NCBI GenBank assembly: GCA_965283675.1
Contig: CBDIPQ010000005.1
Location: 91,196 to 155,195 of the forward strand
From: Caulobacteraceae bacterium
GTDB taxonomy: Bacteria > Pseudomonadota > Alphaproteobacteria > Caulobacterales > Caulobacteraceae
Direction: 5' to 3'
DNA length: 64,000 nucleotides
Of this stretch, positions 1 to 64,000 are shown piece by piece. The notes under the pieces are model-generated. The model was not told the DNA's origin and did not search any database. It worked only from the letters and a program-made list of their open reading frames with translations. Numbering within the stretch: position 1 is the stretch's first letter; each line of letters starts with the position of its first letter. The position numbers were made by a program, and so were the translations under genes.

Positions 1-1080
1 GCCGAGGCCCGTGTCCGTCAGGCGCGGGTGCGGCCCAACCCCGTCCTCGGCTTCGATGTCGAGAACGCCTACGGCTCAGGTCCCTATTCAGGCCTGAACA
101 ACGCGGACATGACCTTGGCGCTGAGCCAGGATCTCGAGCTGTGGGGGCGTCGTTCGACGCGTATCGCCGCCGCCCGCGCCGAGGCCGGTGCGGTCGGGCT
201 GCAGCGGGATCTCGCCGTGGTCGACGCCGCCGGCCGTCTCGCCCTCGTCTACGCCGAGGCGGAAGCGGCGCAGAGGCGCGCGACCCTCGCCGAGGAAACC
301 CTGACCCTCACGGTCGCGGACGCCCGCGCCGCCCTGACGCTGGTGGAGGAGGGACGCGAGCCCCTGCTGCGCGGCATCCAGGGCGAGGCCGAGGCCGCCT
401 CGGCCCGCGCTACGCGGGATGAGGCCGTCGCTGAGCGCGACGCCGCCTACGCGCGCCTGACCGCGGTCGCCATGACCCCGGTCGCCGTGACCCGGATCGA
501 CGACAGTCTCCTGGACGAGACGCCCGCGACGATCGGCTCCGTGATCGATGACGCTCCTACGGTCCGCGTGGCCGAGGCGCAGCGGTCCGCAGCCGAACGG
601 CGCATCGATGTTCAACGGGTTCAGGCCCGCCCGGACATCAACGCCAGCATCGGCATCCGCCGCTTCGAGGCGGAGGACGCGACGGCCCTGACCTTCGGGA
701 TCAGCATGCCGTTGCCGCTGTTCGACCGGAACCGGGGGAACATCGAGGCGGCCCAGGCCGAATTTCGCGCGGCCGACGCCCGGCTGATGAGCGCACGGCA
801 GGAGGCCCAGGCGGATCGCGCCGCTGCGGTCGCCCGCCTCGCGGCCTCCGTCAGCCGCGTCAACGCCGCCGACGCCGGCGTCACCGCCGCCGAGGAAGCC
901 TACCGCCTGTCGCGGATCGGCTTCGAGTCCGGCCGGATCTCCCAGGTCGAACTGCGGGTCACCCGCACAGCCCTCGTCAACGCCCGGTCCGCCGCCGTGG
1001 ACGCGCGTCTCGCGCGTGTCCGCGCCGAGATCGATCTCGCGCGCCTCAACGGCCGCGCCCCCTTCGAAGGAGCCCAGTGA
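1..1080 (+). CDS. czcC: TolC-family outer membrane factor of heavy-metal RND system (5' end outside window)
   Basis: Frame open from base 1 (AEARVRQARVRPNP...); OEP-type repeats and LSMPLPLFDRNRGNI motif; GTGA overlap with the adaptor gene. Confidence 0.9.
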   Translation, partial: AEARVRQARVRPNPVLGFDVENAYGSGPYSGLNNADMTLALSQDLELWGRRSTRIAAARAEAGAVGLQRDLAVVDAAGRLALVYAEAEAAQRRATLAEETLTLTVADARAALTLVEEGREPLLRGIQGEAEAASARATRDEAVAERDAAYARLTAVAMTPVAVTRIDDSLLDETPATIGSVIDDAPTVRVAEAQRSAAERRIDVQRVQARPDINASIGIRRFEAEDATALTFGISMPLPLFDRNRGNIEAAQAEFRAADARLMSARQEAQADRAAAVARLAASVSRVNAADAGVTAAEEAYRLSRIGFESGRISQVELRVTRTALVNARSAAVDARLARVRAEIDLARLNGRAPFEGAQ

Positions 1081-2282
1081 TGCGCAAAGGCACATCCAAC
1101 AAGACACTGCTGATCGGCGGCGTCGCCGCCTTGGTCGTACTCGGAGGCGGCGGCCTCTGGTTCGCTACCCGGTCCGCCGAACCGGCTGCGCCGCCGGCCG
1201 CTGAAGGCGAGGCCGGCCATGCCGAAGAGGAGGGCGGACATACCGAGGGCGAGGCCGCCGAGACCGAGACCGAGGGGCGGGTCGAACTGACCGCCGCAGA
1301 AATCCAGGCAGCGGGCATCACGATCGTCGGCGTTGGCGGCGGTGGCGGGGGCGAAACCCGTCTGGCCGGTCGCGTCGAGCCGATGGTCGATTCCCGCGCC
1401 GCCGTCGCCGCTGCCGTCGGCGGGCGCGTCGAGCGGGTCCTCGTCGCCCCGGGCCAGTCGGTCCGGGCGGGCCAGCCGCTCGTCAGCCTCGTCAGCGGCG
1501 AGGCGGCGACCTTCCGCGCCGAGGCCGATGCAGCCGGAGCTTCCGCCGAGGCGGCCCGTCAGGCCTATGAGCGCAATCGCAGCCTGTCGGATCAGGGCAT
1601 CGTCGCGCGTCAGGAAGTCGAAGCGTCACGCGCCCAGTTCCTGAGTGCAGAGGCGCAGACCCGCGCCGCCCGCGCCCGTTCCGCGGCCGCAGGATCGCCG
1701 AACGCCTCGGGACGGCTGAGCGTGACCAGCCCGATCTCCGGTGTGGTCAGCAGCGTTCAGGTCGGACCGGGCGGCTTCGTCGCCCAGGGCGGCGTGGTGG
1801 CTGAGGTCAGCAACCCGGCCCGGGTCGAAATGGTCTTCAACGCGCCGCCGGCCCTGGCGGCCAATGTCCGCGCGGGCTCGCCCATGCGCGTCACCGGCCC
1901 GAACGGGGAGTTCGACGCCGTCGTCACCGGTGTCGCGGCCGACGCCGGTCTCAGCGAGAGCGGTGCGACCGTGATCCGCGCCCGGCCTTCCGGCGCGACC
2001 CTGCCGCCGGCCGGGTCGGCCGTCACCGGCGCGGTCGTGACCGGCCAGGCTGCCGGCGGGATGACCGTTCCCACGGAGGCGGTTCAAACGGTCGACGGGA
2101 ACACCGTCGTCTTCGTTCAGGTCGAGGGCGGCTTCCAGGCCGTGCAGGTACTGGCGGGCCGTCAGGCCGCAGGCCGCACCGAGATCCTGCGGGGACTGAC
2201 CGGCTCCGAACGCGTCGCCTCCGCCAACGCCTTCCTGCTCAAGGCCGAGATGGCCAAGGGCGAAGCCGAGCACGGGCACTAG
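1077..2282 (+). CDS. czcB: Periplasmic adaptor (MFP) of heavy-metal RND efflux system
   Basis: N-terminal TM anchor, His/Glu linker, lipoyl-like VERVLVAPGQSVRAGQPL and SPISGVV motifs, ends GEAEHGH; lies between TolC and RND genes. Confidence 0.92.
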   Translation: MMRKGTSNKTLLIGGVAALVVLGGGGLWFATRSAEPAAPPAAEGEAGHAEEEGGHTEGEAAETETEGRVELTAAEIQAAGITIVGVGGGGGGETRLAGRVEPMVDSRAAVAAAVGGRVERVLVAPGQSVRAGQPLVSLVSGEAATFRAEADAAGASAEAARQAYERNRSLSDQGIVARQEVEASRAQFLSAEAQTRAARARSAAAGSPNASGRLSVTSPISGVVSSVQVGPGGFVAQGGVVAEVSNPARVEMVFNAPPALAANVRAGSPMRVTGPNGEFDAVVTGVAADAGLSESGATVIRARPSGATLPPAGSAVTGAVVTGQAAGGMTVPTEAVQTVDGNTVVFVQVEGGFQAVQVLAGRQAAGRTEILRGLTGSERVASANAFLLKAEMAKGEAEHGH

Positions 2283-2291
2283 GGGGGCGTC

Positions 2292-5200
2292 ATGTTCAAA
2301 GCGATTATCGAAGCCTCGGTTCGCTTCCGATGGTTCGTGGTCCTGGCGACGGCGATTGTCGCCGCCTTCGGCCTCTACAACCTGACGCAGCTACCCATCG
2401 ACGCCGTCCCGGACATCACCAACCGGCAGGTCCAGATCAATACCATCGCCCCGGCGCTCGCGCCCGAGCAGATGGAACGCCAGGTCACCTATCCCCTCGA
2501 AACCGCCATGGCGGGCATTCCGGGGATCCAGACCACCCGGTCGCTGAGCCGAAACGGCTTCAGCCAGGTCACGGTCATCTTCTCCGACAGCACGGACATC
2601 TACTTCGCCCGCCAGCAGGTGGCCGAACGGATGGCCCAGGCGCGCGAGCGACTGCCCGAGGGTGTGGAGCCGGCGCTTGCGCCGATCACCACCGGCCTCG
2701 GCGAAGTCCTCATGTGGACGGTCGACTTCAAGCCGTTCAACAGCGCCAATCTCGCCAAACCGGGTGAGCCCGGCTGGCAGGCCGGCGGCGCCTATCTGAC
2801 GCCCGAAGGCGAACTGCTGACCACGCCACAGGCCCGCGCGACCTATCTCCGCACGGTCCAGGACTGGATCATCGCCCCGCGCATGCGGACCGCGAAGGGC
2901 CTGGCCGGCGTCGATGTGAACGGCGGCTATGTGAAGGAGTATGCGGTTCGGCCCGACGCTGCGCGTCTGGCGGGATACGGCCTGAGCCTCAACGACCTCA
3001 TCGTCGCTCTGGAGCGGGCCAACACCCAGGCCGGTGCGGGCTATGTTCAGCGGTCCGGTGAAGCCCTGACCGTCCGAACCGACGCCCTGGCGCAGACCAT
3101 TCCGGATCTCGCCCAGGCCCCCGTGGTCAACCGCAACGGACTGGTCGTGCGGGTCGCCGATGTCGCCACCGTCGAAATCGGCCAGGCGCCGCGTCTCGGC
3201 GGCGCCAGCCGCGACGGCCACGAAGCGGTCGTCGGTACGGCGCTGATGCTGGCCGGCGGCAACAGCCGGACGGTGGCCCAGGCCGCCGCCGAACGTCTGG
3301 AGGAAGTCTCCGCGAGCCTGCCGCCGAGCGTCGTCGCCGAACCGGTCCTGAACCGGAGTTCGCTCGTCAACAAGACCATCTCGACGGTCGCCAAGAACCT
3401 GATCGAAGGCGCCCTGCTGGTGATCGTGGTTCTGTTCCTGCTCCTGGGCAACATCCGGGCGGCCTCGATTACCGCCCTGATGATCCCGATCAGCTTCCTG
3501 TTCGCGGTCATCGGCATGAACCGCTTCGGCATCAGCGGAAACCTGATGAGCCTCGGCGCGCTGGACTTCGGCCTTCTGGTCGACGGCGCGGTCGTGGTGG
3601 TCGAGAACACCCTGCTGATGCTCAGCCAGAAGCGGGCCGAGGCCGGCCGGATGCTGACGCGTCGGGAACGTCTGGCGGTCGCCGGAGCCGCGGCGCGTCA
3701 GATGGTCAAGCCGGCCGCCTTCGGCCAGCTCATCATCCTGCTGGTCTTCACGCCCCTGCTCATGCTCGAGGGCGTGGAGGGCAAGACCTTCATCCCGATG
3801 GGCGCGACGGTCATGCTGGCCCTGGTCGGCGCCTTCATCTTCTCCTTCACCTTCGTGCCGGCGATGACGGCCCTGCTGGTGCGGGATCCGAAGAAGGTGG
3901 AGGTCGACGAGCACGGCCACGCGCACGAGCACGAGACCTTCATCCTCCGCTATGCGCGCCGATGGATCGAACCGGCCATCCGCGCGGCCGTCGATCGTCC
4001 GAAGATCGTCCTGGCGTCCGCGCTCGGCGCTCTCGTCATCGGCGGCATCGCCTTCAGCACCCTGGGGCGTGAGTTCATCCCGACCCTGGACGAAGGCGAC
4101 ATCGCCATGCAGGCGCTTCGCGTGCCGTCAGCATCGCTGGAGCAATCCCTGGCGATGCAAATGGCGCTCGAGCGCGTCATCAAGGCCCAGCCCGAGGTGA
4201 AGACCATCTTCGCCCGGACCGGGACGGCCGAGGCGGCTGTGGACCCGATGCCGCCGAACATCTCCGATGCGGTCATTGTCCTGAAGGACCGCAAGGAATG
4301 GCCCGATCCGAACCTCCCCAAGGAGGAACTGATCGCGCGCTTCGAAGAGCTCGCCGCCGGCCAGCTCGGCAACAGCTTCGAGTTCAGCCAGCCCATCGAA
4401 CTGCGCTTCAATGAGCTGATCTCCGGCGTCCGGACTGACCTCGCGGTCATGGTCTACGGCGATGACTTCACCCAGCTGCAGGCCACGGCGGACCGGGTCG
4501 CCAACGCCCTTCGCGCGACGCCCGGGTCTGCGGACGTTCGCGTCGAGCAGGCGTCGGGGCTCCCAACCCTGACTGTCAGCGTGGATCGCTTCGCGGCCGC
4601 CAACTACGGCCTGTCCGCCGCCGATGTCTCCGAAGCGGTTTCGGCCGCGGTCGGGGGCGCCGAGGCCGGGCAGATCTTCGAGGGCGATCGCCGCTTCAGC
4701 GTCGTCGTTCGTCTCGCGGATGAAGCCCGGAACGATCCGGCGGCACTCGCGGCCCTGCCGATCACCACCGCTACGGGCGTGACGGTTCCGCTCTCCTCCG
4801 TCGCCCGCATCCAGGTGGCCGAGGGGCAGAACCAGATCAGCCGCAATGACGGCAGCCGGCGGATGGTGGTTCAAGCCAACGTTCGCGGGCGCGATCTGGG
4901 CGGCTTTGTCACCGAGGCCCAGGCGAAGGTGCAGTCTGAGGTCGATCTCCCCACCGGCTACTCCCTGACCTGGGGTGGGCAGTTCGAGAACCTGAAACGG
5001 GCCGAACAGCGTCTGGGCCTGGTCATTCCCATCGTCTTCATCCTGATCGGCGTCCTGCTGTTCATGGCGTTGGGATCCTTCGCGGAGGCGGGACTGGTGT
5101 TCGCCTGCGTGCCTCTGGCCCTGATCGGCGGCGCCTTGGCGCTCGTCCTCAGGGGGATGCCCTTCTCGGTTTCGGCGGCGGTCGGCTTCATCGCCGTATC

Positions 5201-5516
5201 CGGTGTCGCGACCCTGAACGGGCTGGTGCTGATGCAGGCCATTCGGGAACGCCTGACAGGCGGCGCCGACCCACGCCTCGCCGCCATCGAAGGGGCGACG
5301 AGCCGGCTGCGCGCCGTCCTGACCACGGCCCTGGTCGCCATCGTCGGCTTCATTCCGATGGCGTTCGCCCACGGTGCCGGGGCGGAGGTGCAGAAGCCTC
5401 TGGCCACCGTCGTAATCGGCGGCCTGCTGACGGCGACGGCCTTGACCCTGCTGGTCCTGCCGACCTTCGCGGCCAAGGCCGTGAAGCACCGCAAGGCTGA
5501 AGGGCTCGAGGAATGA
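2292..5516 (+). CDS. czcA: CzcA/CusA-family heavy-metal efflux RND permease
   Basis: 1074 aa; LPIDAVPDIT N-terminus, ALDFGLLVDGAVVVVEN TM4 motif, [16 protein letters not shown]-terminus. Confidence 0.95.
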   Translation: MFKAIIEASVRFRWFVVLATAIVAAFGLYNLTQLPIDAVPDITNRQVQINTIAPALAPEQMERQVTYPLETAMAGIPGIQTTRSLSRNGFSQVTVIFSDSTDIYFARQQVAERMAQARERLPEGVEPALAPITTGLGEVLMWTVDFKPFNSANLAKPGEPGWQAGGAYLTPEGELLTTPQARATYLRTVQDWIIAPRMRTAKGLAGVDVNGGYVKEYAVRPDAARLAGYGLSLNDLIVALERANTQAGAGYVQRSGEALTVRTDALAQTIPDLAQAPVVNRNGLVVRVADVATVEIGQAPRLGGASRDGHEAVVGTALMLAGGNSRTVAQAAAERLEEVSASLPPSVVAEPVLNRSSLVNKTISTVAKNLIEGALLVIVVLFLLLGNIRAASITALMIPISFLFAVIGMNRFGISGNLMSLGALDFGLLVDGAVVVVENTLLMLSQKRAEAGRMLTRRERLAVAGAAARQMVKPAAFGQLIILLVFTPLLMLEGVEGKTFIPMGATVMLALVGAFIFSFTFVPAMTALLVRDPKKVEVDEHGHAHEHETFILRYARRWIEPAIRAAVDRPKIVLASALGALVIGGIAFSTLGREFIPTLDEGDIAMQALRVPSASLEQSLAMQMALERVIKAQPEVKTIFARTGTAEAAVDPMPPNISDAVIVLKDRKEWPDPNLPKEELIARFEELAAGQLGNSFEFSQPIELRFNELISGVRTDLAVMVYGDDFTQLQATADRVANALRATPGSADVRVEQASGLPTLTVSVDRFAAANYGLSAADVSEAVSAAVGGAEAGQIFEGDRRFSVVVRLADEARNDPAALAALPITTATGVTVPLSSVARIQVAEGQNQISRNDGSRRMVVQANVRGRDLGGFVTEAQAKVQSEVDLPTGYSLTWGGQFENLKRAEQRLGLVIPIVFILIGVLLFMALGSFAEAGLVFACVPLALIGGALALVLRGMPFSVSAAVGFIAVSGVATLNGLVLMQAIRERLTGGADPRLAAIEGATSRLRAVLTTALVAIVGFIPMAFAHGAGAEVQKPLATVVIGGLLTATALTLLVLPTFAAKAVKHRKAEGLEE

Positions 5517-6112
5517 GCGAGGCCCACGCAACGGAGCAGGTCCAGCGCCGCACCCTCCTCACGGTGCTGGTCCTGAACGCCCTGTTGTTCGTGGGCCTGG
5601 GAGTCGGCGGCATCGCCGCCGACTCCAGCGCCCTGCTGGCCAATGCGGTCGACAACGGTTCGGACGCGGCGGTCTATCTGATCAGCTTCCTGGCGGTCGG
5701 ACGCGCCCTGGTCTGGAAGACGGGGGCGGCGCGAGCCTCAGGCGTCATGCTCCTGATTTTCGCCGTCCTCGTCCTGCTCGACGCGCTGCGGCGGACCCTC
5801 ACCGCGACCGAGCCAGTCGGCCCGACCATGATGGTCCTCGCGGTTGTGGCCGCCGTCATCAACCTCGTCTGCCTGCTGCTGATCCGTCGGCAGCACAGCG
5901 GCGACGTCAACATGAAGGCCGCCGAGACCTTCAGTCTCAACGACTTCGCGTCCAACGGCGGCATCCTCGTCGCGGGCGGTCTCGTCATGTGGCTCGACCA
6001 GTCGTGGCCGGACCTTCTCGTCGGCGTTCTGGTCGCCGCAATCGCCGCCAAGGGCGGCATCGACATCCTGCGCGATGCGCGCAAGGCCTCTGACACAGGA
6101 GCGGCCCAGTGA
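5513..6112 (+). CDS. Short cation diffusion facilitator (CDF) transporter lacking the cytosolic C-terminal domain
   Basis: DSSALLANAVDNGSD and NDFASNGGILVAG motifs, WPDLLVG; ATGA overlap with czcA. Confidence 0.85.
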   Translation: MSEAHATEQVQRRTLLTVLVLNALLFVGLGVGGIAADSSALLANAVDNGSDAAVYLISFLAVGRALVWKTGAARASGVMLLIFAVLVLLDALRRTLTATEPVGPTMMVLAVVAAVINLVCLLLIRRQHSGDVNMKAAETFSLNDFASNGGILVAGGLVMWLDQSWPDLLVGVLVAAIAAKGGIDILRDARKASDTGAAQ

Positions 6113-6753
6113 GCCCGTTGCTGCCTCACGATCTCCACCCCGGTGGAGCCTCAGCTCCCGACCTCGCACGGGTCCAGCGCTGGCGGAAACTCTTCATCCT
6201 CGTCGGCCTGTTCGCCCTCATCACCTGGACGGCGCTGGTCGAACCCACGCCCGTTCTCGAACATCCGGTGGAGCATCTCGGTCTGATCGCCATCATGCTG
6301 TGCGTGATCGGGCGAGCCTGGTGCTCCCTCTATATCGGCGGCCGAAAGAAGCAGGAGATCGTTTCGGCGGGACCCTACTCCCTGTGCCGGAACCCCCTCT
6401 ACCTGTTCAGCTTCATCGGGGCGTTCGGGATCGGCGCCCAGACAGGCAGCGCCACGGTCGGACTGGGCTTCGCCCTGGCCTGCTGGATCGTGTTCCGCAC
6501 CGTCGTCGGGCGCGAAGAAGCCTATCTGAGCGAGACCTTCGGGGAGGTCTATGACGACTATCGCCGTCGTACGCCGCGCTTCTGGCCCGACCTGCGAGCC
6601 TGGCGCGACGAGCCCGAGCTCTCGGTGCGACCCGCCTTCTTCCTGCGCACCGTCCGCGACGGCCTCGTCTTCCTGCTGGCGATGCCGGTGTTCGAGTCCC
6701 TCGAGCGCCTGCAGCAGATCGGCTGGTTCGACGCCGTCCTGCGCCTGCCCTGA
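6109..6753 (+). CDS. Isoprenylcysteine carboxylmethyltransferase / PEMT-family membrane methyltransferase
   Basis: GPYSLCRNPLY and EEAYL...FGEVYDDY...TPRFWP motifs; GTGA overlap with CDF gene. Confidence 0.88.
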   Translation: MSPLLPHDLHPGGASAPDLARVQRWRKLFILVGLFALITWTALVEPTPVLEHPVEHLGLIAIMLCVIGRAWCSLYIGGRKKQEIVSAGPYSLCRNPLYLFSFIGAFGIGAQTGSATVGLGFALACWIVFRTVVGREEAYLSETFGEVYDDYRRRTPRFWPDLRAWRDEPELSVRPAFFLRTVRDGLVFLLAMPVFESLERLQQIGWFDAVLRLP

Positions 6754-6927
6754 CCGGAGGGCTTCGGATGACCCGCAAACGTCTCGTGACGCTCCTTTCG
6801 GCCGGCTTGGCAGCCGCAGCCTTCGCCGCCGGGGCGGCGGCGCGCCTCGCCTGGACGGGGCCGGAACCGCGTCGCCCGACCGAAGCCCCGCAACGCCCAT
6901 CGCCTTCCGCTCCTGTGGAGTTCGACC

Positions 6928-9431
6928 ATGCCTAAGACCGTCAAACTGGATCTGCCCGTTCTCCTTCCGGGTGCGCCCGACGCCTCCGACGCCTGTGTCG
7001 GCAGACTGATCAGTCTGTTGCGCATCACCGACGGAGTCGAAAAGGCGCACGTCGAGGAAACGGATGACGGACCGAAACTGTGTATCCACTACGATCCGGA
7101 GCGGCTTTCCCTCGCCCAGGTTCGCCGTGCGGCCACACAGGCCGGGGGATCGGTCAGCGATCGCTACGATCACCTGACCGGCTGGGTCGAAGGGGTGCGC
7201 CACGCGCGGCATGCGAGGACGCTGGAGGCGGCGCTGGCCGCAGAGCCCGGCGTGCTGCAGGCGGCGCTCGACGCTTCAGGAGCTATCCGGGTCGAGTTCG
7301 ACCGGCAGAAACTGGAGCGCACAGACCTCGAGGCGCGGCTTCGGGGCCATGGTCTGCAACTCTCGGCGAAGCCCCAAGCCACGGTCTCCGTGGACAGCGG
7401 CCACGGTCAGGACGGCAAAGCCGGCGAGGCGGGGCATGAAGGGCACAATCACGCGGCCGGGGACAGGCACGACCATGCCCATGGTGGTTTGCTGGGGCCG
7501 AACACCGAGCTGTATTTCGCTCTCGCCAGCGGCGGCGCTCTCGCCGTCGGCTATCTGATCGAACGGTTCGCGCCCGGTGTTCCCGGGTGGGCTCCACTGG
7601 TCCTCTTCCTTGCGGCCTATCTGTTCGGAGGCTTCTTCACCGTCCGCGAGGCGGTCGAGAACCTGAAGCGACGCCGCTTCGAGATCGACACCCTCATGCT
7701 GGTCGCGGCGGCGGGTGCGGCCGCCTTGGGCGCATGGGCCGAGGGGGCCTTGCTGCTCTTCCTGTTCAGCTTGGGTCACGCTTTGGAGCATTACGCGCTC
7801 GGGCGGGCGAAGCGGGCGATCGAGGCGCTGGCCGCCCTGGCGCCTCGCACCGCGCATGTGCGTCGCGGCGAAGAGGTCGTGGAGCTTCCGGTCGAGGACC
7901 TGGAGATCGGCGATGTCGTCGTGGTGCGCCCGAACGAGCGCCTGCCGGCCGACGGCTTCGTGGTCGTCGGGACGACCAGCATCAATCAGGCCCCGGTCAC
8001 CGGCGAAAGCATGCCGGTGGACAAGCAGCCTGTGTCGAACGCGGAAGAGGCGAGGGCGCGTCCAGCGGGCGTCATCGCCGCCTCGGTCGTGTTCGCGGGG
8101 ACCATAAATGGCGCGGGCGCCATCGAGATCGAGACGACCAAACGATCGAGCGACACCACCCTCGCCAAGGTGGTGCGGATGGTCAGCGAAGCGGAGACGC
8201 AGAAGTCGCCGACGCAGAGGTTCACCGACCGGTTCGAAAAATCTTCGTACCCCTCGTGCTGGCCCTGGCCTTCGTCCTGCTGTTCGCCTGGGTCGTCGTC
8301 GACGAGCCTTTCCGCGACAGCTTCTACCGGGCCATGGCCGTGCTCGTGGCGGCCAGCCCCTGTGCCCTGGCCATCGCAACGCCCAGCGCGGTTCTGTCGG
8401 GTGTCGCCCGCGCGGCCCGCGCCGGCGTGCTCATCAAGGGCGGCGCGCCGTTGGAGAATCTGGGTGCGCTCGACGCCATCGCCTTCGACAAGACCGGCAC
8501 CCTGACCGAGGGGCGACCCCGGATCACCGACGTTGTTCCGCTCGGACGGACCTCGCAAACCGATCTCCTGACGGTCGCCGTCGCCGTCGAGCGGCTCAGT
8601 GACCATCCCCTCGCGGAGGCGATCGTCCGCGACGGGAGCCAGCGCCTGATCGCGGCTCCTGTGCAGACCGCGACGGATCTCCGCAGCCTGACGGGAAAGG
8701 GCGTCACCGCGACACTGAACGGCGAGACGATCTGGATCGGCAAGCCGGAGATGTTCGGGGCGGATGGCGTCGCGCCGCTGGGTCCCGACGCCGAGATCGC
8801 CGTCGCGGCCCTGCGCAACCAGGGCCGCACCCTCATGGTGGTTCGCCAGGGCTCACACGACTTGGGCGTGATCGGCCTGCTCGACACACCGCGTAAGAGG
8901 GCGCGCGAAACGCTCACGGCTCTGAGGGCCCTCGGCATCCGTCGGATGATCATGATCTCGGGCGACCATCAGAGGGCTGCCCAGGCCGTCGCCGGACAGG
9001 TCGGCTTGACCGAGGCTTGGGGCGACCTCCTGCCGGAAGACAAGGTCGAGGCGATCAGGAAGCTTCGGGCCGAAGCCCAGGTGGCCATGGTGGGAGATGG
9101 CGTCAACGACGCCCCCGCCATGGCCACGGCGACCGTCGGCGTCGCCATGGGAGCGGCGGGGTCGGACGTCGCGCTGGAAACGGCGGACGTGGCCCTGATG
9201 GCGGACGATCTGTCCAAGCTGCCCTTCACGGTCGGCCTCAGTCGGCAGACCCGCCGGATCATCCGCCAGAACCTCTTCGTCAGCCTCGGCGTCGTCGCCT
9301 TCCTCGTCCCGGCCACCATTCTCGGTCTCGGGATCGGGCCGGCCGTCGCCCTGCACGAAGGCTCGACGCTCCTCGTCGTCTTCAACGCCCTGCGGCTGCT
9401 GGCCTGGCGCGATCCGCGCGCAGAGCCCTGA
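6928..9431 (+). CDS. Heavy-metal translocating P1B-type ATPase (SPC/HEGS, P1B-4-like); one frameshift at about 8237-8241
   Basis: [33 protein letters not shown] and HEGSTLLV motifs; adding one A to the A5 run joins ORF 6928.. (FTDRFEK) to ORF ..9431 (IFVPLV). Confidence 0.92.
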
Positions 9432-9459
9432 CCCTCAAATCCCAGAAAAGGAGACTTCC

Positions 9460-9900
9460 ATGAAACGGTCCGGATGGGTCGGCGTGATTGCGCTGTTTCT
9501 TCTCATATCGGCCTTCGGCTTCGGGATGCTGTCCCGCCAGAACGCGACCCGACCTCAGGCGGGCACGCCCGTCGATGCGCGTCCGATCGACGCCCATGCG
9601 GGTCATGCCGACGCCGCGGCGGACAGTCCGGCCACCCGCTCCTTCAAGGAGGCCAACGAGCGCATGCACCTGGCCATGGAGATCGACTACAGCGGCGACG
9701 CCGATGTCGACTTCATGCGCGGGATGATCGCCCACCATGAGGGAGCGGTCGCGATGGCCCGGATCGCCCTGGAGCACGGGAAGGACGCCGAGGTTCGCGG
9801 GCTCGCCGAAGAGGTGATCCGCACCCAGGAAGCAGAGATCGTCCGCATGCGTGTGTGGCTCGCCAACCGCGCCGGGCGTCCCGTCGAGCCGGCGGTCTAG
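9460..9900 (+). CDS. DUF305 (CopM-like) metal-binding exported protein
   Basis: AGGAG RBS; N-terminal hydrophobic segment; [19 protein letters not shown] motif. Confidence 0.88.
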
Positions 9901-9903
9901 ATC

Positions 9904-10320
9904 ATGGGCGGAAAACGCTCCCCGATCCGTAGTCACGCCCCCCGATGGCGGCCAGGCCGGTATCGCCCTCGGGGGCGGACACAACGTCGGGTTCGGCCGT
10001 TCGATCCCGTTCCAGATACCCTGATCGCCCTCGCCGGCAGCCTCGTCGCAGGCCTGGTCGTCTGCGTCATCGCCGTGCCGCTCGCATCGCTCTACCGGAT
10101 ACCGATGTATCTCCCCTACGGGGCGCTGATGCTTTTGTTGACCTTCATGACCTACCGTGTCGCCGGACGAGACAAGGCGGGACGGGTTATGGCGGGGGTG
10201 ATGGCGGTGGTCTGCGTTCTTGGGTCGGCTGCGCTCTTCCTCGGGCGCGACCAGATTGTCCTCGGGTCCCGTCACCACCACGATACCCCCGGCCCGGTCG
10301 CCGCAACGCGCGCGGACTGA
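9904..10320 (+). CDS. Small hypothetical membrane protein (about 3 TM, HHH tail); start uncertain
   Basis: Fills the gap between DUF305 and acyltransferase on the same strand; hydrophobic segments. Confidence 0.55.
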   Translation: MGGKRSPIRSHAPRWRPGRYRPRGRTQRRVRPFDPVPDTLIALAGSLVAGLVVCVIAVPLASLYRIPMYLPYGALMLLLTFMTYRVAGRDKAGRVMAGVMAVVCVLGSAALFLGRDQIVLGSRHHHDTPGPVAATRAD

Positions 10321-10322
10321 CG

Positions 10323-11444
10323 TTGGTCGAGGTCGCAGAACCCCGCAGGCCGGCCCGGATCGCGCGCGGCGGCTGGCTCGACGTTCTCCGGTTCGTCGCC
10401 GGCGCCCTGATCATCCTGTATCATTTTCGCGAGGCGGCTCCGACGCCGCTGGGCGAACTCCACCCGGTGTTTGACCGGGGGTTCCTGCTGACCAACTTCT
10501 TCATCATCGATTCCGGGTACATTCTGGCCCGGATCTATGGCGACGGCTTCGCCGCCCGCTCGCTCAACATCCTGGACTATATCCGCCAGCGCGTCCTCAG
10601 GGTCGTCCCGTCTCATCTCGTCGTGATCGGCGTACTTGCCGCAATGGTCGCCGTCGCCGCCGCGGTCGGCATTCGCCCGAGCAATCCCCAGTGGTTCGAC
10701 TGGGCGCAGCTCCCGGCGCAGGCGGCTCTGCTTCAGGCCTATGGCGTTCCGGGGGGACAGGGCTGGAACGCGCCGACCTGGACGCTCTCGGCCCTGCTCG
10801 GATGTTATCTCCTGTTGCCGTGGATATGCCGACTGATCTGGCGTAGGCGGCCCTGGCTGATCGTGGCGGGCGCCGTAGGGCTTCTGATCCTCGCGGACTG
10901 CGCCAGCCGCGCCTGGCTCGGCGATCCGATCTATCGCCTGCCTTTCAGCCACGGCTTTCTGCGAGCCCTGCCTCTGTTCCTGCTCGGTGTTGCGGCGGCG
11001 CTGTTCGGGGCGCGCGTCTATATCCCGCCGAGGCTCGCCGCGATGGCGGGGATCGTCGCCCTCGGCGTCCTCGTTTGCGCGCAGGTGATCGGGACCACCG
11101 CCTTGCTCTCGCTTCTGTTGCTGACCGTGATGATCTGGGCTGCGGGCGCGACGCCGGTCGCGAGACCCTCACGCCTGATCGAGCATCTCGGCCTGATGTC
11201 GTTCGCGATCTTCCTGACCAATGAAGTGGTCCGGATCCTCTGGTTCGGGGTCTTCGATGCGATCGGACAGGCAGGCTGGTCCTCAGATGTTCGCTGGGCG
11301 ATCTGGACTGCGGGTCTGGCGAGCGCCTTCATCGGAGCTGCAATCTTCCGGTACGCCTTCGACCGCCCTGTTCAGGCCCGTCTCAATCCGCCGCGAAGAC
11401 CACCGCAGGCGCCCGGCGTCAGCGCCGAGCGGCCCATCGCCTGA
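10323..11444 (+). CDS. Acyltransferase-3 (OafA/YrhL-like) membrane acyltransferase
   Basis: LDVLRFVAGALIILYHF, FFIIDSGYIL, RVLRVVP and WNAPTWTLS motifs; TTG start chosen, ORF-track start 9945 overlaps the upstream gene. Confidence 0.85.
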   Translation: MVEVAEPRRPARIARGGWLDVLRFVAGALIILYHFREAAPTPLGELHPVFDRGFLLTNFFIIDSGYILARIYGDGFAARSLNILDYIRQRVLRVVPSHLVVIGVLAAMVAVAAAVGIRPSNPQWFDWAQLPAQAALLQAYGVPGGQGWNAPTWTLSALLGCYLLLPWICRLIWRRRPWLIVAGAVGLLILADCASRAWLGDPIYRLPFSHGFLRALPLFLLGVAAALFGARVYIPPRLAAMAGIVALGVLVCAQVIGTTALLSLLLLTVMIWAAGATPVARPSRLIEHLGLMSFAIFLTNEVVRILWFGVFDAIGQAGWSSDVRWAIWTAGLASAFIGAAIFRYAFDRPVQARLNPPRRPPQAPGVSAERPIA

Positions 11445-11468
11445 GGGGCTCTCCCGGAAGGGTCGCCG

Positions 11469-11866
11469 TCAGGCGGGTTGGGGCGTTCTTGCGCGCTTGA
11501 GCCGGACAACATTGAGGAGGTGCGCGAGGACGAACTCAACCCGCCGACGATGGTGGCGATCGGAGCGGTCTCCACCGTCGGGCGTTCGGCCGCGCCCGCC
11601 ACAAGCGCCAGAATGGCGGCGATCGCGAGGCCCCGAAGCATCATGGGTGCGCCCACGCGAGGTGTGACGAGCGCGATCCAGGCCGCACAGGCCGCGACGC
11701 CGGCAAGCGTCCAGTGGAGCCACTCGCCGCCGGCGAGCCCCGCCAGGGGCAGAAGGCCAAGCACCCCCGCGCTCGACACACAATGGACGACGCAGAACAC
11801 GGAAAGACCGGCGCCGAACAGGTCGATTGGCCGGGAACGACCGGTGTCTGTGGGGGCGGGAGGCAT
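11469..11866 (-). CDS. MerC-domain membrane protein; frameshift at about 11533
   Basis: DLFGAGLSVFCVVHC and EWLHW motifs; one extra T joins ...VGGLS to FVLAHLLN..., the typical MerC-family C-terminal AH..N. Confidence 0.75.
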
Positions 11867-11871
11867 GTTGA

Positions 11872-11890
11872 GAATGTTATTGTGTAACGC
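11872..11890. promoter_or_regulatory. Candidate Zur/Fur-family box just upstream of the MerC-like gene
   Basis: GAATGTTAT-TGT-GTAACGC, an imperfect TGTTAT-N3-ATAACA inverted repeat in otherwise GC-rich DNA. Confidence 0.45.
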
Positions 11891-11969
11891 GCCGTTGATC
11901 CAGTGAATTGTGGTCGCGGACGCGCCTCGGCGATGATGATTTCGTGACGACCCGCGGATTGGTTTGCGG

Positions 11970-11983
11970 TACTATGGGGAGTA
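11970..11983. promoter_or_regulatory. Candidate RcnR/CsoR-family operator upstream of the MFS gene
   Basis: TACT-ATGGGG-AGTA, about 20 bp before the ATG at 12005; resembles the site at 23824. Confidence 0.6.
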
Positions 11984-12004
11984 TCTTTCCGATCGGGTCC
12001 GCAG

Positions 12005-13339
12005 ATGTTTTCTCCGCTGTCCAATCCCGCCTACCGCAGGCTCTTCATCGCCCAGGTGTCGGCTCTGCTCGGTACGGGCATGGCGACCGTCGCCCTCGGC
12101 CTGCTTGCCCATGATCTGGCCGGCGCCAACGCCGGAGAAATTCTCGGCGCAGCGCTCTCGATCAAGATGGTGGCCTATATCGCCGTCGCGCCGTTCGCGA
12201 GCGCCATCGCCGCGCGCTTGCCGCGCAAGACCCTCCTCGTGTCGCTGGACGTCGTCAGGGCGGGCGTCGCCATCACCCTGCCGTTCGTGGGCGCCGCCTG
12301 GCAAGTCTATGCCCTGATGGCCGTGCTCTACACGGCCTCCGCCGCCTTCACCCCGGCGTTCCAGGCCATGATCCCGGACCTTCTGGAGGACGAGGGGGAG
12401 TATACCAAGGCGCTCTCGCTCTCCCGCCTCGCGGCGGACCTCGAAAGCGTGGCCAGTCCGGTGGTCGCCGCCGTTCTGCTGGCCTTCATCAGCTACAACA
12501 ATCTGTTCGTGGGGACAGCTCTCGGCTTCGCGCTCTCGGCGGTCTTTGTCGTCCGGGCGATCCTGCCCCGGTCCGCCGGCGCAGCGCCCTTGCCCTTCAT
12601 ACGCCGGCTGACGGCTGGCGCCCGGCTGTTCGCCCTGACCCCGAGGCTGAGAGGCCTTCTGGCGGTCAGCCTGGCGACCGCCGCAGGCGGCGCGATGGTG
12701 TTCGTGAACACCGTCGTGCTTGTGCAGAGCAGCTTTGGCCTCTCTCAACAGGCGACGGCCTGGGCGCTCGCGGCCTTCGGCGCGGGGTCGATGACCGCCG
12801 CCCTGCTACTGCCGCGCGTCCTTCAAAGGATCCCCGACCGCTCCGCCATGATCGCGGGCGCTGGCGTCATGACGGGCGTGCTTCTGCTCGGCGCCTTTGT
12901 GGCGACGTCCTACCCCATCCTTTTGGGGCTCTGGATCGTCATGGGCTTCGGCTATTCGCTGACCATCACGCCGGCCGGTCGGGCGCTTCGACGGTCCTCG
13001 ACCTCGCAAGACCGCCCCTCGCTGTTCGCCGCCCAGTTCGCCCTGTCCCACGCCTGCTGGCTGATCGCCTATCCGGTCGCGGGGCTCGTCTCCGCCGAGG
13101 CGGATCCCCGCGCGGCCTTCCTTGTGCTCGCGGGCCTCTGCGCGGTGGGTGTGGTTCTCGCGCTCGTGGTCTGGCCCCGCTACGACCCGGCCAATCTCGC
13201 GCACTCGCACTCGGACCTGGACGCCGATGACCCCCACCTGTCCGAAGGCGAGCGTCCGGACCGGCAGTCCAGTTGGCACGCCCATCCGGTCGTGATCGAC
13301 GAGGCGCATCCGCGCTGGCCGCGACCGGACGAGAAATGA
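12005..13339 (+). CDS. MFS transporter (NreB-like, metal-island type) with His/Asp-rich C-terminal tail
   Basis: 12-TM MFS pattern, RLPRKTLLVSLDVVRA loop motif, tail HSHSDLDADDPHL...HAHPVVIDEAHPRWP. Confidence 0.85.
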   Translation: MFSPLSNPAYRRLFIAQVSALLGTGMATVALGLLAHDLAGANAGEILGAALSIKMVAYIAVAPFASAIAARLPRKTLLVSLDVVRAGVAITLPFVGAAWQVYALMAVLYTASAAFTPAFQAMIPDLLEDEGEYTKALSLSRLAADLESVASPVVAAVLLAFISYNNLFVGTALGFALSAVFVVRAILPRSAGAAPLPFIRRLTAGARLFALTPRLRGLLAVSLATAAGGAMVFVNTVVLVQSSFGLSQQATAWALAAFGAGSMTAALLLPRVLQRIPDRSAMIAGAGVMTGVLLLGAFVATSYPILLGLWIVMGFGYSLTITPAGRALRRSSTSQDRPSLFAAQFALSHACWLIAYPVAGLVSAEADPRAAFLVLAGLCAVGVVLALVVWPRYDPANLAHSHSDLDADDPHLSEGERPDRQSSWHAHPVVIDEAHPRWPRPDEK

Positions 13340-13377
13340 TGGCGGGGCGCGTCAGGGGGTTCCAGCGCCCCGCCATC
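13338..13377. terminator. Hairpin between convergent genes (possible bidirectional terminator)
   Basis: Perfect 13-bp stem GATGGCGGGGCGC / GCGCCCCGCCATC with 14-nt loop; no clear U-tract. Confidence 0.55.
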
Positions 13378-13414
13378 CGGTCGGCCGACTGGCGGCGGCC
13401 GACCCACAAGCGGG

Positions 13415-14083
13415 TCAGACCACCCGCTTGATCTCGGTGTAGGCGCCTTCGGTTTCGACCGTGATCGTCACGGTCTCTCCGGTCCGGTTGCGCCAGAACC
13501 AGCCATGGCTTCCGTCGAAGGCCGCCGTCAGCTCACCGGACTGCTGCAGATCGGTGCCCTTTCCGTAGCCGTGATAGCGGACGCCGGGGCGGTCAGCGTG
13601 GGTGTCGAAATTCACCGCACCTCCGCTGCTCCTCCAGGTGAAGCGGACCTTGGCGCCTTCGGCCATGTCCATCTTCAGCTCTGCGCCCTGGTTGGGGGCC
13701 AGTTCGATCACAGTCTCGTCCGAGCGGATGCCGGCTGCGGCGGCTTCAGCCGTGACCGGCCGGGCTGACGGCGCCACCGGACCGGTGGCTGCGGCCGGTG
13801 CTGCGGCAGGCGTCGGCGTGGAGGCGACGCCCGAGGTCTGGCCGGCGGCGGCGGCGTCCGCCGCAGCGTCAGCCTCGGCTTCCAGCGCGAGCTGGCGTTT
13901 CAGCTGGCCCATTTCCGTCAGGCCGAAGACCGAGCCGATACGCGTGGGATCGACGCCATATTCGGCTGGAAGGACCACAGTGACGAGGATCGCGCCGGCG
14001 ACGACGGCGGCGATGCCGGTGGATTTCAGCAACTCCTGCGTGGTGGGCAGTTCGGAGCGGGCGGGGCGGTTTGCGTTAAACAT
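13415..14083 (-). CDS. Conserved hypothetical membrane-anchored protein with periplasmic beta-rich domain
   Basis: TM plus LPAEYGVDPT motif, Ala/Pro linker, FDTHAD...YHGY and HGWFWRNR motifs; follows HupE/UreJ gene. Confidence 0.8.
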   Translation of the reverse strand: MFNANRPARSELPTTQELLKSTGIAAVVAGAILVTVVLPAEYGVDPTRIGSVFGLTEMGQLKRQLALEAEADAAADAAAAGQTSGVASTPTPAAAPAAATGPVAPSARPVTAEAAAAGIRSDETVIELAPNQGAELKMDMAEGAKVRFTWRSSGGAVNFDTHADRPGVRYHGYGKGTDLQQSGELTAAFDGSHGWFWRNRTGETVTITVETEGAYTEIKRVV

Positions 14084-14098
14084 GGAGGGGGGCTCCGA

Positions 14099-14830
14099 TC
14101 ACATGACGAAGAAGCCGACGAGCTGGTAGCCCGTCAGAATGAAGCCGAGGCACATGACCACGGCGTTGGTCAGGAAGGCGTGGTTCCAGAAGCTGTTCGA
14201 GCGGCGCCAGAAGCCCATCAGGATAAGGATGCCGCCGAGCGCCAGCAGCTGGCCGGCCTCGACGCCGATGTTGAAGGCGATCAGGTTGCCGATCAGGCCG
14301 TCCGGCGACATCTGGAAGTCCTGCAGCTTGGTCGCGAGACCGAAGCCGTGGAACAGACCGAAGATCAGGGTCGCCGCCTTGGTGGAGGGCTGGAAGCCGA
14401 ACCAGCGCTGGAAGGCGCCCATGTTGTCCAGGGATTTGTAGACGACGGACAGGCCGATGATGGCGTCCACGATGTAGCTGGAGACGCTGATGTCGGTCAG
14501 CACGCCCAGCAGCAGGGTTGAGGAGTGGCCGATGGCGAACAGCGTCACATAGATGCTGATGTCCTTCATCCTGTAGAGGAAGAAGATCACGCCGAAGAGG
14601 AACAGCAGGTGGTCGTATCCGGTGACCATGTGCTTGGCGCCCAGATAGACGAAAGGCCAGAACAGGAAGCCGGTGGTCTCCTGGATGTAGCCCTTGTCGC
14701 CCTCGGCGACGCCGTGGGCGAGGGCCTGACTGAGGGCGCCGTCCAGAAGCATGAAACTGAGGATCAGCAGAAGCGCCGTCCAGGGCGATCGGAGCCACGA
14801 CCAGGAGTCGCGGCGCAATGCAGAAGTCAT
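14099..14830 (-). CDS. HupE/UreJ-family membrane protein
   Basis: AHGV after signal-like segment; LGAKHMVTGYDHLLFL, FAIGHS, GLFHGFG and AFNIGVEAGQ motifs. Confidence 0.9.
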   Translation of the reverse strand: MTSALRRDSWSWLRSPWTALLLILSFMLLDGALSQALAHGVAEGDKGYIQETTGFLFWPFVYLGAKHMVTGYDHLLFLFGVIFFLYRMKDISIYVTLFAIGHSSTLLLGVLTDISVSSYIVDAIIGLSVVYKSLDNMGAFQRWFGFQPSTKAATLIFGLFHGFGLATKLQDFQMSPDGLIGNLIAFNIGVEAGQLLALGGILILMGFWRRSNSFWNHAFLTNAVVMCLGFILTGYQLVGFFVM

Positions 14831-15995
14831 GATTGACCTTTCGCGGAGTTGGGGGAGGGGGTGAGGAAAAGGCTGCGCACCAGGGTGCGGGCGGGCCGCT
14901 CCCAGAAGGCGTGCAGTGCGAAGGCGCTGGCCAAAGTCACGACCAGCAACAGAGCCGCTTCGGAAGCGGACATCCGGTAGGTGCTGTCGATGCCGCCCAG
15001 CATCGCCATCCCGTTCTTCCAGATGATCAGAAGCGGGAGATGGACGAGGTAGAGGGCATAGGAGGCTTCGCCCGCCTCCAGCAGCAGCGGATGGTTGAAG
15101 ACGCTGTCATCCTCGGCGCGGTCCCAGAGGGCCAGCGCGAGGACGACGACGCCGGAGGCCGCCACGATCAGGCGCTCGTCGGCGCTGATCGCCATCAGGC
15201 AAATCAGGGCGAAAAGCGATCCGATGGCGGCGAGCGTCGCCGTCCGGCGACCGCAACGGATGCGGCAACCGAGCTGGTAAAGGCCGATCCCGAACAGGAA
15301 TTCGGGAATGATCCTCAGCACGCCGAGCACGAGCTCGGCATGGGTGAGCTGGTCCTTGAAGATCCAGCGGTAGAGGCCGTCGATCACCAGGAACAGGCCC
15401 ACCGACAGACCGATCACCATCCAGGGGCGGCGGCCCGACCTGAGCCCGATGAAGGCGAACACAGGGAAGGCCAGATAGGCGGCCCATTCCGCGGACAGGG
15501 ACCAGGACGGGCCGTTCCACTCATTGGGAACGGTAGCCGGGAACCAGGCGTGGGTGAGGGCGAGGGCGGACGCGAACCCCGGCAGCGAGTAACTGTCGGC
15601 CGCGAACGGCTGACCCAGGGCGATAGCCGCCAGGACGATGAACGCCATCAGCACCATCATGGCGAGATGAGCCGGATAGATCCGGGCCAGCCGCGCGATG
15701 AGGAAGCGCTTGTGGTTGTAGGTCCCGTTCCGGATCTGACGCCCGTAGACGTGCGCCAGGATGAAACCCGACAGAATGAAGAAGAAATCGACCGCGAGGC
15801 GTGCGCGCTCGATCAGGGCGAGCCCCGTCCCGCCCTCGGGCGTCATGTTCAGCTGGTAGTGGAAGAGCACGACGCCGAGGGCGAGCCAGAACCGAATGCC
15901 GGTCAGGGCCGGCAAACGGTCCGGGAAGCCCGGCGCCGACGCGTTGGGGACCGCCTCGGCGCCGCCCCCGCTCTTCCTGCGAAGAGCGGAGTTCA

Positions 15996-15996
<1 letters not shown>
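14827..15996 (-). CDS. Acyltransferase-3 (OafA/YrhL-like) membrane acyltransferase
   Basis: LTGIRFWLALGVVLFHY, AVDFFFILSGFIL, RLARIYP, WNGPSWSLSAEW and GEASYALYLVH motifs; overlaps czcA stop (TGATG) and hupE start (ATGA). Confidence 0.9.
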
Positions 15997-19195
<3,199 letters not shown>

Positions 19196-20461
19196 CTAGT
19201 GGTCGTGGCTCGCGCCGGACTTGTCGATGTCCGCGCGAATGAGGAAGGCGCCGTCCACGACATAGGTCGTGTTTGGATCGATACCGCCCAGGACTTCGGT
19301 CCACTCGTCCGTCCGACGCCCAAGCTCGAGCATGCGGACCTCATAGGTGTTACCCACCTTGGCGTAGACGACGGTGAAGTCCCGGAAGGGCTGAAGCGCA
19401 CGGGTGCGGACCGCGAGCGGCACTTCCCCGGTTCCGACCTGGACCGTCCCGTCGACGCCCAGGCCCGGGCGCCAGACGCCGCCTTGGGCCGGCAGGGCGA
19501 CGTGGGCGACGAGCGTCTGACTGAGCACGTCATCAGCCGGGAGGATCGCCTCGATGGTGCCGGTGGTGGTGTTCTCGCCGGCGGTGCTGCGCACCTGGAC
19601 GCGCTGGCCGACCCGCACCCGTTCGGCGTCACGCGGATAGAGGAAGAACTCCGCATGCAGACGGGTCGGATCGCCGATCATCAGCATGGGCGTCCCGTTG
19701 CCCGTGATGGCGCCCGGATTGATGTTCTTGGCGGTGATGACGCCCGAGATCGGGGCGGTGACCGAATAGGTCTGCAGGCTTTCGCTCGACTCCACCCGGG
19801 CGACGACCTGGCCGCGGGACACCCGTTGACCGAGCTGGACGTTCAGCGAGACCACACGGCCGGGGTAGCGGGCGTGGACCTCGGCTTGGGCTTCCGGAGC
19901 CAGCTCCACCCGGCCGGTAAGGGGCAGGGCTTCCGCCAGCGTGGCCGGCCCGACCTGTTCGGTCGTGACCCCGCCCGCCCGTGCGGCCTCCGCCGTGATC
20001 TGCGTACGGCCCTCGTAGGACTGGTAGGTCCACCTCGAGGTCTTTCCGCCCCGCACCGCGTTCACCGCGACGTCGAACGAGTGGGGCTCGGTGACGACGC
20101 CGGGGCTGGCGAGGTAGGCGCCCTCGGGGGTGAAGGTGAACCGATCAACCTGTGGCCCCAGACGCGTCAGCGCCATGGTGAGCTGAACCTGCCGGGGATC
20201 GAGCGGCTTGTCGTTCAGATACGGATAGATCCGGAAGAGGGGCTCAGGGCCTTCTTCGTAGATGGTGACTTCCAGCGAGAAGTCGCCGTCGCGGAGGAGG
20301 CGGCCATTGTTCGGGCCACGCTCGTAGTCCCCGGCGGCCGCCGCTTCGGCGCCCTCGGCCTTCTCGGCGCGCTCACCGCCGCCGCCGCAGGCGGCGAGCA
20401 CCAGAGCAAGGCTGGTCAACGCCGCGCCGGAGGCGAGGCGCAGTGCATGTGTACGGGTCAT
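19196..20461 (-). CDS. czcB: Periplasmic adaptor (MFP) of second heavy-metal RND system
   Basis: Lipoprotein-like LAAC, GPNNGRLL, APISGVI motifs, ends KSGASHDH. Confidence 0.9.
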   Translation of the reverse strand: MTRTHALRLASGAALTSLALVLAACGGGGERAEKAEGAEAAAAGDYERGPNNGRLLRDGDFSLEVTIYEEGPEPLFRIYPYLNDKPLDPRQVQLTMALTRLGPQVDRFTFTPEGAYLASPGVVTEPHSFDVAVNAVRGGKTSRWTYQSYEGRTQITAEAARAGGVTTEQVGPATLAEALPLTGRVELAPEAQAEVHARYPGRVVSLNVQLGQRVSRGQVVARVESSESLQTYSVTAPISGVITAKNINPGAITGNGTPMLMIGDPTRLHAEFFLYPRDAERVRVGQRVQVRSTAGENTTTGTIEAILPADDVLSQTLVAHVALPAQGGVWRPGLGVDGTVQVGTGEVPLAVRTRALQPFRDFTVVYAKVGNTYEVRMLELGRRTDEWTEVLGGIDPNTTYVVDGAFLIRADIDKSGASHDH

Positions 20462-21777
20462 GGTTGGGTCTCCAGGCCGAGCAGGTCGGCATGCGCGCCT
20501 GTCAGACGGTCCAGTCTGGCGCGGTCGGTGTGGAAGGCTTGCAGGATGGACACGCGCCTCGCCCGGGCCTGCAGCAAGGCTGTCTGCGCGGACATCACGT
20601 CGTTGTAGGTGAAGCCGCCGCGCCCGAAGCCCTCGCGGACAAGGGTGACGGCACGCTCCGCCTGAGGCAGGGTCTCCTCGGCGATGCGGCGCGCTTCGCT
20701 GGCCTTGGCGGCCAGCTGCACCTGAAGCCTGAGGATTTCGCGCTCGCGCTCGATCTCGAAAGCGCGGCGATCGGCCTGGGCGGCTACGCCCTCGGCCTGG
20801 GCGCGGGCGATTGCGCCTTCATTGCGGTCGTAGCGTTGAAGCGGCATCGATCCGCCGAACACCAGGGCAACTTCGTTGTCCCAGATGTGGCGGACGCCGA
20901 GGCTCACCGTCGGGTCGGGCACGGCGCGCGCCTGTTCGACCCGCACCTGGGCGTCGGCGATCAGACGGCGGGCATCGAAAGCCGCGAGATCGATCTGCGC
21001 CACCGGACCGGCTTCCCGGCGAGAGGCGCTCGTGTCCTCGAAGGCATCAGCCCCGAGGGTGAACTCTGATCTGCCGAACCAGAATTTGGCGAGGTTGACC
21101 CGCGCCATACGCGCGCCGACCTCGGCCTGGTCGAAGTCGATCTGCGCCTGGGCGAGCTCGGCCTCCGCCCGGGCCCCTGCGAACAGGGGATCTCGTGCGG
21201 CGTTGACCCGTCGGGAGACTTCACTCTGGAAGGCCTCGGCCAGATTGAGCCGCTCCCTGGCGATTTCGAGCAAGGCCTCCGAAGCGAGCGCTTCGGCCCA
21301 CGCCGTCTGGACCAGCTCGAGCCGGTCGAGCTGCGCGGCCCTGGCGTCGGCGAGAAGCAGATCTCCCTCGGCCCGGGCGAGCGCCGTGCGGGCCGGACGA
21401 TCGCCGCCCCGTTCCAGACGTTGCTCGTACGTCAGCGTGGTCTCGGTTCGCCCGAGAATATCGCCGCCGCCGAGCGTCGGCAGGTTCTCGACCATCAGTC
21501 CGACGTTCGGATTGGGTCGGACATCGGCCTGCCGCACGCCGGCTCCAGCGGCGCGACGACGAGCTTCGACACCGGCGAGCGCCGGGTCTGACGCGGCGGA
21601 AAGACTGAGGGCTTCGCGCAAGCTGAGTTGCGGGTAGCCGTTCACGTCGGCGGGGACCGGCGCCGCTTGGGCGAACACCGGGGCAGGGGCGAGCGACGCC
21701 CCAAGGGCGAGCGCGAGCGCAGACACGGCTGCGGCGCGCACCCGCCATCCGGCAGCGCCGGATGCAGGTAGTTTCAA
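20458..21777 (-). CDS. czcC: TolC-family outer membrane factor of second heavy-metal RND system
   Basis: Signal peptide ending VFAQ, VRQADVRPNP, MPLQRYDRNEG motifs; TTG start approximate. Confidence 0.88.
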   Translation of the reverse strand: MKLPASGAAGWRVRAAAVSALALALGASLAPAPVFAQAAPVPADVNGYPQLSLREALSLSAASDPALAGVEARRRAAGAGVRQADVRPNPNVGLMVENLPTLGGGDILGRTETTLTYEQRLERGGDRPARTALARAEGDLLLADARAAQLDRLELVQTAWAEALASEALLEIARERLNLAEAFQSEVSRRVNAARDPLFAGARAEAELAQAQIDFDQAEVGARMARVNLAKFWFGRSEFTLGADAFEDTSASRREAGPVAQIDLAAFDARRLIADAQVRVEQARAVPDPTVSLGVRHIWDNEVALVFGGSMPLQRYDRNEGAIARAQAEGVAAQADRRAFEIEREREILRLQVQLAAKASEARRIAEETLPQAERAVTLVREGFGRGGFTYNDVMSAQTALLQARARRVSILQAFHTDRARLDRLTGAHADLLGLETQP

Positions 21778-21838
21778 GGAATTTCTCCAACAGGACGCGC
21801 ACGGCCCGGAGGCCGCGCAGGATCAGCTTTTCAGGCGA

Positions 21839-22312
21839 TCAGGCGTTCTGTTTAGGAGGGTCGAGCGGGCTTTCCGGACGCGTTCCCGCCAAAGGCGGAG
21901 TCCGGGCCGGGTTGAGCGCGGGCGCAAGTCCGCTGGAGGGGGAGTTCGGCTGAGGCAGGCCTGCGAGCGCGATGTGCACGTCACCGCCGCCGCCATGGTG
22001 ATGGTGCGGCAGCACCGGCATTTCGCTTTGGTCGGCGGTGTCGATCGCCGTGTCTGCGGCGGCAGAGGCTTCAGCGTCGACCTCGTGGGCGTGATCGTGC
22101 CCGTCGTCGTGATGATCATGGTCAGCCGCGGAATCGCTGAAAGCGACGCCGGGGAACTGGAGAGCATGTTCTATTCGATGTTGACCGTCACGTACCGCAA
22201 AGCCTTGCAGCGTGACCATAAGGGTCACGGCCAAGCCGATGCAGATCTGGCGGACAAGTCGCGACAGAGAGTACCCCGTACTCCCCGGACTATCTCGACA
22301 CCCCTGATTCAA
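21839..22312 (-). CDS. His-rich small protein upstream of czcC (CzcI/DUF2946-like architecture); start uncertain
   Basis: Hydrophobic N-terminal segment, DHDHHDDGHDHAH and HHHH tracts, Pro-rich end PLDPPK. Confidence 0.65.
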   Translation of the reverse strand: MNQGCRDSPGSTGYSLSRLVRQICIGLAVTLMVTLQGFAVRDGQHRIEHALQFPGVAFSDSAADHDHHDDGHDHAHEVDAEASAAADTAIDTADQSEMPVLPHHHHGGGGDVHIALAGLPQPNSPSSGLAPALNPARTPPLAGTRPESPLDPPKQNA

Positions 22313-22334
22313 GCAACATCAAAAGTGTCGCAGT

Positions 22335-23279
22335 TCAGGCGGGGAGAGGCTCGGAGGGTTCGATTTCGATAGTGATATGCTTGAGCTCGTGCACCGGGAC
22401 CAGCCGCGCTCGAAGCGCCTCCAAGGTCGCGCTGGAGGTCGCGACACTGATGATGGCGGCGTGAGCGTCCGGCCCAACCCGCCAGATGTGCAGATCGCGG
22501 ATACGGGCATCGCCTGGCGTCTCGATCGCCTCGCGGGTTTCATCGGCGACGTGGGTGTCGGTTCGGTCCAGCAGGACGGCAGCCGTATCGCGCAGGAGAC
22601 CCCATGACCATTTCGCGATTACCGCTGCGCCGACCAGGCCCATGATCGGGTCCAGCCATGTCCATCCGAGATAGTGACCTGACAGGAGCGCGACGATCGC
22701 AAGGACCGATGTCAGGGCATCGGCTAGGACATGGAGATACGCGGAACGCAGATTGTTGTCGCCGCCGTGCCCGTGGTCGTGGTGGCCATGATCGTGATGA
22801 TCATGCTGGTGGCTGTGGTGATGCCCTCCCGAGAGCAGAAGAGCGCTCACGACATTCACGACAAGGCCGATGACGGCGACAATCGCCGCTTCGCCGAACA
22901 AGACCGTAGTCGGCTCGAACAGACGTCGGATGGATTCCACGCCGATGCCAATGGCGAAAAGGCCCAGAACGAGCGCGGATGCAAACCCTGCCAGATCGCC
23001 GACCTTGCCGGTGCCGAAGCTGTATCGGGGGTCGTTCGCGTGACGGCGTGCGTAGCTGTAGGCTGCGGCCGCGACCCCAAGGGCTCCGGCGTGGGTGAGC
23101 ATATGTATGCCGTCCGCCAGCAAGGCCATTGATCCCGTCAGCACGCCGGCGACGATCTCTCCGACCATCATCACTGCGGTCAGGACGACCACGATCAATG
23201 TGCGGCGGGCGTTCTCGTCATGATTGGCGGCCAGAAAGACATGATCATGGGCCGGTGAAGCGGCAGGCTGGATGGTCAT
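22335..23279 (-). CDS. dmeF: CDF-family Co/Ni efflux transporter DmeF
   Basis: HDHVFL...ENARRT, GSMALLADGIHM, His-rich loop, NLRSAYLHVLADALTS. Confidence 0.9.
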   Translation of the reverse strand: MTIQPAASPAHDHVFLAANHDENARRTLIVVVLTAVMMVGEIVAGVLTGSMALLADGIHMLTHAGALGVAAAAYSYARRHANDPRYSFGTGKVGDLAGFASALVLGLFAIGIGVESIRRLFEPTTVLFGEAAIVAVIGLVVNVVSALLLSGGHHHSHQHDHHDHGHHDHGHGGDNNLRSAYLHVLADALTSVLAIVALLSGHYLGWTWLDPIMGLVGAAVIAKWSWGLLRDTAAVLLDRTDTHVADETREAIETPGDARIRDLHIWRVGPDAHAAIISVATSSATLEALRARLVPVHELKHITIEIEPSEPLPA

Positions 23280-23548
23280 TTATAGCGTCCGATAATGGAT
23301 ATGAGCTCGTCGGCGCCCTTGCGACGCGCGGCTTCATCAAGATGAGGCGCAGCGACATGGTGCTCGAGATGCTGAAGGATCAGCGCTTCGACCAGGCCGC
23401 CAAGAGCGCCGCGCACGGCGGCGGCCTGCTGGAGGACGGCGATGCAATCGACATCATCATTGATGGCGCGCTCGAGAGCGCTGACCTGCCCATTGATGCG
23501 GCGGACCCTGGCCATAAGTTTGGGCTTGTCAGCGGCGATATGGGCCAT
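23276..23548 (-). CDS. rcnR: RcnR/FrmR/CsoR-family metal-sensing repressor (DmeR-like)
   Basis: MAH...KLMARVRRINGQV, DCIAVLQQAAAVRGAL, HLEHH; ATGA-coupled to dmeF. Confidence 0.88.
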   Translation of the reverse strand: MAHIAADKPKLMARVRRINGQVSALERAINDDVDCIAVLQQAAAVRGALGGLVEALILQHLEHHVAAPHLDEAARRKGADELISIIGRYK

Positions 23549-23583
23549 GGTGGAATCCTTCTGAGACGACGTGTTGGGTCTCA

Positions 23584-23784
23584 TTAGTCACTCGCCCCGG
23601 CCTTCGCACCCAAGGCGGTCATTCGCCGGGGGAGCTCCCGCTCGATGGCCTTGCGGCGGAAGGGCGACAGCTTGCACCATTGAGCCACTTCCGGACGCGT
23701 TCGGCCGCACCCCACGCACCAGCCGGTCGCGGAATTGAAGATGCAGATGTCTATGCAGGGTGTCTTCACCGATCGGCCCGTCAC
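23584..23784 (-). CDS. DUF1289-family small Cys-rich protein
   Basis: TPCIDIC...GWCVGCGRTRPEVAQW motif; start GTG 23784 (TTG 23799 possible). Confidence 0.85.
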   Translation of the reverse strand: MTGRSVKTPCIDICIFNSATGWCVGCGRTRPEVAQWCKLSPFRRKAIERELPRRMTALGAKAGASD

Positions 23785-23823
23785 CGAGCCGTGGCGCAAG
23801 CCGTCACGAACCGGTTGGGCTGA

Positions 23824-23842
23824 TATACTCCCTACCAGTATA
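23824..23842. promoter_or_regulatory. Candidate RcnR-type operator heading the DUF1289-rcnR-dmeF-czcCBA operon
   Basis: Palindrome TATACT-N7-AGTATA; minus strand reads TACT-GGTAGGG-AGTA, close to the known RcnR site TACT-G6-N-AGTA. Confidence 0.7.
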
Positions 23843-23932
23843 ACATCAAGGTTTGCGTGAGTGATGTCGCTGTGCCGCCATCGCTGGCGGCGTCGTGCCT
23901 TCAGAGGGGGAAAGGCTGGGTTTCGAGCCGCA

Positions 23933-25291
23933 TCAATCCTCGTCGCCCGCGACCGCCAGGACGGGCTGAACCCATCCGTCGTCTCCGAAGGCCGCGAGAA
24001 CGCCCTCGAAGTGGTTCAGGTGGCGGACCTCGTTCAGCCCGTGAACGAAACGGTTTCGGGCGTCGATCGACGGTTGGCGCCCGGCGTTTCGAAGAAGACT
24101 GAGTAGCAACCCGCTTGTCGCCGCGGCGGCATAATTCTGACCGTTGCCGACTATGGCGTCGAGCACCTGATCGAGCTCGGCCTGCGTCAGAGAACCGGTG
24201 TAGGGAGCGATGAAGTCACTGAAGTTGGCTTCCGAGCCCCTGAAGCTGCCCGAGCCCGCATAGCGCGCGACAGCGGCCGGCCACAGGTCAGCAAGCGGAG
24301 TGGCAGCGATCGTGCGGGCGAAGGTCTCGCGGTCCAGTCGCGGTATCGCGGCAAGGAGCGGCCCGGAACCGCTCGAATGTGATCCCCATCATGATCCGGA
24401 CATCGGCGACATTTGCGGGGTCGAGGTTGTTGACGGTCTCCTGCAGGGCGGTCTGCGTCGCCTCCTGGATCAGCGGCCAGAAGTTCGGGAAGGCGGCGAT
24501 GAAGGCGATGGCCCGCGGCCGATCAAGGGCGCCAGATTGTCGAGGAGCTGCACAATGGAAGGTGCGAGTTCGGGCCACGCCGCAGGGGTCCGCTCGCGGA
24601 CCGCCACGAGGGCCGAAACGATTTTGCCGCGCACCCCGTCGAGATGAGGGGGAATGCCTTTGAGCAACGACTTGGCGAGAACAGTGCCGAAGTTGCGGAT
24701 GTTCTGGGACCGGACGCGGGCGAGGTAGCGCTGCTCGACGTAGTCGAGAATCCTGGCGTGATCGCTCGGGAATCCGGGCGACTGAACATCGACATCGAAG
24801 ACCTCGAAGATCGCTCGGCCCTGAAGAGGTTCCTGGGCCAGCACGAGATCGACGGCGTTGACCAGATGCATTCGCACCAGTTCTGGCGTGGGCTCGAACA
24901 GCAGGGCTTCGGCCGAGAAGGCAGGATGGGCGCACAGATGGCGGTCCTCGCGCAGTCTCTCCAGCTGTCGCCGGGCGATCTGGCTGATAGCCTGGGTGTT
25001 GTCCGCGGCGTCCTCGATGATCCGGCCCTCCAGCTGGAGGAGCTGGCGAATGTCACTGATCGCGGTCGCATTATCCCAGGATTGAAGGAAGGTCGTCGCG
25101 GCGGCATCGCCCATCGCGCCTAGCTCCCGGTACTTTGCGATCAGATCATAGGCGAGCGCGACCCATGCCGCCGTCAGCGATGCGCGAAGGGCAGCTTTGT
25201 AGGCCTTCACCGCGTCGAGGAAGTAGATGCGTGACTGGGCGTTGCGCACCTTGGTCAGCAGGATGTCGAGATCTACGAAGCTGGAGTCCAC
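23933..25291 (-). CDS. Hypothetical protein of about 450 aa with HEPN-like Rx4H motif; two apparent frameshifts (about 24527 and 24360)
   Basis: Three consecutive protein-like segments (ORFs 24470-25357, 24288-24935, and the frame ending 23933) join into one helical protein; EDRHLCAHP motif. Confidence 0.65.
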
Positions 25292-25367
25292 AGGGCGTAC
25301 CGAGGAAATGAGTGGGGGGGGCGAAGGTCGGGCAGGCGACGTGGCCCGTCCATCCAACCGTGAGGGT

Positions 25368-26429
25368 CTACTCGTAGGGGAGCTCTCCGAAGAGGCCTAT
25401 CATGAGATCTCCCTTCAGCTCGCGGAAAGGAATCTCGACAAAATGGTCGGGGTGTCTGGGCTTGGCCCGGCCATCCCCAGGACCGTTCTTTGTGTGGCCG
25501 CGAACCTGCTCGCCGCTTTCCTTGACATAGGGAAGGACAACGAGCCTACCGTGGTTGGTCGAGAGGATCGTGCCCTCGCGCCATAGCGTCGACCCATCCT
25601 CACCCTTGTCGCTGGTGGTCGCCTTGACCGTCCAGCCGAGTTGACCGTCCGGCTCGTACCAGAACACGATCCCATTGCTGACCAGAACATGCTCGCCACG
25701 GGCCAGAGCCTCGGCGAGGAGGCGTTGAACGCTGGCGAGCTGAAGAAGCTGATTGGCCCGCGGCAGCAGTTCGGCACGGATTTTGGCCTTCACCTGACCC
25801 CAGTGCTGATCGTGGTGAAACTTGAAGCCGTTGGCGATCCGGGCGCGCATGGCTTTCTCCGCCGATTTCTCGCCGGCGGGATAGGGTTTGCTCCAGACGT
25901 CGTCAGCGTTGCGATACAGAACGACCTGCCGTCCGCGGCCATCGAGAAGAGCCATCCAGAGATAGGGGTAGGTTTGTAGCTCTTGCGCCAACGCTTCCCG
26001 ATAGGGCTCGGCCTCAGTGTGCAGCTTGATTTGATCGATCGGGATCCGGGGCGTGTCGGCGTGGCGTCGGATCGCCTCGGAAAGCATCAGGGCTTCCTCA
26101 TCCGCCAGACGTTGCCGCGACTGAAGCGCCTTGCGGACCTTCAGGGTGAGAGAGGTCTTCTCTGTTGCGTCCATCTGCCTCGCCGCGAGCGCCGCCGCCA
26201 GCGAGGGATTCAAAGCCTCGGCTGCGGATACTGCGGCCTTCCGATCCGGATGGACGTCCATTCTGACCCATCCCTCCTCGGACGGGATTCGTCGGTCTCG
26301 CCAGCGAACGCCGCCGTCCTCGGTCTCGACCAGCTCCACCATGAACCAGCGCTCATGCAACGGGCGATAGCTCGGCCATATCGCGAGGATAGGATCATGA
26401 TCCCTCCGACTGTCTCCCCACTTGATCAT
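25368..26429 (-). CDS. Hypothetical protein (353 aa)
   Basis: GGAGG RBS before ATG 26429; protein-like composition; C-terminal PYVKESGEQVRGHTKNGP motif. Confidence 0.75.
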   Translation of the reverse strand: MIKWGDSRRDHDPILAIWPSYRPLHERWFMVELVETEDGGVRWRDRRIPSEEGWVRMDVHPDRKAAVSAAEALNPSLAAALAARQMDATEKTSLTLKVRKALQSRQRLADEEALMLSEAIRRHADTPRIPIDQIKLHTEAEPYREALAQELQTYPYLWMALLDGRGRQVVLYRNADDVWSKPYPAGEKSAEKAMRARIANGFKFHHDQHWGQVKAKIRAELLPRANQLLQLASVQRLLAEALARGEHVLVSNGIVFWYEPDGQLGWTVKATTSDKGEDGSTLWREGTILSTNHGRLVVLPYVKESGEQVRGHTKNGPGDGRAKPRHPDHFVEIPFRELKGDLMIGLFGELPYE

Positions 26430-26596
26430 GCATGCCTCCCGACTCGGAGCTGATCTGATCGACAGGCGCATATTGACGCAATGCCTGATTGAAGCCTGGC
26501 TGTGCGCAACAAAACTTGAGATGGCGCCGCGTGGCACTGGCATGGGGCGAGGGGACTTCCCGAACTCAACATCCCCAATCGATGGAGCGTGAGATC

Positions 26597-27073
26597 ATGG
26601 TGAAGGTTGTCGGGTTTCCTGCCCCCGTAGATATCTCCGGCCTGAAGCCCGGGTCAGCGTTCCAGGTCGGTGATACAGTTCCGCCGCTCTATGGGATCAC
26701 GGTGAAGGCGGGTGACCTGGTGACGGCCATCCTTCTGGGTCAGGTGAAGGGCCAGGCGGCTTCCCCTGGCTATCTGCAGAATCAGCACCTCCCCGGCGAG
26801 TGCTACGCCGTCGACGCCGAGCTCGTGATCGGCAGAACCGCGAAGACGGAGCGTCGCGAAGCGCTGACGCATGGCGCGCTCGTCTTCGACGGCGAGAACA
26901 AGCCGTTCCTCGTCATCGAGCAAGCCGATCCCTTCCCACGCCTGTACCTGTCGATGGAGACAGGCGAGGCAAAGACGGACGGACCAGCGGGCATGCTCCA
27001 AATCTACGGCAACTGGGTGCTGAGGCTTGAGGGGGAAGGGAAGACGCTGACCGAGCTCACACTCAATGGCTAG
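26597..27073 (+). CDS. Hypothetical protein (158 aa, beta-rich)
   Basis: ATG 26597 after GGAG; stop TAG formed from the TA target plus first IS base. Confidence 0.7.
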   Translation: MVKVVGFPAPVDISGLKPGSAFQVGDTVPPLYGITVKAGDLVTAILLGQVKGQAASPGYLQNQHLPGECYAVDAELVIGRTAKTERREALTHGALVFDGENKPFLVIEQADPFPRLYLSMETGEAKTDGPAGMLQIYGNWVLRLEGEGKTLTELTLNG

Positions 27074-27900
27074 GCTCAGGACCCATTGATGTGAGGCGTT
27101 CGGTCTGATTCAGGCTCCTGAGGAGTCTGGATATGAGCGACCTGTATTGGCTGACGGACGAGCAGATGGCTCGGCTGGAGCCCTTCTTCCCAAAGAGCCA
27201 CGGCAAGCCGCGCGTTGACGACCGCCGGGTGTTGAGCGGGATCATCTTCGTCAACCGCAACGGCCTCCGCTGGCGAGATGCGCCGGCGGCCTACGGGCCG
27301 CACAAGACCCTCTACAACCGCTGGAAGCGATGGAGTGAGGCTGGCGTCTTCATCCGGATGATGGAGGGCCTCTCCGGGGCTCAGACCGAACGCCGCACGG
27401 TCATGATCGACGCGACCTATCTCAAGGCGCACCGCACGGCTTCGAGCCTGCGGGTAAAAAAGGGGGTCTCGGGCGACTGATCGGACGCACGAAAGGCGGC
27501 ATGAACACCAAGCTGCACGCCGTGACCGATGCGAACGGGCGGCCCATCAGCCTCTTCATGACAGCGGGTCAGGTCAGCGACTACATCGGCGCTGCCGCTC
27601 TCCTGGACAGCCTGCCACGCGCCCAGTGGTTGTTGGGCGACAGGGGCTACGACGCCGACTGGTTCCGGGACGCCTTGCAGGCCAAGGGGATCACGCCGTG
27701 CATCCCAGGCCGCAAAACCCGCACCGAACCCATCCGCTACGACAAGCGACGCTACAAGCGGCGAAACCGGATCGAAATCATGTTTGGACGCCTGAAAGAC
27801 TGGCGCCGGGTCGCCACCCGCTACGATCGCTGTCCGACGGTCTTCCTGTCCGCCATCGCCCTCGCCGCGACCGTCCTGTTCTGGCTATAAGTCCTGAGCC
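27073..27900 (+). mobile_element. IS5-family (IS427-group) insertion sequence, 828 bp
   Basis: Perfect 10-bp TIRs GGCTCAGGAC / GTCCTGAGCC, TA direct repeats at 27071-27072 and 27901-27902, split DDE transposase. Confidence 0.95.
27133..27890 (+). CDS. IS5-family transposase, orfA 27133-27480 plus orfB joined by programmed -1 frameshift
   Basis: GKPRVDDRRVLSGI, WRDAP..YGPHKT, IDATYLKAHR, DRGYDAD, RYDRC motifs; slippery A AAA AAG at 27456-27462. Confidence 0.93.
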
Positions 27901-28509
27901 TAAGAAGGTCTACACGCCCTCCGAGGATCTACTGGACGGCCTCAAACAGGATGTCCTCTACCTGTTGCTCACGATCCTGGCGCATCGCGAGAAGCAACGC
28001 CTCCCGAACCTGGGAAAGATGTCTGGGAAGACCTCGTGCTTGAGCTCGCCCTGTTGGAAAGCGGGACGAGGGATATCATCGCGCGACTTACAGCGCTGGA
28101 CGACGACGGTTCCGGGTCACGGTCGTTCCCGAATGCTCTCGCTGCCATGAATCGCGAGGGACTAGCGGCCAGGAAGGCAGAAGAACTGAAGGCCCACGTC
28201 AAGGCGTACCGGGCGGCGATCAACGATCTCAAGGTCAACCATCGCAACAGCTACATCAGCCATGTGCAGGAGTTCGCCGAAGTTCTCCCGCGCGTCCTTG
28301 ATAAGCCCGTGCGTTTCGAGATGGCAGCGAGCCTCTCCGTCAATGTTCTCGACGCCTTGATGGGGCGACAGGTGGAGTATCGGTTCCGGGTCGGCTCTCA
28401 GGAACCCGAGCTTGATCTGCGCGCGCGTCTTTCCGGTCCGTAGCCTAACCACGAAGTCTTGGGTCCTGACGTACAGTGCGATGCCAAGCCTTCCTGCGGA
28501 GGCTGCGAC

Positions 28510-28529
28510 CTTACACAAATGCTTACACA
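28510..28529. repeat. Direct repeat CTTACACA x2 near the att site (candidate integrase arm-type sites)
   Basis: CTTACACA at 28510-28517 and 28522-28529, about 60 bp inside the tRNA-derived core. Confidence 0.45.
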
Positions 28530-28587
28530 GTCGGCTGGCTTGTGGTAGATTCTCACGAAGTATCAGTGGTTTGATGCTGGCGTGTGT

Positions 28588-28641
28588 GACTTAAAATCCG
28601 GGTCCTCTGGAGTGTCGGTTCGAGTCCGACCGCCCGCACCA
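28588..28641 (+). tRNA. 3' half only of tRNA-Leu(TAA), not an intact gene; probable att core
   Basis: Anticodon loop CT-TAA-AA, long variable arm, T-arm GTCGG-TTCGAGT-CCGAC, acceptor strand CGCCCGC-A-CCA; no complementary GCGGGCG or D-arm upstream. Confidence 0.88.
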
Positions 28642-28649
28642 GCTCCCGG

Positions 28650-29615
28650 TCAGCCGACCAGCGCTTGCCGGTCGCGTTCCAGAAAGGCGACGATGTCGGC
28701 CGGCGTCGCTCTCGGCGTGCGGGTGTGCGGATAGGCGTGCGCGGTGCGCGGCTTCCGGTCGAACCACAGTTCATCGACCACCTCCGACGGACGGGTCGCG
28801 GCCAGCCAGTCGATGGTGTCGGCGCCCTCGTCGTCGTTGCGCAGGATCGGAGCCAGGATCTTGCGGAATTTGGGCAGGGAGGTCTTCACCCCCGCCGTGT
28901 CGGCCCAGCCCGGATGGACCGCGTAGGTCCTGGCCCCAATGTCGGCGAAGGCCGCGCGCCAGTGCTCGGTCAGCGCCACCTGGGCCCGCTTGTGGGCCGC
29001 GTAGGCGGCGAAGCCGTTGAACTTCTCTTCCGGGATGTTCAGCATCGATTTGGTCAGCGGCAGATTGTAGAGGCCGCCCGAGACCACATTGATGATCGCC
29101 GCTTCCGAGGCCAACAGGCCCTCGGCGTGCATCTGTTCCGTCAGGATGTAGTGACCCAGCAGATTGGTCGCGTAGGAGGTCTCCACCCCCTCGGCCGTCG
29201 CCTGGTAGGACCGCATCAGCAGGCCGACATTGTTGACCAGAACGTCGAACTTCAGGGCGGCGATCTCCGGCCGGCGGGCCAGGTCGGACACCGCCCGCAT
29301 GGATGACAGGTCGCAGACGACCGGAACGATCCGTCCGGACGCCCCCGCCGCCGCGGCCTGAAGCGCATCCAGCGCGGCGACATTGCGCCCGACCGCGTAC
29401 ACCGTGGCCCCTTTGCGCACGGCGCGCAGCGCCGCCGCCCGCCCCAGCCCGCCGGTCGCGCCGGTGACCAGCCAGGTCTGTCCGGAATAGTCCGCGCGAA
29501 CCGGCTTGAACGGCAGGCCGCGGGCGATGTAGCCGACGCGGGTGAATGACGGCGCGAAGCGTGCGTAGAAATTCACAGACTTCATAAGGGCTTGCAGGAA
29601 GGGCAGCTCAGCCAT
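28650..29615 (-). CDS. SDR-family oxidoreductase (DHRS12-like)
   Basis: TGATGGLG, NNVG, YAAHK, VHPGWADT motifs. Confidence 0.9.
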   Translation of the reverse strand: MAELPFLQALMKSVNFYARFAPSFTRVGYIARGLPFKPVRADYSGQTWLVTGATGGLGRAAALRAVRKGATVYAVGRNVAALDALQAAAAGASGRIVPVVCDLSSMRAVSDLARRPEIAALKFDVLVNNVGLLMRSYQATAEGVETSYATNLLGHYILTEQMHAEGLLASEAAIINVVSGGLYNLPLTKSMLNIPEEKFNGFAAYAAHKRAQVALTEHWRAAFADIGARTYAVHPGWADTAGVKTSLPKFRKILAPILRNDDEGADTIDWLAATRPSEVVDELWFDRKPRTAHAYPHTRTPRATPADIVAFLERDRQALVG

Positions 29616-29641
29616 CGGATATCCTCCAAAGCGCGTACGTC

Positions 29642-29663
29642 GTCGCTTTCGTAAACATACTAA
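29642..29663 (+). promoter_or_regulatory. Cluster-wide operator motif copy
   Basis: GTCGCTTTC GTAAAC ATACTAA in the divergent intergenic region. Confidence 0.7.
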
Positions 29664-29713
29664 TCAAGCGGGACGGCTTGGCAACCGGCTTGCGTTTCTG
29701 GACTGATGGCGTA

Positions 29714-29735
29714 TCGGTTCGGAATCGCAAGTCAC
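29714..29735 (-). promoter_or_regulatory. Cluster-wide operator motif copy (weaker)
   Basis: GTGACTTGC GATTCC GAACCGA, 15 bp before ATG 29750. Confidence 0.45.
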
Positions 29736-29749
29736 AGGATCCGCTTCGA

Positions 29750-30772
29750 ATGACCAGACCGATCCGCGTGATCCAGTGGGCGACCGGCTCCATGGGGCGG
29801 GCCTGCCTGCGCGCCGTGATCGACGATCCGCGCTTCGAACTGGTCGGTCTGTTCGTCTATGGAGCGGCCAAGGCCGGGCGGGACGCCGGGGACATCGCGC
29901 GGCGCGATCCGACCGGGGTGATCGCCACCCGCGCCATCGAGGACATCCTGGCGCTGGACGCCGACGTGGTGCTGCACTGCCCGATGTTGCCGGATCCCTA
30001 TGACGGGCATGACGCCGACGTCCGGCGTCTGCTGGAGGCAGGCAAGAACGTCATCTCGATCAACAACTACTTCGAGCCCGCCGCGCTCGGCGCCGACTAT
30101 GCGGCGACCCTGTCGCAGAGCGCGCTGAAGGGCGGCGCGACCCTGGCCGGGACGGGGGTGAATCCCGGCTGGGTGGCGGAGCGGATGGCGGCCAACGCCG
30201 TCAGCCTGTGCCTGTCCCACCGCAACGTCGCGACCCGCGAAATCATTGACTGCGCGACGGTTCCCAACCCCGACTATGTCTTCGGCGCGCTCGGCTTCGG
30301 GGCGGATCCGGCGTCGATCGACCTGGTGGACGGCCCGCTGGCGCGAACCTTCGACCGCATGTTCGCCCAGAGTGTCGAGGGGCTGGCGCAACGCATCGGT
30401 CTGAAGCTGGACGGCTATGAGTCCGACCACGAACTGCGCACCGCCGAGCTCGACCTCATCGTCGCGGCGGGCATCATCCCTCGGGGCACGGTGGCGGCGA
30501 CGACCTGGCGGGTGCACGGCCTCGCCGACGGCGTCCGCCGCATCACCCACGAGGTCAACTGGATCATGGACCCGGCCGACCCGGCCTTCGCCGGCAAGCC
30601 GCACTGGAGGATCGAGGTCGACGGCCTGCCCGGGCTGAAGATCGCCATGGACCTGGTCGACACCGCGCCGGCGGGCGTGCGCACCAAGCCTGAGCAGTTC
30701 GCGGTCGCCGGCATGGTCCTGGACGCCATCCCGCGCGTGGTCGCGGCGCCGCCGGGCCTCCTTCGCCTCTGA
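29750..30772 (+). CDS. DapB-like NAD(P)H-dependent oxidoreductase (amine dehydrogenase / diaminopentanoate dehydrogenase-like)
   Basis: RVIQWATGSMG Rossmann motif, GRDAGD, GTGVNPGW. Confidence 0.8.
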   Translation: MTRPIRVIQWATGSMGRACLRAVIDDPRFELVGLFVYGAAKAGRDAGDIARRDPTGVIATRAIEDILALDADVVLHCPMLPDPYDGHDADVRRLLEAGKNVISINNYFEPAALGADYAATLSQSALKGGATLAGTGVNPGWVAERMAANAVSLCLSHRNVATREIIDCATVPNPDYVFGALGFGADPASIDLVDGPLARTFDRMFAQSVEGLAQRIGLKLDGYESDHELRTAELDLIVAAGIIPRGTVAATTWRVHGLADGVRRITHEVNWIMDPADPAFAGKPHWRIEVDGLPGLKIAMDLVDTAPAGVRTKPEQFAVAGMVLDAIPRVVAAPPGLLRL

Positions 30773-30803
30773 TGTCAGCGGGTTGCCCGCTAACAAAAGT
30801 CAT

Positions 30804-30825
30804 GTCACTTTCATTCAAAGACTAA
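30804..30825 (+). promoter_or_regulatory. Cluster-wide operator motif copy
   Basis: GTCACTTTC ATTCAA AGACTAA, 24 bp before ATG 30849. Confidence 0.72.
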
Positions 30826-30848
30826 AAGAACGAACCGAGGAAACGACC

Positions 30849-31379
30849 ATGGCCGACCGTGATCCCGAGGTGCAGGCGCTTCTCGACAAGAAGGCGATCG
30901 AGGAGACCCTGCTGCTGTTCCTGCGCGGCTGCGACCGCGCCGATGCGGACCTGGTCGAGCGCGCCTACTGGCCCGACGGTTGGGAGGACCACGGCGGCAC
31001 CTTCAACGGCCCGGCGTCCGAATGGGTCGCCGTCGTCAAGGAGCGCCTGCCCAAGGCCGGGCTGATGAACCACCTGGCCATGAACCTGGTCATCGAGCTG
31101 AAGAGCCCGACCACGGCGACGGCCGAATGCTACATCCTCACCGCCTCGCGCCTGAAGGTGAAAGGGGAGCTGTTCGACACCCGCACCCTGGCCCGCTGCG
31201 TGGACCAGATGGAGAAGCGTGGGAACGAATGGCGGATCCTGCGCCGCACCATGTGCTGGGAGTGGAACGAGGAACACGAGATCTCGGAGACCTGGGCGCG
31301 CGGGGCTATCACCAACGATCCGACCCAGCTGCGCCGCGGCGCCAAGAAGCCCGACGACATCATCTACACCGCCGCCTGA
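30849..31379 (+). CDS. NTF2-like / SnoaL-like protein (BaiE/LinA-like dehydratase fold)
   Basis: GAGG RBS; RGCDRAD...YWPDG..DHG, HLAMNLVIE, EWRILRR motifs. Confidence 0.85.
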   Translation: MADRDPEVQALLDKKAIEETLLLFLRGCDRADADLVERAYWPDGWEDHGGTFNGPASEWVAVVKERLPKAGLMNHLAMNLVIELKSPTTATAECYILTASRLKVKGELFDTRTLARCVDQMEKRGNEWRILRRTMCWEWNEEHEISETWARGAITNDPTQLRRGAKKPDDIIYTAA

Positions 31380-31388
31380 GGTCCGATC

Positions 31389-32147
31389 ATGGAAGTCCAG
31401 GGCTGTGTCGCCATCGTCACCGGCGCCAATCGCGGGATCGGCGAGGCCTTCGTCCGCGTGCTGATGCAGGAAGGGGCGGCCAGGGTCTACGCTGGCGCCC
31501 GCGATCCCGCCTCGGCGAAACATCTCGAGGATGAGTTTCCCGATCGCGTCGTGGCCGTGCGCCTCGACGTGTCGAAGCCGGAGCAGATCACGGCCGCGGC
31601 GGCCGCCTGTCCCGACGTCTCGGTCGTGGTCAACAACGCCGGCGCCTTCGACAACCAGCTGCTGATCGGCGCCGACGACCTGTCGGCCGCGCGCGAGGAG
31701 ATGGAGGTCAACTATTTCGGCCCCGTCGCCATGGCCCGCGCCTTCGCGCCCATCCTGAAGGCCAACGGCGGCGGCGCCATCCTGAACGTCCTCTCGGTCG
31801 GCGGCATCCTCGCCGCGCCGAACATGGGGGGCTACAGCCCGTCCAAATTCGCCATGCGCGCCGCCGGGACGTGCATCCGCGCCGAGCTGGCCGGGCAGGG
31901 CACGACCGTCACCTCGCTGATCGTCGGCTCGGTCGACACGCGCATGGCCGCGCATGTGAAGGGGGCCAAGGAGGCGCCTGAGGACGTCGCCCGGGCCGCC
32001 ATGCGCGGCATCACCCGGGGCACGGACGAGATCGACACAGACCGCTTCGCCATCGAGATGCGCGCCGCCAAGGCGCGCGATCCCAAGGGGTTGGAGCGGC
32101 AGATGGCCAAGGCCGTCTTCGTCAAGGAACCGTCGACCGGCCGCTAG
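31389..32147 (+). CDS. SDR-family oxidoreductase
   Basis: TGANRGIG, NNAG, YSPSK. Confidence 0.92.
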   Translation: MEVQGCVAIVTGANRGIGEAFVRVLMQEGAARVYAGARDPASAKHLEDEFPDRVVAVRLDVSKPEQITAAAAACPDVSVVVNNAGAFDNQLLIGADDLSAAREEMEVNYFGPVAMARAFAPILKANGGGAILNVLSVGGILAAPNMGGYSPSKFAMRAAGTCIRAELAGQGTTVTSLIVGSVDTRMAAHVKGAKEAPEDVARAAMRGITRGTDEIDTDRFAIEMRAAKARDPKGLERQMAKAVFVKEPSTGR

Positions 32148-32176
32148 CGCCGGCGCCACAAGGGGAGGGAAGTCCA

Positions 32177-33004
32177 ATGCCTGCTGTTCAGGAGATCGCC
32201 ACGATCCTGGGGATCAACCTCGGGATCTGTATCGCGTCCTTCGTCATCCTCTGGGCCATCGGCTGCGCGCTGAAGGACGTCACCTTCGTCGACGCCTGGT
32301 GGGCGCTGGGCCTGGCCTTCATGGCGGTGACCACCTTCTTCCAGGCCGACGGCGCCGATGCGCGGATGCAGCTCCTGCTCGCGCTCGCCTGCGTCTGGGG
32401 CCTGCGCTTGGGCCTCTACATCCTGTGGCGCTGGCGCTCCCACGGACCCGACCGCCGCTACGTGAAGATGCTCAGCCGCGCGCAGGAGACCAAGGGCTGG
32501 AGCTTCCCCGTCGCCTCCTGGCGGCTGGTCTTCATGTTCCAGGCCCCGATCCTGTGGGTGGTCAGCATGCCGGTCCAGCTGGGCCAGCTGTCGGCCACGC
32601 CCGCGGCCATCGGCACGCTGGGCTGGATCGGCGCCGGCCTGGTCGTCTTCGGCATCCTGTTCGAGAGCCTGGCCGACTTCCAGCTGGTCCGCTTCAAGGC
32701 GAACAAGGCCAATGAGGGCAAGGTGCTGGACGCCGGCCTGTGGCGCTACACCCGCCATCCCAACTACTTCGGAGACCTGTGCGTCTGGTTCGGCCTTTGG
32801 GCCATCGCGGCGGAGACCGGCCTGATCGGCGTCGCCTCCATTGTCGGGCCGCTGCTTCTGCTGCTGATGTTCGTGAAATACAGCGGCGGGCCGTCCTACG
32901 AGAAGCGGCTGACCTATCAGCGCCCCGGCTATGCCGAGTATATCGCCCGCACAAGTTCCCTCATCCCCTGGCCGCCGAAGAAGGCCGCTCCGGAGGTCGT
33001 GTGA
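32177..33004 (+). CDS. DUF1295 / steroid 5-alpha-reductase-like membrane protein
   Basis: VDAWWALG, DRRY, ADFQL..FK, GLWRYTRHPNYFGD. Confidence 0.9.
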   Translation: MPAVQEIATILGINLGICIASFVILWAIGCALKDVTFVDAWWALGLAFMAVTTFFQADGADARMQLLLALACVWGLRLGLYILWRWRSHGPDRRYVKMLSRAQETKGWSFPVASWRLVFMFQAPILWVVSMPVQLGQLSATPAAIGTLGWIGAGLVVFGILFESLADFQLVRFKANKANEGKVLDAGLWRYTRHPNYFGDLCVWFGLWAIAAETGLIGVASIVGPLLLLLMFVKYSGGPSYEKRLTYQRPGYAEYIARTSSLIPWPPKKAAPEVV

Positions 33005-34497
33005 AGCGCCCGTCCACCCCACGCGTCATGTCCACCCCCGGGATCGGCGAGATGTCGCCCCGGGGCATGGGCGCCCTTCTGGACATCCATGCGGCCCGCG
33101 ATCCGGACCGCCCGGCCCTGTCCTTCGAAGGCGAGACCCTGACCCGCGCCGCGCTGGCGTCGCGGGTCAATCGCCGCGCCCGGACCCTGGCGCGGCTGGG
33201 CGTGGAGGCGGGAGACTTCGTCGCCATCGCCCTGCCCAACACCCCGGCCTTCCTCGAACTGGCCTTCGCCGTCTGGGCCCTGGGCGCGCGCCCGCGCCCC
33301 TGTCGCACAAGCTGCCGGCGGCGGAGCTGGAGGGCGTCCTCGACCTGCTCAAGCCCCGGCTTGTGGTGATCAACGACGCGGCCAAGGCCGGCGGCTGGCC
33401 CGCCTTCGCGGAGGCGGACACCTTCGATGCGGCGGCCGATGACAGCCCCCTGCCGGAGAAGATCGCCCCGCACCTGAAGGCCATCGCCTCGGGCGGCAGC
33501 ACGGGCCGGCCCAAGGTCATCGTCGACATGTCGCCGGGCGTCGCCGATCCGGACAAGCCCCTGCTGGGCATGCTGCCGGACGACGACGTGCTGATGATCC
33601 CGGCCGCTGTACCACGCGGCCCCCTTCGGCATGACCTGCTTCGCCCTGGGCTGGGGCCTGCACGTGGTGCTGATGCCGCGCTTCGACGCCGAGGAAGCCC
33701 TGCGCCTGATCGAGCGCTACAGGGTGCGCTGGCTGTTCCAGGTGCCGACCATGATGCACCGCATCTGGGCCCTGCCGGAGGCGGTGAAGGCCCGCTACGA
33801 CATCTCGTCCTTGGACGCCGTCATGCACATCGCCGCGCCGTGTCCGCCGTGGCTCAAGCAGGCCTGGATCGACTGGGTCGGCCCCGAGACGGTGTGGGAG
33901 CTCTACACCGGCACCGAGGCCATGGGCGGCACCGGCATCAACGGCCTGCAGTGGCTTGAGAAGCCCGGCTCGGTCGGCCGGGTCCTGCCCGGCTACGAGA
34001 TGCAGGTGCTGCGTCCGGACGGCTCGGCCTGCGACGTGGACGAGGTCGGCGAGATATTCTTCCGGCCGCTGCGAGGGCAGGGGACCACCTATCGCTACCT
34101 GGGCGCCGAGCCCAAGGCGGTGGGCGAGTTCGAGACCCTGGGCGACATGGGCCGGCTGGACGCCGACGGCTATCTCTTCCTCGCCGACCGGCGCGTGGAC
34201 ATGATCCTGTCGGGCGGCGCCAACGTCTATCCGGCCGAGGTCGAGGCGGCGATCGACGCCTTCCCCGGCGTCCAGTGCAGCGTGGTCATCGGCCTGCCGG
34301 ACAACGACCTGGGCCAGCGCGTCCACGCCATCGTTGAGACGGCGGACGGGCGGCTGGACGCCGCGGCGCTGACCGCCTTCCTCGCCGAGCGCATCGCCCG
34401 CTACAAACAGCCGCGCACCTTCGAGGCCACCGCTGAACGGCTGCGCGACGACGCCGGCAAGGTGCGTCGGGGCCAGCTTCGGGCGGAGCGGATCTGA
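33001..34497 (+). CDS. Acyl-CoA synthetase (bile-acid-CoA-ligase-like subfamily); frameshifts at about 33288 and 33600
   Basis: Three ORF pieces give SGGSTGRPK, PGPLYHAAPF, LYTGTE, TLGDMG, ILSGGANVYPAEVE. Confidence 0.85.
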
Positions 34498-34500
34498 CGT

Positions 34501-34620
34501 TTCTCCCTCCCTCTTGTGGGGAGGGATGTCGGCGCGCAGCGACGACAGGGTGGGGGCTGTGCGGCTGCTCCCCACCCGTCTCGCTTCGCGAGCCACCCTC
34601 CCCACAAGGGGGAGGGAGAA
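34501..34620. repeat. 120-bp palindromic intergenic element (Caulobacter CIR/REP-like) between convergent genes
   Basis: 25-bp terminal inverted repeat TTCTCCCTCCCTCTTGTGGGGAGGG / CCCTCCCCACAAGGGGGAGGGAGAA (1 mismatch) plus inner GGGTGGGG / CCCCACCC pair. Confidence 0.8.
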
Positions 34621-34621
34621 C

Positions 34622-34996
34622 TCACCCCGTCGCGGCCGGGTCCTTCATCTGGAAATAGTCGCGCCAGGCGGTGATCTTCCCGTCCGGCCCGAACTCGATG
34701 ATGCCCATATAGGGGTGGGACACCTTCACGCCGTCGGCGTTGACGTAGTCCTCGCGGCCCTCGGTCAGGACCTGGGTTTCGTTCTGCGCCCAACTGGACA
34801 GGACCCACTCGGTTTCGGAGTGGTTGGCCCAGTACCGGGTGATGAATTTGTCGACCCATTCCACCCCGATCAGGGGGCGGGTGCCGACGTGATAGTGGTA
34901 CTCGATCGCGGGGTCGAAGAAGGTCAGGAACGCCGCCTTGTCGCGACGCCCCGAGACCTCCATCAGCGCCCGCAGGCGCTCGATCGGCGTGCTCAC
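34622..34996 (-). CDS. NTF2-like protein, limonene-1,2-epoxide-hydrolase-like
   Basis: IEYHYH, VLTEGREDY, ITAWRDYF; GTGA overlap with upstream paralogue. Confidence 0.82.
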   Translation of the reverse strand: MSTPIERLRALMEVSGRRDKAAFLTFFDPAIEYHYHVGTRPLIGVEWVDKFITRYWANHSETEWVLSSWAQNETQVLTEGREDYVNADGVKVSHPYMGIIEFGPDGKITAWRDYFQMKDPAATG

Positions 34997-35394
34997 GCCG
35001 AGGCCTTGGCGGCGTCCGGCTTGGCCGGGGCGTGCACCTGCGAGGTGTCATAATAGTCCCGCATGCGGCGGATCAGGCCGTCGCGGACCTCGAAGACCTG
35101 GACGAAAGGATTGTCCATCTTCACCCCGGTCGAGCGGTCAACGAGGACTTCCATCCCTTCCACGAACAGCACCTCTCCGGCCTCGGCCGAGTGCACGATC
35201 CGCCATTCCTGCTGGTCGAAGCCCTGTTCGTAGTTGGCCAGGAATTTGCGCATCTTGTCCTTGCCGATGGCGGGACGTTTGGTGGGGTGCCAGTGGTACT
35301 CGATGTCGTCGGACAGGGTGGCGATGAAGCCCTCCACGTCGCGCTTCTTCCACGCGGCCATCATGGCCTCGACCACCTTCATATGCTCGCCCAT
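34993..35394 (-). CDS. NTF2-like protein, limonene-1,2-epoxide-hydrolase-like
   Basis: GGGAG RBS before ATG 35394; IEYHWH, LFVEGMEVL, FEVRDGLIRRMRDYYD. Confidence 0.82.
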   Translation of the reverse strand: MGEHMKVVEAMMAAWKKRDVEGFIATLSDDIEYHWHPTKRPAIGKDKMRKFLANYEQGFDQQEWRIVHSAEAGEVLFVEGMEVLVDRSTGVKMDNPFVQVFEVRDGLIRRMRDYYDTSQVHAPAKPDAAKASA

Positions 35395-35436
35395 GGCGTC
35401 TCTCCCGTTCTTGTCGTTCGGCAAACGCTAGGACGG

Positions 35437-35458
35437 TAAGTTTGTTTATGCAAGTGAC
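35437..35458 (-). promoter_or_regulatory. Cluster-wide operator motif copy overlapping a candidate -35
   Basis: GTCACTTGC ATAAAC AAACTTA; contains TTGCAT, followed 17 bp later by TAGCGT (35430-35425) pointing at the NTF2 pair. Confidence 0.72.
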
Positions 35459-35510
35459 ATGGCCGCACTTTCAAACGTGGACTTTCACGTCCTCGCGAGC
35501 GCGTTCGGGA

Positions 35511-36452
35511 TCAGGCGATCGTGTGCCCCTTGCCGGGCTTCAGCAGCACGTCGGCCATCTTCAGCCGGCCCTTGCAGCAGCTGCAGTCTACCTCGCTGCT
35601 CAGGGCGGCGCCGCACTCGTGCCGGATGCGGACGGGCGGTCCCGCCTTGTCCCTCAGCCAGGCGTCGGCCCAGGTCAGCATGGTCAGGGCGTGGGGATAC
35701 AGGTCCAGCCCCTTCTTGGTCAGCCGGTACTCGTACCGGGGCGGGGTGATCTCATAGAGCCGCCGCTCGAAGATGCCCGCGTTCTCCAGCGTGCGCAGCC
35801 GGTCGGTCAGGATGTTGGACGCGATGCCCAGCATGTTCTGCATCTCGTCGAAGCGGTGGATGCCGAAATACTGGACGCTGACCACCAGGCCGGTCCAGCG
35901 GTCGCCCAGCAGGTCGACCAGCTCCAGCACCGGCGTCGTGTCGGTCGGCTGACGCTTGCGGTGCATGCGTTGGACCGGCAGCTTCTCCATCCCCTGGCCG
36001 GGACCAGGGACGAAGCTGCAGCTGCGCAGGGTCAGCAGTTCGCCGCAGGCGGTGCAGCGCACCTCGGGCAGCATGGGCTTGCCGCACACCTCGTGGATGA
36101 AGACCGTCGGCGCGCGGCGGCCGGCCACGCCCCAGCGCACGCCCCAGCCCCACATCAGGATCATGCTGTCGAACAGGTCCAGCCCGCGCGGCGTCAGATG
36201 GTAGGCCATTCGCGCGCCCTCGTCCCGGTGCGGGCGCTTCTCGAGAATGTCGTGCCGCTCCAGCGCCTGCAGCCGGCTGGACAGGGTGCTGCGGGCGCCG
36301 CCCAGCCGTTCGTGGAACTCCTCGAACCGCGTGGCGCCGAGGAAGGCTTCCTGAACGATCAGCAGGCTCCATCTATCGCCGAGCGCGTTCAGCGCCCGGT
36401 TCAGGGAACTCTTTGGAACCAGCCGGGTCTTCGTCGCGCCTTGGGAAACCAT
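35511..36452 (-). CDS. Transcriptional regulator with two tandem HxlR-type wHTH domains
   Basis: Two GDRW...RF.E...LG...L..RL..L...YxLTxxGxDL units. Confidence 0.9.
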   Translation of the reverse strand: MVSQGATKTRLVPKSSLNRALNALGDRWSLLIVQEAFLGATRFEEFHERLGGARSTLSSRLQALERHDILEKRPHRDEGARMAYHLTPRGLDLFDSMILMWGWGVRWGVAGRRAPTVFIHEVCGKPMLPEVRCTACGELLTLRSCSFVPGPGQGMEKLPVQRMHRKRQPTDTTPVLELVDLLGDRWTGLVVSVQYFGIHRFDEMQNMLGIASNILTDRLRTLENAGIFERRLYEITPPRYEYRLTKKGLDLYPHALTMLTWADAWLRDKAGPPVRIRHECGAALSSEVDCSCCKGRLKMADVLLKPGKGHTIA

Positions 36453-36483
36453 GGCTTGTCTTAGCGGTCTCGTTGAACGGGAT

Positions 36484-38110
36484 TCAAGCGGTTGAGAGTT
36501 TCTGACGACGAACGGTCAGGCCGGCGGCCTCCCGGTCGAAGGTCTCCGCCGTGATTCCCTCCGCCCTCAGGCCGGTCTTCTGGATCTTGTTGGTGGGGGT
36601 CTTGGGCAGCTCCGCCTCGATCCGCACATAGCGCGGCACCATGAAGTGGGTCATGCGCGGGATCAGATATTCGACCAGCTCCCTCGGATCGATCGTCGCG
36701 CCCGCAACCGGGGCGACGGCGACCATCACCTCCTGTTCCCCGCCCGGCAGGTCGACGCCATAGGCCGCCGCCTCGCGCACGGCGGGGTGGCCGCAGACCT
36801 CGATCTCGATCTCCAGCGACGACATGTTCTCGCCCCGCCGGCGGATCGCGTCCTTCTTGCGGTCGATGAAGAAGAAGCAGCCCTCGGCGTCGCGGCGCAT
36901 CAGGTCGCCGGTGTGGAACCAGCCGTTGCGCCAGGCCTCCGCCGTCGCCTCCGGATCGCCCAGATAGCCGTGGCTCAGGGTCCAGGGGCTGTCCGCGCGG
37001 ATCACCAGTTCGCCGGGCTCGCCGTGCGGAACCTCGTTGTCGAAGGCGTCTACGATGCGGCACTCCATGCCCTCGCGCGCCCGGCCGCAACTGCGCATCA
37101 CCGTCTCGTTGACCGCGCAGATCAGCGGCCCCGAAACCTCGGTCATGTTGAAGCCCGAGATGTAGTCGAAGCCGAACCGCTCGGCGAGCGCGACCGTGTC
37201 CTCGGTGATGGGGGCGAGCGTCACCATGCGCAGCGGATTGTCCCGGTCGTCCGGTCGGGGCGGCTCCTTCATCAGGAAGGCCGTCAGGGCGCCGATCAGG
37301 CCGCTGCACACGGTCAATTCCGTCTCGCGGATCACGTCCCAGAAGCGCCGGGTGTCGAAAGCCTCGAACAGGGCCACGGAACCGCCGCAGGCCACCGCCG
37401 CCGTGATCGCGGCGATGCCGCCGACATGGAACATCGGCAGGTTGACCAGCATCCGGTCGCCGCCGTGCATGTAGCCGTAGGTGACCTTCCCGGTCGTCCA
37501 CTCCTGCACATAGGAGGTCAGCACCGCCTTGGACGGCCCCGTGGTGCCGGAGGTGAAGATGATCACCGGGCTGTCCCACGGATCGGACTCCACCCGCGCA
37601 TAGGCCGCCGCGTCGCCGGCCAGGGCCGTGGCGGGTTCGACCGCGACGCCCAGGTTGACTTGCCCGGTCGCTTCGCCCGTCAGGATCAGTCCGTCGACGG
37701 CGCCCAGCGACAGGCCTTCCAGCCGCCCGACCAGATCGGGGTGCACGATCAGCAGTCGGGCTCCGGTCTTGCCGATCGCATGCTCCAGCAGCTTGCCGCG
37801 GAAGCTGGTGTTGATCGGGGCCAGGGCCGCGCCCGCATAGTTCGCGCCGAACCACGAGCGCACCAGCGCCGCCGAATGGCGTCCAGGCGGCGACGATGTC
37901 GCCCTTCTTCACCCCGCGCGCCTGCAGGGCGGCGGCGGTCTCAAGCGCCTTTCGCCGGGTCTCGGCCCAGGTCCAGGTCTCGCCGGTCTCATAGCGGATG
38001 AACACCTTGTCGGGCGTCTCGGCGGCGTAGCGGTCCAGCAGGCGCGGGATCACGCACTCGTCCGCCGTGGGCGGCGTCGGGTCGAACCAGGGCAGCTTCA
38101 ACCCGCTCAC
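36484..38110 (-). CDS. Acyl-CoA synthetase (CaiC/DitJ-like subfamily); frameshift at about 37877
   Basis: FTSGTTGPSK, GFNMTE, WFHTGD, DRKKDAIRRRGEN; GTGA overlap with the MFS stop. Confidence 0.88.
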
Positions 38111-39489
38111 GAGGCGTCCCTCTGCCATTCCTCCGCCTCATCCACGCTGGCGCGGAAATGGGGCAGGGTCTTGATCAGGATGGCCGAGGCGACGGTGATG
38201 CAGACGCCGCTGACGATGGCCAGGGACACGCCGATATGCTTCGGGCCGCCCAGCAGGCCGTCGCTGATCGCCGCGACGATGGTCGGTCCCCCGGCCAGCG
38301 AGATCAGGTTGCCGATCAGGAAGTAGATGGCCGTGACCTGCGCCCGGAACTGGTTGGGCGACACCGATTGCAGCGAGGTCGCCGGCAGGCTGTTCATCAG
38401 GCCCGCGAAGAAGCTGAAGCCGGCCAGCGAGGCGATGGCCCAGTTCGCGTCAGGCATGAGGGGCGTGGCGATGGCGAAGGGGATGCTGCACACCAGACCG
38501 AAGATGGCGGCGACAAGCGGCGCGTCCTTGCGGCCGCGCGCGGCCAGGAAGTCGCTCAGCCATCCGCCGACCAGGACGCCCGGCGTCGCCGCCAGCAGAA
38601 GCACGGCCCCGTAGGCGAAGCCGACCTGCGAGGCGTTCCAGCCGTGCGTGCGGATCAGCACCGCCGGGATCCACGCCAGGTAGGAGATGCCGGCGATGCC
38701 GAAGATCGAGAAGCCGATGATCATGGCGTAGAAGGTCTTCTTGCGCGCCCACATGAACTTCAGCACGCCGGCGTTCCGGTCGGCCTTGACCAGCCCGTGC
38801 CGGGGCGGCTCGCGCACGATCAAGAACAGGGCGGCGATCAGAAGGCCGGGCAGGCCGACCAGGACGAAGGTCTGCTGCCACGGGGCCAGCGTCCCCAGCA
38901 GCGGCAACTCCATCGTCCCGTGACGGGCGATCATGTCGATCGCGCCGCCGCCGATCATCAGGGCCAGTCCGGCCCCGATGTACGGGCCCATCGAATAGAC
39001 CGCGAGCGCGCGCGCCCGCATGCGCGGCGGGAAATAGTCCGAGATCATCGAATAGGCGGCGGGCGACAGGGCGGCCTCCCCGATGCCGACGCCGACGCGT
39101 GCGGCGAACAGGGCCCAGAAGCTGTTGGCCAGGCCGCAGCCGACGGTCATCACGCTCCAGATGACGATGCCGAAGAAGATGATCCAGCGGCGGCTTCCCC
39201 GGTCGGCCAGCCGGGCCAGGGGCACGCCCATCAGGGTGTAGAACAGCGAGAAGGCCAGACCCGCCAGCAGGCTGAACTGGGTGTCCGAGATGTTCAGGTC
39301 GGCGCGGATCGGCTCGACCAGAAGGCTCAGGATCTGCCGGTCGATGAAGCTGGAGGTATAGGCCACCATCAGGGCCGCGACCGCGAACCAGCCCCACCCG
39401 GGATGGGGCCAGATCCGGGGCTTGGGCGTAGTCGCCGCGACGGGTGTTTCAGGGGACGTCGTACTGGTCATCGGCGAGGTCCGGTCCAT
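38107..39489 (-). CDS. MFS transporter (spinster/aromatic-acid-like)
   Basis: FIDRQILSLL, LADRGSRR, RVGVGIGEAALSPAAYSMISDYFP. Confidence 0.92.
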   Translation of the reverse strand: MDRTSPMTSTTSPETPVAATTPKPRIWPHPGWGWFAVAALMVAYTSSFIDRQILSLLVEPIRADLNISDTQFSLLAGLAFSLFYTLMGVPLARLADRGSRRWIIFFGIVIWSVMTVGCGLANSFWALFAARVGVGIGEAALSPAAYSMISDYFPPRMRARALAVYSMGPYIGAGLALMIGGGAIDMIARHGTMELPLLGTLAPWQQTFVLVGLPGLLIAALFLIVREPPRHGLVKADRNAGVLKFMWARKKTFYAMIIGFSIFGIAGISYLAWIPAVLIRTHGWNASQVGFAYGAVLLLAATPGVLVGGWLSDFLAARGRKDAPLVAAIFGLVCSIPFAIATPLMPDANWAIASLAGFSFFAGLMNSLPATSLQSVSPNQFRAQVTAIYFLIGNLISLAGGPTIVAAISDGLLGGPKHIGVSLAIVSGVCITVASAILIKTLPHFRASVDEAEEWQRDAS

Positions 39490-39492
39490 CAA

Positions 39493-39514
39493 TCAATCTA
39501 AAGATGAAAGTGAC
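39493..39514 (-). promoter_or_regulatory. Cluster-wide operator motif copy
   Basis: GTCACTTTC ATCTTT AGATTGA immediately before the MFS start. Confidence 0.68.
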
Positions 39515-39772
39515 TTGCCGATCCGATCCCGGCGCGCGGGTGGATTTCGGCAAGGGATTTCGCGGTCCGCGGAAACGGGCCGGGCTGTTCGCTGTGACGT
39601 GTGACCGATGTCTCCACGGGTCCGTCTCAACTCCCTGTTATACCGCCGGTTTTCCGGTCTGGTTGGTGTCGTTGGGGCCGCGGATTTCCGTTCTTCCAAA
39701 CGGGTCTGCGGGCCCTGTGACAGCCTTAACCCAATCAAGCACAGATGTTGGTCTGATTACAAAAGCTATTTG

Positions 39773-39794
39773 ACAGTCTCGTTCTGCAAGTTAC
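39773..39794 (-). promoter_or_regulatory. Cluster-wide operator motif copy overlapping TTGACA (39770-39775)
   Basis: GTAACTTGC AGAACG AGACTGT, about 50 bp upstream of the TonB-dependent receptor. Confidence 0.7.
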
Positions 39795-39845
39795 ACCTAG
39801 CACTGAAGCACCTCGGCTAAACGGGGGCTCATGGGAGGATAGGGC

Positions 39846-42177
39846 GTGACCATTCGAGGTTCCATCAGCGTATCCGCATTGCTTCTGGCCGCATCTCTGG
39901 CGCATCGCCGGCATGGGCCCAGACCGCTCCGCAAACACCGTCGCAGGACACCGCGACCCAGATCGACGACGTCATCGTCACCGCGACCAAGCGGGAAGAG
40001 CGGCTCATCGATGTGCCCGTGGCCGTCACCGCCATCGGCGCGCAGCAGCTTCAGAACTCCGGCGTCTCGGACATCCGCGAACTGACCGGCCTGGCGCCGA
40101 GCGTGCAGTTCCAGACCCCGGGCGGCGGCGCCAACTCGTCGATCCGCATCCGCGGCATCGGCACCACCTCCACCAACCCGGGCCTGGAGTCCTCGGTCGG
40201 CGTGGTGATCGACGGGGTGACCCGCGCCCGCACCGGCGTGGCCCTGTCCGAGCTCGGCGACCTGGAACGGATCGAGGTCCTGCGCGGACCGCAGGGCACC
40301 CTGTTCGGCCGCAACACCTCCTCGGGCCTGATCAACATCGTCACCCGGACGCCCAGCTTCACCGGCGTCGAGGGCCGCCTTGAAGGCACCTACGGCGACT
40401 TCTCCAACATGCGCGTGGCCGGGGCCGTCAATCTGCCCTGTCGGACAACGCCGCCCTGCGGGTGGAGGCCAGTTCGGAAACCCGCGACGGCTTCTATCCG
40501 GACGCCAACAGCCAGGAGACCCTGGACAACCTGGATCGCCAGTTCATCCGCGCCAAGCTGCGCTACGAGCCGACCGACACCCTGCGCTGGATGTTCAGCG
40601 CCGACTACACCAACCGCGAAGAGAACTGCTGCGTCGCGGTGCTGGCCATCGCCGGCCCGACCTACGGCCTGGTGAACAGCCTGTCCGCCGCGCGGGGCCA
40701 GATCGGCTACACCAGCACCAACCCCTTCGACCGGCAGGCGTCCAAGACCGCCGGGCGCGTGAACTCCGAGAACATCGTCGACTGGGGCCTGTCGGCCCAG
40801 GCCGACTGGGACCTCGGCTGGGCCAACCTGACCTCGGTCACGGCCTACCGCAGCTGGGAAGCCTCGCGCTCGCAGGACTTCGACCACTCGGGCGCCGACC
40901 TGGGCTTCTTCGCCCCGGACGGCCTGCACCAGAACTTCGACGTCTTCACCCAGGAACTGCGCCTGCAGGGCACGGCCGGCATGGTCGACTGGCTGGTCGG
41001 GGCCTATTATTCGGATGAGGATGTCCGCAACAACTCCGCCTACCGGATGGGCGCCGACTATCCGCTGATCTACGGCGGCGCGGCCACCTTCCAGGCCACG
41101 ACCCTGGCCGCCTTCACGCCCGGCGACGGCGCGCGGGGCGTGGGCGAGCAGAACGGCCGGGACATCTCGGTCTTCACGCACAACATCTTCAACATCACCG
41201 ACCAGCTCAGCGTCACCGCCGGCCTGCGCTACACCAACAACAAGAAGTCGATCGACTTCTGGGGCCAGAACTTCAACCCCGCCTGCGACAGCGCCGTGGC
41301 GACCGGCGATGCGCCCGGCATCACCCGCTTCTGCGCCCCCTTCTGGGACACGCGGATGAACCCGGCGGGCGACACGGACTCGCGCAGCGAGGACGCCGTC
41401 ACCGGCACCTTCAACGTGGCCTATGAGTTCGCTCCGAACGTGAACGGCTATGTCTCCTATTCGCGGGGCTACAAGTCGGGCGGCTACAATTTCGACCGCG
41501 CCGGCTTCACTACTCCGGCGACGCCGAACGCGCGCGACCTGGCCTTCTCGGAAGAGACGGTGGACGCCTATGAGGTCGGCCTGAAGACCGAGTTCTTCGA
41601 CCGCCGCCTGATCGCCAACATGGCGGTCTTCCACCAGACCTTCTCGGGCTTCCAGCTGATCGAGTACACGGGCGTCAACTTCGTCGTCCGCAGCCTGGAA
41701 GAGGCGGTGTCCAAGGGCGCCGAGATCGAGGTGACCTGGCGGCCGATGGACGGCCTGACGATCACCAACGGCCTCAGCTACACGGACGCCTACTATCCGG
41801 TCAGCCCCGGCAACTCGACCTATTCGGGCCGGGAGATGGAGCAGTCGCCGGACTGGGTGAACGTGACCTCGGTCACCTACGAGTTCCCGATCTCGGGCGA
41901 CCTGACCGGCGTGGCCTATATGGACAACCGCTACAGCTCCGAGTTCTTCACCGGCGGCTTCGATCCGAACCGGGTGCAGGAAGCCTTCTCGGTGGCCAAC
42001 GCCCGCTTCTCGCTGCGGCATGAGGGCGGCGACTGGGCGGTGGACCTGTGGGCCCGCAACGTCTTCGACAAGGATTATTATCGCCGCATCATTCCGGCCA
42101 CGTTCCAGGCCGGTTCGTACTCGGCCTTCCTCGGCGATCCCCGCACCTACGGGATCACCCTGCGCCGGAACTTCTGA
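39846..42177 (+). CDS. TonB-dependent receptor; frameshifts at about 39900 and 40437
   Basis: Signal peptide (SLGASPAWAQ after one G is restored), DDVIVTATKRE, ERIEVLRGPQGTLFGRN, terminal F (YGITLRRNF). Confidence 0.92.
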
Positions 42178-42211
42178 GACTTCCGAAGCGACTGCGTTTT
42201 CCTGAAAACTG

Positions 42212-42247
42212 GGCCCCGCCGATCCGTCGGCGGGGCCTCTTCTTGTT
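42212..42247. terminator. Intrinsic terminator between convergent receptor and acyl-CoA dehydrogenase genes
   Basis: 11-bp stem GGCCCCGCCGA-TCCG-TCGGCGGGGCC followed by TCTTCTTGTT. Confidence 0.8.
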
Positions 42248-43434
42248 CAGAACCCCATCTGTTTGGCGGCGAGGTCGCGCAGGATCTCCTCGGAGCCGCC
42301 GCCGATGACGAAGATGCGGGCCTCGCGGTAGATGCGCTCGACGCGGTTGTCGCCGGTGTAGGCGCGGCCGCCGAGGACCTGCAGGCTCTCGCGGGCGCAA
42401 TGCTCCAGGGTGGTGGTGGCCTGGACCTTCAGCAGGGCCAGGTCGGCCACCGGCGCCTCGCCGCGCTGGAAGCGCCAGACCAGGATGTCGAGGAAGGCGT
42501 AGGCGGCCTTCAGACGCTGGATCATCTCCACGATCTTGTGGCGCATGGACTGGTGGTCGATCAGCCGCTTGCCGAAGGTCTGGCGCTCGCGGGCGAAGGC
42601 GATGGCTTCGGCGATGCAGGTGCGGGCCATCGCGAGGGTGGCCGAGATGCCGCTGAAGCGCTCGATGTTGAACTGGCTCGCCAGGCCGGCGAAGCCCCGG
42701 TTCTCGACGCCGATCAGGTTGCTGACCGGGACCTCGACGTTCTCGAACTGAAGCCAGCCGTTGTTCTTGTTGTACCACTGCAGGCCGGGGACCGGGCCGC
42801 GGGTCACGCCCGGCCGGTCGGTCTCGATCAGCAGCATGGACAGGCCGCCCATGCCGGGGCCGCCGGTGCGCACGGCGGTCAGCAGGAAGTCGGCCTTCAT
42901 GGCGCCCGAGATCAGGGTCTTGCCGCCGTTGACGACGAAGACGTCGCCGCGGCGTTCGGCCGTGGTGGTGAAGCCCGAGACGTCGGAGCCGCCGCCGGGC
43001 TCGGTGACCGCGAAGGCGATCTTCTTCTGACCTGCCAGCACCGGCCGGGCGACGCGGTCCAGCATCTCGGGCGTTCCGCCGTTGATGATCGGCGGCAGGG
43101 CGATCCAGGGGGTGGCGAGATCGGCGAAGACGACGCCGGAGCCGAGCCGGAAGAACTCCTCGGCGTAGATGATGCGGTGGTAGAGGTCGACGTCCTCGCC
43201 GGTCCCGCCCAGATCCTCGCGGAAGCCCATGCCGGAGATGCCGGCCCTGGCCGCCTCGACATAGAGGCTGTCGGGGAAGTCGGAGGCGGCGTCCCAGTCC
43301 TTCAGGTGGGGCGCGATATGGCTGTCCACGAAGCCGCGCAGCTGGGCCCGCCAGGCGTCGTGCTCGGGCGTCAGGAAGGGGCTGGGCGGCCGCAGGCCGT
43401 CAAAGTCCAGCGCTGGAAACACGTGATCCGCCAT
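42247..43434 (-). CDS. Acyl-CoA dehydrogenase
   Basis: AFAVTEPGGGSD, VNGGKTLISG, RQTFGKRL, IGGGSEEI. Confidence 0.95.
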   Translation of the reverse strand: MADHVFPALDFDGLRPPSPFLTPEHDAWRAQLRGFVDSHIAPHLKDWDAASDFPDSLYVEAARAGISGMGFREDLGGTGEDVDLYHRIIYAEEFFRLGSGVVFADLATPWIALPPIINGGTPEMLDRVARPVLAGQKKIAFAVTEPGGGSDVSGFTTTAERRGDVFVVNGGKTLISGAMKADFLLTAVRTGGPGMGGLSMLLIETDRPGVTRGPVPGLQWYNKNNGWLQFENVEVPVSNLIGVENRGFAGLASQFNIERFSGISATLAMARTCIAEAIAFARERQTFGKRLIDHQSMRHKIVEMIQRLKAAYAFLDILVWRFQRGEAPVADLALLKVQATTTLEHCARESLQVLGGRAYTGDNRVERIYREARIFVIGGGSEEILRDLAAKQMGF

Positions 43435-43467
43435 AGTCCTGTTCTCCCTGTCCGCGCCATTCGCGGC

Positions 43468-43489
43468 GTCGCTTTCGAATTGATACTAA
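43468..43489 (+). promoter_or_regulatory. Cluster-wide operator motif copy
   Basis: GTCGCTTTC GAATTG ATACTAA; 18 of 22 positions identical to the copy at 29642. Confidence 0.75.
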
Positions 43490-43569
43490 AAGCCCTCGCC
43501 AACGACGACAAGGATGGTATTCTAACGCAACCCACTATGTTCCGGGCGAGCGCCCGCAAGGAGTGATCG

Positions 43570-45033
43570 ATGGGCTTTGAACCGTTCAAGGCGACGCTGC
43601 AGCCGAACGAGCATCCCTACATGACCGGCGCCTGGACGCCGCAGCATGAGGAGTTCACGGCCGAGGACATGCCGGTGATCGGGACCATCCCCACCGACAT
43701 CGACGGCGTCTATGTGCGCAACACCGAGAACCCGGTGCATGACCCGATCGGCCGCTATCACCCGTTCGACGGCGACGGGATGATCCACACCATGGTGCTG
43801 CGGGACGGCAAGGCCGCCTATCGCAACCGCTTCGTGCGCACCAAGGGCTTCCTGGCCGAACAGGCGGCGGGACGGGCGCTGTGGGCCGGACTGGCCGAGC
43901 ATCCGTCGCTGTCGGAATTGCCGGGCTGGGGCGCCCGGGGGGCTGAGGATTCGTCCTCGACCGACGTGATCATTCACGCCGGGGCGATCCTTTCGACCTT
44001 CTACCAGTGCGGCGAGGGTTATCGCCTTGATCCCTATACGATGGAGCAGCTGCCCAGCGCCGACTGGTGTCCGCCCGAGGGCATTTCGGCCCACCCCAAG
44101 GTGGACGAGAAGACCGGCGAGCTGCTGTTCTTCAACTACTCCAAGGCCGCGCCGCACATGCACTACGGCGTGGTCGGGCCGGACAACAAGCTGAAGCATT
44201 TCACGCCCGTGCCGCTGCCGGGCGCGCGCCTGCCGCACGACATGGCGTTCACGACCAACTATTCGATCCTCAACGACTTCCCGCTGTTCTGGGAAGAGGA
44301 CCTGCTGCCCAAGGGCATCCACGCGGCGCGGTTCCACGCCGACATGAAGTCGCGCTTCGGCATCATTCCGCGCTTCGGCGGGGCCGAGGACGTGCGCTGG
44401 TTCGAGGCCGACGCGACCTATGTGCTGCACTTCCTGAACGCCTGGGAAGACGGCGACGAGATCGTCATGGACGGCTATTTCCAGGACAATCCGGTGCCGA
44501 AAACCAGCCCGGACGCCTGGCCGGGTCATGAGCGGATCATGACCTTCCTGGACCAGAACATGCTGCAGCCGAAACTGCACCGCTGGCGCTTCAACCTGAA
44601 GACCGGCGCGACGACCGAGCAGCGGCTGGACGACCGGGTGCTGGAGTTCGGCGTCATCAACAACCAGTTCGCCGGCGTGAAGTACAAATACGCCTACAGC
44701 GCCGTGTCCAAGCCCGGCTGGTTCCTGTTCACCGGCCTGGTGAAGCACGACATGGACACGGGCGAGAGCTGGACCGTCGATTTCGGCCCGGAGCGCTACG
44801 GCTCGGAGCCCGGCTTCGCCCCGCGCATCGGCGCGACGGAAGAGGACGACGGCTATCTGATCACCTATGTCACCGACATGATCGAGAACCGGTCGGAGTG
44901 CGTGATCTATGATGCGCGCAAGCCGGCCGAGGGGCCGGTGGCGCGGATCATGCTGCCCGGCCGGATGTCCAGCGGGACCCACGCGACCTGGTCGCAGGGC
45001 GAAACCATCCGCGCCTCTCAGGCGGCGGCGTAA
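43570..45033 (+). CDS. Carotenoid-cleavage-oxygenase (RPE65/CCO) family dioxygenase 1
   Basis: RNTENP, HPFDGDGM, YRNRFV; four iron-ligand His motifs SAHPK, PHDM, VLHF, GTHATW. Confidence 0.93.
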   Translation: MGFEPFKATLQPNEHPYMTGAWTPQHEEFTAEDMPVIGTIPTDIDGVYVRNTENPVHDPIGRYHPFDGDGMIHTMVLRDGKAAYRNRFVRTKGFLAEQAAGRALWAGLAEHPSLSELPGWGARGAEDSSSTDVIIHAGAILSTFYQCGEGYRLDPYTMEQLPSADWCPPEGISAHPKVDEKTGELLFFNYSKAAPHMHYGVVGPDNKLKHFTPVPLPGARLPHDMAFTTNYSILNDFPLFWEEDLLPKGIHAARFHADMKSRFGIIPRFGGAEDVRWFEADATYVLHFLNAWEDGDEIVMDGYFQDNPVPKTSPDAWPGHERIMTFLDQNMLQPKLHRWRFNLKTGATTEQRLDDRVLEFGVINNQFAGVKYKYAYSAVSKPGWFLFTGLVKHDMDTGESWTVDFGPERYGSEPGFAPRIGATEEDDGYLITYVTDMIENRSECVIYDARKPAEGPVARIMLPGRMSSGTHATWSQGETIRASQAAA

Positions 45034-45045
45034 GGGAGCGAAGCC

Positions 45046-46263
45046 ATGACCTACATCCTGGGCGGCTGGCAGTCGGACTTCGCGCGCAACTACGCCCGCG
45101 AGGGACTGGAGATCGGCGACGGCTTCGCGGAGGCCGTGCACGGCGCCCTGGCGGAGACGGGACTGGATCCGGAGGACATCGAGGTCGGCCACGTCGGCAA
45201 TTTCGTCGGCGACCTGTTCACGGGCCAGGGCATGCTGGGCGGCTTCTTCGCCATGGCGGACGAGCGGTTCACCGGCATGCCCGCGTCGCGCCATGAAGCG
45301 GCCTGCGCCTCGGGCAGCCTGGCCGTGCTGGCCGCCGCCGCCGACATCGAGGCGGGCCGCTACGGCACGGCGATGGTGCTGGGCATGGAGATGATGCGGA
45401 ATGTGCCGGGCGTGACGGCGGCCGAGCACCTGGGCGCCGCCGCCTGGGCCGGGCACGAGTATCTGGACGCGACCTATCCGTGGCCGCGCGCCTTCTCGGA
45501 CCTGACCGAGGAATACGATCGCCGCTACGGCATCGACGAACAGCATCTGCGCCGGATCGCGCAGGTCAATTTCGCCAACGCCAAGAACAACAAAAACGCC
45601 CAAACCAGAAAATACGAATTCACCGCCGCCAGCTTCAGCAATGATGACGAGGCCAATCCGGTGATCGAGGGGCGGGTGCGCAAGACCGACTGCGGTCAGG
45701 TGACGGACGGCGCCGCCGCCATCATCCTGGCCTCGCCGGAACGGGCCGCCGAATATGCGAAGGCGCGGGGCGTTCCGCTGGAGAGCCTGCCGCGCATCAA
45801 GGGCTGGGGCCACCGCTGCGCGCCGATCGACTATGGCCGCAAGATCAAGGCCAGCGAGGGGCAGCCCTATGTCTTCCCGCAGGTGAAGCGGGCCATCGAC
45901 GACGCCCGCGCCCGGGCCGGTCTGGACCTGTCGGGCATCGATGCGGTGGAGACCCACGACTGCTTCTCGATGACCGAGTACATGGCCATCGACCATCTGG
46001 GCCTGACCGCGCCGGGCGAGAGCTGGAAGGCGATCGAGGCGGGCGACATCGAGATGGGCGGCCGGCTGCCGATCAACCCGTCCGGCGGCCTGATCGGCTG
46101 CGGTCACCCGGTCGGGGCGACCGGGGTGCGAATGGCGCTGGACGCCTTCAAGCAGACGACCGGAACCGCGGGCGACATGCAGGTCGAGGGCGCGCGCAAT
46201 GTGCAGACGCTGAACATCGGCGGCTCGACCACGACGACGGTGAGCCTGGTGATCGGGACCTGA
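45046..46263 (+). CDS. SCP2-type thiolase / acetyl-CoA acetyltransferase
   Basis: RHEAACASG, VETHDCF, NPSGGLIGCGHPVGATG, NIGGS. Confidence 0.9.
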   Translation: MTYILGGWQSDFARNYAREGLEIGDGFAEAVHGALAETGLDPEDIEVGHVGNFVGDLFTGQGMLGGFFAMADERFTGMPASRHEAACASGSLAVLAAAADIEAGRYGTAMVLGMEMMRNVPGVTAAEHLGAAAWAGHEYLDATYPWPRAFSDLTEEYDRRYGIDEQHLRRIAQVNFANAKNNKNAQTRKYEFTAASFSNDDEANPVIEGRVRKTDCGQVTDGAAAIILASPERAAEYAKARGVPLESLPRIKGWGHRCAPIDYGRKIKASEGQPYVFPQVKRAIDDARARAGLDLSGIDAVETHDCFSMTEYMAIDHLGLTAPGESWKAIEAGDIEMGGRLPINPSGGLIGCGHPVGATGVRMALDAFKQTTGTAGDMQVEGARNVQTLNIGGSTTTTVSLVIGT

Positions 46264-46267
46264 CGGC

Positions 46268-46308
46268 CGGACGGTCGTAAACACCGTCCGAAGCGTCCGA
46301 AGCGTCCG
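46268..46308. repeat. Hairpin plus short tandem repeat after the thiolase
   Basis: CGGACGGT-N7-ACCGTCCG, then GTCCGAAGC x2.5. Confidence 0.5.
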
Positions 46309-46388
46309 GATAGAGCTGCGCGTCGGGATGAGCATCGGCGCATCCTGGCACGCGCCTGCGTCAGGAACGGACGGATGGCTCGACTACG

Positions 46389-47347
46389 TCAAAATCGTCC
46401 TGGTCTGCCAGCAGACGGCGGCAAAGGACGCCTGATGCTGCTGCTCAGGCCCAGCAGTCCCGACGTCGGAGCCGCCCCGACGATCACGAGAGGAACGCCG
46501 CCGAGGTCCATCACCGTCTCACCGATCTCGGCGCTTGGCGGATAAAGAACGGACGGTCCCACGATCCACGGAGAATGGGCCACATCCATCACCATGTCGC
46601 GCGTGGCCGTCCTAATCCGCACGGCATGGGGCCGGGCCGGCAGGAAACGGCATGTCGCCGGGCCGAGATCGGGACGGGGCAATACCACGCTGAGCAGGTT
46701 CTCGCCGACGCTGGGAACGCACATCGCCGTCTCGCGGATCGTTTCGGCAAAGCGCGTTTCGACCTCTTCGATGGTGCAGTTCAAGCCTCCCTCGCCGCGC
46801 AATGACGCGAAGCGCGCACGGAACGCCTCGGTCGAGAGGCGCGCCCCAATGCTGTGAAGCCGGAACTCCTGTCCCTTGGCCGGGCGGCGAGGCGAACGCC
46901 GCACCGTCGTGACGCCTTCCCGACGTTCGATCTCCATGACGATAGGCCGTGCGCCATGTCGCTGCCCCTGCCATCCGGCGAGGGTGAGGTATAGGCCGTG
47001 CTTATCGACCGCCGCGGAAGCCAACCCCTTGATCGCGTGTTCAAGATGGGCCGCGGCCTGGCCGATATCGCGAAGAACAGGCGCCGGGCCGAAACTCTTC
47101 GCGGGCCGCTTCCCGTCGGGGCCGCGAGGTATGGGGCCGCCCCATAAGTCCCGGCGATCCAGTCATCCATCGGCACATCACCGACATAGGCGACGCCGGA
47201 ATAGCCGATCGACACCAGCGCATCCCTGGCGCGGTAGACGATGGTCTTGTTGGACATGACGTCGTGGGGGGCAGGCCCCACCGTAACGAGACGGTCGCTG
47301 ACCTGGACTACATAGATCGGGCACATGGCCGTGAGGACAAGCGTCAT
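46389..47347 (-). CDS. Orphan protein with proteasome-beta/Ntn-hydrolase-like N-terminus; frameshift at about 47150-47152
   Basis: MTLVL...SDRL...NK gives T1/D17/K33 after Met removal; one extra G joins ORF 46781-47347 to the frame of ORF 46389-47024. Confidence 0.6.
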
Positions 47348-47492
47348 GGCGTTCGCCCCTTCAGCGACGACAGCGTCTCACTCCAGATAGTCACCCCGAT
47401 GACGCTCCGCCTCCCCAGCCATGGGAATAGACGCCTGTCTTGATTTTGGCGGCGCAATCAGCGCCCACGCGCGCGGCGCCGTCATAGGACGA

Positions 47493-47975
47493 TCAGCGGG
47501 GAGAGCGGATCGACACCCCGACCGTGCCTTGCGCGATGACGAGGCCGTCGGGGGTGCTGATGGTCGCCTCGACCACGGCCTTGCGGGCGTCGTGGAAGGT
47601 CACCCGGCCGACCGTCTCCAGCCGGGCGCAGTCCATCGGGGCGGCGTTGAGGAAGCGCATCGACAGGTCGGTGGTCAGCAGGGTCTGGCCGGGCTCGAGA
47701 ATGGTCATGACGGCGCTGCCGCCCGCGACGTCCACCAGCGAGGCCAGGACCCCGCCGTGAACCAGACCCACGAAATTGGCGTGGCCGGGATCGAGATCGC
47801 AGACGATGCGGACCAGCCCTTCTTCGAACTCGACCGGCCAGGCGCCGAGCCGCTGCGGATAGCCGCCGACCGTGTCCGCCTTGCGCGCCCAGCGGCGCAG
47901 CAGTTCGAGGCCGGAAACGGTCGGGTCGAGCTCGAAGTCGACAGGCGCGACAACTCTGGCCGGAGCGGAGGTCAC
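47493..47975 (-). CDS. PaaI-family thioesterase (hotdog fold)
   Basis: HANFVGLVHGGVLASLVDVAGG, LTTDLSMRFL. Confidence 0.92.
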   Translation of the reverse strand: MTSAPARVVAPVDFELDPTVSGLELLRRWARKADTVGGYPQRLGAWPVEFEEGLVRIVCDLDPGHANFVGLVHGGVLASLVDVAGGSAVMTILEPGQTLLTTDLSMRFLNAAPMDCARLETVGRVTFHDARKAVVEATISTPDGLVIAQGTVGVSIRSPR

Positions 47976-48925
47976 GCCGCGGCCCCTTGTATCCGGCGGG
48001 CGCCCGTGCGGGTCTGGAAGCGGGCGATGGCGGCGTCGTATTCGCCGGACAGCTGGTCGACGATCTTGCTGACCGGCTCGACGGCGCGGACGGCCTCAAG
48101 CCCCTGGCCGGCGGCCCAGATATCGCGCCAGCGCTTGGTCGAGCCGCCCGAGGTGTAGTTGCGGTCCGGGGCGGCGCCGAGGTTGTCGGGATCCTGGCCG
48201 GCGGCCAGCAGGCTGGGGCGCAGCCACGAGGCCGGGGTGCCGGTGACCGAGGCGGAGACGACCAGATCGTCGGGACCCGCGTCCACGACCATCTGCTTGT
48301 ACTCCGGCTGGGCCATGCTCTCTTCGGAGGCCAGGAAGCGCGTCCCCATGTAGACGAAGTCCGCGCCCGCCGCGACGGCGCCGGCCACGCCCGCCCCATC
48401 GCCGATCCCGCCGCCGACCGCGATATAGCCGTCGAAGAAGTCGCGCACCGCCGAGATGAAGGCGAAGGGCGACAGGTGGCCGGTGTGGCCGCCGGCGCCG
48501 GCGCTGACGCAGGCCAGGCCGTCAACGCCCGCCTCGGCCGCCTTCTTCGCCAGCTTCATCGAGACGACGTCGGCGAAGACCAGGCCGCCGTAGCCCTTGA
48601 CCGTCTCCATGACCGGCTTCGGAGATCCGAGGGCGGTGATCACGACCGGCGGCTTGTATTCGGCGATCAGGCGCAGGTCCTCAGGGAGCCGGGCGTTGGT
48701 CGAGTGGGTGATCATGTTGGCGATCCACGGGGCGTCGCCCGGCTTCAGCGCGTCGGTGATCGTGCCCATCCACGCATCCAGGTCCTCGACCGTGCGGCAG
48801 TTGGGGGTGGGGAAGGCCCCGCCCACGCCGGCCCTGCAGGCGGCGATGACCAGTTCCGGCCCGCTGATCAGGAACATGGGCGCCGCGAATACGGGCAGGC
48901 GCAGGGTGTCGAAGGGGGAGGTCAT
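47972..48925 (-). CDS. Nitronate monooxygenase / FabK-like FMN oxidoreductase
   Basis: AAPMFLISG, AGAGGHTG, GGIGDG, YMGTRF; ATGA overlap fixes the start at 48925. Confidence 0.9.
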   Translation of the reverse strand: MTSPFDTLRLPVFAAPMFLISGPELVIAACRAGVGGAFPTPNCRTVEDLDAWMGTITDALKPGDAPWIANMITHSTNARLPEDLRLIAEYKPPVVITALGSPKPVMETVKGYGGLVFADVVSMKLAKKAAEAGVDGLACVSAGAGGHTGHLSPFAFISAVRDFFDGYIAVGGGIGDGAGVAGAVAAGADFVYMGTRFLASEESMAQPEYKQMVVDAGPDDLVVSASVTGTPASWLRPSLLAAGQDPDNLGAAPDRNYTSGGSTKRWRDIWAAGQGLEAVRAVEPVSKIVDQLSGEYDAAIARFQTRTGARRIQGAAA

Positions 48926-50640
48926 GCGGACAGGGTCTCGGTGGTGACGCGTTGGCGCAGATCCCGCTTGAGGATCTTGCCGACTGGATTGCGGGGGAGG
49001 GCCTCGATGGTCTCGAGGCGTTCGATCTGCTTGTAGACGGCGACCTGGCGGTCGCCGGTCAGGAAGGCGTTGATCTCGGCCAGGGTCGCTTGCTGGCCGG
49101 GACGGAAGACGACGAAGGCCGCGAGCCGCTCGCCCAGATTGGGATCCGGTGCGCCGACGACGGCGGCCTCGGCGACGGCGGGGTGGGCCATCAGGTGGTT
49201 CTCGATCTCCTCGGAGGAGATGTTCATGCCGCCGCGGATGATGATGTCCTTCAGCCGGCCGACGAATTTCAGGTGCTGCCTGCGGTCGCCGGCCAGCTCG
49301 AACAGGTCGCCGGTGCGGAACCAGCCGTCGGCGTCGAAGGCGCGGGCGTTGATCTCGGGCGCGCGCCAGTAGCCGGAGAAGATGGTGGCGCCCTTGACCC
49401 GCAGCTCGCCGGGCAGGCCGGCGTCGGTGATCTCCTGTTCGGTCTCGGGATCGACCAGGCGGGTGAAGATGCGGTCGTGCAGCTTGCAGGCCCATGTGAA
49501 GCCCTCGCCGAGGCGGGGGAACAGGCTGGCGCGGTCGGCGGCCTCGGGCAGGTCCTTCAGCGCCGACGGGAAGGAGGCCCCCTCGTTGGAGCCGAAATAG
49601 TTGACGATCTGGACCCCGTATTTTTCGTGGAAGGTCCGCACCATCCACTCCGACAGGGGCGCTGAGCCCGAGCCGATGGACTTCAGCCGCTTGAAGTCGA
49701 TGCCCTCCAGCAGGGCTTCGTTCTGGAGGAGCAGGTTCAGCACGGCGGGCGGGGCGACGGTGTAGTCGATCCTCTCGTCGCGCATCTGTTTGAGCAGGAC
49801 CTGCAGGTCGAACGGATGGTGCTGGATCAGCACCCCGCCGAGCAGCAGCCAGCCGATGAAGGCGGTGGAGATGCCGCCCATGTTGACCATCGGGAAGGGG
49901 TTCAGCAGGCGCGCGCCGGGGGCCAGGTCGGCGGCGTCGATGACGCCGTCGCCCATGATGATCCATTCGTTGTGGCTGCGCGGCACGCCCTTGGGCTGGG
50001 CCTCGGTGCCGGAGGTCCAGCAGATGGTGACGATGTCATCGGCGGTGATGGCCGCAGCCTTCGCCGCCTTCTGCGCGGCCTTGTGCTGGTCGCGGGTGAC
50101 GCCGTCCATCAAGGGCTCGAGGTCGAGACCGCCCTCGGGGCAGGTCTGGCCCAGGACGAAGACGGTCTTCAGGGTCGGGCAGGTCGCCTTGAGGCCGACG
50201 ATCATCTCGCCGTGCATCTGCTTGCCGATGCGGTCGTTGGTGATGGCGGCGACGGCGTCGGTCTGGCCGATGATGTAGCCCAGCTCGTGCTCGCGGTACT
50301 GGACCGGGGCGGGGCTGACGATGATCCCCAGCCGCAGGCAGGCCAGGTAGCTGATGGTCAGCTCGGCGATGTTGGGCAGCTGGACCACGACCACGTCGTC
50401 CTTGCGGATTCCATGGGCGGTCAGGACGGCGCAGAGGCGATCGACCGCGTCGGCGGTCTGGCGCCAGGTCAGGCGCTCGGCGGTCCCGCCGACGAAGTCC
50501 GGGGCGTTGAACGGATCGACCAGGGCCTCGGCGTCCGGATGGGCCTTCACATGCTTCTGGAACAGGTCGTCCAGGGTGACGTCGCCCCACCAGCCACGGG
50601 CCTTCATCTCGCGGATGCGGTGTTCGGGAATGACGATCAT
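48922..50640 (-). CDS. Acyl-CoA synthetase (cyclohexanecarboxylate/2,3-DHB-ligase-like)
   Basis: WTSGTEAQPKG, FGSNEG, WFRTGD, GRLKDIIIRGGMNI. Confidence 0.92.
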   Translation of the reverse strand: MIVIPEHRIREMKARGWWGDVTLDDLFQKHVKAHPDAEALVDPFNAPDFVGGTAERLTWRQTADAVDRLCAVLTAHGIRKDDVVVVQLPNIAELTISYLACLRLGIIVSPAPVQYREHELGYIIGQTDAVAAITNDRIGKQMHGEMIVGLKATCPTLKTVFVLGQTCPEGGLDLEPLMDGVTRDQHKAAQKAAKAAAITADDIVTICWTSGTEAQPKGVPRSHNEWIIMGDGVIDAADLAPGARLLNPFPMVNMGGISTAFIGWLLLGGVLIQHHPFDLQVLLKQMRDERIDYTVAPPAVLNLLLQNEALLEGIDFKRLKSIGSGSAPLSEWMVRTFHEKYGVQIVNYFGSNEGASFPSALKDLPEAADRASLFPRLGEGFTWACKLHDRIFTRLVDPETEQEITDAGLPGELRVKGATIFSGYWRAPEINARAFDADGWFRTGDLFELAGDRRQHLKFVGRLKDIIIRGGMNISSEEIENHLMAHPAVAEAAVVGAPDPNLGERLAAFVVFRPGQQATLAEINAFLTGDRQVAVYKQIERLETIEALPRNPVGKILKRDLRQRVTTETLSA

Positions 50641-52127
50641 GGGCGGACCTCCACGGCGAGATTGGCGTCGGGATAGAGCAGGCTGCGGACCTCGCCGCGC
50701 ACCACCTTGCCGACCGGGTTGCGGGGCAGGGCGGGCATGAGGTGCAGGCGTTTGGGCGTGCGGACGGGGCCGATGGCCTCGCGCACGAAGGCGCGGATGG
50801 CGGCGTCGTCAACGAAGCGGGCGTCGACGGCCACGGCGGCCTCCAGGCGCTCACCCCAGACGTCGTCGGGCAGGCCGAAGGCGCAGGCCTCGCGCACCGC
50901 CGGGTGGGCGTTCAGGGCGGCCTCGACCTCGCCGGGATAGACGTTGTAGCCGCCGGTGATGATCAGCTCCTTGGAACGGCCGATCAGGGTCAGGCGGCCG
51001 TCGGGGCCGATACGGCCGATGTCGCCGGTCTTCAGCCAGCCGTCGTGCCGGGTCGCCGCGGTCAGCTCGGGCGCGTCCAGGTATTCGGTGCGGGCCAGGT
51101 CGCCGCCGACCACCACCTCGCCTTCGCCGCGTGACAGCACCTGGCCCTCGCGGGTCAGCAGGCCGACGGGCGTGCCGGGGAAGGGACGGCCGACGGAGCC
51201 GCGCAGGTCAGGGTCAGCCATGTCGGCGGGGTTCTGGCCGGTGATGGCCATCGGCGCTTCGGTCTGGCCGTAGAGGGCCGACAGCACCGGGCCGAAGCGG
51301 CAGACCGCCTGGGCGATGCGGCCCGGCGACATGGGGGCGGCGGAATAGGTCAGGTGGCGCAGGCGCGGGAAGTCTTCGGGCCGGAAGTCGGTCTCGCCCA
51401 TCATCAGGGCGATCAGGGTGGGCGGCATGAAGACGACGGTGGTCCGGCGCTTCAGCTCATCGAGGATGGCGGCGCGGTCGGGCGTGGCCAGCAGGACGTG
51501 CGATCCGCCCGCCGCCAGCACCGGCAGGATGTAGTGGGACGAGCCGTGGGTCAGGGGCGCGACGGCCAGGTTCACGTCGTCGGCGGTGAAGTCGTAGAAG
51601 CCCTGCAGCGAGCGGAGGGCCGCCGCGCCGCTGGCCTGGGACTGGACCACGCCCTTGGGCACGCCGGTGGAGCCGCCGGTGAACTTCAGCGCGAAGGGGG
51701 CGGCCGGGTCGTCGAGGATCGCGGGCGGGGCGGCGTCGGGCAGGCTGTCCAGCCAGGCCTCGAGCGGCAGGGGGCGGGCGGTGGAGCCCAGCGCGCCGAC
51801 CGAGCCGACATCATGCAGGGTGAGAGCCAGGCTCGCGCGGCGCTGGAAGTCGCCATTCAGGCCTGCGCCGTTGCGGGGATTGAGCGGCGTCCACACCGCG
51901 TTGGCGCGCAGGATGGCGAGGTAGGCGACGACGTGGCGCCAGCTGTTGGCGGCGCACAGGCCGACGCGGTCGCCGGGCTGGATCCCGCGCGCGGTCAGGT
52001 CGGCGGCGGCGCGCTCGACCAGGGGGATCAGTTCGCCGTGGGTCAGGACCGTGTCGCCGTCGAACACGGCGGAGCGACCGGCCTTGGCGGCGGCGTTCTC
52101 GTAGAGGGCGCGGATCGGATGGGTCAT
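50637..52127 (-). CDS. Acyl-CoA synthetase (fatty-acid-CoA-ligase-like)
   Basis: FTGGSTGVPKG, YGQTE, WLKTGD, GRSKELIITGGYNVYP; ATGA overlap gives start 52127. Confidence 0.92.
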   Translation of the reverse strand: MTHPIRALYENAAAKAGRSAVFDGDTVLTHGELIPLVERAAADLTARGIQPGDRVGLCAANSWRHVVAYLAILRANAVWTPLNPRNGAGLNGDFQRRASLALTLHDVGSVGALGSTARPLPLEAWLDSLPDAAPPAILDDPAAPFALKFTGGSTGVPKGVVQSQASGAAALRSLQGFYDFTADDVNLAVAPLTHGSSHYILPVLAAGGSHVLLATPDRAAILDELKRRTTVVFMPPTLIALMMGETDFRPEDFPRLRHLTYSAAPMSPGRIAQAVCRFGPVLSALYGQTEAPMAITGQNPADMADPDLRGSVGRPFPGTPVGLLTREGQVLSRGEGEVVVGGDLARTEYLDAPELTAATRHDGWLKTGDIGRIGPDGRLTLIGRSKELIITGGYNVYPGEVEAALNAHPAVREACAFGLPDDVWGERLEAAVAVDARFVDDAAIRAFVREAIGPVRTPKRLHLMPALPRNPVGKVVRGEVRSLLYPDANLAVEVRP

Positions 52128-53353
52128 GCGGCCCGGCCTTCCAGGACGGTGACGACGGTGGCCGCCTCCTCGACGCCGAGGAAGCCGCCGCCGTTCTCGG
52201 CCACGGCGATGCGGGCGTCTCCGACCTGCCGCGCTCCGGCCTCGCCGCGCAGCTGGGTGGTCAGTTCGAACAACTGGGCGAGGCCCGTGGCGCCGACGGG
52301 ATGGCCCTTGGCGACGAGACCGCCGGAGGGGTTCACGGGTGTTCTGCCGCCCAGCGCGAAGTCGCCGGCCGCCGCGCGGGCGCCGACGGTTCCGGGTTCG
52401 GCGAGGCCCAGGTTCTCGATCTGCTGGAGCTCGGCGTAGCTGGTGGCGTCGTGGACCTCGGCCAGATCGATGTCCTGGGGGGCGACGCCCGCCTGTTCGT
52501 AGGCCGCCAGGGCGGCGCGGCGACCGATGTGGTTGTCGAAGTCGCGGGCGTCGCGAGCCCCGGCGCCGGCCAGGACGCAGCCCCGAATACGGACCGCGCG
52601 GGCCTCGCCGCCCAGCCGCTTGAGACCGCGCGCGGAGCAGACGACGGCGGCGGCGGCGCCGTCGCTGACCGGGGCGCACATGGCGCGGGTGAAGGGGAAC
52701 ACGATGGGCTTGTCGGCCAGCACCTGCTCCGCCGTCATCGGCGTGCGGTACTGGGAGCGGGGATTGTGCTGCGCCGCCGTGTGGTTCTTGGCCGCCAGCT
52801 GGGCGAGGTCGAGCTGGGTCGAGCCGAAGCGAGCCATGTGGGCGCGGGCCTGGGCGGCGTACAGGTCCATGAACAGGCTGCGGCCGTCCTCGGGAGCGTC
52901 TCCGCCCATGGCGCGGATGTAGTCGAGCACGCCCGCGCGATCGTGGATGTCCGTACCGCCGGCGAAAGCGGCCGCGACGCGGTCCGGGCGGTCGGGGAAG
53001 ACCATCTTCTCGACCCCGACGACGAGGGCGATGTCGCCCGCCCCGGCGCGGAGCCAGTGGACGGCCTGGAGCAGGGCGGTCGAGCCGGAGGCGCAGGCGT
53101 TCTCGACGTTGACGACGGGGACGCCGGTCAGACCGAGCGGACGCAGGGCGATCTGGCCGCGCACCGTGTTCTGACCCTCCAGCATGGGCTGGCGGGTGTT
53201 GGAGAACCAGGCCGCCTCGATGTCGGCGACGGTCGCGCCCGCGTCGGTCAGGGCCTCGGCGACGGCCTCGGCGGTCAGCGACTTGACGCTGTCGTCCGGC
53301 CGCTTGCCGAAGGCGGTCATGGAGACACCGGCGAGGAAGACGTCGTCGCTCAT
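52124..53353 (-). CDS. SCP2-type thiolase family protein
   Basis: NVENACASG, EVHDA, NPSGGLVAKGHPVGATG, ENGGG; ATGA overlap gives start 53353. Confidence 0.9.
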   Translation of the reverse strand: MSDDVFLAGVSMTAFGKRPDDSVKSLTAEAVAEALTDAGATVADIEAAWFSNTRQPMLEGQNTVRGQIALRPLGLTGVPVVNVENACASGSTALLQAVHWLRAGAGDIALVVGVEKMVFPDRPDRVAAAFAGGTDIHDRAGVLDYIRAMGGDAPEDGRSLFMDLYAAQARAHMARFGSTQLDLAQLAAKNHTAAQHNPRSQYRTPMTAEQVLADKPIVFPFTRAMCAPVSDGAAAAVVCSARGLKRLGGEARAVRIRGCVLAGAGARDARDFDNHIGRRAALAAYEQAGVAPQDIDLAEVHDATSYAELQQIENLGLAEPGTVGARAAAGDFALGGRTPVNPSGGLVAKGHPVGATGLAQLFELTTQLRGEAGARQVGDARIAVAENGGGFLGVEEAATVVTVLEGRAA

Positions 53354-55044
53354 GCGATCGGCCGCCGTCGCTGGACGATGCGGAAGCGCGAGGCGACGAA
53401 GGCCAGGTCGGCCAGGCAGGCGTTGCCCGCAGGGTTCAGGCCGGTGACGTGATAGTCGCTGTAGGCGGCGGCGAAATTGATCCACATCGCGCCGGTCAGA
53501 TTGATCGACAGATTGGCCCCGGCGGCCTCGTAGGCGGGGACGGCGCGGTCGATGAAGGCCTCGTCGGTCGAGTAGAGATAGGAGCTGATCGAGCCCCTGG
53601 TCCTGGCCAGCCAGGTCGCCTCCATCACCGCCTCGTCGGCGGGGCGGGAGACGAGGAAGAGGACCGGGCCGAAGCGTTCCTCGGCGTAGATCTCGGGATC
53701 GCCCGCGCCTTCGACCGCGATGACCAGCGGGGTCAGGGTGCGGGCGTCGGGGAACTGAGGGTGGGTGTAAGCGCCGGCCTCGCGCAGGACGCGGGCGCCC
53801 GGCGTGGCGTCGGCGGCGCGGCGGGCCTCGGCGACCACGTCGAGGCTGACCTGCCCCTGGATGGCGCCCATGATCCCGGCGGCCTGGGCCGGGTCGGCGG
53901 CGATGGCGTCAATCTGATCCACGATGGCCGAAGACATGGCCTCGAACAGGTCGGGCGCGATGTAGATCACCTGCGGGCTGGTGCACATCTGGGCCGAGAA
54001 CAGGCTGGAGGAGCGGGCGACGGCGCGGGCGACGGCGCCCAGGCCTGCTTGATTTTGGGGGACGCTGTCGATGACGACGGTGTTGACGCCCGCGGTCTCG
54101 GTGAACAGCAGCTTGCCGGTCACCGTCCGCTCCAGATGGCCGCCGTATCGGGGGCTTCCGGTGAAGTCGATGATCTGGACGTCCGGGTGGTCGATGAAGC
54201 GGCCCGCGACGGGCTCGGCCAGCGCATCCACGGCCAGGGTCACCAGGTTCGGATCGAAGCCGAAATCGGCCAGGACCTGACGGCAGGTCTCGACCACCAG
54301 GGCCATGGGCAGGACGGCGATGGGGTGCGGCTTGACGATGACCGGATTGCCCGTGGCCAGGCTGGCGAACATGGCCGGATAGGCGTTCCAGGTCGGGAAG
54401 GAGGCGCAGCAGATGACCAGGCCGACGCCGCGCGGGACCAGGGTGTAGGTCTTCCTCAGCGCCACCTGATCGGCGCCGAAGGGGCGGTGGTAGTCGGCGG
54501 TCGGCGTCACGTCGCGCATGGCCTTGGCGGCGTAGGCCAGCGCCTCGACGCCGCGGTCGAGCGCATTGGGGCCCGAGCCGCTGAAGGCCTGGGTGTAGCT
54601 TTGACCCGCCACATGCATGACCGCGTGGGCCATCTCGAAATTGCGGTCGTAGAGCCGCTGCGCCATCTCCAGGCACAGGGCGAGGCGGAGCTCGAAATCG
54701 ACCTCGCGCCACTGCGCCATGGCGGTGATGGCGGACGCCACCAGCGCGTCCGGGTCGCTGACCGGATAGCGGATGTCGAGGGGCTGCTGCGTATAGGGCG
54801 AGACCTCCTCGCCGACCGTGGCGCCGGTCGCGCCGGGCTGATCCAGGTCGAAGGTCGTTCCCAGCCGGGACTCGAAGGCGGCCTTGCCGGCGGGCGGCTT
54901 GTCCGGGCCGTGGATCTTCGTCGAGGGCAAGTCGCTGAACGGGCTCCAGGCCTGACGCGTGCGCACGGCCTGGATGGCGGCGTCCAGCGTCGCGGCGTGG
55001 CGCGCGATCAGTTCGGCGTGACGATCAAGCGGGCCCCCGTCCAT
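53350..55044 (-). CDS. paaN: PaaN-like aldehyde dehydrogenase
   Basis: QAFSGSGPNALDRGVEA, CASFPTWNAYP, FTETAGVN, catalytic QMCTSPQ, NFAAAYSDYHVTGLNPAGNA. Confidence 0.88.
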   Translation of the reverse strand: MDGGPLDRHAELIARHAATLDAAIQAVRTRQAWSPFSDLPSTKIHGPDKPPAGKAAFESRLGTTFDLDQPGATGATVGEEVSPYTQQPLDIRYPVSDPDALVASAITAMAQWREVDFELRLALCLEMAQRLYDRNFEMAHAVMHVAGQSYTQAFSGSGPNALDRGVEALAYAAKAMRDVTPTADYHRPFGADQVALRKTYTLVPRGVGLVICCASFPTWNAYPAMFASLATGNPVIVKPHPIAVLPMALVVETCRQVLADFGFDPNLVTLAVDALAEPVAGRFIDHPDVQIIDFTGSPRYGGHLERTVTGKLLFTETAGVNTVVIDSVPQNQAGLGAVARAVARSSSLFSAQMCTSPQVIYIAPDLFEAMSSAIVDQIDAIAADPAQAAGIMGAIQGQVSLDVVAEARRAADATPGARVLREAGAYTHPQFPDARTLTPLVIAVEGAGDPEIYAEERFGPVLFLVSRPADEAVMEATWLARTRGSISSYLYSTDEAFIDRAVPAYEAAGANLSINLTGAMWINFAAAYSDYHVTGLNPAGNACLADLAFVASRFRIVQRRRPIA

Positions 55045-55046
55045 GG

Positions 55047-56195
55047 TCAGCCGATCCGTTCGACGATCATGGCCGCGCCGACGCCCTGGGCGCCCGCCGC
55101 GACGACCAGGCCGTAGCGGCCCTCGGCGACGTCCAGCGCATCGAGCAGGGACGACAGCAGGATGGCGCCGGTCGCGCCCATCGGGTGCCCCTTGGCGAGG
55201 TGGCCGCCGCCGACGTTGACCCGGTCGACGTCCACGTCCCGCTCGCGCAGGAATTTCACGATGGTGACGGCGAAGGCCTCCATGAACTCGATGCGGTCCA
55301 TGTCGCCCAGCGTCAGTCCGGCCTTGGCGAGGGCCCGGTCCATGGCGGTGAAGCCGGCGGTCAGCGAGGCCTCGGGATCGCCCCCGGCCTCGGCGTAGGC
55401 GACGATCCGCGCGCGCGCGCCGTCGGCGGCGGCGCTGACCAGGGCCAGGCCGGCGCCGTCGCACATGGGCGGGGCGTGGGCGACGGTGTGGCGGTGGTCG
55501 ATGGTCCGGCCGCCCAGGGCCTCGGCGTACTGTTCGCCCAGCGGGGCGAAGGCGGCGGGCATGGCCGCAAGGCTTTCGGCTGTGGTCGAGGCGCGGGCGG
55601 GCTCTTCCCTGTCGAGACCGTTCAGGGGAATGCGCGACTTGGTCAGGGCCGTGCCCTCGGCGGCGGCGGTGCGCTGCTGCGAGCGCAGGGCGGCGTCGTC
55701 CATCTCCTGACGCGACACGCCGATGTCCTCGGCCAGGCGGTCGGCGGCGACCACGACGGGGATGTAACGGGTGCGCAGGGGGAAGCTGGCGTCCTCATAG
55801 TAGTCGGCCTTGTCGCCCATGAAGGGGACGCGGCTCATCATCTCGACCCCGCCCGCCAGCGCGGTCTTCGCATCCCCGGCGGCGATCATGTTGGCGGCCT
55901 GTCCGATCGCGGTCAGGCCCGAGACGCAGTAGTTGTTCAGGCTGAAGGCATAGGCGTCGTCGGGCAGGCCCGCGTGCATCTTGGTCACGAGGGCGACGTT
56001 GGCGCCCTGGGCCCCGACCTGGCCCACGGCGCCCAGGATCAGGGCGTCGGCCCTGTGCGCCGCGCCGCCGTTACGGGCGTCGAGCGCATCGATCAGACCG
56101 GCGACCAGTTCATGCGGCTTGAGGGACGCGAGGCCGCCGTCGGGGCGGGCCTTGGCGCGGGGCGTACGGACGGCGTCGACGATGTAAGCAGTCAT
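55047..56195 (-). CDS. Acetyl-CoA C-acyltransferase (thiolase)
   Basis: AYIVDAVRTP, NNYCVSG, NVGGGHLAKGHPMGATG; the C-terminal CxG cysteine is absent. Confidence 0.88.
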   Translation of the reverse strand: MTAYIVDAVRTPRAKARPDGGLASLKPHELVAGLIDALDARNGGAAHRADALILGAVGQVGAQGANVALVTKMHAGLPDDAYAFSLNNYCVSGLTAIGQAANMIAAGDAKTALAGGVEMMSRVPFMGDKADYYEDASFPLRTRYIPVVVAADRLAEDIGVSRQEMDDAALRSQQRTAAAEGTALTKSRIPLNGLDREEPARASTTAESLAAMPAAFAPLGEQYAEALGGRTIDHRHTVAHAPPMCDGAGLALVSAAADGARARIVAYAEAGGDPEASLTAGFTAMDRALAKAGLTLGDMDRIEFMEAFAVTIVKFLRERDVDVDRVNVGGGHLAKGHPMGATGAILLSSLLDALDVAEGRYGLVVAAGAQGVGAAMIVERIG

Positions 56196-56203
56196 ACTGA
56201 TCC

Positions 56204-57673
56204 TCAGGCGGCGACTTGTGCGCCGGGCGCCCAGGTCCCGTGGAAGCCGGCGGGCACGCGGGCGGGCAAGGGAATGCGGGCGATAGGGCCGGCCTCGAAA
56301 TCCTTGGCCGCGATGACCTGGACCTCGGAGGCGCCCGTGGCCTCGTCGGTGGTGAAGACGATGACGTAGCCGTCGTCTTCGTCGACCGCGCCGACGCGGG
56401 GGGCGAAGGCGGGCTCCGAGCCGCCGACGCCGGGCGCGAAGTCATGCGTCTTCGCCGCGCCGGTGTTGAGGTCGTACTTGATCAGGCCCGAGAAGCGCTG
56501 CAGTTCCTGCTTCGCCATCGAGACATGGTAGGACCAGTTCGTCTTGCGGCCGGTGTAGTCGAGGTTGACCACCGGGAACTCGCCGATGCGGTCGTCCAGC
56601 CGGCGCTTCTTCACCTCGCCCGTGACCATGTTCATGCGCCACTCGACCGGCACGGCGTTCAGCGCCAGCACATTGACCATCGAGGCGTAGGGGCCATAGG
56701 CCGGGTTCGGCGGATAGCCGTTCGGCGTCATCATGCAGGCGGTCATGACGACCTCGTCGCCGTCCTCCCAGGCGTTGACGACGTGGTAGATGTAGCAGGT
56801 CTCGGTTTCGAACCAGCGGACCTGATCGCCCTTGCCGTTCTTGGGGACGACGCCGAAGCGGGCGGGCTGGTCGGCCACCTTGATCTGCCACATCGAGTTG
56901 CGCAGTCCGGCCTCGGTGAAGACCACCGGGAGGTCGTGCAGGATGATGTAGTTCTCGGTCAGGCCCATGTCGTGCGGCAGGCGCGGTCCGGGCAGGTCGA
57001 CCTTCTGGAAATTGGTCAGGTTGTTCTGGGCATCGACCACGCCGAAGGTCATCCACGGCTCGTAGAGCGAATAGTCGAAGAAGCAGAACTCGCCGGTCTT
57101 GGGATCGACCTTGCCGTGGGCCGAGACGTGGCGGGGCAGGGCGCCGCCGAAGGTCTCGTTGCCGATCGTCTCCAGGGTGTTGGCGTGGACCCGCACCGGC
57201 TTGCCCGAGATGTACCAGAGCGCCATCAGCGAGCCGTTGTGGAAGACCAGATCGGTGTTGGCCGTGTCCTTGTAGACGAGGTCGCCGCGCTGCGACCCCG
57301 GACGGGTCCGCGCCGAGGGGGCCATGACCCCGCCCGCGTGGATGTCGAGCCCGGCCTTTTCGGCGCGGTAGTCGTCGGTTCCGACATAGCGGTTGCGGTA
57401 TTCGGCCTTGCCGTTCTCGAACCAGATGGCGTGGACCATGCCGTCGCCGTCGAACCAGTGATGCAGGCCCGCCGGCGCCTGGGCCGGGTTGGGACCATTG
57501 CGCACGAAGGCGCCGTACAGGTCTTTGGGAATCTCGCCGATGACGGGCAGGTCCAGCGCCGTCGTCTCGGTCGCCACAGGCTCGTAGAGGCCCTGCAGAT
57601 AGGGGTTCAACTGGTTCAGCGGGGTGAGTTCACCGGTCTCGATCCGGCGCGCCGCGGTCGCGTCATCGGCCAT
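56204..57673 (-). CDS. Carotenoid-cleavage-oxygenase (RPE65/CCO) family dioxygenase 2
   Basis: RNGPNP, HWFDGDGM, YRNRYV; His motifs SAHGK, PHDM, IYHV, GFHGTW. Confidence 0.93.
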   Translation of the reverse strand: MADDATAARRIETGELTPLNQLNPYLQGLYEPVATETTALDLPVIGEIPKDLYGAFVRNGPNPAQAPAGLHHWFDGDGMVHAIWFENGKAEYRNRYVGTDDYRAEKAGLDIHAGGVMAPSARTRPGSQRGDLVYKDTANTDLVFHNGSLMALWYISGKPVRVHANTLETIGNETFGGALPRHVSAHGKVDPKTGEFCFFDYSLYEPWMTFGVVDAQNNLTNFQKVDLPGPRLPHDMGLTENYIILHDLPVVFTEAGLRNSMWQIKVADQPARFGVVPKNGKGDQVRWFETETCYIYHVVNAWEDGDEVVMTACMMTPNGYPPNPAYGPYASMVNVLALNAVPVEWRMNMVTGEVKKRRLDDRIGEFPVVNLDYTGRKTNWSYHVSMAKQELQRFSGLIKYDLNTGAAKTHDFAPGVGGSEPAFAPRVGAVDEDDGYVIVFTTDEATGASEVQVIAAKDFEAGPIARIPLPARVPAGFHGTWAPGAQVAA

Positions 57674-57712
57674 GGTTCGGCTCCTTGGGTCTTGAAATGC
57701 AATCTGCTCTTG

Positions 57713-57734
57713 CCGGTCCGTTTGTGCAAGTCAT
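57713..57734 (-). promoter_or_regulatory. Cluster-wide operator motif copy
   Basis: ATGACTTGC ACAAAC GGACCGG, 40 bp upstream of dioxygenase 2. Confidence 0.62.
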
Positions 57735-58645
57735 GATAGGCGCACGGCGGTCGCCGGACGGGCCTTCAGGAAGGCCTCGAAGGCGGCGTTTCCGTCGGTC
57801 GGCAGGGTCCAGTCCTCGAGCGACATCAGCGGGCCCATGGCCGCGGTCAGGTCGTCAGGAGAGACTTCGCCCGGCGGATCGAACTGGACGCCGGGACCCT
57901 CGATCCGGACGGCGCGGCGGACCTTGCCGGCGCCCGCCACCAGGGTCTCGCCGTTCAGCGGGCAGGCCGCGGTCATCAGCCAGCTGACCACCGGGGCGAC
58001 GTATTCGGGCGGCATGGCCTGGCCGACCTCGTCGGTGACATAGGCCTCGGTCATGCCGGTCAGGGCGTAGGGGGCGACGGCGTTGGCGTGCACGCCCCTG
58101 GAGGCGCCTTCCAGGGCGATGACCCGCATCAGGCCGATCAGCGCCGCCTTGGACGAGGAATAGGCGGCCATGCCGTGCACCCCGTGCAGGCCGGCCGCGG
58201 AGGTGGTGATGGCGATCCGCCCCGCGCCCTGGTCGCGCATGTGGCGGTAGATCGGCAGGGTGGCGCTGACCGTGCCGAAGAAGTTGATGTCGAAGACGGC
58301 CCGCAGCTCGGCCAGGGTCTGTTTGTGCAGGCTTCTGGCTTCGGGAGCGCCGGCGTTGTTCACCAGCCCGTCGATGCGGCCGAAGGCGGCGAGGGCGGCC
58401 TCCAGCAGGCGGTCTCCGGCGTCATCCTGTTCGACCCCGAGCGCGCAGGCGACGGCTTCGCCGCCGGCGGCCCGGATTCGCTCGACCACGGCCTCGGCCG
58501 AGGCCGGCTGGCCCGACGGGCGGGGCCGGGTGTTGACCACCACCTTCGCCCCGCGGGACGCCAGATCCAGCGCATAGGCCAGGCCCAGGCCGCGCCCGGC
58601 GCCCGTGACCACGATGACCCGGTCCTTCAACGACCGCTGTTCCAT
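57731..58645 (-). CDS. SDR-family oxidoreductase (MFE-2 3-hydroxyacyl-CoA-dehydrogenase-like)
   Basis: TGAGRGLG, NNAG, GLHG...YSSSK; GGAGGG RBS favours start 58645. Confidence 0.9.
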   Translation of the reverse strand: MEQRSLKDRVIVVTGAGRGLGLAYALDLASRGAKVVVNTRPRPSGQPASAEAVVERIRAAGGEAVACALGVEQDDAGDRLLEAALAAFGRIDGLVNNAGAPEARSLHKQTLAELRAVFDINFFGTVSATLPIYRHMRDQGAGRIAITTSAAGLHGVHGMAAYSSSKAALIGLMRVIALEGASRGVHANAVAPYALTGMTEAYVTDEVGQAMPPEYVAPVVSWLMTAACPLNGETLVAGAGKVRRAVRIEGPGVQFDPPGEVSPDDLTAAMGPLMSLEDWTLPTDGNAAFEAFLKARPATAVRLS

Positions 58646-58654
58646 CCGCCCCTC

Positions 58655-58676
58655 CATGCTTGCGTAAAAAGACTTG
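58655..58676 (+). promoter_or_regulatory. Cluster-wide operator motif copy
   Basis: CATGCTTGC GTAAAA AGACTTG in the divergent SDR/receptor gap. Confidence 0.55.
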
Positions 58677-58681
58677 CAAAC

Positions 58682-58703
58682 TTGGTCCGTTGGCGCAAGT
58701 TAC
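58682..58703 (-). promoter_or_regulatory. Cluster-wide operator motif copy
   Basis: GTAACTTGC GCCAAC GGACCAA, inverted relative to the copy at 58655. Confidence 0.65.
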
Positions 58704-58759
58704 TATTCCTGTCGAGCTTTCGATCAACGAGAGCCGCTGCCCTGGGGAGGGAAACGCCA

Positions 58760-60958
58760 ATGAAGTTCGTTCACGCCACAACCGCCTCCGTCGCCGCCCT
58801 GATGCTGGGGGCCGCGCTCGCCGCGCCCGCCGCCGCGCAGGAGGCGCCGCCGCAGGACGCCGCCACCCTCGACGAGGTGATCGTCACGGCGCAGCGCCGC
58901 GAGCAGAGCCTGCAGGACGTGCCGATCGCCATCACCGCCTTCAACGCCGAGACGCTGGAGCGCACGGCGGCGACAGGCATCCAGGACATCGCGGCCAAGG
59001 CGCCGGGCGTGACCCTGACCCAGTTCAACATCGGCGAGCCGCAGCTCTACATCCGCGGCGTCGGGTCCTCGAGCAACTCGGCGGCCAGCGATCCCTCGAT
59101 CGGCGTCTCCATCGACGAGGTGTCGATCGGCCGGTCGGGCGCCAGCGCCCTGGCCTTCCTCGACATCGAACGGGTCGAGGTCCTGCGCGGGCCGCAGGGG
59201 ACGCTGTACGGCCGTAACGCCTCAGGCGGGGCGCTGAACATCTACACCCGCAAGCCGGTCTTCCAGAACACCGGCAGCCTGACGGCCCGGATCGGCAGCT
59301 TCGACGAGTACGGGCTCGAAGGGGTGGTGAACCGCCAGCTGGACGACGAGACCGCGATCCGCTTCGCCGCCCGCTACAACACCAACGACGGCTATGCCGA
59401 GAACGTCCCGACCGGCCGGGGGCTGGAGGGCGGAACGTCCTTGGGCGCGCGCGTGTCGGTGCTGAAGGAGGCGGGCGAATGGAGCCTCCTGCTGAGCGGC
59501 GACTATTCGAAGGACGACATGGACGGGCACGCCCGCATCCCGGTCACGACCTCGGCCACCGCGCCGGCCTTCGTCACCCTGATCAATACCCTGCGGACGG
59601 GCCTGGACCGGCGGCAGAGCTTCTCGTCGCCGGACAACTATCAGGACCGCACCAATTTCGGCGTGACGGCGCGGGTCGAGCATTCCGGCCAGGCGTTCGA
59701 CTTCGTCTCCCTGACCTCGTTCCGGGACAACGACTACAGCTGGCGGGACAATCTGGGCGGCCTGCCGTTCCCGGCCTTCCCGCTGGAGGTGGACGACCGG
59801 GCCTCGGAGAAGGCGCGCCAGTTCAGCCAGGAGTTCCGGCTGGCGTCCAAGCCGGGATCCGACATCAACTGGGTCGCCGGCGCCTATGTGTTCCAGGAAG
59901 ACATCCTGCGGAGCGAGCGCTTCATCGTGAACACGGCGCTGCCCATCGCGCCGCCGTCGTTCGGCGGCGACACCACCTTCATCCAGGATGCGACCAACCG
60001 CAGCTTCGCCGTCTTCGGCCAGGCCAACATCCCGTTCGCGGACATCTGGGAGCTGACGCTGGGCGCCCGGTGGACGCATGACAAGCGCGAGATCCACCAG
60101 ATCGCGATCGACAACGAGGGCGGCGCCAATCCGCCTCCGGGCATTCCGCTGGGGCCGGGCGGCGCGCCCTACAACGTCAGCGGCGACGAGAGCTTCAGCG
60201 AGCCGAGCTGGAAGATCGCCCTGGCGGTCGAGCCGGTCGACAACGTGCGCCTCTACGCCAGCTATGACCGGGGCTACAAGGCGGGGGCCTTCCCGTCGAC
60301 GGCCCAGTCCGGCGCCCAGGCGCTGACGCCGCTCGCGTCGGAACTGCTCGACAACTACGAGATCGGGGTGAAGTCGACCCTGATGGGCCGGCTGCGCTTC
60401 AACGCGGCGGCGTTCAAGCTCGAGTACACCGACCTGCAGGTCTATGAGCTGCTGGGACTGGCGCTGGTCACCTCCAACGCCCAGGCCGAGGTGGACGGGT
60501 TCGAGATCGAGACCGCCCTGGCGATCACCAACAACCTGACCATCGGCGGCTCGTACACCAGCCTGGATGCGAAGTTCACGTCGAACGCCGCATCGGGCGC
60601 GCTGGTCCTGCCCTACAACGGCAACACCCTGCCGCGGTCGCCGGACAGCCAGTACACCCTGTACATCGACAGCGAATGGGACGTGGCCGGCGGCGTGCTG
60701 GCGGCGCGGGCCGACTATCAGTGGACCGACGCCTTCTACTTCGATCCGTCGAACAACCCCGAGGTCCTGTCGCCGGAGCACGAGCTGGTCAGCGCCTTCC
60801 TGTCGTGGGAGTCGCCGTCGGGCCTGAAGATCTCGGCCTACGGCAAGAACCTGACGGACACCGAGTACCAGACCCACATCATCAAGAACGTGGGCGTGGG
60901 CTTCAGCGTCTTCGGGGCGCCGCGCTCTTTCGGCGTGGCCCTGAGCCAAAGCTTCTAG
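58760..60958 (+). CDS. TonB-dependent receptor
   Basis: GGGGAGG RBS, signal peptide, DEVIVTAQRRE, ERVEVLRGPQGTLYGRN, terminal F. Confidence 0.95.
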   Translation: MKFVHATTASVAALMLGAALAAPAAAQEAPPQDAATLDEVIVTAQRREQSLQDVPIAITAFNAETLERTAATGIQDIAAKAPGVTLTQFNIGEPQLYIRGVGSSSNSAASDPSIGVSIDEVSIGRSGASALAFLDIERVEVLRGPQGTLYGRNASGGALNIYTRKPVFQNTGSLTARIGSFDEYGLEGVVNRQLDDETAIRFAARYNTNDGYAENVPTGRGLEGGTSLGARVSVLKEAGEWSLLLSGDYSKDDMDGHARIPVTTSATAPAFVTLINTLRTGLDRRQSFSSPDNYQDRTNFGVTARVEHSGQAFDFVSLTSFRDNDYSWRDNLGGLPFPAFPLEVDDRASEKARQFSQEFRLASKPGSDINWVAGAYVFQEDILRSERFIVNTALPIAPPSFGGDTTFIQDATNRSFAVFGQANIPFADIWELTLGARWTHDKREIHQIAIDNEGGANPPPGIPLGPGGAPYNVSGDESFSEPSWKIALAVEPVDNVRLYASYDRGYKAGAFPSTAQSGAQALTPLASELLDNYEIGVKSTLMGRLRFNAAAFKLEYTDLQVYELLGLALVTSNAQAEVDGFEIETALAITNNLTIGGSYTSLDAKFTSNAASGALVLPYNGNTLPRSPDSQYTLYIDSEWDVAGGVLAARADYQWTDAFYFDPSNNPEVLSPEHELVSAFLSWESPSGLKISAYGKNLTDTEYQTHIIKNVGVGFSVFGAPRSFGVALSQSF

Positions 60959-61920
60959 GGAAGAGGCTGGGCGGCGTCGGGAGTTCCCGGCGCCGCCTCG
61001 ACTTCCCAGCGGATGTTGCGCGGGTCCAGCAGGCGGCCCGTCGCCAGGTCGCAGACGACCGGATGGATCGCCTCGCCGGTGCGGGTGTCGACCAGTTTCA
61101 GCGGCGGCCCGTCGGGGCAGAGCCAGCGCTCGCTCCAGCCGTGCATGGCCATGATCATCGGGAACAGGTCCAGGCCGGCCTGGGTCAGCCGGTATTCGAA
61201 GCGCGGCGGCGCCTTCTGGTAGAGCTTCTTCTCAAGCACCCCGTGCAGGACCATGCGGTTCAAGCGGTCGGCCAGGATGTTGGTGGCGACGCCCAGCGCC
61301 TCGTGGATTTCGTCGAACCGGCGCATGCGGAAGAAGGCGGCGGCCAGCACCGCCCAGCTCCAGTAATCGCCCATGATGTCGGTCGAGCGGTCGATGATCG
61401 CCCGGTCCGTCTCCATCGGCTGGGTCCGGCGCCGGCGCGACGTCGGGGGCGCGATCGGGACCAGCCCCTCGCCCACCTCACCGCGGACGAAGTGCGGATC
61501 GACCGGCTGACCGCCTTCATGATTGAAGATGGCCGGGGTCACCGGCTCGCCGGTGTGGCGGTCGTAGAAGGCGAGGGCGTAGCGCTCCTGCAGGGGCGAG
61601 CGCGCCCACTTCCGCTCCCACTGGCCCTGCATGACGGCGGTGCCGAACATGTCGAGCCCCATTTCCGTCAGCCGGTACTCCAGGCGCGTCGGCAACTCCT
61701 TCGCCGGGCGCTGCTCGAACAGGCCGGCGGCGACGAGGCGGTTGAGCCGGTCGGTCAGGACGCTGCGCGGCATGCCGAGCCGGTCGCGCCACTGCGAGAA
61801 CCGCCGCGCGCCGTAGAAGGCCTCGCGCAGGATCAGTTGCGTCCAGGCGTCGCCCGTCACCGCGAACGCGCGGGCGACGGGGTTCCCCATGATCAGATCG
61901 CGTGTGGAAATCTGGTCCAC
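60955..61920 (-). CDS. Transcriptional regulator with two tandem HxlR-type wHTH domains
   Basis: GDAWT...RRFSQW...LEYRLTEMG and GDYWS...RRFDEI...FEYRLTQAG units; GAGGG RBS before GTG 61920. Confidence 0.9.
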   Translation of the reverse strand: MDQISTRDLIMGNPVARAFAVTGDAWTQLILREAFYGARRFSQWRDRLGMPRSVLTDRLNRLVAAGLFEQRPAKELPTRLEYRLTEMGLDMFGTAVMQGQWERKWARSPLQERYALAFYDRHTGEPVTPAIFNHEGGQPVDPHFVRGEVGEGLVPIAPPTSRRRRTQPMETDRAIIDRSTDIMGDYWSWAVLAAAFFRMRRFDEIHEALGVATNILADRLNRMVLHGVLEKKLYQKAPPRFEYRLTQAGLDLFPMIMAMHGWSERWLCPDGPPLKLVDTRTGEAIHPVVCDLATGRLLDPRNIRWEVEAAPGTPDAAQPLP

Positions 61921-62010
61921 GAGCCCTCGTTTCAATCCTGCTTCGGACCCTGTCTAGCACTCCGGACACTAAATCGCAGGTCCGGTGACGCAAGGGCGTG
62001 ATCAGGGCGA

Positions 62011-62032
62011 TAAATCCTGTTTTGCAAGTCAG
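62011..62032 (-). promoter_or_regulatory. Cluster-wide operator motif copy
   Basis: CTGACTTGC AAAACA GGATTTA in the divergent regulator/ligase gap. Confidence 0.62.
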
Positions 62033-62089
62033 TCCGGACCGCTAGGATGAAGGCCGATCCGGAATACCGGACGTGTATGGGAGAGTGGC

Positions 62090-63898
62090 GTGCTGGATCT
62101 GGTCGAAGACTTCCATCGGGCGCCGTGCCGGCCCATCCGCTTCGGCGACGTGGGGCTGGAGATCGAGCGCCGGGACGACGGAACCCTGATCCTGTCGGCC
62201 CGCGCGCCGCTGGCGCCGTATGAGCGGAATCTGCTGCGCCGGTTCTGGTCGCACGGCGAGACGCAGGCGCAGAAGACCTGGATCGCCGAGCGGGACGGCG
62301 AGGGCTGGCGGCGGCTCTCCTACGGCCAGGCGCGAACCGACGTTTCGGCCGTGGCGACCTGGCTGAAGGCGCAGGGCGTTGCGCCTGGCCGCTCGATCCT
62401 GGTCCTGTCCGGCAACACCCTGGCCCATGCCTTGTGGATGTTCGGGGCCATGGCCGCGGGCGTGCCGATCTGTTCGGTCAGCACCAACTATTCCCTGCTG
62501 AGCGCCGACTTCGAGCGGCTGCGGCATGTGGTCGATCTGGTGAAGCCGGCGGTGATCTTCGCCGAGACCGCCGACTATGCGCGCGCCGCCGAGGCCATCG
62601 CGCCGGACGATGCGATCATCGTCACCGGCGCCCCCGACGCCTTCGCGGGCGAAGCGGTCGATATGGCCGAGGTGCTGTGGGCGCCGGACGTGGCGGGCGT
62701 CGGCCGGGCCGTCGAGGCGCTGGATCCGACGGCGCCCGCCCGCTACCTGCTGACCTCCGGCTCGACCGGGCGGCCCAAGGCGGTGATCCACACCCAGGCC
62801 ATGATGACCGGCAATACGGCCAGCGGGGCGCAGGCCATGGGCGACGCCTTCGACTGGGGCGGGGTCATGCTGGACTGGCTGCCGTGGAGCCACATCGCCG
62901 GCTCGTCCCTGCTGACCAACATCACCTGGCTGGGCGGGACGCTGCACATCGACGACGGCCGTCCGACGCCGGCGCAGTTCGCGGCGACGCTGAGGAACCT
63001 GCGCGAGGTCCCGGTGCGCTTCTACGGCACCATGCCTTCGGGCTACGCCATGCTGGCCGATGCGCTGGAGGCGGACGAGGCGCTGCGCCGGACCTTCTTC
63101 AGCGAGCTGAGGGTCATGCTGTTCGGCGGGGCGGGGCTGCCCCAGCCCCTGCACGACCGGCTGCAGCGGCTGGCGGTCGCCACGACGGGGCAGCGGTTCA
63201 TGTTCGTGTCCGGCTACGGCTCGACCGAGACCGGCTCCGCGATCAGCTACACCTGGTGGGAGAGCACCCGCGTCGGCATCGGCCTGCCGGTGCCGGGGGC
63301 GTCGCTGAAGCTGGTGCCGGCCGACGGCGCCTATGAGGTGCGGGTCAAGGCGCCCAGCGTGACGCCCGGCTATTTCGGCGACGACGACCGGACGCGCGAG
63401 GTCTTCGACGAGGACGGCTTCCTGCGCATGGACGACATGGCCGACTTCCACGACCGGGACGACCCCGAGCTGGGCCTGTTCTTCGCCGGGCGGCGGGTGG
63501 AGCAGTTCAAGCTGGCCAACGGCACCTTCGTGGCGGCGGGCCGGCTGCGCGGTGATCTGCTGGAGGCCCTGCCGGGCGTGTTCCGTGACGTGGTGATCTG
63601 CGGCGAGGGGCAGACGGCGTTGAAGGTCCTGGCCTGGGCCGATCCGGAGGGCGTGCGCCGGCTGGGAGATGCCGCCGCCGTGCGCGCCGCCGTGGCCGAG
63701 GGCCTGCGCCGCTACAATGCGACCCACACCGGCCAGAGCGAGCGGCTGGCCGGCCTGCTGTTCCTCGACACGCCGCCGGACGTGGAAGGCCACGAGGTCT
63801 CGGACAAGGGGTCGATCAATCGCAACATGGTCCTGCGCAACCGCGCCGGGGATGTGGCGCGGCTGTATGCCGACGATGCTGAGGTGATCGTTCCCTAA
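62090..63898 (+). CDS. Feruloyl-CoA-synthase-like acyl-CoA synthetase
   Basis: LTSGSTGRPK, DWLPWSH, GYGSTET, KAPSVTPGY, FKLANGTFV, EVSDKGSINR. Confidence 0.88.
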   Translation: MLDLVEDFHRAPCRPIRFGDVGLEIERRDDGTLILSARAPLAPYERNLLRRFWSHGETQAQKTWIAERDGEGWRRLSYGQARTDVSAVATWLKAQGVAPGRSILVLSGNTLAHALWMFGAMAAGVPICSVSTNYSLLSADFERLRHVVDLVKPAVIFAETADYARAAEAIAPDDAIIVTGAPDAFAGEAVDMAEVLWAPDVAGVGRAVEALDPTAPARYLLTSGSTGRPKAVIHTQAMMTGNTASGAQAMGDAFDWGGVMLDWLPWSHIAGSSLLTNITWLGGTLHIDDGRPTPAQFAATLRNLREVPVRFYGTMPSGYAMLADALEADEALRRTFFSELRVMLFGGAGLPQPLHDRLQRLAVATTGQRFMFVSGYGSTETGSAISYTWWESTRVGIGLPVPGASLKLVPADGAYEVRVKAPSVTPGYFGDDDRTREVFDEDGFLRMDDMADFHDRDDPELGLFFAGRRVEQFKLANGTFVAAGRLRGDLLEALPGVFRDVVICGEGQTALKVLAWADPEGVRRLGDAAAVRAAVAEGLRRYNATHTGQSERLAGLLFLDTPPDVEGHEVSDKGSINRNMVLRNRAGDVARLYADDAEVIVP

Positions 63899-64000
63899 CG
63901 CGCGCGTTGCGCCTGTTCCCACGCCAGCCGCGCCAGTTCGGGGAACTCGTCCGCGCGCTTGCGGGCCTTGGGCGAGACGGCGTTGCCGCGTATCACCCGG
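63895..64000 (-). CDS. 3' end of a convergent gene, possibly a phosphotransferase-family protein
   Basis: Reads RVIRGNAVSPKARKRADEFPELARLAWEQAQRAR-stop; its stop overlaps the ligase stop. Confidence 0.4.
   Translation of the reverse strand, partial: RVIRGNAVSPKARKRADEFPELARLAWEQAQRAR

Follow-up and report, generated by a model that had tools for sequence, protein, structure and literature searches.

A carotenoid-cleavage-oxygenase-family and SCP2-type thiolase gene pair in Caulobacteraceae and mycobacteria: a conserved module that points to a possible lipid-breakdown route

Lignostilbene dioxygenases belong to the same family as the carotenoid cleavage oxygenases (CCOs), and a lysine in their ALKE segment binds the 4-hydroxyl group of the substrate. 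In peroxisomal beta-oxidation, the branched-chain (2-methyl) thiolases are of the SCP2 type; among these, the type-2 enzymes of trypanosomatids act as free-standing dimers. The SCP2-type is defined by the motif HDCF, found in place of NEAF, with an acid/base Cys (PMC7682436, PMC12329534). The steroid side-chain aldolases Ltp2 and Sal are part of the same superfamily and act in lipid catabolism beside a dedicated partner protein, DUF35 or a hydratase; they have no nucleophilic Cys and display YDHF or YDCY motifs (PMC12329534).

Members of both families are encoded in Mycobacterium tuberculosis by Rv0913c and Rv0914c. Rv0913c is one of two putative carotenoid oxygenases of this organism, which makes no carotenoids (PMC5133782). 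In the searchable literature Rv0913c and Rv0914c are mentioned as screen or list entries only, with no assigned function, and no substrate, product or expression datum was found there for either protein in any organism. The same literature yielded no paper on a CCO–thiolase pair and nothing relevant on a CCO–thiolase operon, bacterial apocarotenoid beta-oxidation or mycobacterial CCO operons.

The gene pair and its mycobacterial counterparts

A similar pair, termed here CCO1 and THL1, is found in a Brevundimonas genome (Caulobacteraceae). The window, i.e., the whole stretch of DNA that was analysed, is 64,000 nucleotides long. Both open reading frames are intact and lie on the same strand with 12 nt between them, and each has a separate ribosome-binding site by direct reading of the sequence. 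The features of the pair are as follows.

43435..43569, no strand assigned: divergent intergenic region between an acyl-CoA dehydrogenase gene and CCO1, read from the sequence
43468-43492: motif GTCGCTTTCG..ATACTAA in the CCO1 upstream region, common to 29642-29666 (shared 11-mer)
43558-43563: CCO1 ribosome-binding site AAGGAG, within the divergent intergenic region
43570..45033, plus strand: CCO1, 487 aa, predicted CCO-family non-haem-iron alkene dioxygenase and orthologue of Rv0913c
45033..45038, plus strand: THL1 ribosome-binding site AGGGAG, overlapping the CCO1 stop TAA (45031-45033), read from the sequence
45046..46263, plus strand: THL1, 405 aa, stand-alone SCP2-type (HDCF) thiolase and orthologue of Rv0914c
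46269..46289, plus strand: hairpin GGACGGT(N7)ACCGTCC directly 3′ of the THL1 stop, read from the sequence

The hairpin may act as a terminator. In blastn against L007 and L010, the homology that CCO1 and THL1 share with these related Brevundimonas ends at 46258. The third-codon-position GC is 0.91 in CCO1 and THL1 alike, and neighbouring genes are similar.

CCO1 matches the Pfam RPE65/CCO family PF03055 with 406.9 bits, against a gathering threshold of 27; residues 23-475 correspond to profile positions 2-468 of 469. The four iron-binding histidines are in AHPK, PHDMA, LHFLNAWE and GTHATW, are kept in 22 of 22 clade members and align with the corresponding histidines of CCD1, VP14 and NOV2. 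By family membership and conserved iron ligands, CCO1 is a predicted alkene-cleaving dioxygenase. It shares PF03055 and the four-His iron site with plant CCD1 (9m6z), maize VP14 (3npe), Synechocystis ACO (2biw), MtCCO Rv0654 and Novosphingobium NACOX1, and the best matches among solved structures are the carotenoid oxygenases CCD1 (224 bits), VP14 (182 bits) and ACO (149 bits). Residues 110-169, however, which carry the clade motifs GWGAR..DSSSTDV..FYQCG, do not align to CCD1. Other CCOs in two pair-bearing mycobacterial genomes, presumably including the Rv0654 type, display only 33-36% identity.

In a scan of NCBIfam-type models, CCO1 falls far under the cut-offs of all characterised CCO equivalogs: 237.7 against 675 for 8′-apo-carotenoid 13,14-dioxygenase (NF052295), and 216.5 against 800 (NF053778) and 195.7 against 650 (NF053780) for lignostilbene-alpha,beta-dioxygenases. 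Carotenoid specificity is thus a guess. With the lignostilbene-alpha,beta-dioxygenases LsdA (6ojr), NOV1 (5j53) and NOV2 (5v2d), CCO1 has family, fold and a bacterial catabolic setting in common, but it misses their cut-offs and the lysine that binds the 4-hydroxyl is replaced. The NOV2 segment LLALKED aligns to ILSTFYQCG of CCO1, and FYQCG-like motifs are found throughout the CCO1 clade. The structure matches and the replacement of the lysine by FYQCG would argue for the carotenoid side over the stilbene side.

THL1 matches Thiolase_N and Thiolase_C_1 (Pfam) and scores 642.7 bits with NCBIfam NF004936/PRK06289 (cut-off 375), for which it is the only match above cut-off genome-wide. The nucleophile Cys (AACASG), HDCF and GHP are kept in 19 of 19 members. 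The sequence THDCF occupies residues 303-307 and aligns to HDCF of 4bi9; GHPVGATG is present and NIGGS is without Cys, so that the CxG Cys is absent. Judged by its residues, THL1 is a stand-alone SCP2-type thiolase with a complete catalytic set. In having HDCF for NEAF, the nucleophile Cys and GHP His and no CxG Cys it resembles the trypanosomatid type-2 enzymes (4bi9, 3zbg) and the vertebrate SCPx domain (6hsj), but it is only ∼30% identical to them (148 and 106 bits), has no fused SCP2 domain and falls in the separate bacterial group NF004936/PRK06289. THL1 is more distant from Ltp2 (6ok1, only 57 bits); in contrast to Ltp2 and Sal it keeps the Cys and HDCF and is without a DUF35 or hydratase partner. 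No DUF35 (PF01796) match is present anywhere in the whole genome. Thiolase relatives at 45-46% identity occur in unrelated contexts, e.g., a sugar-modification cluster.

A sequence-only reading of this locus had proposed a resemblance to the adjacent M. tuberculosis genes Rv0914c and Rv0913c. The motifs it quoted, the thiolase start ILGGWQSDFARN with RHEAACASG and EYDRRYG and the CCO segments GWGAR, DSSSTDV and FYQCG, are all found in THL1 and CCO1. The M. tuberculosis counterparts carry ILGGYQSDFARN, RHEAACASG, EYDRRYG, GWGARG..DASSTDV and FYQCG, so the resemblance is real. Reached via M. decipiens, the 412-aa thiolases named as M. tuberculosis (P0405, P0418, P0420, P0424) lie on a pair-bearing contig with the order TacT, TacA, BCCT/betP(593), PE(99), PPE(423), thiolase(412), RPE65(502) and, further along, glyoxalase(257), Polyketide_cyc2(144), MT0933 antitoxin(59) and the P-type ATPase ctpE(797). 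This is the layout of Rv0919 to Rv0908. As TacT is Rv0919 (PMC10407107), the two genes correspond by their position on the contig to Rv0914c and Rv0913c.

THL1 shares 52% identity with the M. tuberculosis thiolase (next-best paralogue 31%), and CCO1 shares 54% with the M. tuberculosis CCO (next-best paralogue 39%). When M. decipiens and M. peregrinum orthologues were searched back by tblastn against the source genome of CCO1 and THL1, the top matches were THL1 (370-382 bits; paralogues 117-134) and CCO1 (523-531 bits; paralogues 317-333). With forward genome-wide searches of M. peregrinum and M. vanbaalenii, which complete the reciprocal test that had been proposed, both genes are reciprocal best hits with the mycobacterial orthologues, with wide margins over the paralogues. 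E-values of 1e-120 to 1e-190 for the homologies exclude chance. CCO1 and THL1 are therefore the orthologues of Rv0913c and Rv0914c.

As in the window, the two M. tuberculosis genes are directly adjacent on one strand (gap of 1 nt), and their products match along the full length, with the same catalytic residues and the motifs FYQCG, GWGAR, RHEAACASG, EYDRRYG and HDCF. The order, however, is thiolase then CCO in mycobacteria and CCO then thiolase in the window, and the M. tuberculosis neighbours are PE/PPE and betP, without the uptake, ligase and dehydrogenase genes of the window. Because the M. tuberculosis genes are functionally uncharacterised, the match names orthologues but gives no function.

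Linkage of the two genes across genomes

The CCO clade is present in every genome examined that has the thiolase clade. In a random sample of 400 Actinomycetota genomes all thiolase-positive genomes are also CCO-positive (11 of 11, or 12 of 12 with the centre genome); in these 12 the CCO is within 2.2 kb of the thiolase in every case and directly adjacent in 11. The same holds for the 5 thiolase-positive genomes in a random sample of 400 Pseudomonadota. Fisher p values are 3e-17 (Actinomycetota) and 7e-10 (Pseudomonadota), from tests that ignore shared ancestry. Either gene is found in only 1-3% of the sampled genomes.

Linkage is tightest in the mycobacteria, where thiolase and then CCO are adjacent in 80 of 80 loci. 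Among 80 alphaproteobacterial loci, CCO and then thiolase are directly adjacent in 28 and the CCO is 1-4.4 kb from the thiolase in 16 more; 21 of 65 informative loci have no CCO within 4.5 kb of the thiolase. The 21 genomes concerned (Caulobacterales and Sphingomonadales) all carry a CCO1 orthologue (59-66% identity), in several of them apparently ∼6-12 kb from the thiolase. Distances of 6-12 kb are found in many Caulobacter and Phenylobacterium genomes, and in G240 the distance is 170 kb. The stop codon of the first gene overlaps or abuts the start codon of the second in mycobacteria (4-bp overlap), Hyphomonadaceae (0-3 nt) and L228. Five Brevundimonas genomes without the thiolase are likewise without any CCO. 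As some genomes (G144, G315, G466, G655, G706 and G739) hold CCO1-type genes without the thiolase, the dependence is one-way only. Pairwise distances in the CCO and thiolase families correlate (r = 0.80).

CCO and thiolase are a conserved two-gene module, the linkage of which is kept though the order differs between lineages. The fixed partnership that had been proposed from the letters of this locus is borne out by gene neighbourhoods in two phyla, with adjacency and co-occurrence in Actinomycetota and at least two classes of Pseudomonadota and with the gene order inverted.

The surrounding island and a proposed route

The pair is surrounded by genes typical of uptake and CoA-dependent catabolism. 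Assignments are from Pfam unless stated otherwise.

35511..36452, minus strand: tandem (two-domain) HxlR-type regulator, two HxlR domains
38107..39492, minus strand: MFS transporter (PF07690)
40013..42177, plus strand: TonB-dependent receptor (PF00593)
42247..43434, minus strand: acyl-CoA dehydrogenase (Acyl-CoA_dh N, M and C), divergent from CCO1
47493-47975, minus strand: PaaI-type thioesterase
47972-48925, minus strand: NMO-family FMN oxidoreductase
48922-50640 and 50637-52127, minus strand: two acyl-CoA ligases
52124..53353, minus strand: THL2, second SCP2-type thiolase (Thiolase_C_1), ∼31% identity to Rv0914c-type proteins
53350..55044, minus strand: aldehyde dehydrogenase (PF00171), a candidate for oxidising CCO aldehyde products
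55047..56195, minus strand: THL3, classical (CxG-type) thiolase (Thiolase_N and Thiolase_C)
56204..57673, minus strand: CCO2 (PF03055, 420 bits), first gene of an eight-gene operon
57709-57730 and 58673-58699: operator-like sites CTTGC..GGTCCGTT..GCAAG, from a motif search
57731-58657, minus strand: short-chain dehydrogenase
58760-60958, plus strand: second TonB-dependent receptor
60955-61935, minus strand: second tandem HxlR regulator

The TonB-dependent receptor at 40013..42177 spans two frames because a C-run near 40439 is 1 nt short, reading CCC in the window and CCCC in relatives (blastn). In 47493..52127 each start codon overlaps the preceding stop codon. CCO2 is 43% identical to CCO1 and 39% to the M. 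tuberculosis CCO, and THL2 scores 183 bits with NF004936, under the cut-off. The operator-like sites were considered as an operator common to CCO1 and rejected: they belong to the CCO2 operon and are absent upstream of CCO1, and the two matches are not above chance by count alone. Pfam annotation of the island gave no enoyl-CoA hydratase.

Several neighbours recur with the pair elsewhere. MFS and TonB-dependent receptor genes lie between CCO and thiolase in Sphingomonadales (L042, L050, L055, L082), and a 31%-identical HxlR counterpart is directly 3′ of thiolase–CCO in fast-growing mycobacteria (L126, L127; L129-L140). A THL3-like gene is directly 3′ of the THL1 orthologue in several distant genomes (L211, L212, L213, L215, L228), forming a recurrent trio of CCO, SCP2-type thiolase and classical thiolase. 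A single operon of L213 contains orthologues of CCO1, THL1, the NMO oxidoreductase and a ligase. Genes clustered with the pair in L213 and L218 are those for an NMO oxidoreductase, a CoA ligase, a short-chain dehydrogenase, DUF1295 and LEH-like proteins, HxlR and a TonB-dependent receptor. Conservation of the acyl-CoA dehydrogenase as a neighbour is limited to close relatives within Brevundimonas (86-94% identity, L007-L028).

This context, i.e., receptors, CoA ligases, aldehyde and acyl-CoA dehydrogenases, a second CCO and a classical thiolase, suggests that an isoprenoid lipid or methyl-branched polyene is cleaved oxidatively and then degraded by CoA-dependent beta-oxidation. It had been expected that the richer setting could reveal the function of the mycobacterial genes; it suggests a type of pathway rather than a particular substrate. 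The reading favoured here, with a probability of roughly 0.6, puts the orthologous, conserved CCO–thiolase module at the centre of a catabolic route as its specific part. The compound broken down would be lipophilic, methyl-branched and unsaturated, either an apocarotenoid-like polyene or some other isoprenoid lipid.

In such a route, the substrate would be imported by the TonB-dependent receptors and MFS transporter, and the CCO would use O2 to split a C=C bond, yielding an aldehyde or ketone. The aldehyde dehydrogenase and CoA ligases may convert the fragment to an acyl-CoA, which would be shortened by beta-oxidation; the SCP2-type thiolase would release propionyl-CoA from 2-methyl-3-oxoacyl-CoA intermediates, and acetyl-CoA would be removed by the classical thiolase that recurs beside the pair. 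Control is probably exerted by the tandem HxlR regulators. Mycobacterial clusters are limited to the two specific enzymes, joined in fast growers by the regulator, and the remaining steps may fall to housekeeping beta-oxidation enzymes. Several points count against this route: a CCO and a thiolase share no direct substrate–product link, and at least four reactions have to be assumed in between; CCO1 is far under the equivalog cut-offs; the island gave no enoyl-CoA hydratase; M. tuberculosis is without carotenoids of its own; CCO1-type genes exist without the thiolase; and thiolase relatives at 45-46% identity are found in other contexts.

Other readings of the pair

Catabolism of an aromatic alkene would have the CCO act on a plant stilbenoid or phenylpropenoid in the manner of a lignostilbene or isoeugenol dioxygenase, with the thiolase contributing to shortening of the aromatic side chain by CoA-dependent beta-oxidation. 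The hosts, soil and water bacteria, would fit this, as would the aldehyde dehydrogenase, PaaI-type thioesterase and several aryl-type CoA ligases of the island. The solved relatives of CCO1 also include lignostilbene dioxygenases and NOV2 (∼162 bits), but these are outscored by carotenoid enzymes as structure matches, and the model scores (216 and 196 bits) are to be set against cut-offs of 800 and 650. As the ALKE lysine of NOV2 is FYQCG clade-wide and host-restricted M. tuberculosis keeps the pair, this reading is unlikely. A signal or cofactor as the product of the CCO, such as a retinal-like or hormone-like apocarotenoid, with the thiolase adding or removing an acyl group for an unrelated step, is very unlikely: the neighbouring uptake receptors, CoA ligases, dehydrogenases and thiolases are a catabolic signature, and no opsin or carotenoid-synthesis family is present among the open reading frames scanned against Pfam from 28.6 to 64 kb of the window. 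Many of the characterised CCOs nevertheless serve biosynthesis, yielding retinal, abscisic acid or strigolactone precursors (PMC5133782), and one relative of the thiolase, at 45% identity, has its role in a biosynthetic cluster for sugar acylation.

The linkage itself bears on two further readings. A physical complex of CCO and thiolase acting on one CoA-bound substrate would account for overlapping or abutting stop and start codons in mycobacteria, Hyphomonadaceae and L228, for an adjacency that outlasts inversion of gene order, for the dependence of the thiolase clade on the CCO and not the reverse, and for a minimal mycobacterial operon of these two enzymes alone, as joint action would need no separate dehydrogenase or ligase. 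The thiolase might hold or deliver an unsaturated acyl-CoA for cleavage by the CCO, or might itself condense or cleave the carbonyl product directly; either variant is quite unlikely, as is the complex in general. Other SCP2-type thiolases work in complexes in which the partner is DUF35, HMG-CoA synthase or a hydratase (PMC12329534), yet this genome is without DUF35. Against a complex are the distances of 6-12 kb in many Caulobacter and Phenylobacterium genomes and of 170 kb in G240, the full ordinary thiolytic catalytic set kept in the thiolase, and the trypanosomatid type-2 SCP2-thiolases, the closest solved relatives, which are deposited without a partner chain. Adjacency without functional meaning, whereby a generic beta-oxidation thiolase is beside a CCO by accident, is strongly disfavoured. 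Lipid-degrading bacteria commonly have thiolases and CCOs alike, and no CCO is within 4.5 kb in 21 of the 65 informative alphaproteobacterial loci, but co-occurrence is complete in every set examined, co-absence is found within Brevundimonas, adjacency is seen in two phyla with different gene orders, and the overlap is complete on the thiolase side though either gene is carried by just 1-3% of sampled genomes.

The catabolic route thus remains the preferred reading, and the pair points to an undescribed lipid-breakdown route. A broader version of it is tentative and somewhat doubtful: the pair may be the signature of an undescribed, widespread bacterial assimilation of carotenoid-/retinoid-like or other isoprenoid polyenes, with Rv0913c/Rv0914c a remnant route for a host-derived polyene lipid (vitamin A or a carotenoid metabolite), possibly as one complex on a CoA-bound substrate. 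A bacterial route for breaking down carotenoid-like or isoprenoid polyenes, none of which was found described in the searchable literature, is a possible outcome. Rv0913c and Rv0914c are placed in a module conserved across phyla, the thiolase of which was never found without the oxygenase in the genomes examined. In free-living Alphaproteobacteria this module is inside a full catabolic island that has regulators and a second type of thiolase in addition to uptake receptors, CoA ligases and dehydrogenases. The annotation problem of Rv0913c/Rv0914c thereby becomes testable in tractable and harmless hosts, e.g., Caulobacter, Brevundimonas and fast-growing Mycolicibacterium.

The gene pair and its enzymes

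The sequence-only reading had described a carotenoid-cleavage oxygenase (CCO) gene followed by an SCP2-type thiolase gene. Its coordinates are exact, and both reading frames are intact. A second CCO gene lies further along the window.

CCO1: 43570-45033, + strand, carotenoid-cleavage oxygenase, intact open reading frame of 487 aa (PF03055, 406.9 bits)
THL1: 45046-46263, + strand, SCP2-type thiolase, intact open reading frame of 405 aa (NCBIfam equivalog NF004936/PRK06289, 642.7 bits; cut-off 375)
CCO2: 56204-57673, - strand, second CCO, first gene of an eight-gene operon

On reading of the sequence, CCO1 is preceded by an AAGGAG ribosome-binding site. The gap between the two genes is 12 nt, the CCO1 stop codon is overlapped by the AGGGAG ribosome-binding site of THL1, and a hairpin is found 3' of the THL1 stop codon. 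The predicted co-transcription of the pair rests on such features. Third-codon-position GC is 0.91 in each gene, the same as in neighbouring genes. THL1 relatives with 80-93% identity carry the name Brevundimonas, and the window comes from a Brevundimonas-like alphaproteobacterium.

The best alignments of THL1 are with the trypanosomatid type-2 SCP2-thiolases 4bi9 and 3zbg (~148 bits). The nucleophile cysteine is present within RHEAACASG, as is the HDCF loop, which defines SCP2-type thiolases and provides the acid/base cysteine (PMC7682436, PMC12329534). THL1 also has the GHP histidine and lacks the CxG cysteine. The nucleophile, loop and histidine are unchanged across 19 THL1 orthologues from both phyla, and a genome-wide search found no DUF35 (PF01796) gene. 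Because the catalytic residues are kept and a DUF35 gene is absent, THL1 is predicted to be a stand-alone thiolase; on these same grounds an Ltp2/Sal-type aldolase identity is ruled out.

The THL1 family is small, with 299 matches at E<=1e-30 among 1.84 billion cluster representatives searched and roughly nine 50%-identity clusters that are full-length and score above 315 bits. Some 45-46%-identical relatives are still found within a trio of CCO, SCP2-type thiolase and classical thiolase, and others are in unrelated contexts such as a cluster for sugar acylation that includes a 3-hydroxyacyl-CoA dehydrogenase. At two loci in other genomes, L223 (4958-6223) and L224, a 45%-identical relative is flanked by a 3-hydroxyacyl-CoA dehydrogenase on one side and a hexapeptide acyltransferase on the other, in a glycosyltransferase and aminosugar cluster. 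This thiolase probably makes acetoacetyl-CoA for 3-hydroxybutyryl sugar decoration.

CCO1 has all four iron-binding histidines, none of which varies among 22 clade members. Of the relatives with a solved structure, plant CCD1 (224 bits) and VP14 (182 bits) match it best; lignostilbene dioxygenases (~162 bits) and ACO (~149 bits) score below these, and CCO1 falls below the cut-off of all three characterised CCO equivalog models matched in NCBIfam. Stilbene enzymes (NOV2) display an ALKE lysine segment, whereas CCO1 has the clade motif FYQCG at the same alignment position. Judged by sequence, CCO1 and THL1 clearly belong to known enzyme families, each in an uncharacterised clade.

Mycobacterial counterparts and constancy of the pairing

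A resemblance to the adjacent Mycobacterium tuberculosis genes Rv0913c and Rv0914c had been proposed for the pair. In M. peregrinum and M. vanbaalenii the top THL1 match (54-56% identical) adjoins the top CCO1 match (55-58% identical), and the remaining CCOs are only 33-36% identical to CCO1. The thiolase and CCO reading frames overlap by 4 bp at these loci, with a tandem HxlR regulator next. In the reverse direction, tblastn searches of the window's genome with the proteins of M. decipiens and M. peregrinum place THL1 and CCO1 on top by wide margins, so the best matches are reciprocal. Searches with both proteins found neither orthologue in Mycolicibacter algericus or Nocardia vermiculata. 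With the M. peregrinum thiolase as query, 80 mycobacterial loci were retrieved, and in all 80 the CCO is directly downstream of the thiolase. An HxlR regulator follows the pair in most fast-growing mycobacteria; no named slow grower has it there.

The order in M. decipiens is betP, PE, PPE, thiolase, CCO, and its thiolase as query leads to M. tuberculosis-named proteins of 412 aa. One M. tuberculosis contig carries TacT, which is Rv0919 (PMC10407107), then TacA, BCCT (593), PE (99), PPE (423), thiolase (412) and RPE65 (502). Further on are glyoxalase (257), Polyketide_cyc2 (144), an MT0933 antitoxin (59) and a P-type ATPase (797). Because TacT is Rv0919, and from the gene order and sizes of H37Rv, we take the pair, by countdown from TacT, to be Rv0914c and Rv0913c. 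The M. tuberculosis thiolase is 52% identical to THL1, and the CCO is 54% identical to CCO1 and only 39% to CCO2. The proposed resemblance is thus borne out.

An IS6110 primer sequence matches very short contigs of unrelated assemblies. Loci L087, L090, L103, L109 and L110, from Nocardia, Lentibacillus, Bacillus subtilis and Streptomyces assemblies, are 1.3-1.6 kb, near the length of IS6110; other matching contigs, of 0.5-1.8 kb only, come from several further genera. The pattern looks like contamination of public genomes by DNA of the M. tuberculosis complex.

Among alphaproteobacteria the arrangement varies over 80 loci that carry an orthologue of THL1 (67-93% identity).

Position of the CCO relative to the thiolase at 80 alphaproteobacterial loci
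Directly upstream, same strand: 28/80 (Brevundimonas, Hyphomonadaceae)
1-4.4 kb away: 16/80
No CCO within at least 4.5 kb either side: 21/80
Flank too short to place a CCO: 15/80

In some adjacent pairs of Brevundimonas and Hyphomonadaceae the stop and start codons overlap; in Sphingomonadales a TonB-dependent receptor and an MFS gene separate the CCO from the thiolase. All 21 genomes without a CCO near the thiolase have a CCO1 orthologue (59-66% identical), in several cases ~6-12 kb away if both are on one contig. Caulobacter vibrioides has a 73%-identical thiolase (L035) and a CCO1 orthologue.

The partnership had also been expected to be fixed. Samples of 400 genomes, evenly drawn from each of Pseudomonadota and Actinomycetota, confirm that the pair co-occurs in both phyla. 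The thiolase clade is found in five Pseudomonadota genomes, all five with a CCO1-type gene (three within 2 kb, one at 10.8 kb, one at 170 kb), and in 11 Actinomycetota genomes (12 including the centre genome), all with a CCO1-type gene. In the latter the CCO is within 2.2 kb of the thiolase in 12/12 and directly adjacent in 11/12, with thiolase then CCO in nine genomes and the reverse order in two. Fisher tests (p = 7e-10 for Pseudomonadota, 3e-17 for Actinomycetota) ignore phylogeny and say no more than that the two genes are far from independently distributed. Over 19 genomes, pairwise distances of one family correlate with those of the other (r = 0.80), and five thiolase-less Brevundimonas genomes have no CCO of any kind. 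Fixity holds in one direction: every thiolase-bearing genome of the samples has the CCO, but in six sampled genomes a CCO1 orthologue is present and the thiolase is not, and the dependence is therefore one-way, of thiolase on CCO and not the reverse.

The surrounding island

The region at ~28.6-64 kb of the window is a predicted lipid-catabolic island.

Genes of the island in addition to CCO1 and THL1
Two TonB-dependent receptors and one MFS transporter
Two tandem HxlR regulators
Acyl-CoA dehydrogenase, divergent from CCO1
Eight-gene operon: CCO2, classical thiolase, aldehyde dehydrogenase, second SCP2-type thiolase, two CoA ligases, NMO-family oxidoreductase, PaaI thioesterase
Further CoA ligases, short-chain dehydrogenases, NTF2/LEH-like proteins, DUF1295 reductase-like protein, DapB-like oxidoreductase

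The eight-gene operon is translationally coupled; none of the island's genes was identified as an enoyl-CoA hydratase. Similar gene sets are found elsewhere: locus L218 has nearly the whole set together with CCO1 and THL1 orthologues, and L213 displays the order HxlR, receptor, then NMO, CCO, ligase, THL1 orthologue and classical thiolase. A classical thiolase is directly 3' of the SCP2-type thiolase in the distant genomes of L211, L212, L213, L215 and L228.

Two-domain tandem HxlR regulators are found beside the CCO-thiolase pair in both phyla (L126, 8202-9191; window, 35511-36452 and 60955-61935), with 31% identity between the phyla, and appear to be a marker of CCO-thiolase islands. The motif CTTGC..GGTCCGTT..GCAAG, a candidate that may serve as HxlR operator, has copies at 57709-57730 and 58673-58699, one on each side of a short-chain dehydrogenase gene, which places them upstream of CCO2 and the second TonB-dependent receptor. 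Half-sites resembling GCAAGT are near 35450, 39510 and 62020; the motif is absent upstream of CCO1. The CCO1 promoter region (43468-43492) shares GTCGCTTTCG(N5-6)ATACTAA with 29642-29666, a divergent region 14 kb away that separates a short-chain dehydrogenase gene from the DapB-like gene, and this may be a shared regulatory site tying both modules.

Upstream of the pair, the TonB-dependent receptor (40013-42177) is in two frames owing to a 1-nt gap in a C-run near 40439, which reads CCC in the window vs CCCC in both aligned Brevundimonas loci, L007 and L010; the split marks a homopolymer sequencing error or else a newly formed pseudogene. In the acyl-CoA ligase gene at 36461-38128 the N-terminus is in the frame of that open reading frame and the remainder is in 36484-37863. 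This second apparent frameshift in the island hints at assembly errors. Homology to related Brevundimonas ends at 46258, the end of THL1. The following 1.2 kb (46264-47492) has a weaker coding signal, with third-codon-position GC of about 0.75-0.80, its open reading frame at 46781-47347 has no Pfam match, and in L007 a PaaI gene ends about 350 bp past the thiolase match. The segment looks like a strain-specific insertion.

Proposed route and significance

From family knowledge and gene context, we infer a CCO-initiated beta-oxidation route for a methyl-branched lipid. The CCO would cleave an imported unsaturated lipid with methyl branches at a C=C bond, and the carbonyl fragment would be oxidised, CoA-activated and shortened via beta-oxidation. 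Between them, the two thiolase types would free propionyl-CoA at 2-methyl branches and acetyl-CoA where the chain is unbranched. Breakdown of an isoprenoid or polyene chain calls for such alternating release.

In the searchable literature no description of a CCO-thiolase pairing or of a bacterial CCO-initiated beta-oxidation pathway was found; Rv0913c is mentioned there only as a putative CCO, and Rv0914c only as a thiolase-like gene from expression and association screens. The pair is rated here as a conserved, previously undescribed module assembled from known enzyme types.

Follow-up and report, generated by a model that had tools for sequence, protein, structure and literature searches.

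A PaaN-like aldehyde dehydrogenase coupled to carotenoid-cleavage-type oxygenases in a Brevundimonas operon possibly involved in (apo)carotenoid degradation

An aldehyde dehydrogenase (ALDH) resembling PaaN of phenylacetate catabolism is encoded, in Brevundimonas, within the same operon as a carotenoid-cleavage oxygenase (CCO), thiolase-like proteins and acyl-CoA ligases. Is it a phenylacetate enzyme in an unusual place or part of a different pathway that involves the oxygenase? We addressed this question in a window of 64,000 nucleotides, i.e., the whole stretch of DNA that was analyzed. An ORF check and Pfam domains delimited eight genes, all on the minus strand, at 47493-57673. Read 5' to 3', the first two junctions are gaps, of 8 and 2 nt, and the other five are 4-nt overlaps (four ATGA and one GTGA). 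A preliminary description had reported eight tightly coupled genes with five such overlaps and the other two gaps under 10 bp, and the ORFs, coordinates, domain content and junctions are all as it stated. The sequence of the operon is free of indels when compared with three other, independent assemblies of this species, and the identical eight-gene order is found in the Brevundimonas/Caulobacterales loci L003, L006, L008, L011, L012 and L021, and also in Stappia taiwanensis (L017). The eight genes are one translationally coupled unit, with a conserved regulatory box at its head. In Brevundimonas the operon belongs to a larger locus, 35 kb or more in length, which also encodes a second CCO with its partner (a canonical SCP2 thiolase), two TonB receptors and two tandem-HxlR regulators, together with an acyl-CoA dehydrogenase, additional ligases, several SDRs, NTF2-like SnoaL/LEH proteins and a DUF1295 membrane reductase-like protein.

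The ALDH (564 aa, 53350..55044, minus strand) was placed in a CCO-linked clade of the PaaN_2 family from its TIGR02288 score, the tree and its gene context. It has the Aldedh domain (PF00171, E = 1.9e-36). Like PaaN of phenylacetate catabolism (paaN on pSTY of Pseudomonas sp. VLB120; 5UJU from Burkholderia, the nearest solved structure with 458 bits), it belongs to this ALDH subfamily and has the catalytic Asn220, Glu316 and Cys354, invariant in an alignment including 5UJU; the Cys, the general-base Glu and the oxyanion Asn of a hydrolytic-type ALDH are thus all present. The operon also recalls the phenylacetate catabolon in the thiolase gene that adjoins the ALDH gene (PaaJ-like chemistry) and in its PaaI-like hotdog thioesterase. 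However, against the NCBIfam PaaN equivalog model TIGR02288 the protein reaches 550.1 bits, 29 below the cut-off of 578.75. We surveyed the family in 82 related loci, selected by their closeness to the query, which biases the sample. CCO-linked homologues, whose neighbors are CCOs, thiolases and the FabK-like flavoenzyme along with a CoA ligase and HxlR regulators, are 47 to 99% identical to the window ALDH, and those inside canonical paa clusters 42 to 48%. With PaaN of phenylacetate catabolism in general, full-length alignments gave 41 to 48%. In a neighbor-joining tree the paa-linked proteins are monophyletic, with a bootstrap of 100/100, and the clade of the window ALDH has the same support. 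The structure 5UJU groups with the paa-linked proteins by identity (52 to 69% with these, 48% or less with CCO-linked proteins), and the 43 plasmid-borne homologues, most of them annotated paaN, either fall in the paa clade or share no more than 44% identity with the window ALDH. Naming is mixed: most Brevundimonas orthologues appear at NCBI as "aldehyde dehydrogenase family protein" and some orthologues are called PaaN by their sources. From these comparisons, the window ALDH is best described as a member of a separate, widespread branch of the PaaN_2 family, apart from the phenylacetate enzyme. The score below the cut-off, the distinct clade and the absence of paa neighbors (see below) led us to reject its identity as a PaaN orthologue, and with it the earlier idea that the protein is a PaaN that had moved.

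The gene neighborhoods point in the same direction. Neither Pfam annotation of the larger ORFs nor tblastn with Escherichia coli PaaA-K, X, Y and Z (which gave generic thiolase and ALDH similarity only) detected any paa gene in the 64-kb window, in agreement with what had been stated before. Fifty-three of the loci span 15 kb or more; 42 of these had a CCO without paa genes, 9 had paa genes without a CCO, 2 had neither, and none had both. No core paa gene (paaA, B, C, G, K, Y) was found within 10 kb in any of the 70 non-paa-type loci, and no ALDH of the window type was seen beside paaABCDE, G, K or Y. The loci come from Alpha-, Beta- and Gammaproteobacteria, Actinomycetota and Myxococcota, so the split of the family into CCO-linked and paa-linked loci indicates that the CCO-ALDH coupling is conserved across several phyla. 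The partners in the 70 non-paa loci were CCOs (46 loci with 57 genes, often two or three per locus), NMO-family proteins (36 loci), the 572-aa ligase described below (33), the thiolase-like ThlA (31), SCP2 thiolases (24 and 16) and HxlR (at least 27). In 36 loci a Lipocalin_5 gene adjoins the ALDH gene, which indicates a hydrophobic ligand. A functional tie of the ALDH to the CCO, and not to phenylacetate catabolism, is supported; since ALDHs of this type are apart from paa genes and have CCO and NMO neighbors, their substrate must differ from that of PaaN. Of the previous proposal that PaaN was recruited to serve the CCO, the link with the oxygenase stands, and the origin from paa is not supported. 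When the tree is rooted with E. coli PaaZ as outgroup, the paa clade is nested among CCO-linked lineages, which hints that recruitment may have gone in the opposite direction.

What the oxygenases cleave is the next question. The operon begins with CCO1 (489 aa, 56204..57673, minus strand), and CCO2 (43570..45033, plus strand) heads a convergent two-gene unit. The CCO2 region is 3 nt shorter in the window than in other assemblies. Both proteins, ca. 40% identical to each other, cover the whole RPE65 profile PF03055 (420 bits, E = 1.6e-125, for CCO1; 407 bits for CCO2), and orthologues of CCO2 (59 to 64% identity) occur in beta- and gammaproteobacterial loci. The His residues of the AH(P/G)KVD, PHD, (Y/V)xxH and (F/T)H motifs align with those of plant CCD1; three of the iron-binding His columns are >95% conserved in 57 locus CCOs plus three references, and the fourth was seen in pairwise alignments only. 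The structure nearest to CCO1 is the plant carotenoid 9,10-dioxygenase 9M6Z (269 bits); VP14 and LsdA rank behind it. For both CCOs the best NCBIfam match is the model of the Rv0654-type apocarotenoid dioxygenase, a likeness in model score to MtCCO Rv0654, NACOX1, SaCCO and PpCCO of non-photosynthetic bacteria, but their 297 and 238 bits are far under the equivalog cut-off of 675. Lignostilbene dioxygenase (LSD) models gave 216 to 250 bits, below the carotenoid-type scores. LSD residues were compared in the 57 CCOs of ALDH-linked loci with a reference sequence rebuilt from the alignment of 5V2D, which we take to be LSD. The equivalents of LSD Tyr-101 and Lys-134 are Val and Tyr in CCO1, and Leu and Tyr in CCO2. 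At the first position, 48 of the 51 aligned residues are I, L or V and 2 are Tyr; at the second, Tyr is found in 51/52, Phe in 1/52 and Lys in none. In LSD these two residues hydrogen bond the substrate 4-hydroxyl (PMC8191317), and with the pair replaced we did not include CCO1 and CCO2 in the stilbene-cleaving subgroup. By these comparisons, plant CCD1 and the Rv0654-type enzyme are the closest known relatives of the CCOs, which have a non-stilbene active-site signature. It should be noted that they are only ca. 30% identical to any characterized enzyme, and that their putative assignment to carotenoids is based on the ranking of best matches and the missing stilbene residues. CCOs of non-photosynthetic bacteria cleave (apo)carotenoids in vitro, at positions from 9,10 to 15,15' (PMC5133782).

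The remaining genes of the operon seem to deal with CoA thioesters. ThlA (382 aa, 55047..56195, minus strand; Thiolase_N/C) is a type I/II thiolase-like protein whose nearest structures are 3SVK from Mycobacterium avium and FadA Rv0859 from Mycobacterium tuberculosis. It does not carry the four fingerprints of a type I/II thiolase with both catalytic Cys (CxS, NEAF, GHP, CxG): CVS and GHP are kept, MEAF stands for NEAF, and Ala occupies the place of the C-terminal acid/base Cys. At the CxG position, aligned to CIG of E. coli PaaJ, the 31 orthologues have AGA in 10 cases and CGA, with the Cys kept, in 8, and the rest vary. ThlSCP (409 aa, 52124..53353, minus strand; Thiolase_C_1), nearest to the SCP2-thiolase 6HSJ and to BbsB 7PXP, keeps CAS and GHP, but in 16/16 orthologues HDAT replaces HDCF, so the acid/base Cys of an SCP2-type thiolase is lost. 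Both proteins lack this Cys and may not be ordinary thiolases. The two ligases differ in distribution. The 496-aa ligase (50637..52127, minus strand; AMP-binding and AMP-binding_C) is found in 12 loci, restricted to the sub-lineage of the window and a few others, and the 572-aa ligase (48922..50640, minus strand; AMP-binding) is the one conserved module-wide. Its NCBIfam match, under the cut-off with 279 bits, is cyclohexanecarboxylate-CoA ligase and its nearest structures are aryl-acid adenylating enzymes; by this resemblance to aryl/alicyclic acid activators, a cyclic acid fits as well as a polyene acid. The FMN oxidoreductase (317 aa, 47972..48925, minus strand) belongs to the NMO family PF03060 (83.8 bits), and its homologues in the 36 loci are 47 to 77% identical. 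With 110 bits against a cut-off of 453 for TIGR03151, it is not a FabK equivalog; yet the FabK structures 5GVJ and 7L00 (94 bits) come ahead of the nitronate monooxygenases (at most 45 bits), so we consider it FabK-like, with a putative function as enoyl-thioester reductase. The last gene codes for a hotdog-fold 4HBT thioesterase (160 aa, 47493..47975, minus strand; E = 8e-12) that scores above the cut-off of TIGR00369 and matches PaaI with just E = 5e-4.

Around the operon there are other genes of acyl-CoA metabolism. On the same strand, 57 nt upstream of CCO1, lies an SDR gene (57731..58657; adh_short, E = 1.2e-45), which probably begins at its second ATG (58645), the first not being kept in L003. 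The product is nearest to the (3R)-hydroxyacyl-CoA dehydrogenase of yeast MFE-2 (2ET6, 279 bits) and to human HSD17B4; its gene occupies different positions among related loci. CCO2 is paired with ThlSCP2 (45046..46263, plus strand), a canonical SCP2-type thiolase (643 bits to NF004936, cut-off 375) with CAS, HDCF and GHP intact in 24/24 orthologues. Divergent from CCO2 is an acyl-CoA dehydrogenase gene (42247..43434, minus strand; N, M and C domains), also beside CCO2 in L003. An acyl-CoA synthetase of 602 aa (62090..63898, plus strand; AMP-binding; PRK12582 626 bits, under the cut-off) is conserved in the Brevundimonas loci and belongs to the same locus. An MFE-2 dehydrogenase and an SCPx thiolase, SCPx being the mammalian peroxisomal SCP2-type thiolase that acts on 2-methyl-branched 3-oxoacyl-CoAs, are the enzyme pair for 2-methyl-branched acyl-CoAs. 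The MFE-2-like SDR and the two SCP2-type thiolase-fold proteins resemble this peroxisomal branched-chain β-oxidation set, but the window lacks the MaoC hydratase-2 partner and the ThlSCP of the operon has HDAT instead of HDCF. In fact, no enoyl-CoA hydratase, either crotonase or MaoC, was found anywhere in the 64-kb window, so a complete β-oxidation cycle is not encoded locally.

The locus also seems to have its own uptake and control. A TonB-dependent receptor gene (58760..60958, plus strand; Plug and TonB_dep_Rec barrel, start placed at the signal peptide) is divergent from the SDR and CCO genes and keeps its position in L001, L003, L004, L006 and L012. The claim that an operator copy heads the unit was confirmed: an operator-like box, CTTGCACAAACGGACC (57715..57730, minus strand, an exact motif match), is immediately 3' of the stop of the upstream SDR gene, 42 nt ahead of the CCO1 start, and a related box, (A/G)CTTGC...GAC(C), has left its footprint in seven related loci (L003, L004, L006, L008, L011, L012 and L021), where it precedes the CCO1 orthologue by 45 to 100 nt. 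A second exact copy, CTTGCGCCAACGGACC (58684..58699, minus strand), is in the divergent region between the SDR and TonB receptor genes, inside a longer conserved stretch with CTTGC/GCAAG half-sites, CTTGCGCCAAC(G/A)GACCA..TTTGCAAGTCTTT(T/C)TACGCAAG, kept in L003, L004 and L006. The motif search gave another box, with two mismatches, in the intergenic region between the HxlR gene and the third CoA-ligase gene (61979..61994, minus strand). In total, the motif matches nine times in the window against 2.4 expected, a number reached by none of 100 shuffles. The regulator encoded at 60955..61935 (minus strand), with two HxlR-type winged-helix domains (two matched stretches), is the candidate binder of these boxes, a pairing that we infer.

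Taken together, gene content and coupling, co-localization, separation from PaaN, CCO signature and thiolase motifs, all computed, would fit an HxlR-type-regulated catabolic operon at the core of a TonB-fed locus for the degradation of a hydrophobic molecule that contains conjugated double bonds, most likely a carotenoid or apocarotenoid. The substrate class and the order of the steps are our interpretation, and we put the probability of this reading at roughly 0.55. The substrate would be imported by the TonB-dependent receptor, and the non-stilbene CCO1 and CCO2 would cleave its C=C bonds, with aldehydes or dialdehydes and ketones as products. The PaaN-family ALDH, with Cys354, Glu316 and Asn220 intact for hydrolytic chemistry, would oxidize the aldehyde to the carboxylate; by analogy with the substrate of PaaN, its own might be an omega-formyl acyl-CoA. 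The 572-aa and 496-aa ligases would then make the CoA thioesters, the FabK-like FMN enzyme would reduce conjugated enoyl/dienoyl thioesters, the MFE-2-like SDR and the thiolase-fold proteins could shorten the methyl-branched chain, and the hotdog thioesterase might free or proofread CoA esters. The previous suggestion that the ALDH feeds the ligases and thiolases is plausible in this scheme but incomplete, with operon thiolases that lack the acid/base Cys and no hydratase in the window. Pairs of a CCO followed by an ALDH are known elsewhere: BCO1 followed by retinal dehydrogenase in animals, or a plant CCD followed by an ALDH on the way to crocetin or mycorradicin. As in those pairs, a 4-His iron oxygenase would cut a C=C bond into aldehydes that an NAD(P)+-dependent ALDH turns into acids, although the ALDH of this operon is a PaaN_2 protein. 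The logic is also that of bacterial lignin-dimer catabolism, where LSD is followed by an aromatic aldehyde dehydrogenase (PMC8191317). In Brevundimonas the pair shares a translationally coupled operon with genes for CoA ligases, thiolase-fold proteins and a FabK-like reductase, an arrangement that suggests complete degradation and not the making of a signal or pigment.

The same parts could also work in another order. A ligase would first activate a polyene or alkenoic acid, the CCO would cleave the acyl-CoA to an omega-formyl (enoyl-)CoA, and the ALDH would oxidize this CoA-semialdehyde; the FabK-like reductase and the thiolases would finish the short CoA-diacid, and the freed aldehyde would recycle, an iterative chopping that needs no hydratase, of which the window has none. 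Canonical PaaN and PaaZ do use a CoA-thioester semialdehyde (according to E. coli annotation product names), ThlA adjoins the ALDH just as PaaJ chemistry comes after PaaN, and the Burkholderiales versions contain sequences resembling Bug-type binding proteins and LIV-type ABC transporters (family by inspection only), which suggest acid import. However, we know of no CCO that takes CoA thioesters, the compact Burkholderiales loci L031, L032, L036, L048 and L058 have no orthologue of the 572-aa ligase within 10 kb, and the scheme is wholly inferential, so we regard it as tentative and rather unlikely. Doubtful to a greater degree is a hydrophobic unsaturated substrate unrelated to carotenoids, such as other isoprenoids or polyenes, oxidized polyisoprenoid fragments or aryl polyenes. 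The remoteness of the CCOs from all characterized enzymes, with 269 bits as the best match to a solved structure, would leave room for it, and the SnoaL/LEH, DUF1295 and SDR proteins suggest that cyclic or oxygenated parts of terpenoids are processed. Nevertheless, the CCO-family enzymes characterized so far use carotenoids, apocarotenoids or stilbenoids (PMC8191317, PMC5133782), and CCO1 and CCO2 lack the stilbenoid signature. The lack of that signature also makes it very improbable that the locus degrades 4-hydroxystilbenes or 4-hydroxystyrenes from lignin or plants (lignostilbene, resveratrol, isoeugenol) with LSD-type CCOs and an ALDH acting on vanillin-like aldehydes: LSD models do score substantially, the 572-aa ligase is closest to aryl-acid activating enzymes, and CCOs of Caulobacter and other bacteria that convert isoeugenol or 4-vinylguaiacol have been described, but Tyr-101 and Lys-134 are replaced in both window CCOs, carotenoid-type scores are higher, and the locus has no aromatic ring-cleavage or demethylase genes. 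Finally, that the ALDH is a true phenylacetate PaaN, placed in this operon by chance and acting on 3-oxo-5,6-dehydrosuberyl-CoA semialdehyde that paa genes in another part of the genome would supply, is hardly credible, since against its near-threshold TIGR02288 score, the PaaN name of some orthologues and the paaA- and paaK-like contigs in the window's own sequencing runs stand the separate paa clade, the 5UJU and plasmid-borne homologues that group with it or have no more than 44% identity to the window ALDH, the neighborhoods free of core paa genes, and the nature of those runs, mixed samples with mismatched depths whose paa contigs are not assignable to the genome of the window.

We thus favor the degradation of conjugated, most likely (apo)carotenoid, compounds as the role of the operon. 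We found no paper describing such a CCO-ALDH module. The association of this ALDH branch with alkene-cleaving oxygenases of the carotenoid type suggests a new bacterial route by which polyene, probably carotenoid-derived, compounds are broken down.

The eight genes at 47493-57673, placed by GC3-guided ORF calling and start mapping and assigned domains from Pfam and NCBIfam, form a single minus-strand operon, each lying exactly where the preliminary description had put it. The first gene codes for a carotenoid-cleavage oxygenase, CCO1 (56204-57673, 489 aa), followed by a type I/II thiolase-like protein, ThlA (55047-56195, 382 aa), an aldehyde dehydrogenase, ALDH (53350-55044, 564 aa), an SCP2-type thiolase-like protein, ThlSCP (52124-53353, 409 aa), two AMP-ligases (50637-52127, 496 aa, and 48922-50640, 572 aa), an FMN enzyme of the NMO family (47972-48925, 317 aa) and a 4HBT thioesterase (47493-47975, 160 aa). 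The tight coupling reported earlier (five 4-nt ATGA/GTGA overlaps, other gaps below 10 bp) was recovered to the nucleotide, the junctions being, in order, gaps of 8 and 2 nt and five 4-nt overlaps, four of them ATGA and one GTGA. In none of the RNA runs screened did this organism exceed 15% of the sampled words, and scanning 46.2-59.0 kb for consensus promoters and terminators, uninformative for this organism, gave nothing above chance. The operator copy said to head the operon is also real: an operator-like box, CTTGCACAAACGGACC, is found at 57715-57730, 42 nt before the CCO1 start, where it abuts the stop codon of an upstream short-chain dehydrogenase (SDR) gene. A second exact copy (58684-58699) lies in the region that the SDR gene shares with a TonB-dependent receptor gene diverging from it, and a version with two mismatches (61979-61994) separates a tandem-HxlR regulator gene from a further ligase gene; nine matches occur in the window, versus 2.4 expected by chance. 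In seven related loci, a related box was found 45-100 nt upstream of the CCO1 orthologue, the preceding gene being either an SDR or an HxlR regulator. Since the box is there whichever gene precedes, it marks the head of a conserved CCO1-to-thioesterase unit, to which the SDR is a variable neighbour. The protein binding it would be of the HxlR type, regulators known as aldehyde- or electrophile-sensing. Both regulators of the locus (35511-36452, 313 aa, and 60955-61935, 326 aa) are fusions of two HxlR-type winged-helix domains, and this two-domain form recurs beside the module in many phyla.

The ALDH matches TIGR02288 (PaaN_2) from end to end with 550.1 bits, below the curated cut-off of 578.75, and among solved structures it is closest to the Burkholderia ALDH 5UJU. 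An exact look-up of the protein in the contig index returned no record; its closest relatives, with 73-99% identity, come from Brevundimonas and other Caulobacterales. We scanned one genome per species with a family-spanning alignment, kept the best 80 loci with 10-kb flanks, added two further loci from contig look-ups and analyzed their content by tblastn with all the window proteins and the Paa proteins of E. coli K-12. Homologues 47-99% identical to the window ALDH adjoin genes for CCO, NMO, ThlA, SCP2 thiolases, the 572-aa ligase, HxlR and DUF1295, while those at 42-48% sit within paaABCDE, paaFGHIJK and paaY clusters (phenylacetate catabolism). Among the loci of at least 15 kb, 42 had a CCO without paa genes, nine had paa genes without a CCO, two had neither and none had both. 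A neighbor-joining (NJ) tree separates the paa-linked proteins from the 23 sequences of the window ALDH's group, each set being a clade in 100/100 bootstraps, and 5UJU has 52-69% identity to the paa-linked proteins versus at most 48% to the CCO-linked ones. All the plasmid-borne homologues (43/43) are at most 44% identical to the window ALDH, and most among the matches listed are annotated as paaN, e.g., the one in pSTY of Pseudomonas sp. VLB120, which has a complete paa set. The plasmid collection yielded only canonical paaN homologues (≤44%) and thus nothing to suggest that the CCO-linked module is also carried on plasmids. The window itself contains no homologue of PaaA-I, K, X or Y, confirming that it lacks any other core paa gene. 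The sub-cut-off score, the clean split of the loci, the separate clades and the missing paa genes together argue, at the level of sequence, that this ALDH is a PaaN_2 family member and not a PaaN. Thus, of the interpretation first proposed, the coupling of CCO and ALDH holds, but a PaaN recruited from phenylacetate catabolism does not, the phylogeny favoring a distinct, CCO-dedicated enzyme. When the NJ tree was rooted with the ALDH domain of E. coli PaaZ, the paa clade was monophyletic in 98/100 replicates and the CCO-linked sequences were paraphyletic (monophyletic in 1/100); because this is an NJ tree with a single distant outgroup, it would, if anything, point weakly to the paa enzyme being derived from CCO-linked stock. 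To look for a separate paa operon in the genome, the contigs of four sequencing runs that contain the window were compared with the canonical paa locus L080; paaA-like and paaK-like contigs (80-85% likeness) occur, in runs of up to 10 million contigs and at depths differing from that of the window locus. A single genome can contain the module in duplicate, since the chromosome of Brevundimonas sp. NIBR11 has two copies of the CCO-type ALDH (the listed homologues P0056 and P0079, which share 79% and 81% identity with the window ALDH).

All the ORFs of the 70 non-paa loci were clustered, and the families recovered delineate the module: ALDH in 56 loci, CCO in 46 (57 genes, often two or three per locus), NMO in 36, the 572-aa ligase in 33, ThlA in 31, thiolases of the type of ThlSCP2 (the SCP2 thiolase paired with the second CCO of the window, CCO2) in 24, HxlR regulators in 21 + 6, ThlSCP-type thiolases in 16, the 496-aa ligase in 12, DUF1295 in 11 and the MFE-2-like SDR in 10. 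In the window, it is made up of several units, among them the eight-gene operon and the convergent CCO2-ThlSCP2 pair (43570-46263), together with an acyl-CoA dehydrogenase, two TonB receptors, an MFS transporter, two tandem-HxlR regulators, three further ligases, and DUF1295, SDR and NTF2-like (SnoaL/LEH) genes. At 36 CCO-linked loci (L020, L022, L028-L067; e.g., L036, 9558-10022), a Lipocalin_5 gene (PF13924) of ca. 150 aa directly adjoins the ALDH. The window lacks this gene, as does nearly every member of its clade, L020 and L056 being the only exceptions; in that clade, ThlA fills the position upstream of the ALDH. Freshwater, soil and marine sources all contributed module loci, which belong to Alpha-, Beta- and Gammaproteobacteria, Actinomycetota and Myxococcota. 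Where a locus in the table comes from a metagenome bin, its taxon label needs care (L016; also L036, labelled as a Bordetella parapertussis MAG). L016, labelled as a Bordetella sp. MAG, has the gene order of the Brevundimonas operon and shares 70-82% identity with its genes, and hence this contig is probably mis-binned.

The window has a G+C content of ca. 68%. Metal-efflux genes and an IS element occupy its first 28 kb, and from ca. 28.6 kb to the right end it is one large catabolic locus. The heavy-metal resistance region (1-23300), which has no relation to the operon, includes two CzcCBA-like RND efflux sets (1-5516 and 16112-21777), two cation-diffusion facilitators, a P-type ATPase fragment, DUF305 and HupE/UreJ genes. 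A transposase of the IS4/IS5 family (DUF4096; 27133-27890), apparently in two frames, a tRNA-like 3' fragment at 28576-28638, sub-threshold for Rfam (22.6 bits vs 29), and a drop in G+C to 0.63 across 22-30 kb occur together, and for this reason resemble the border of an integrated island, placed where metal resistance gives way to the catabolic locus; ARAGORN found no tRNA in the window. Compared with independent same-species assemblies (sequencing runs X3 and X5 and contig L002), the window is short by 1-2 nt at 33286-33601, 37877, 39898, 40435, 43935-43945 and 47146. In consequence, four ORFs are interrupted or shortened, coding for an AMP-ligase (33.0-34.5 kb), another ligase (at the N-terminus of 36484-37863), a TonB receptor (39.5-42.2 kb) and a hypothetical protein of 319 aa (46389-47347), and CCO2 is short of a net 3 nt. 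The missing bases are probably assembly indels, an explanation preferred to pseudogenes, which we rejected. The same comparison revealed no indels in the eight-gene operon (47.3-57.7 kb).

CCO1 and CCO2 both score highest, among NCBIfam models, with the Rv0654-type apocarotenoid dioxygenase, a remote match, and, among solved structures, with a plant carotenoid 9,10-dioxygenase, above lignostilbene dioxygenases (LSDs), all of them remote. LSDs hold the 4-hydroxyl of their substrate by Tyr-101 and Lys-134 (PMC8191317). In the 57 CCOs of the ALDH-linked loci, the first position is I, L or V in 48 and the second is Tyr in 51 and Lys in none, and this replacement makes a stilbenoid substrate unlikely. 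The ALDH retains Asn220, Glu316 and Cys354, the residues that serve hydrolytic aldehyde oxidation; FabK enoyl reductases are nearer to the NMO-family protein than nitronate monooxygenases are, and the SDR upstream of CCO1 is closest to the (3R)-hydroxyacyl-CoA dehydrogenase of MFE-2. ThlSCP2 is a canonical SCP2 thiolase (CAS, HDCF and GHP present, NF004936 passed). ThlSCP has HDAT in place of HDCF in 16/16 orthologues, with loss of the acid/base Cys, and ThlA carries MEAF instead of NEAF, with Ala at the site of the C-terminal catalytic (CxG) Cys; both keep the nucleophilic Cys and GHP. In the window's clade, these two cysteine-deficient genes flank the ALDH gene (ThlA-ALDH-ThlSCP), and it is conceivable that their products form a complex with the ALDH or carry out a non-classical C-C cleavage. 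No crotonase or MaoC hydratase is encoded in the window. The conserved loss of the acid/base Cys in both ALDH-flanking proteins and the missing hydratase suggest that the chemistry of the module departs from textbook beta-oxidation.

The gene-level facts are computed; from the receptor, regulators, non-stilbene CCOs, ALDH, ligases, reductase, MFE-2-like SDR and SCP2 thiolases, we infer the substrate, most likely carotenoids or apocarotenoids, and the order of steps. The module would thus take up a hydrophobic, conjugated, methyl-branched chain and break it down stepwise. After import via the outer-membrane receptor, the multiple CCOs would cleave it excentrically into ionone-type ketones and polyene (di)aldehydes, the latter oxidized by the dedicated ALDH (which other lineages pair with a lipocalin) and activated by the CoA ligases to 4-methyl- or 2-methyl-branched polyenoyl-CoAs. 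The flavin enoyl reductase, the MFE-2-like dehydrogenase and the SCP2-type thiolases would then shorten these, releasing acetyl-CoA and propionyl-CoA alternately. This product scheme derives from the chemistry of the carotenoid skeleton and the preference of the mammalian MFE-2/SCPx pair for 2-methyl-branched acyl-CoAs. Because canonical PaaN acts on an omega-formyl acyl-CoA and there is no hydratase in the window, the order may instead begin with activation of the acid, the acyl-CoA itself then being cut by the CCO.

CCO genes are common among non-photosynthetic bacteria and carotenoids are among the most abundant natural pigments. Still, we know of no established physiological role for these orphan CCOs, and to our knowledge bacterial mineralization of carotenoids is poorly understood. 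In searches of the full-text literature (including apocarotenoid catabolism and Caulobacter CCOs), no paper emerged that describes this set of genes or any bacterial cluster for carotenoid catabolism, the matches being confined to in vitro CCO work and lignin-stilbene pathways. CCOs of non-photosynthetic bacteria (MtCCO, NACOX1, SaCCO and PpCCO) cleave (apo)carotenoids in vitro (review, PMC5133782). The cluster appears as a CCO-initiated, CoA-dependent catabolic module, widespread, mis-annotated and apparently uncharacterized. In Brevundimonas and many other genera, hundreds of genes labelled "PaaN/phenylacetic acid degradation" probably belong to another pathway. Tentatively, with a probability of roughly 0.3, the module may be the first genetically defined bacterial route mineralizing the polyene backbone of carotenoids. 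Cutting the chain would fall to two or three dedicated CCOs, the PaaN-family ALDH (in many lineages with a lipocalin-like carrier as partner) would oxidize the (di)aldehydes or formyl-acyl-CoAs, and thiolase-fold proteins devoid of the acid/base Cys would, with the FabK-like reductase, take the methyl-branched polyenoyl-CoA apart with no need of a classical hydratase. It may then follow that many phenylacetate clusters recruited their PaaN from an older CCO-linked family. If this reading is true, the module would account for what the orphan CCOs do physiologically in non-photosynthetic bacteria, and the conserved module provides a concrete gene set that makes such a role testable.
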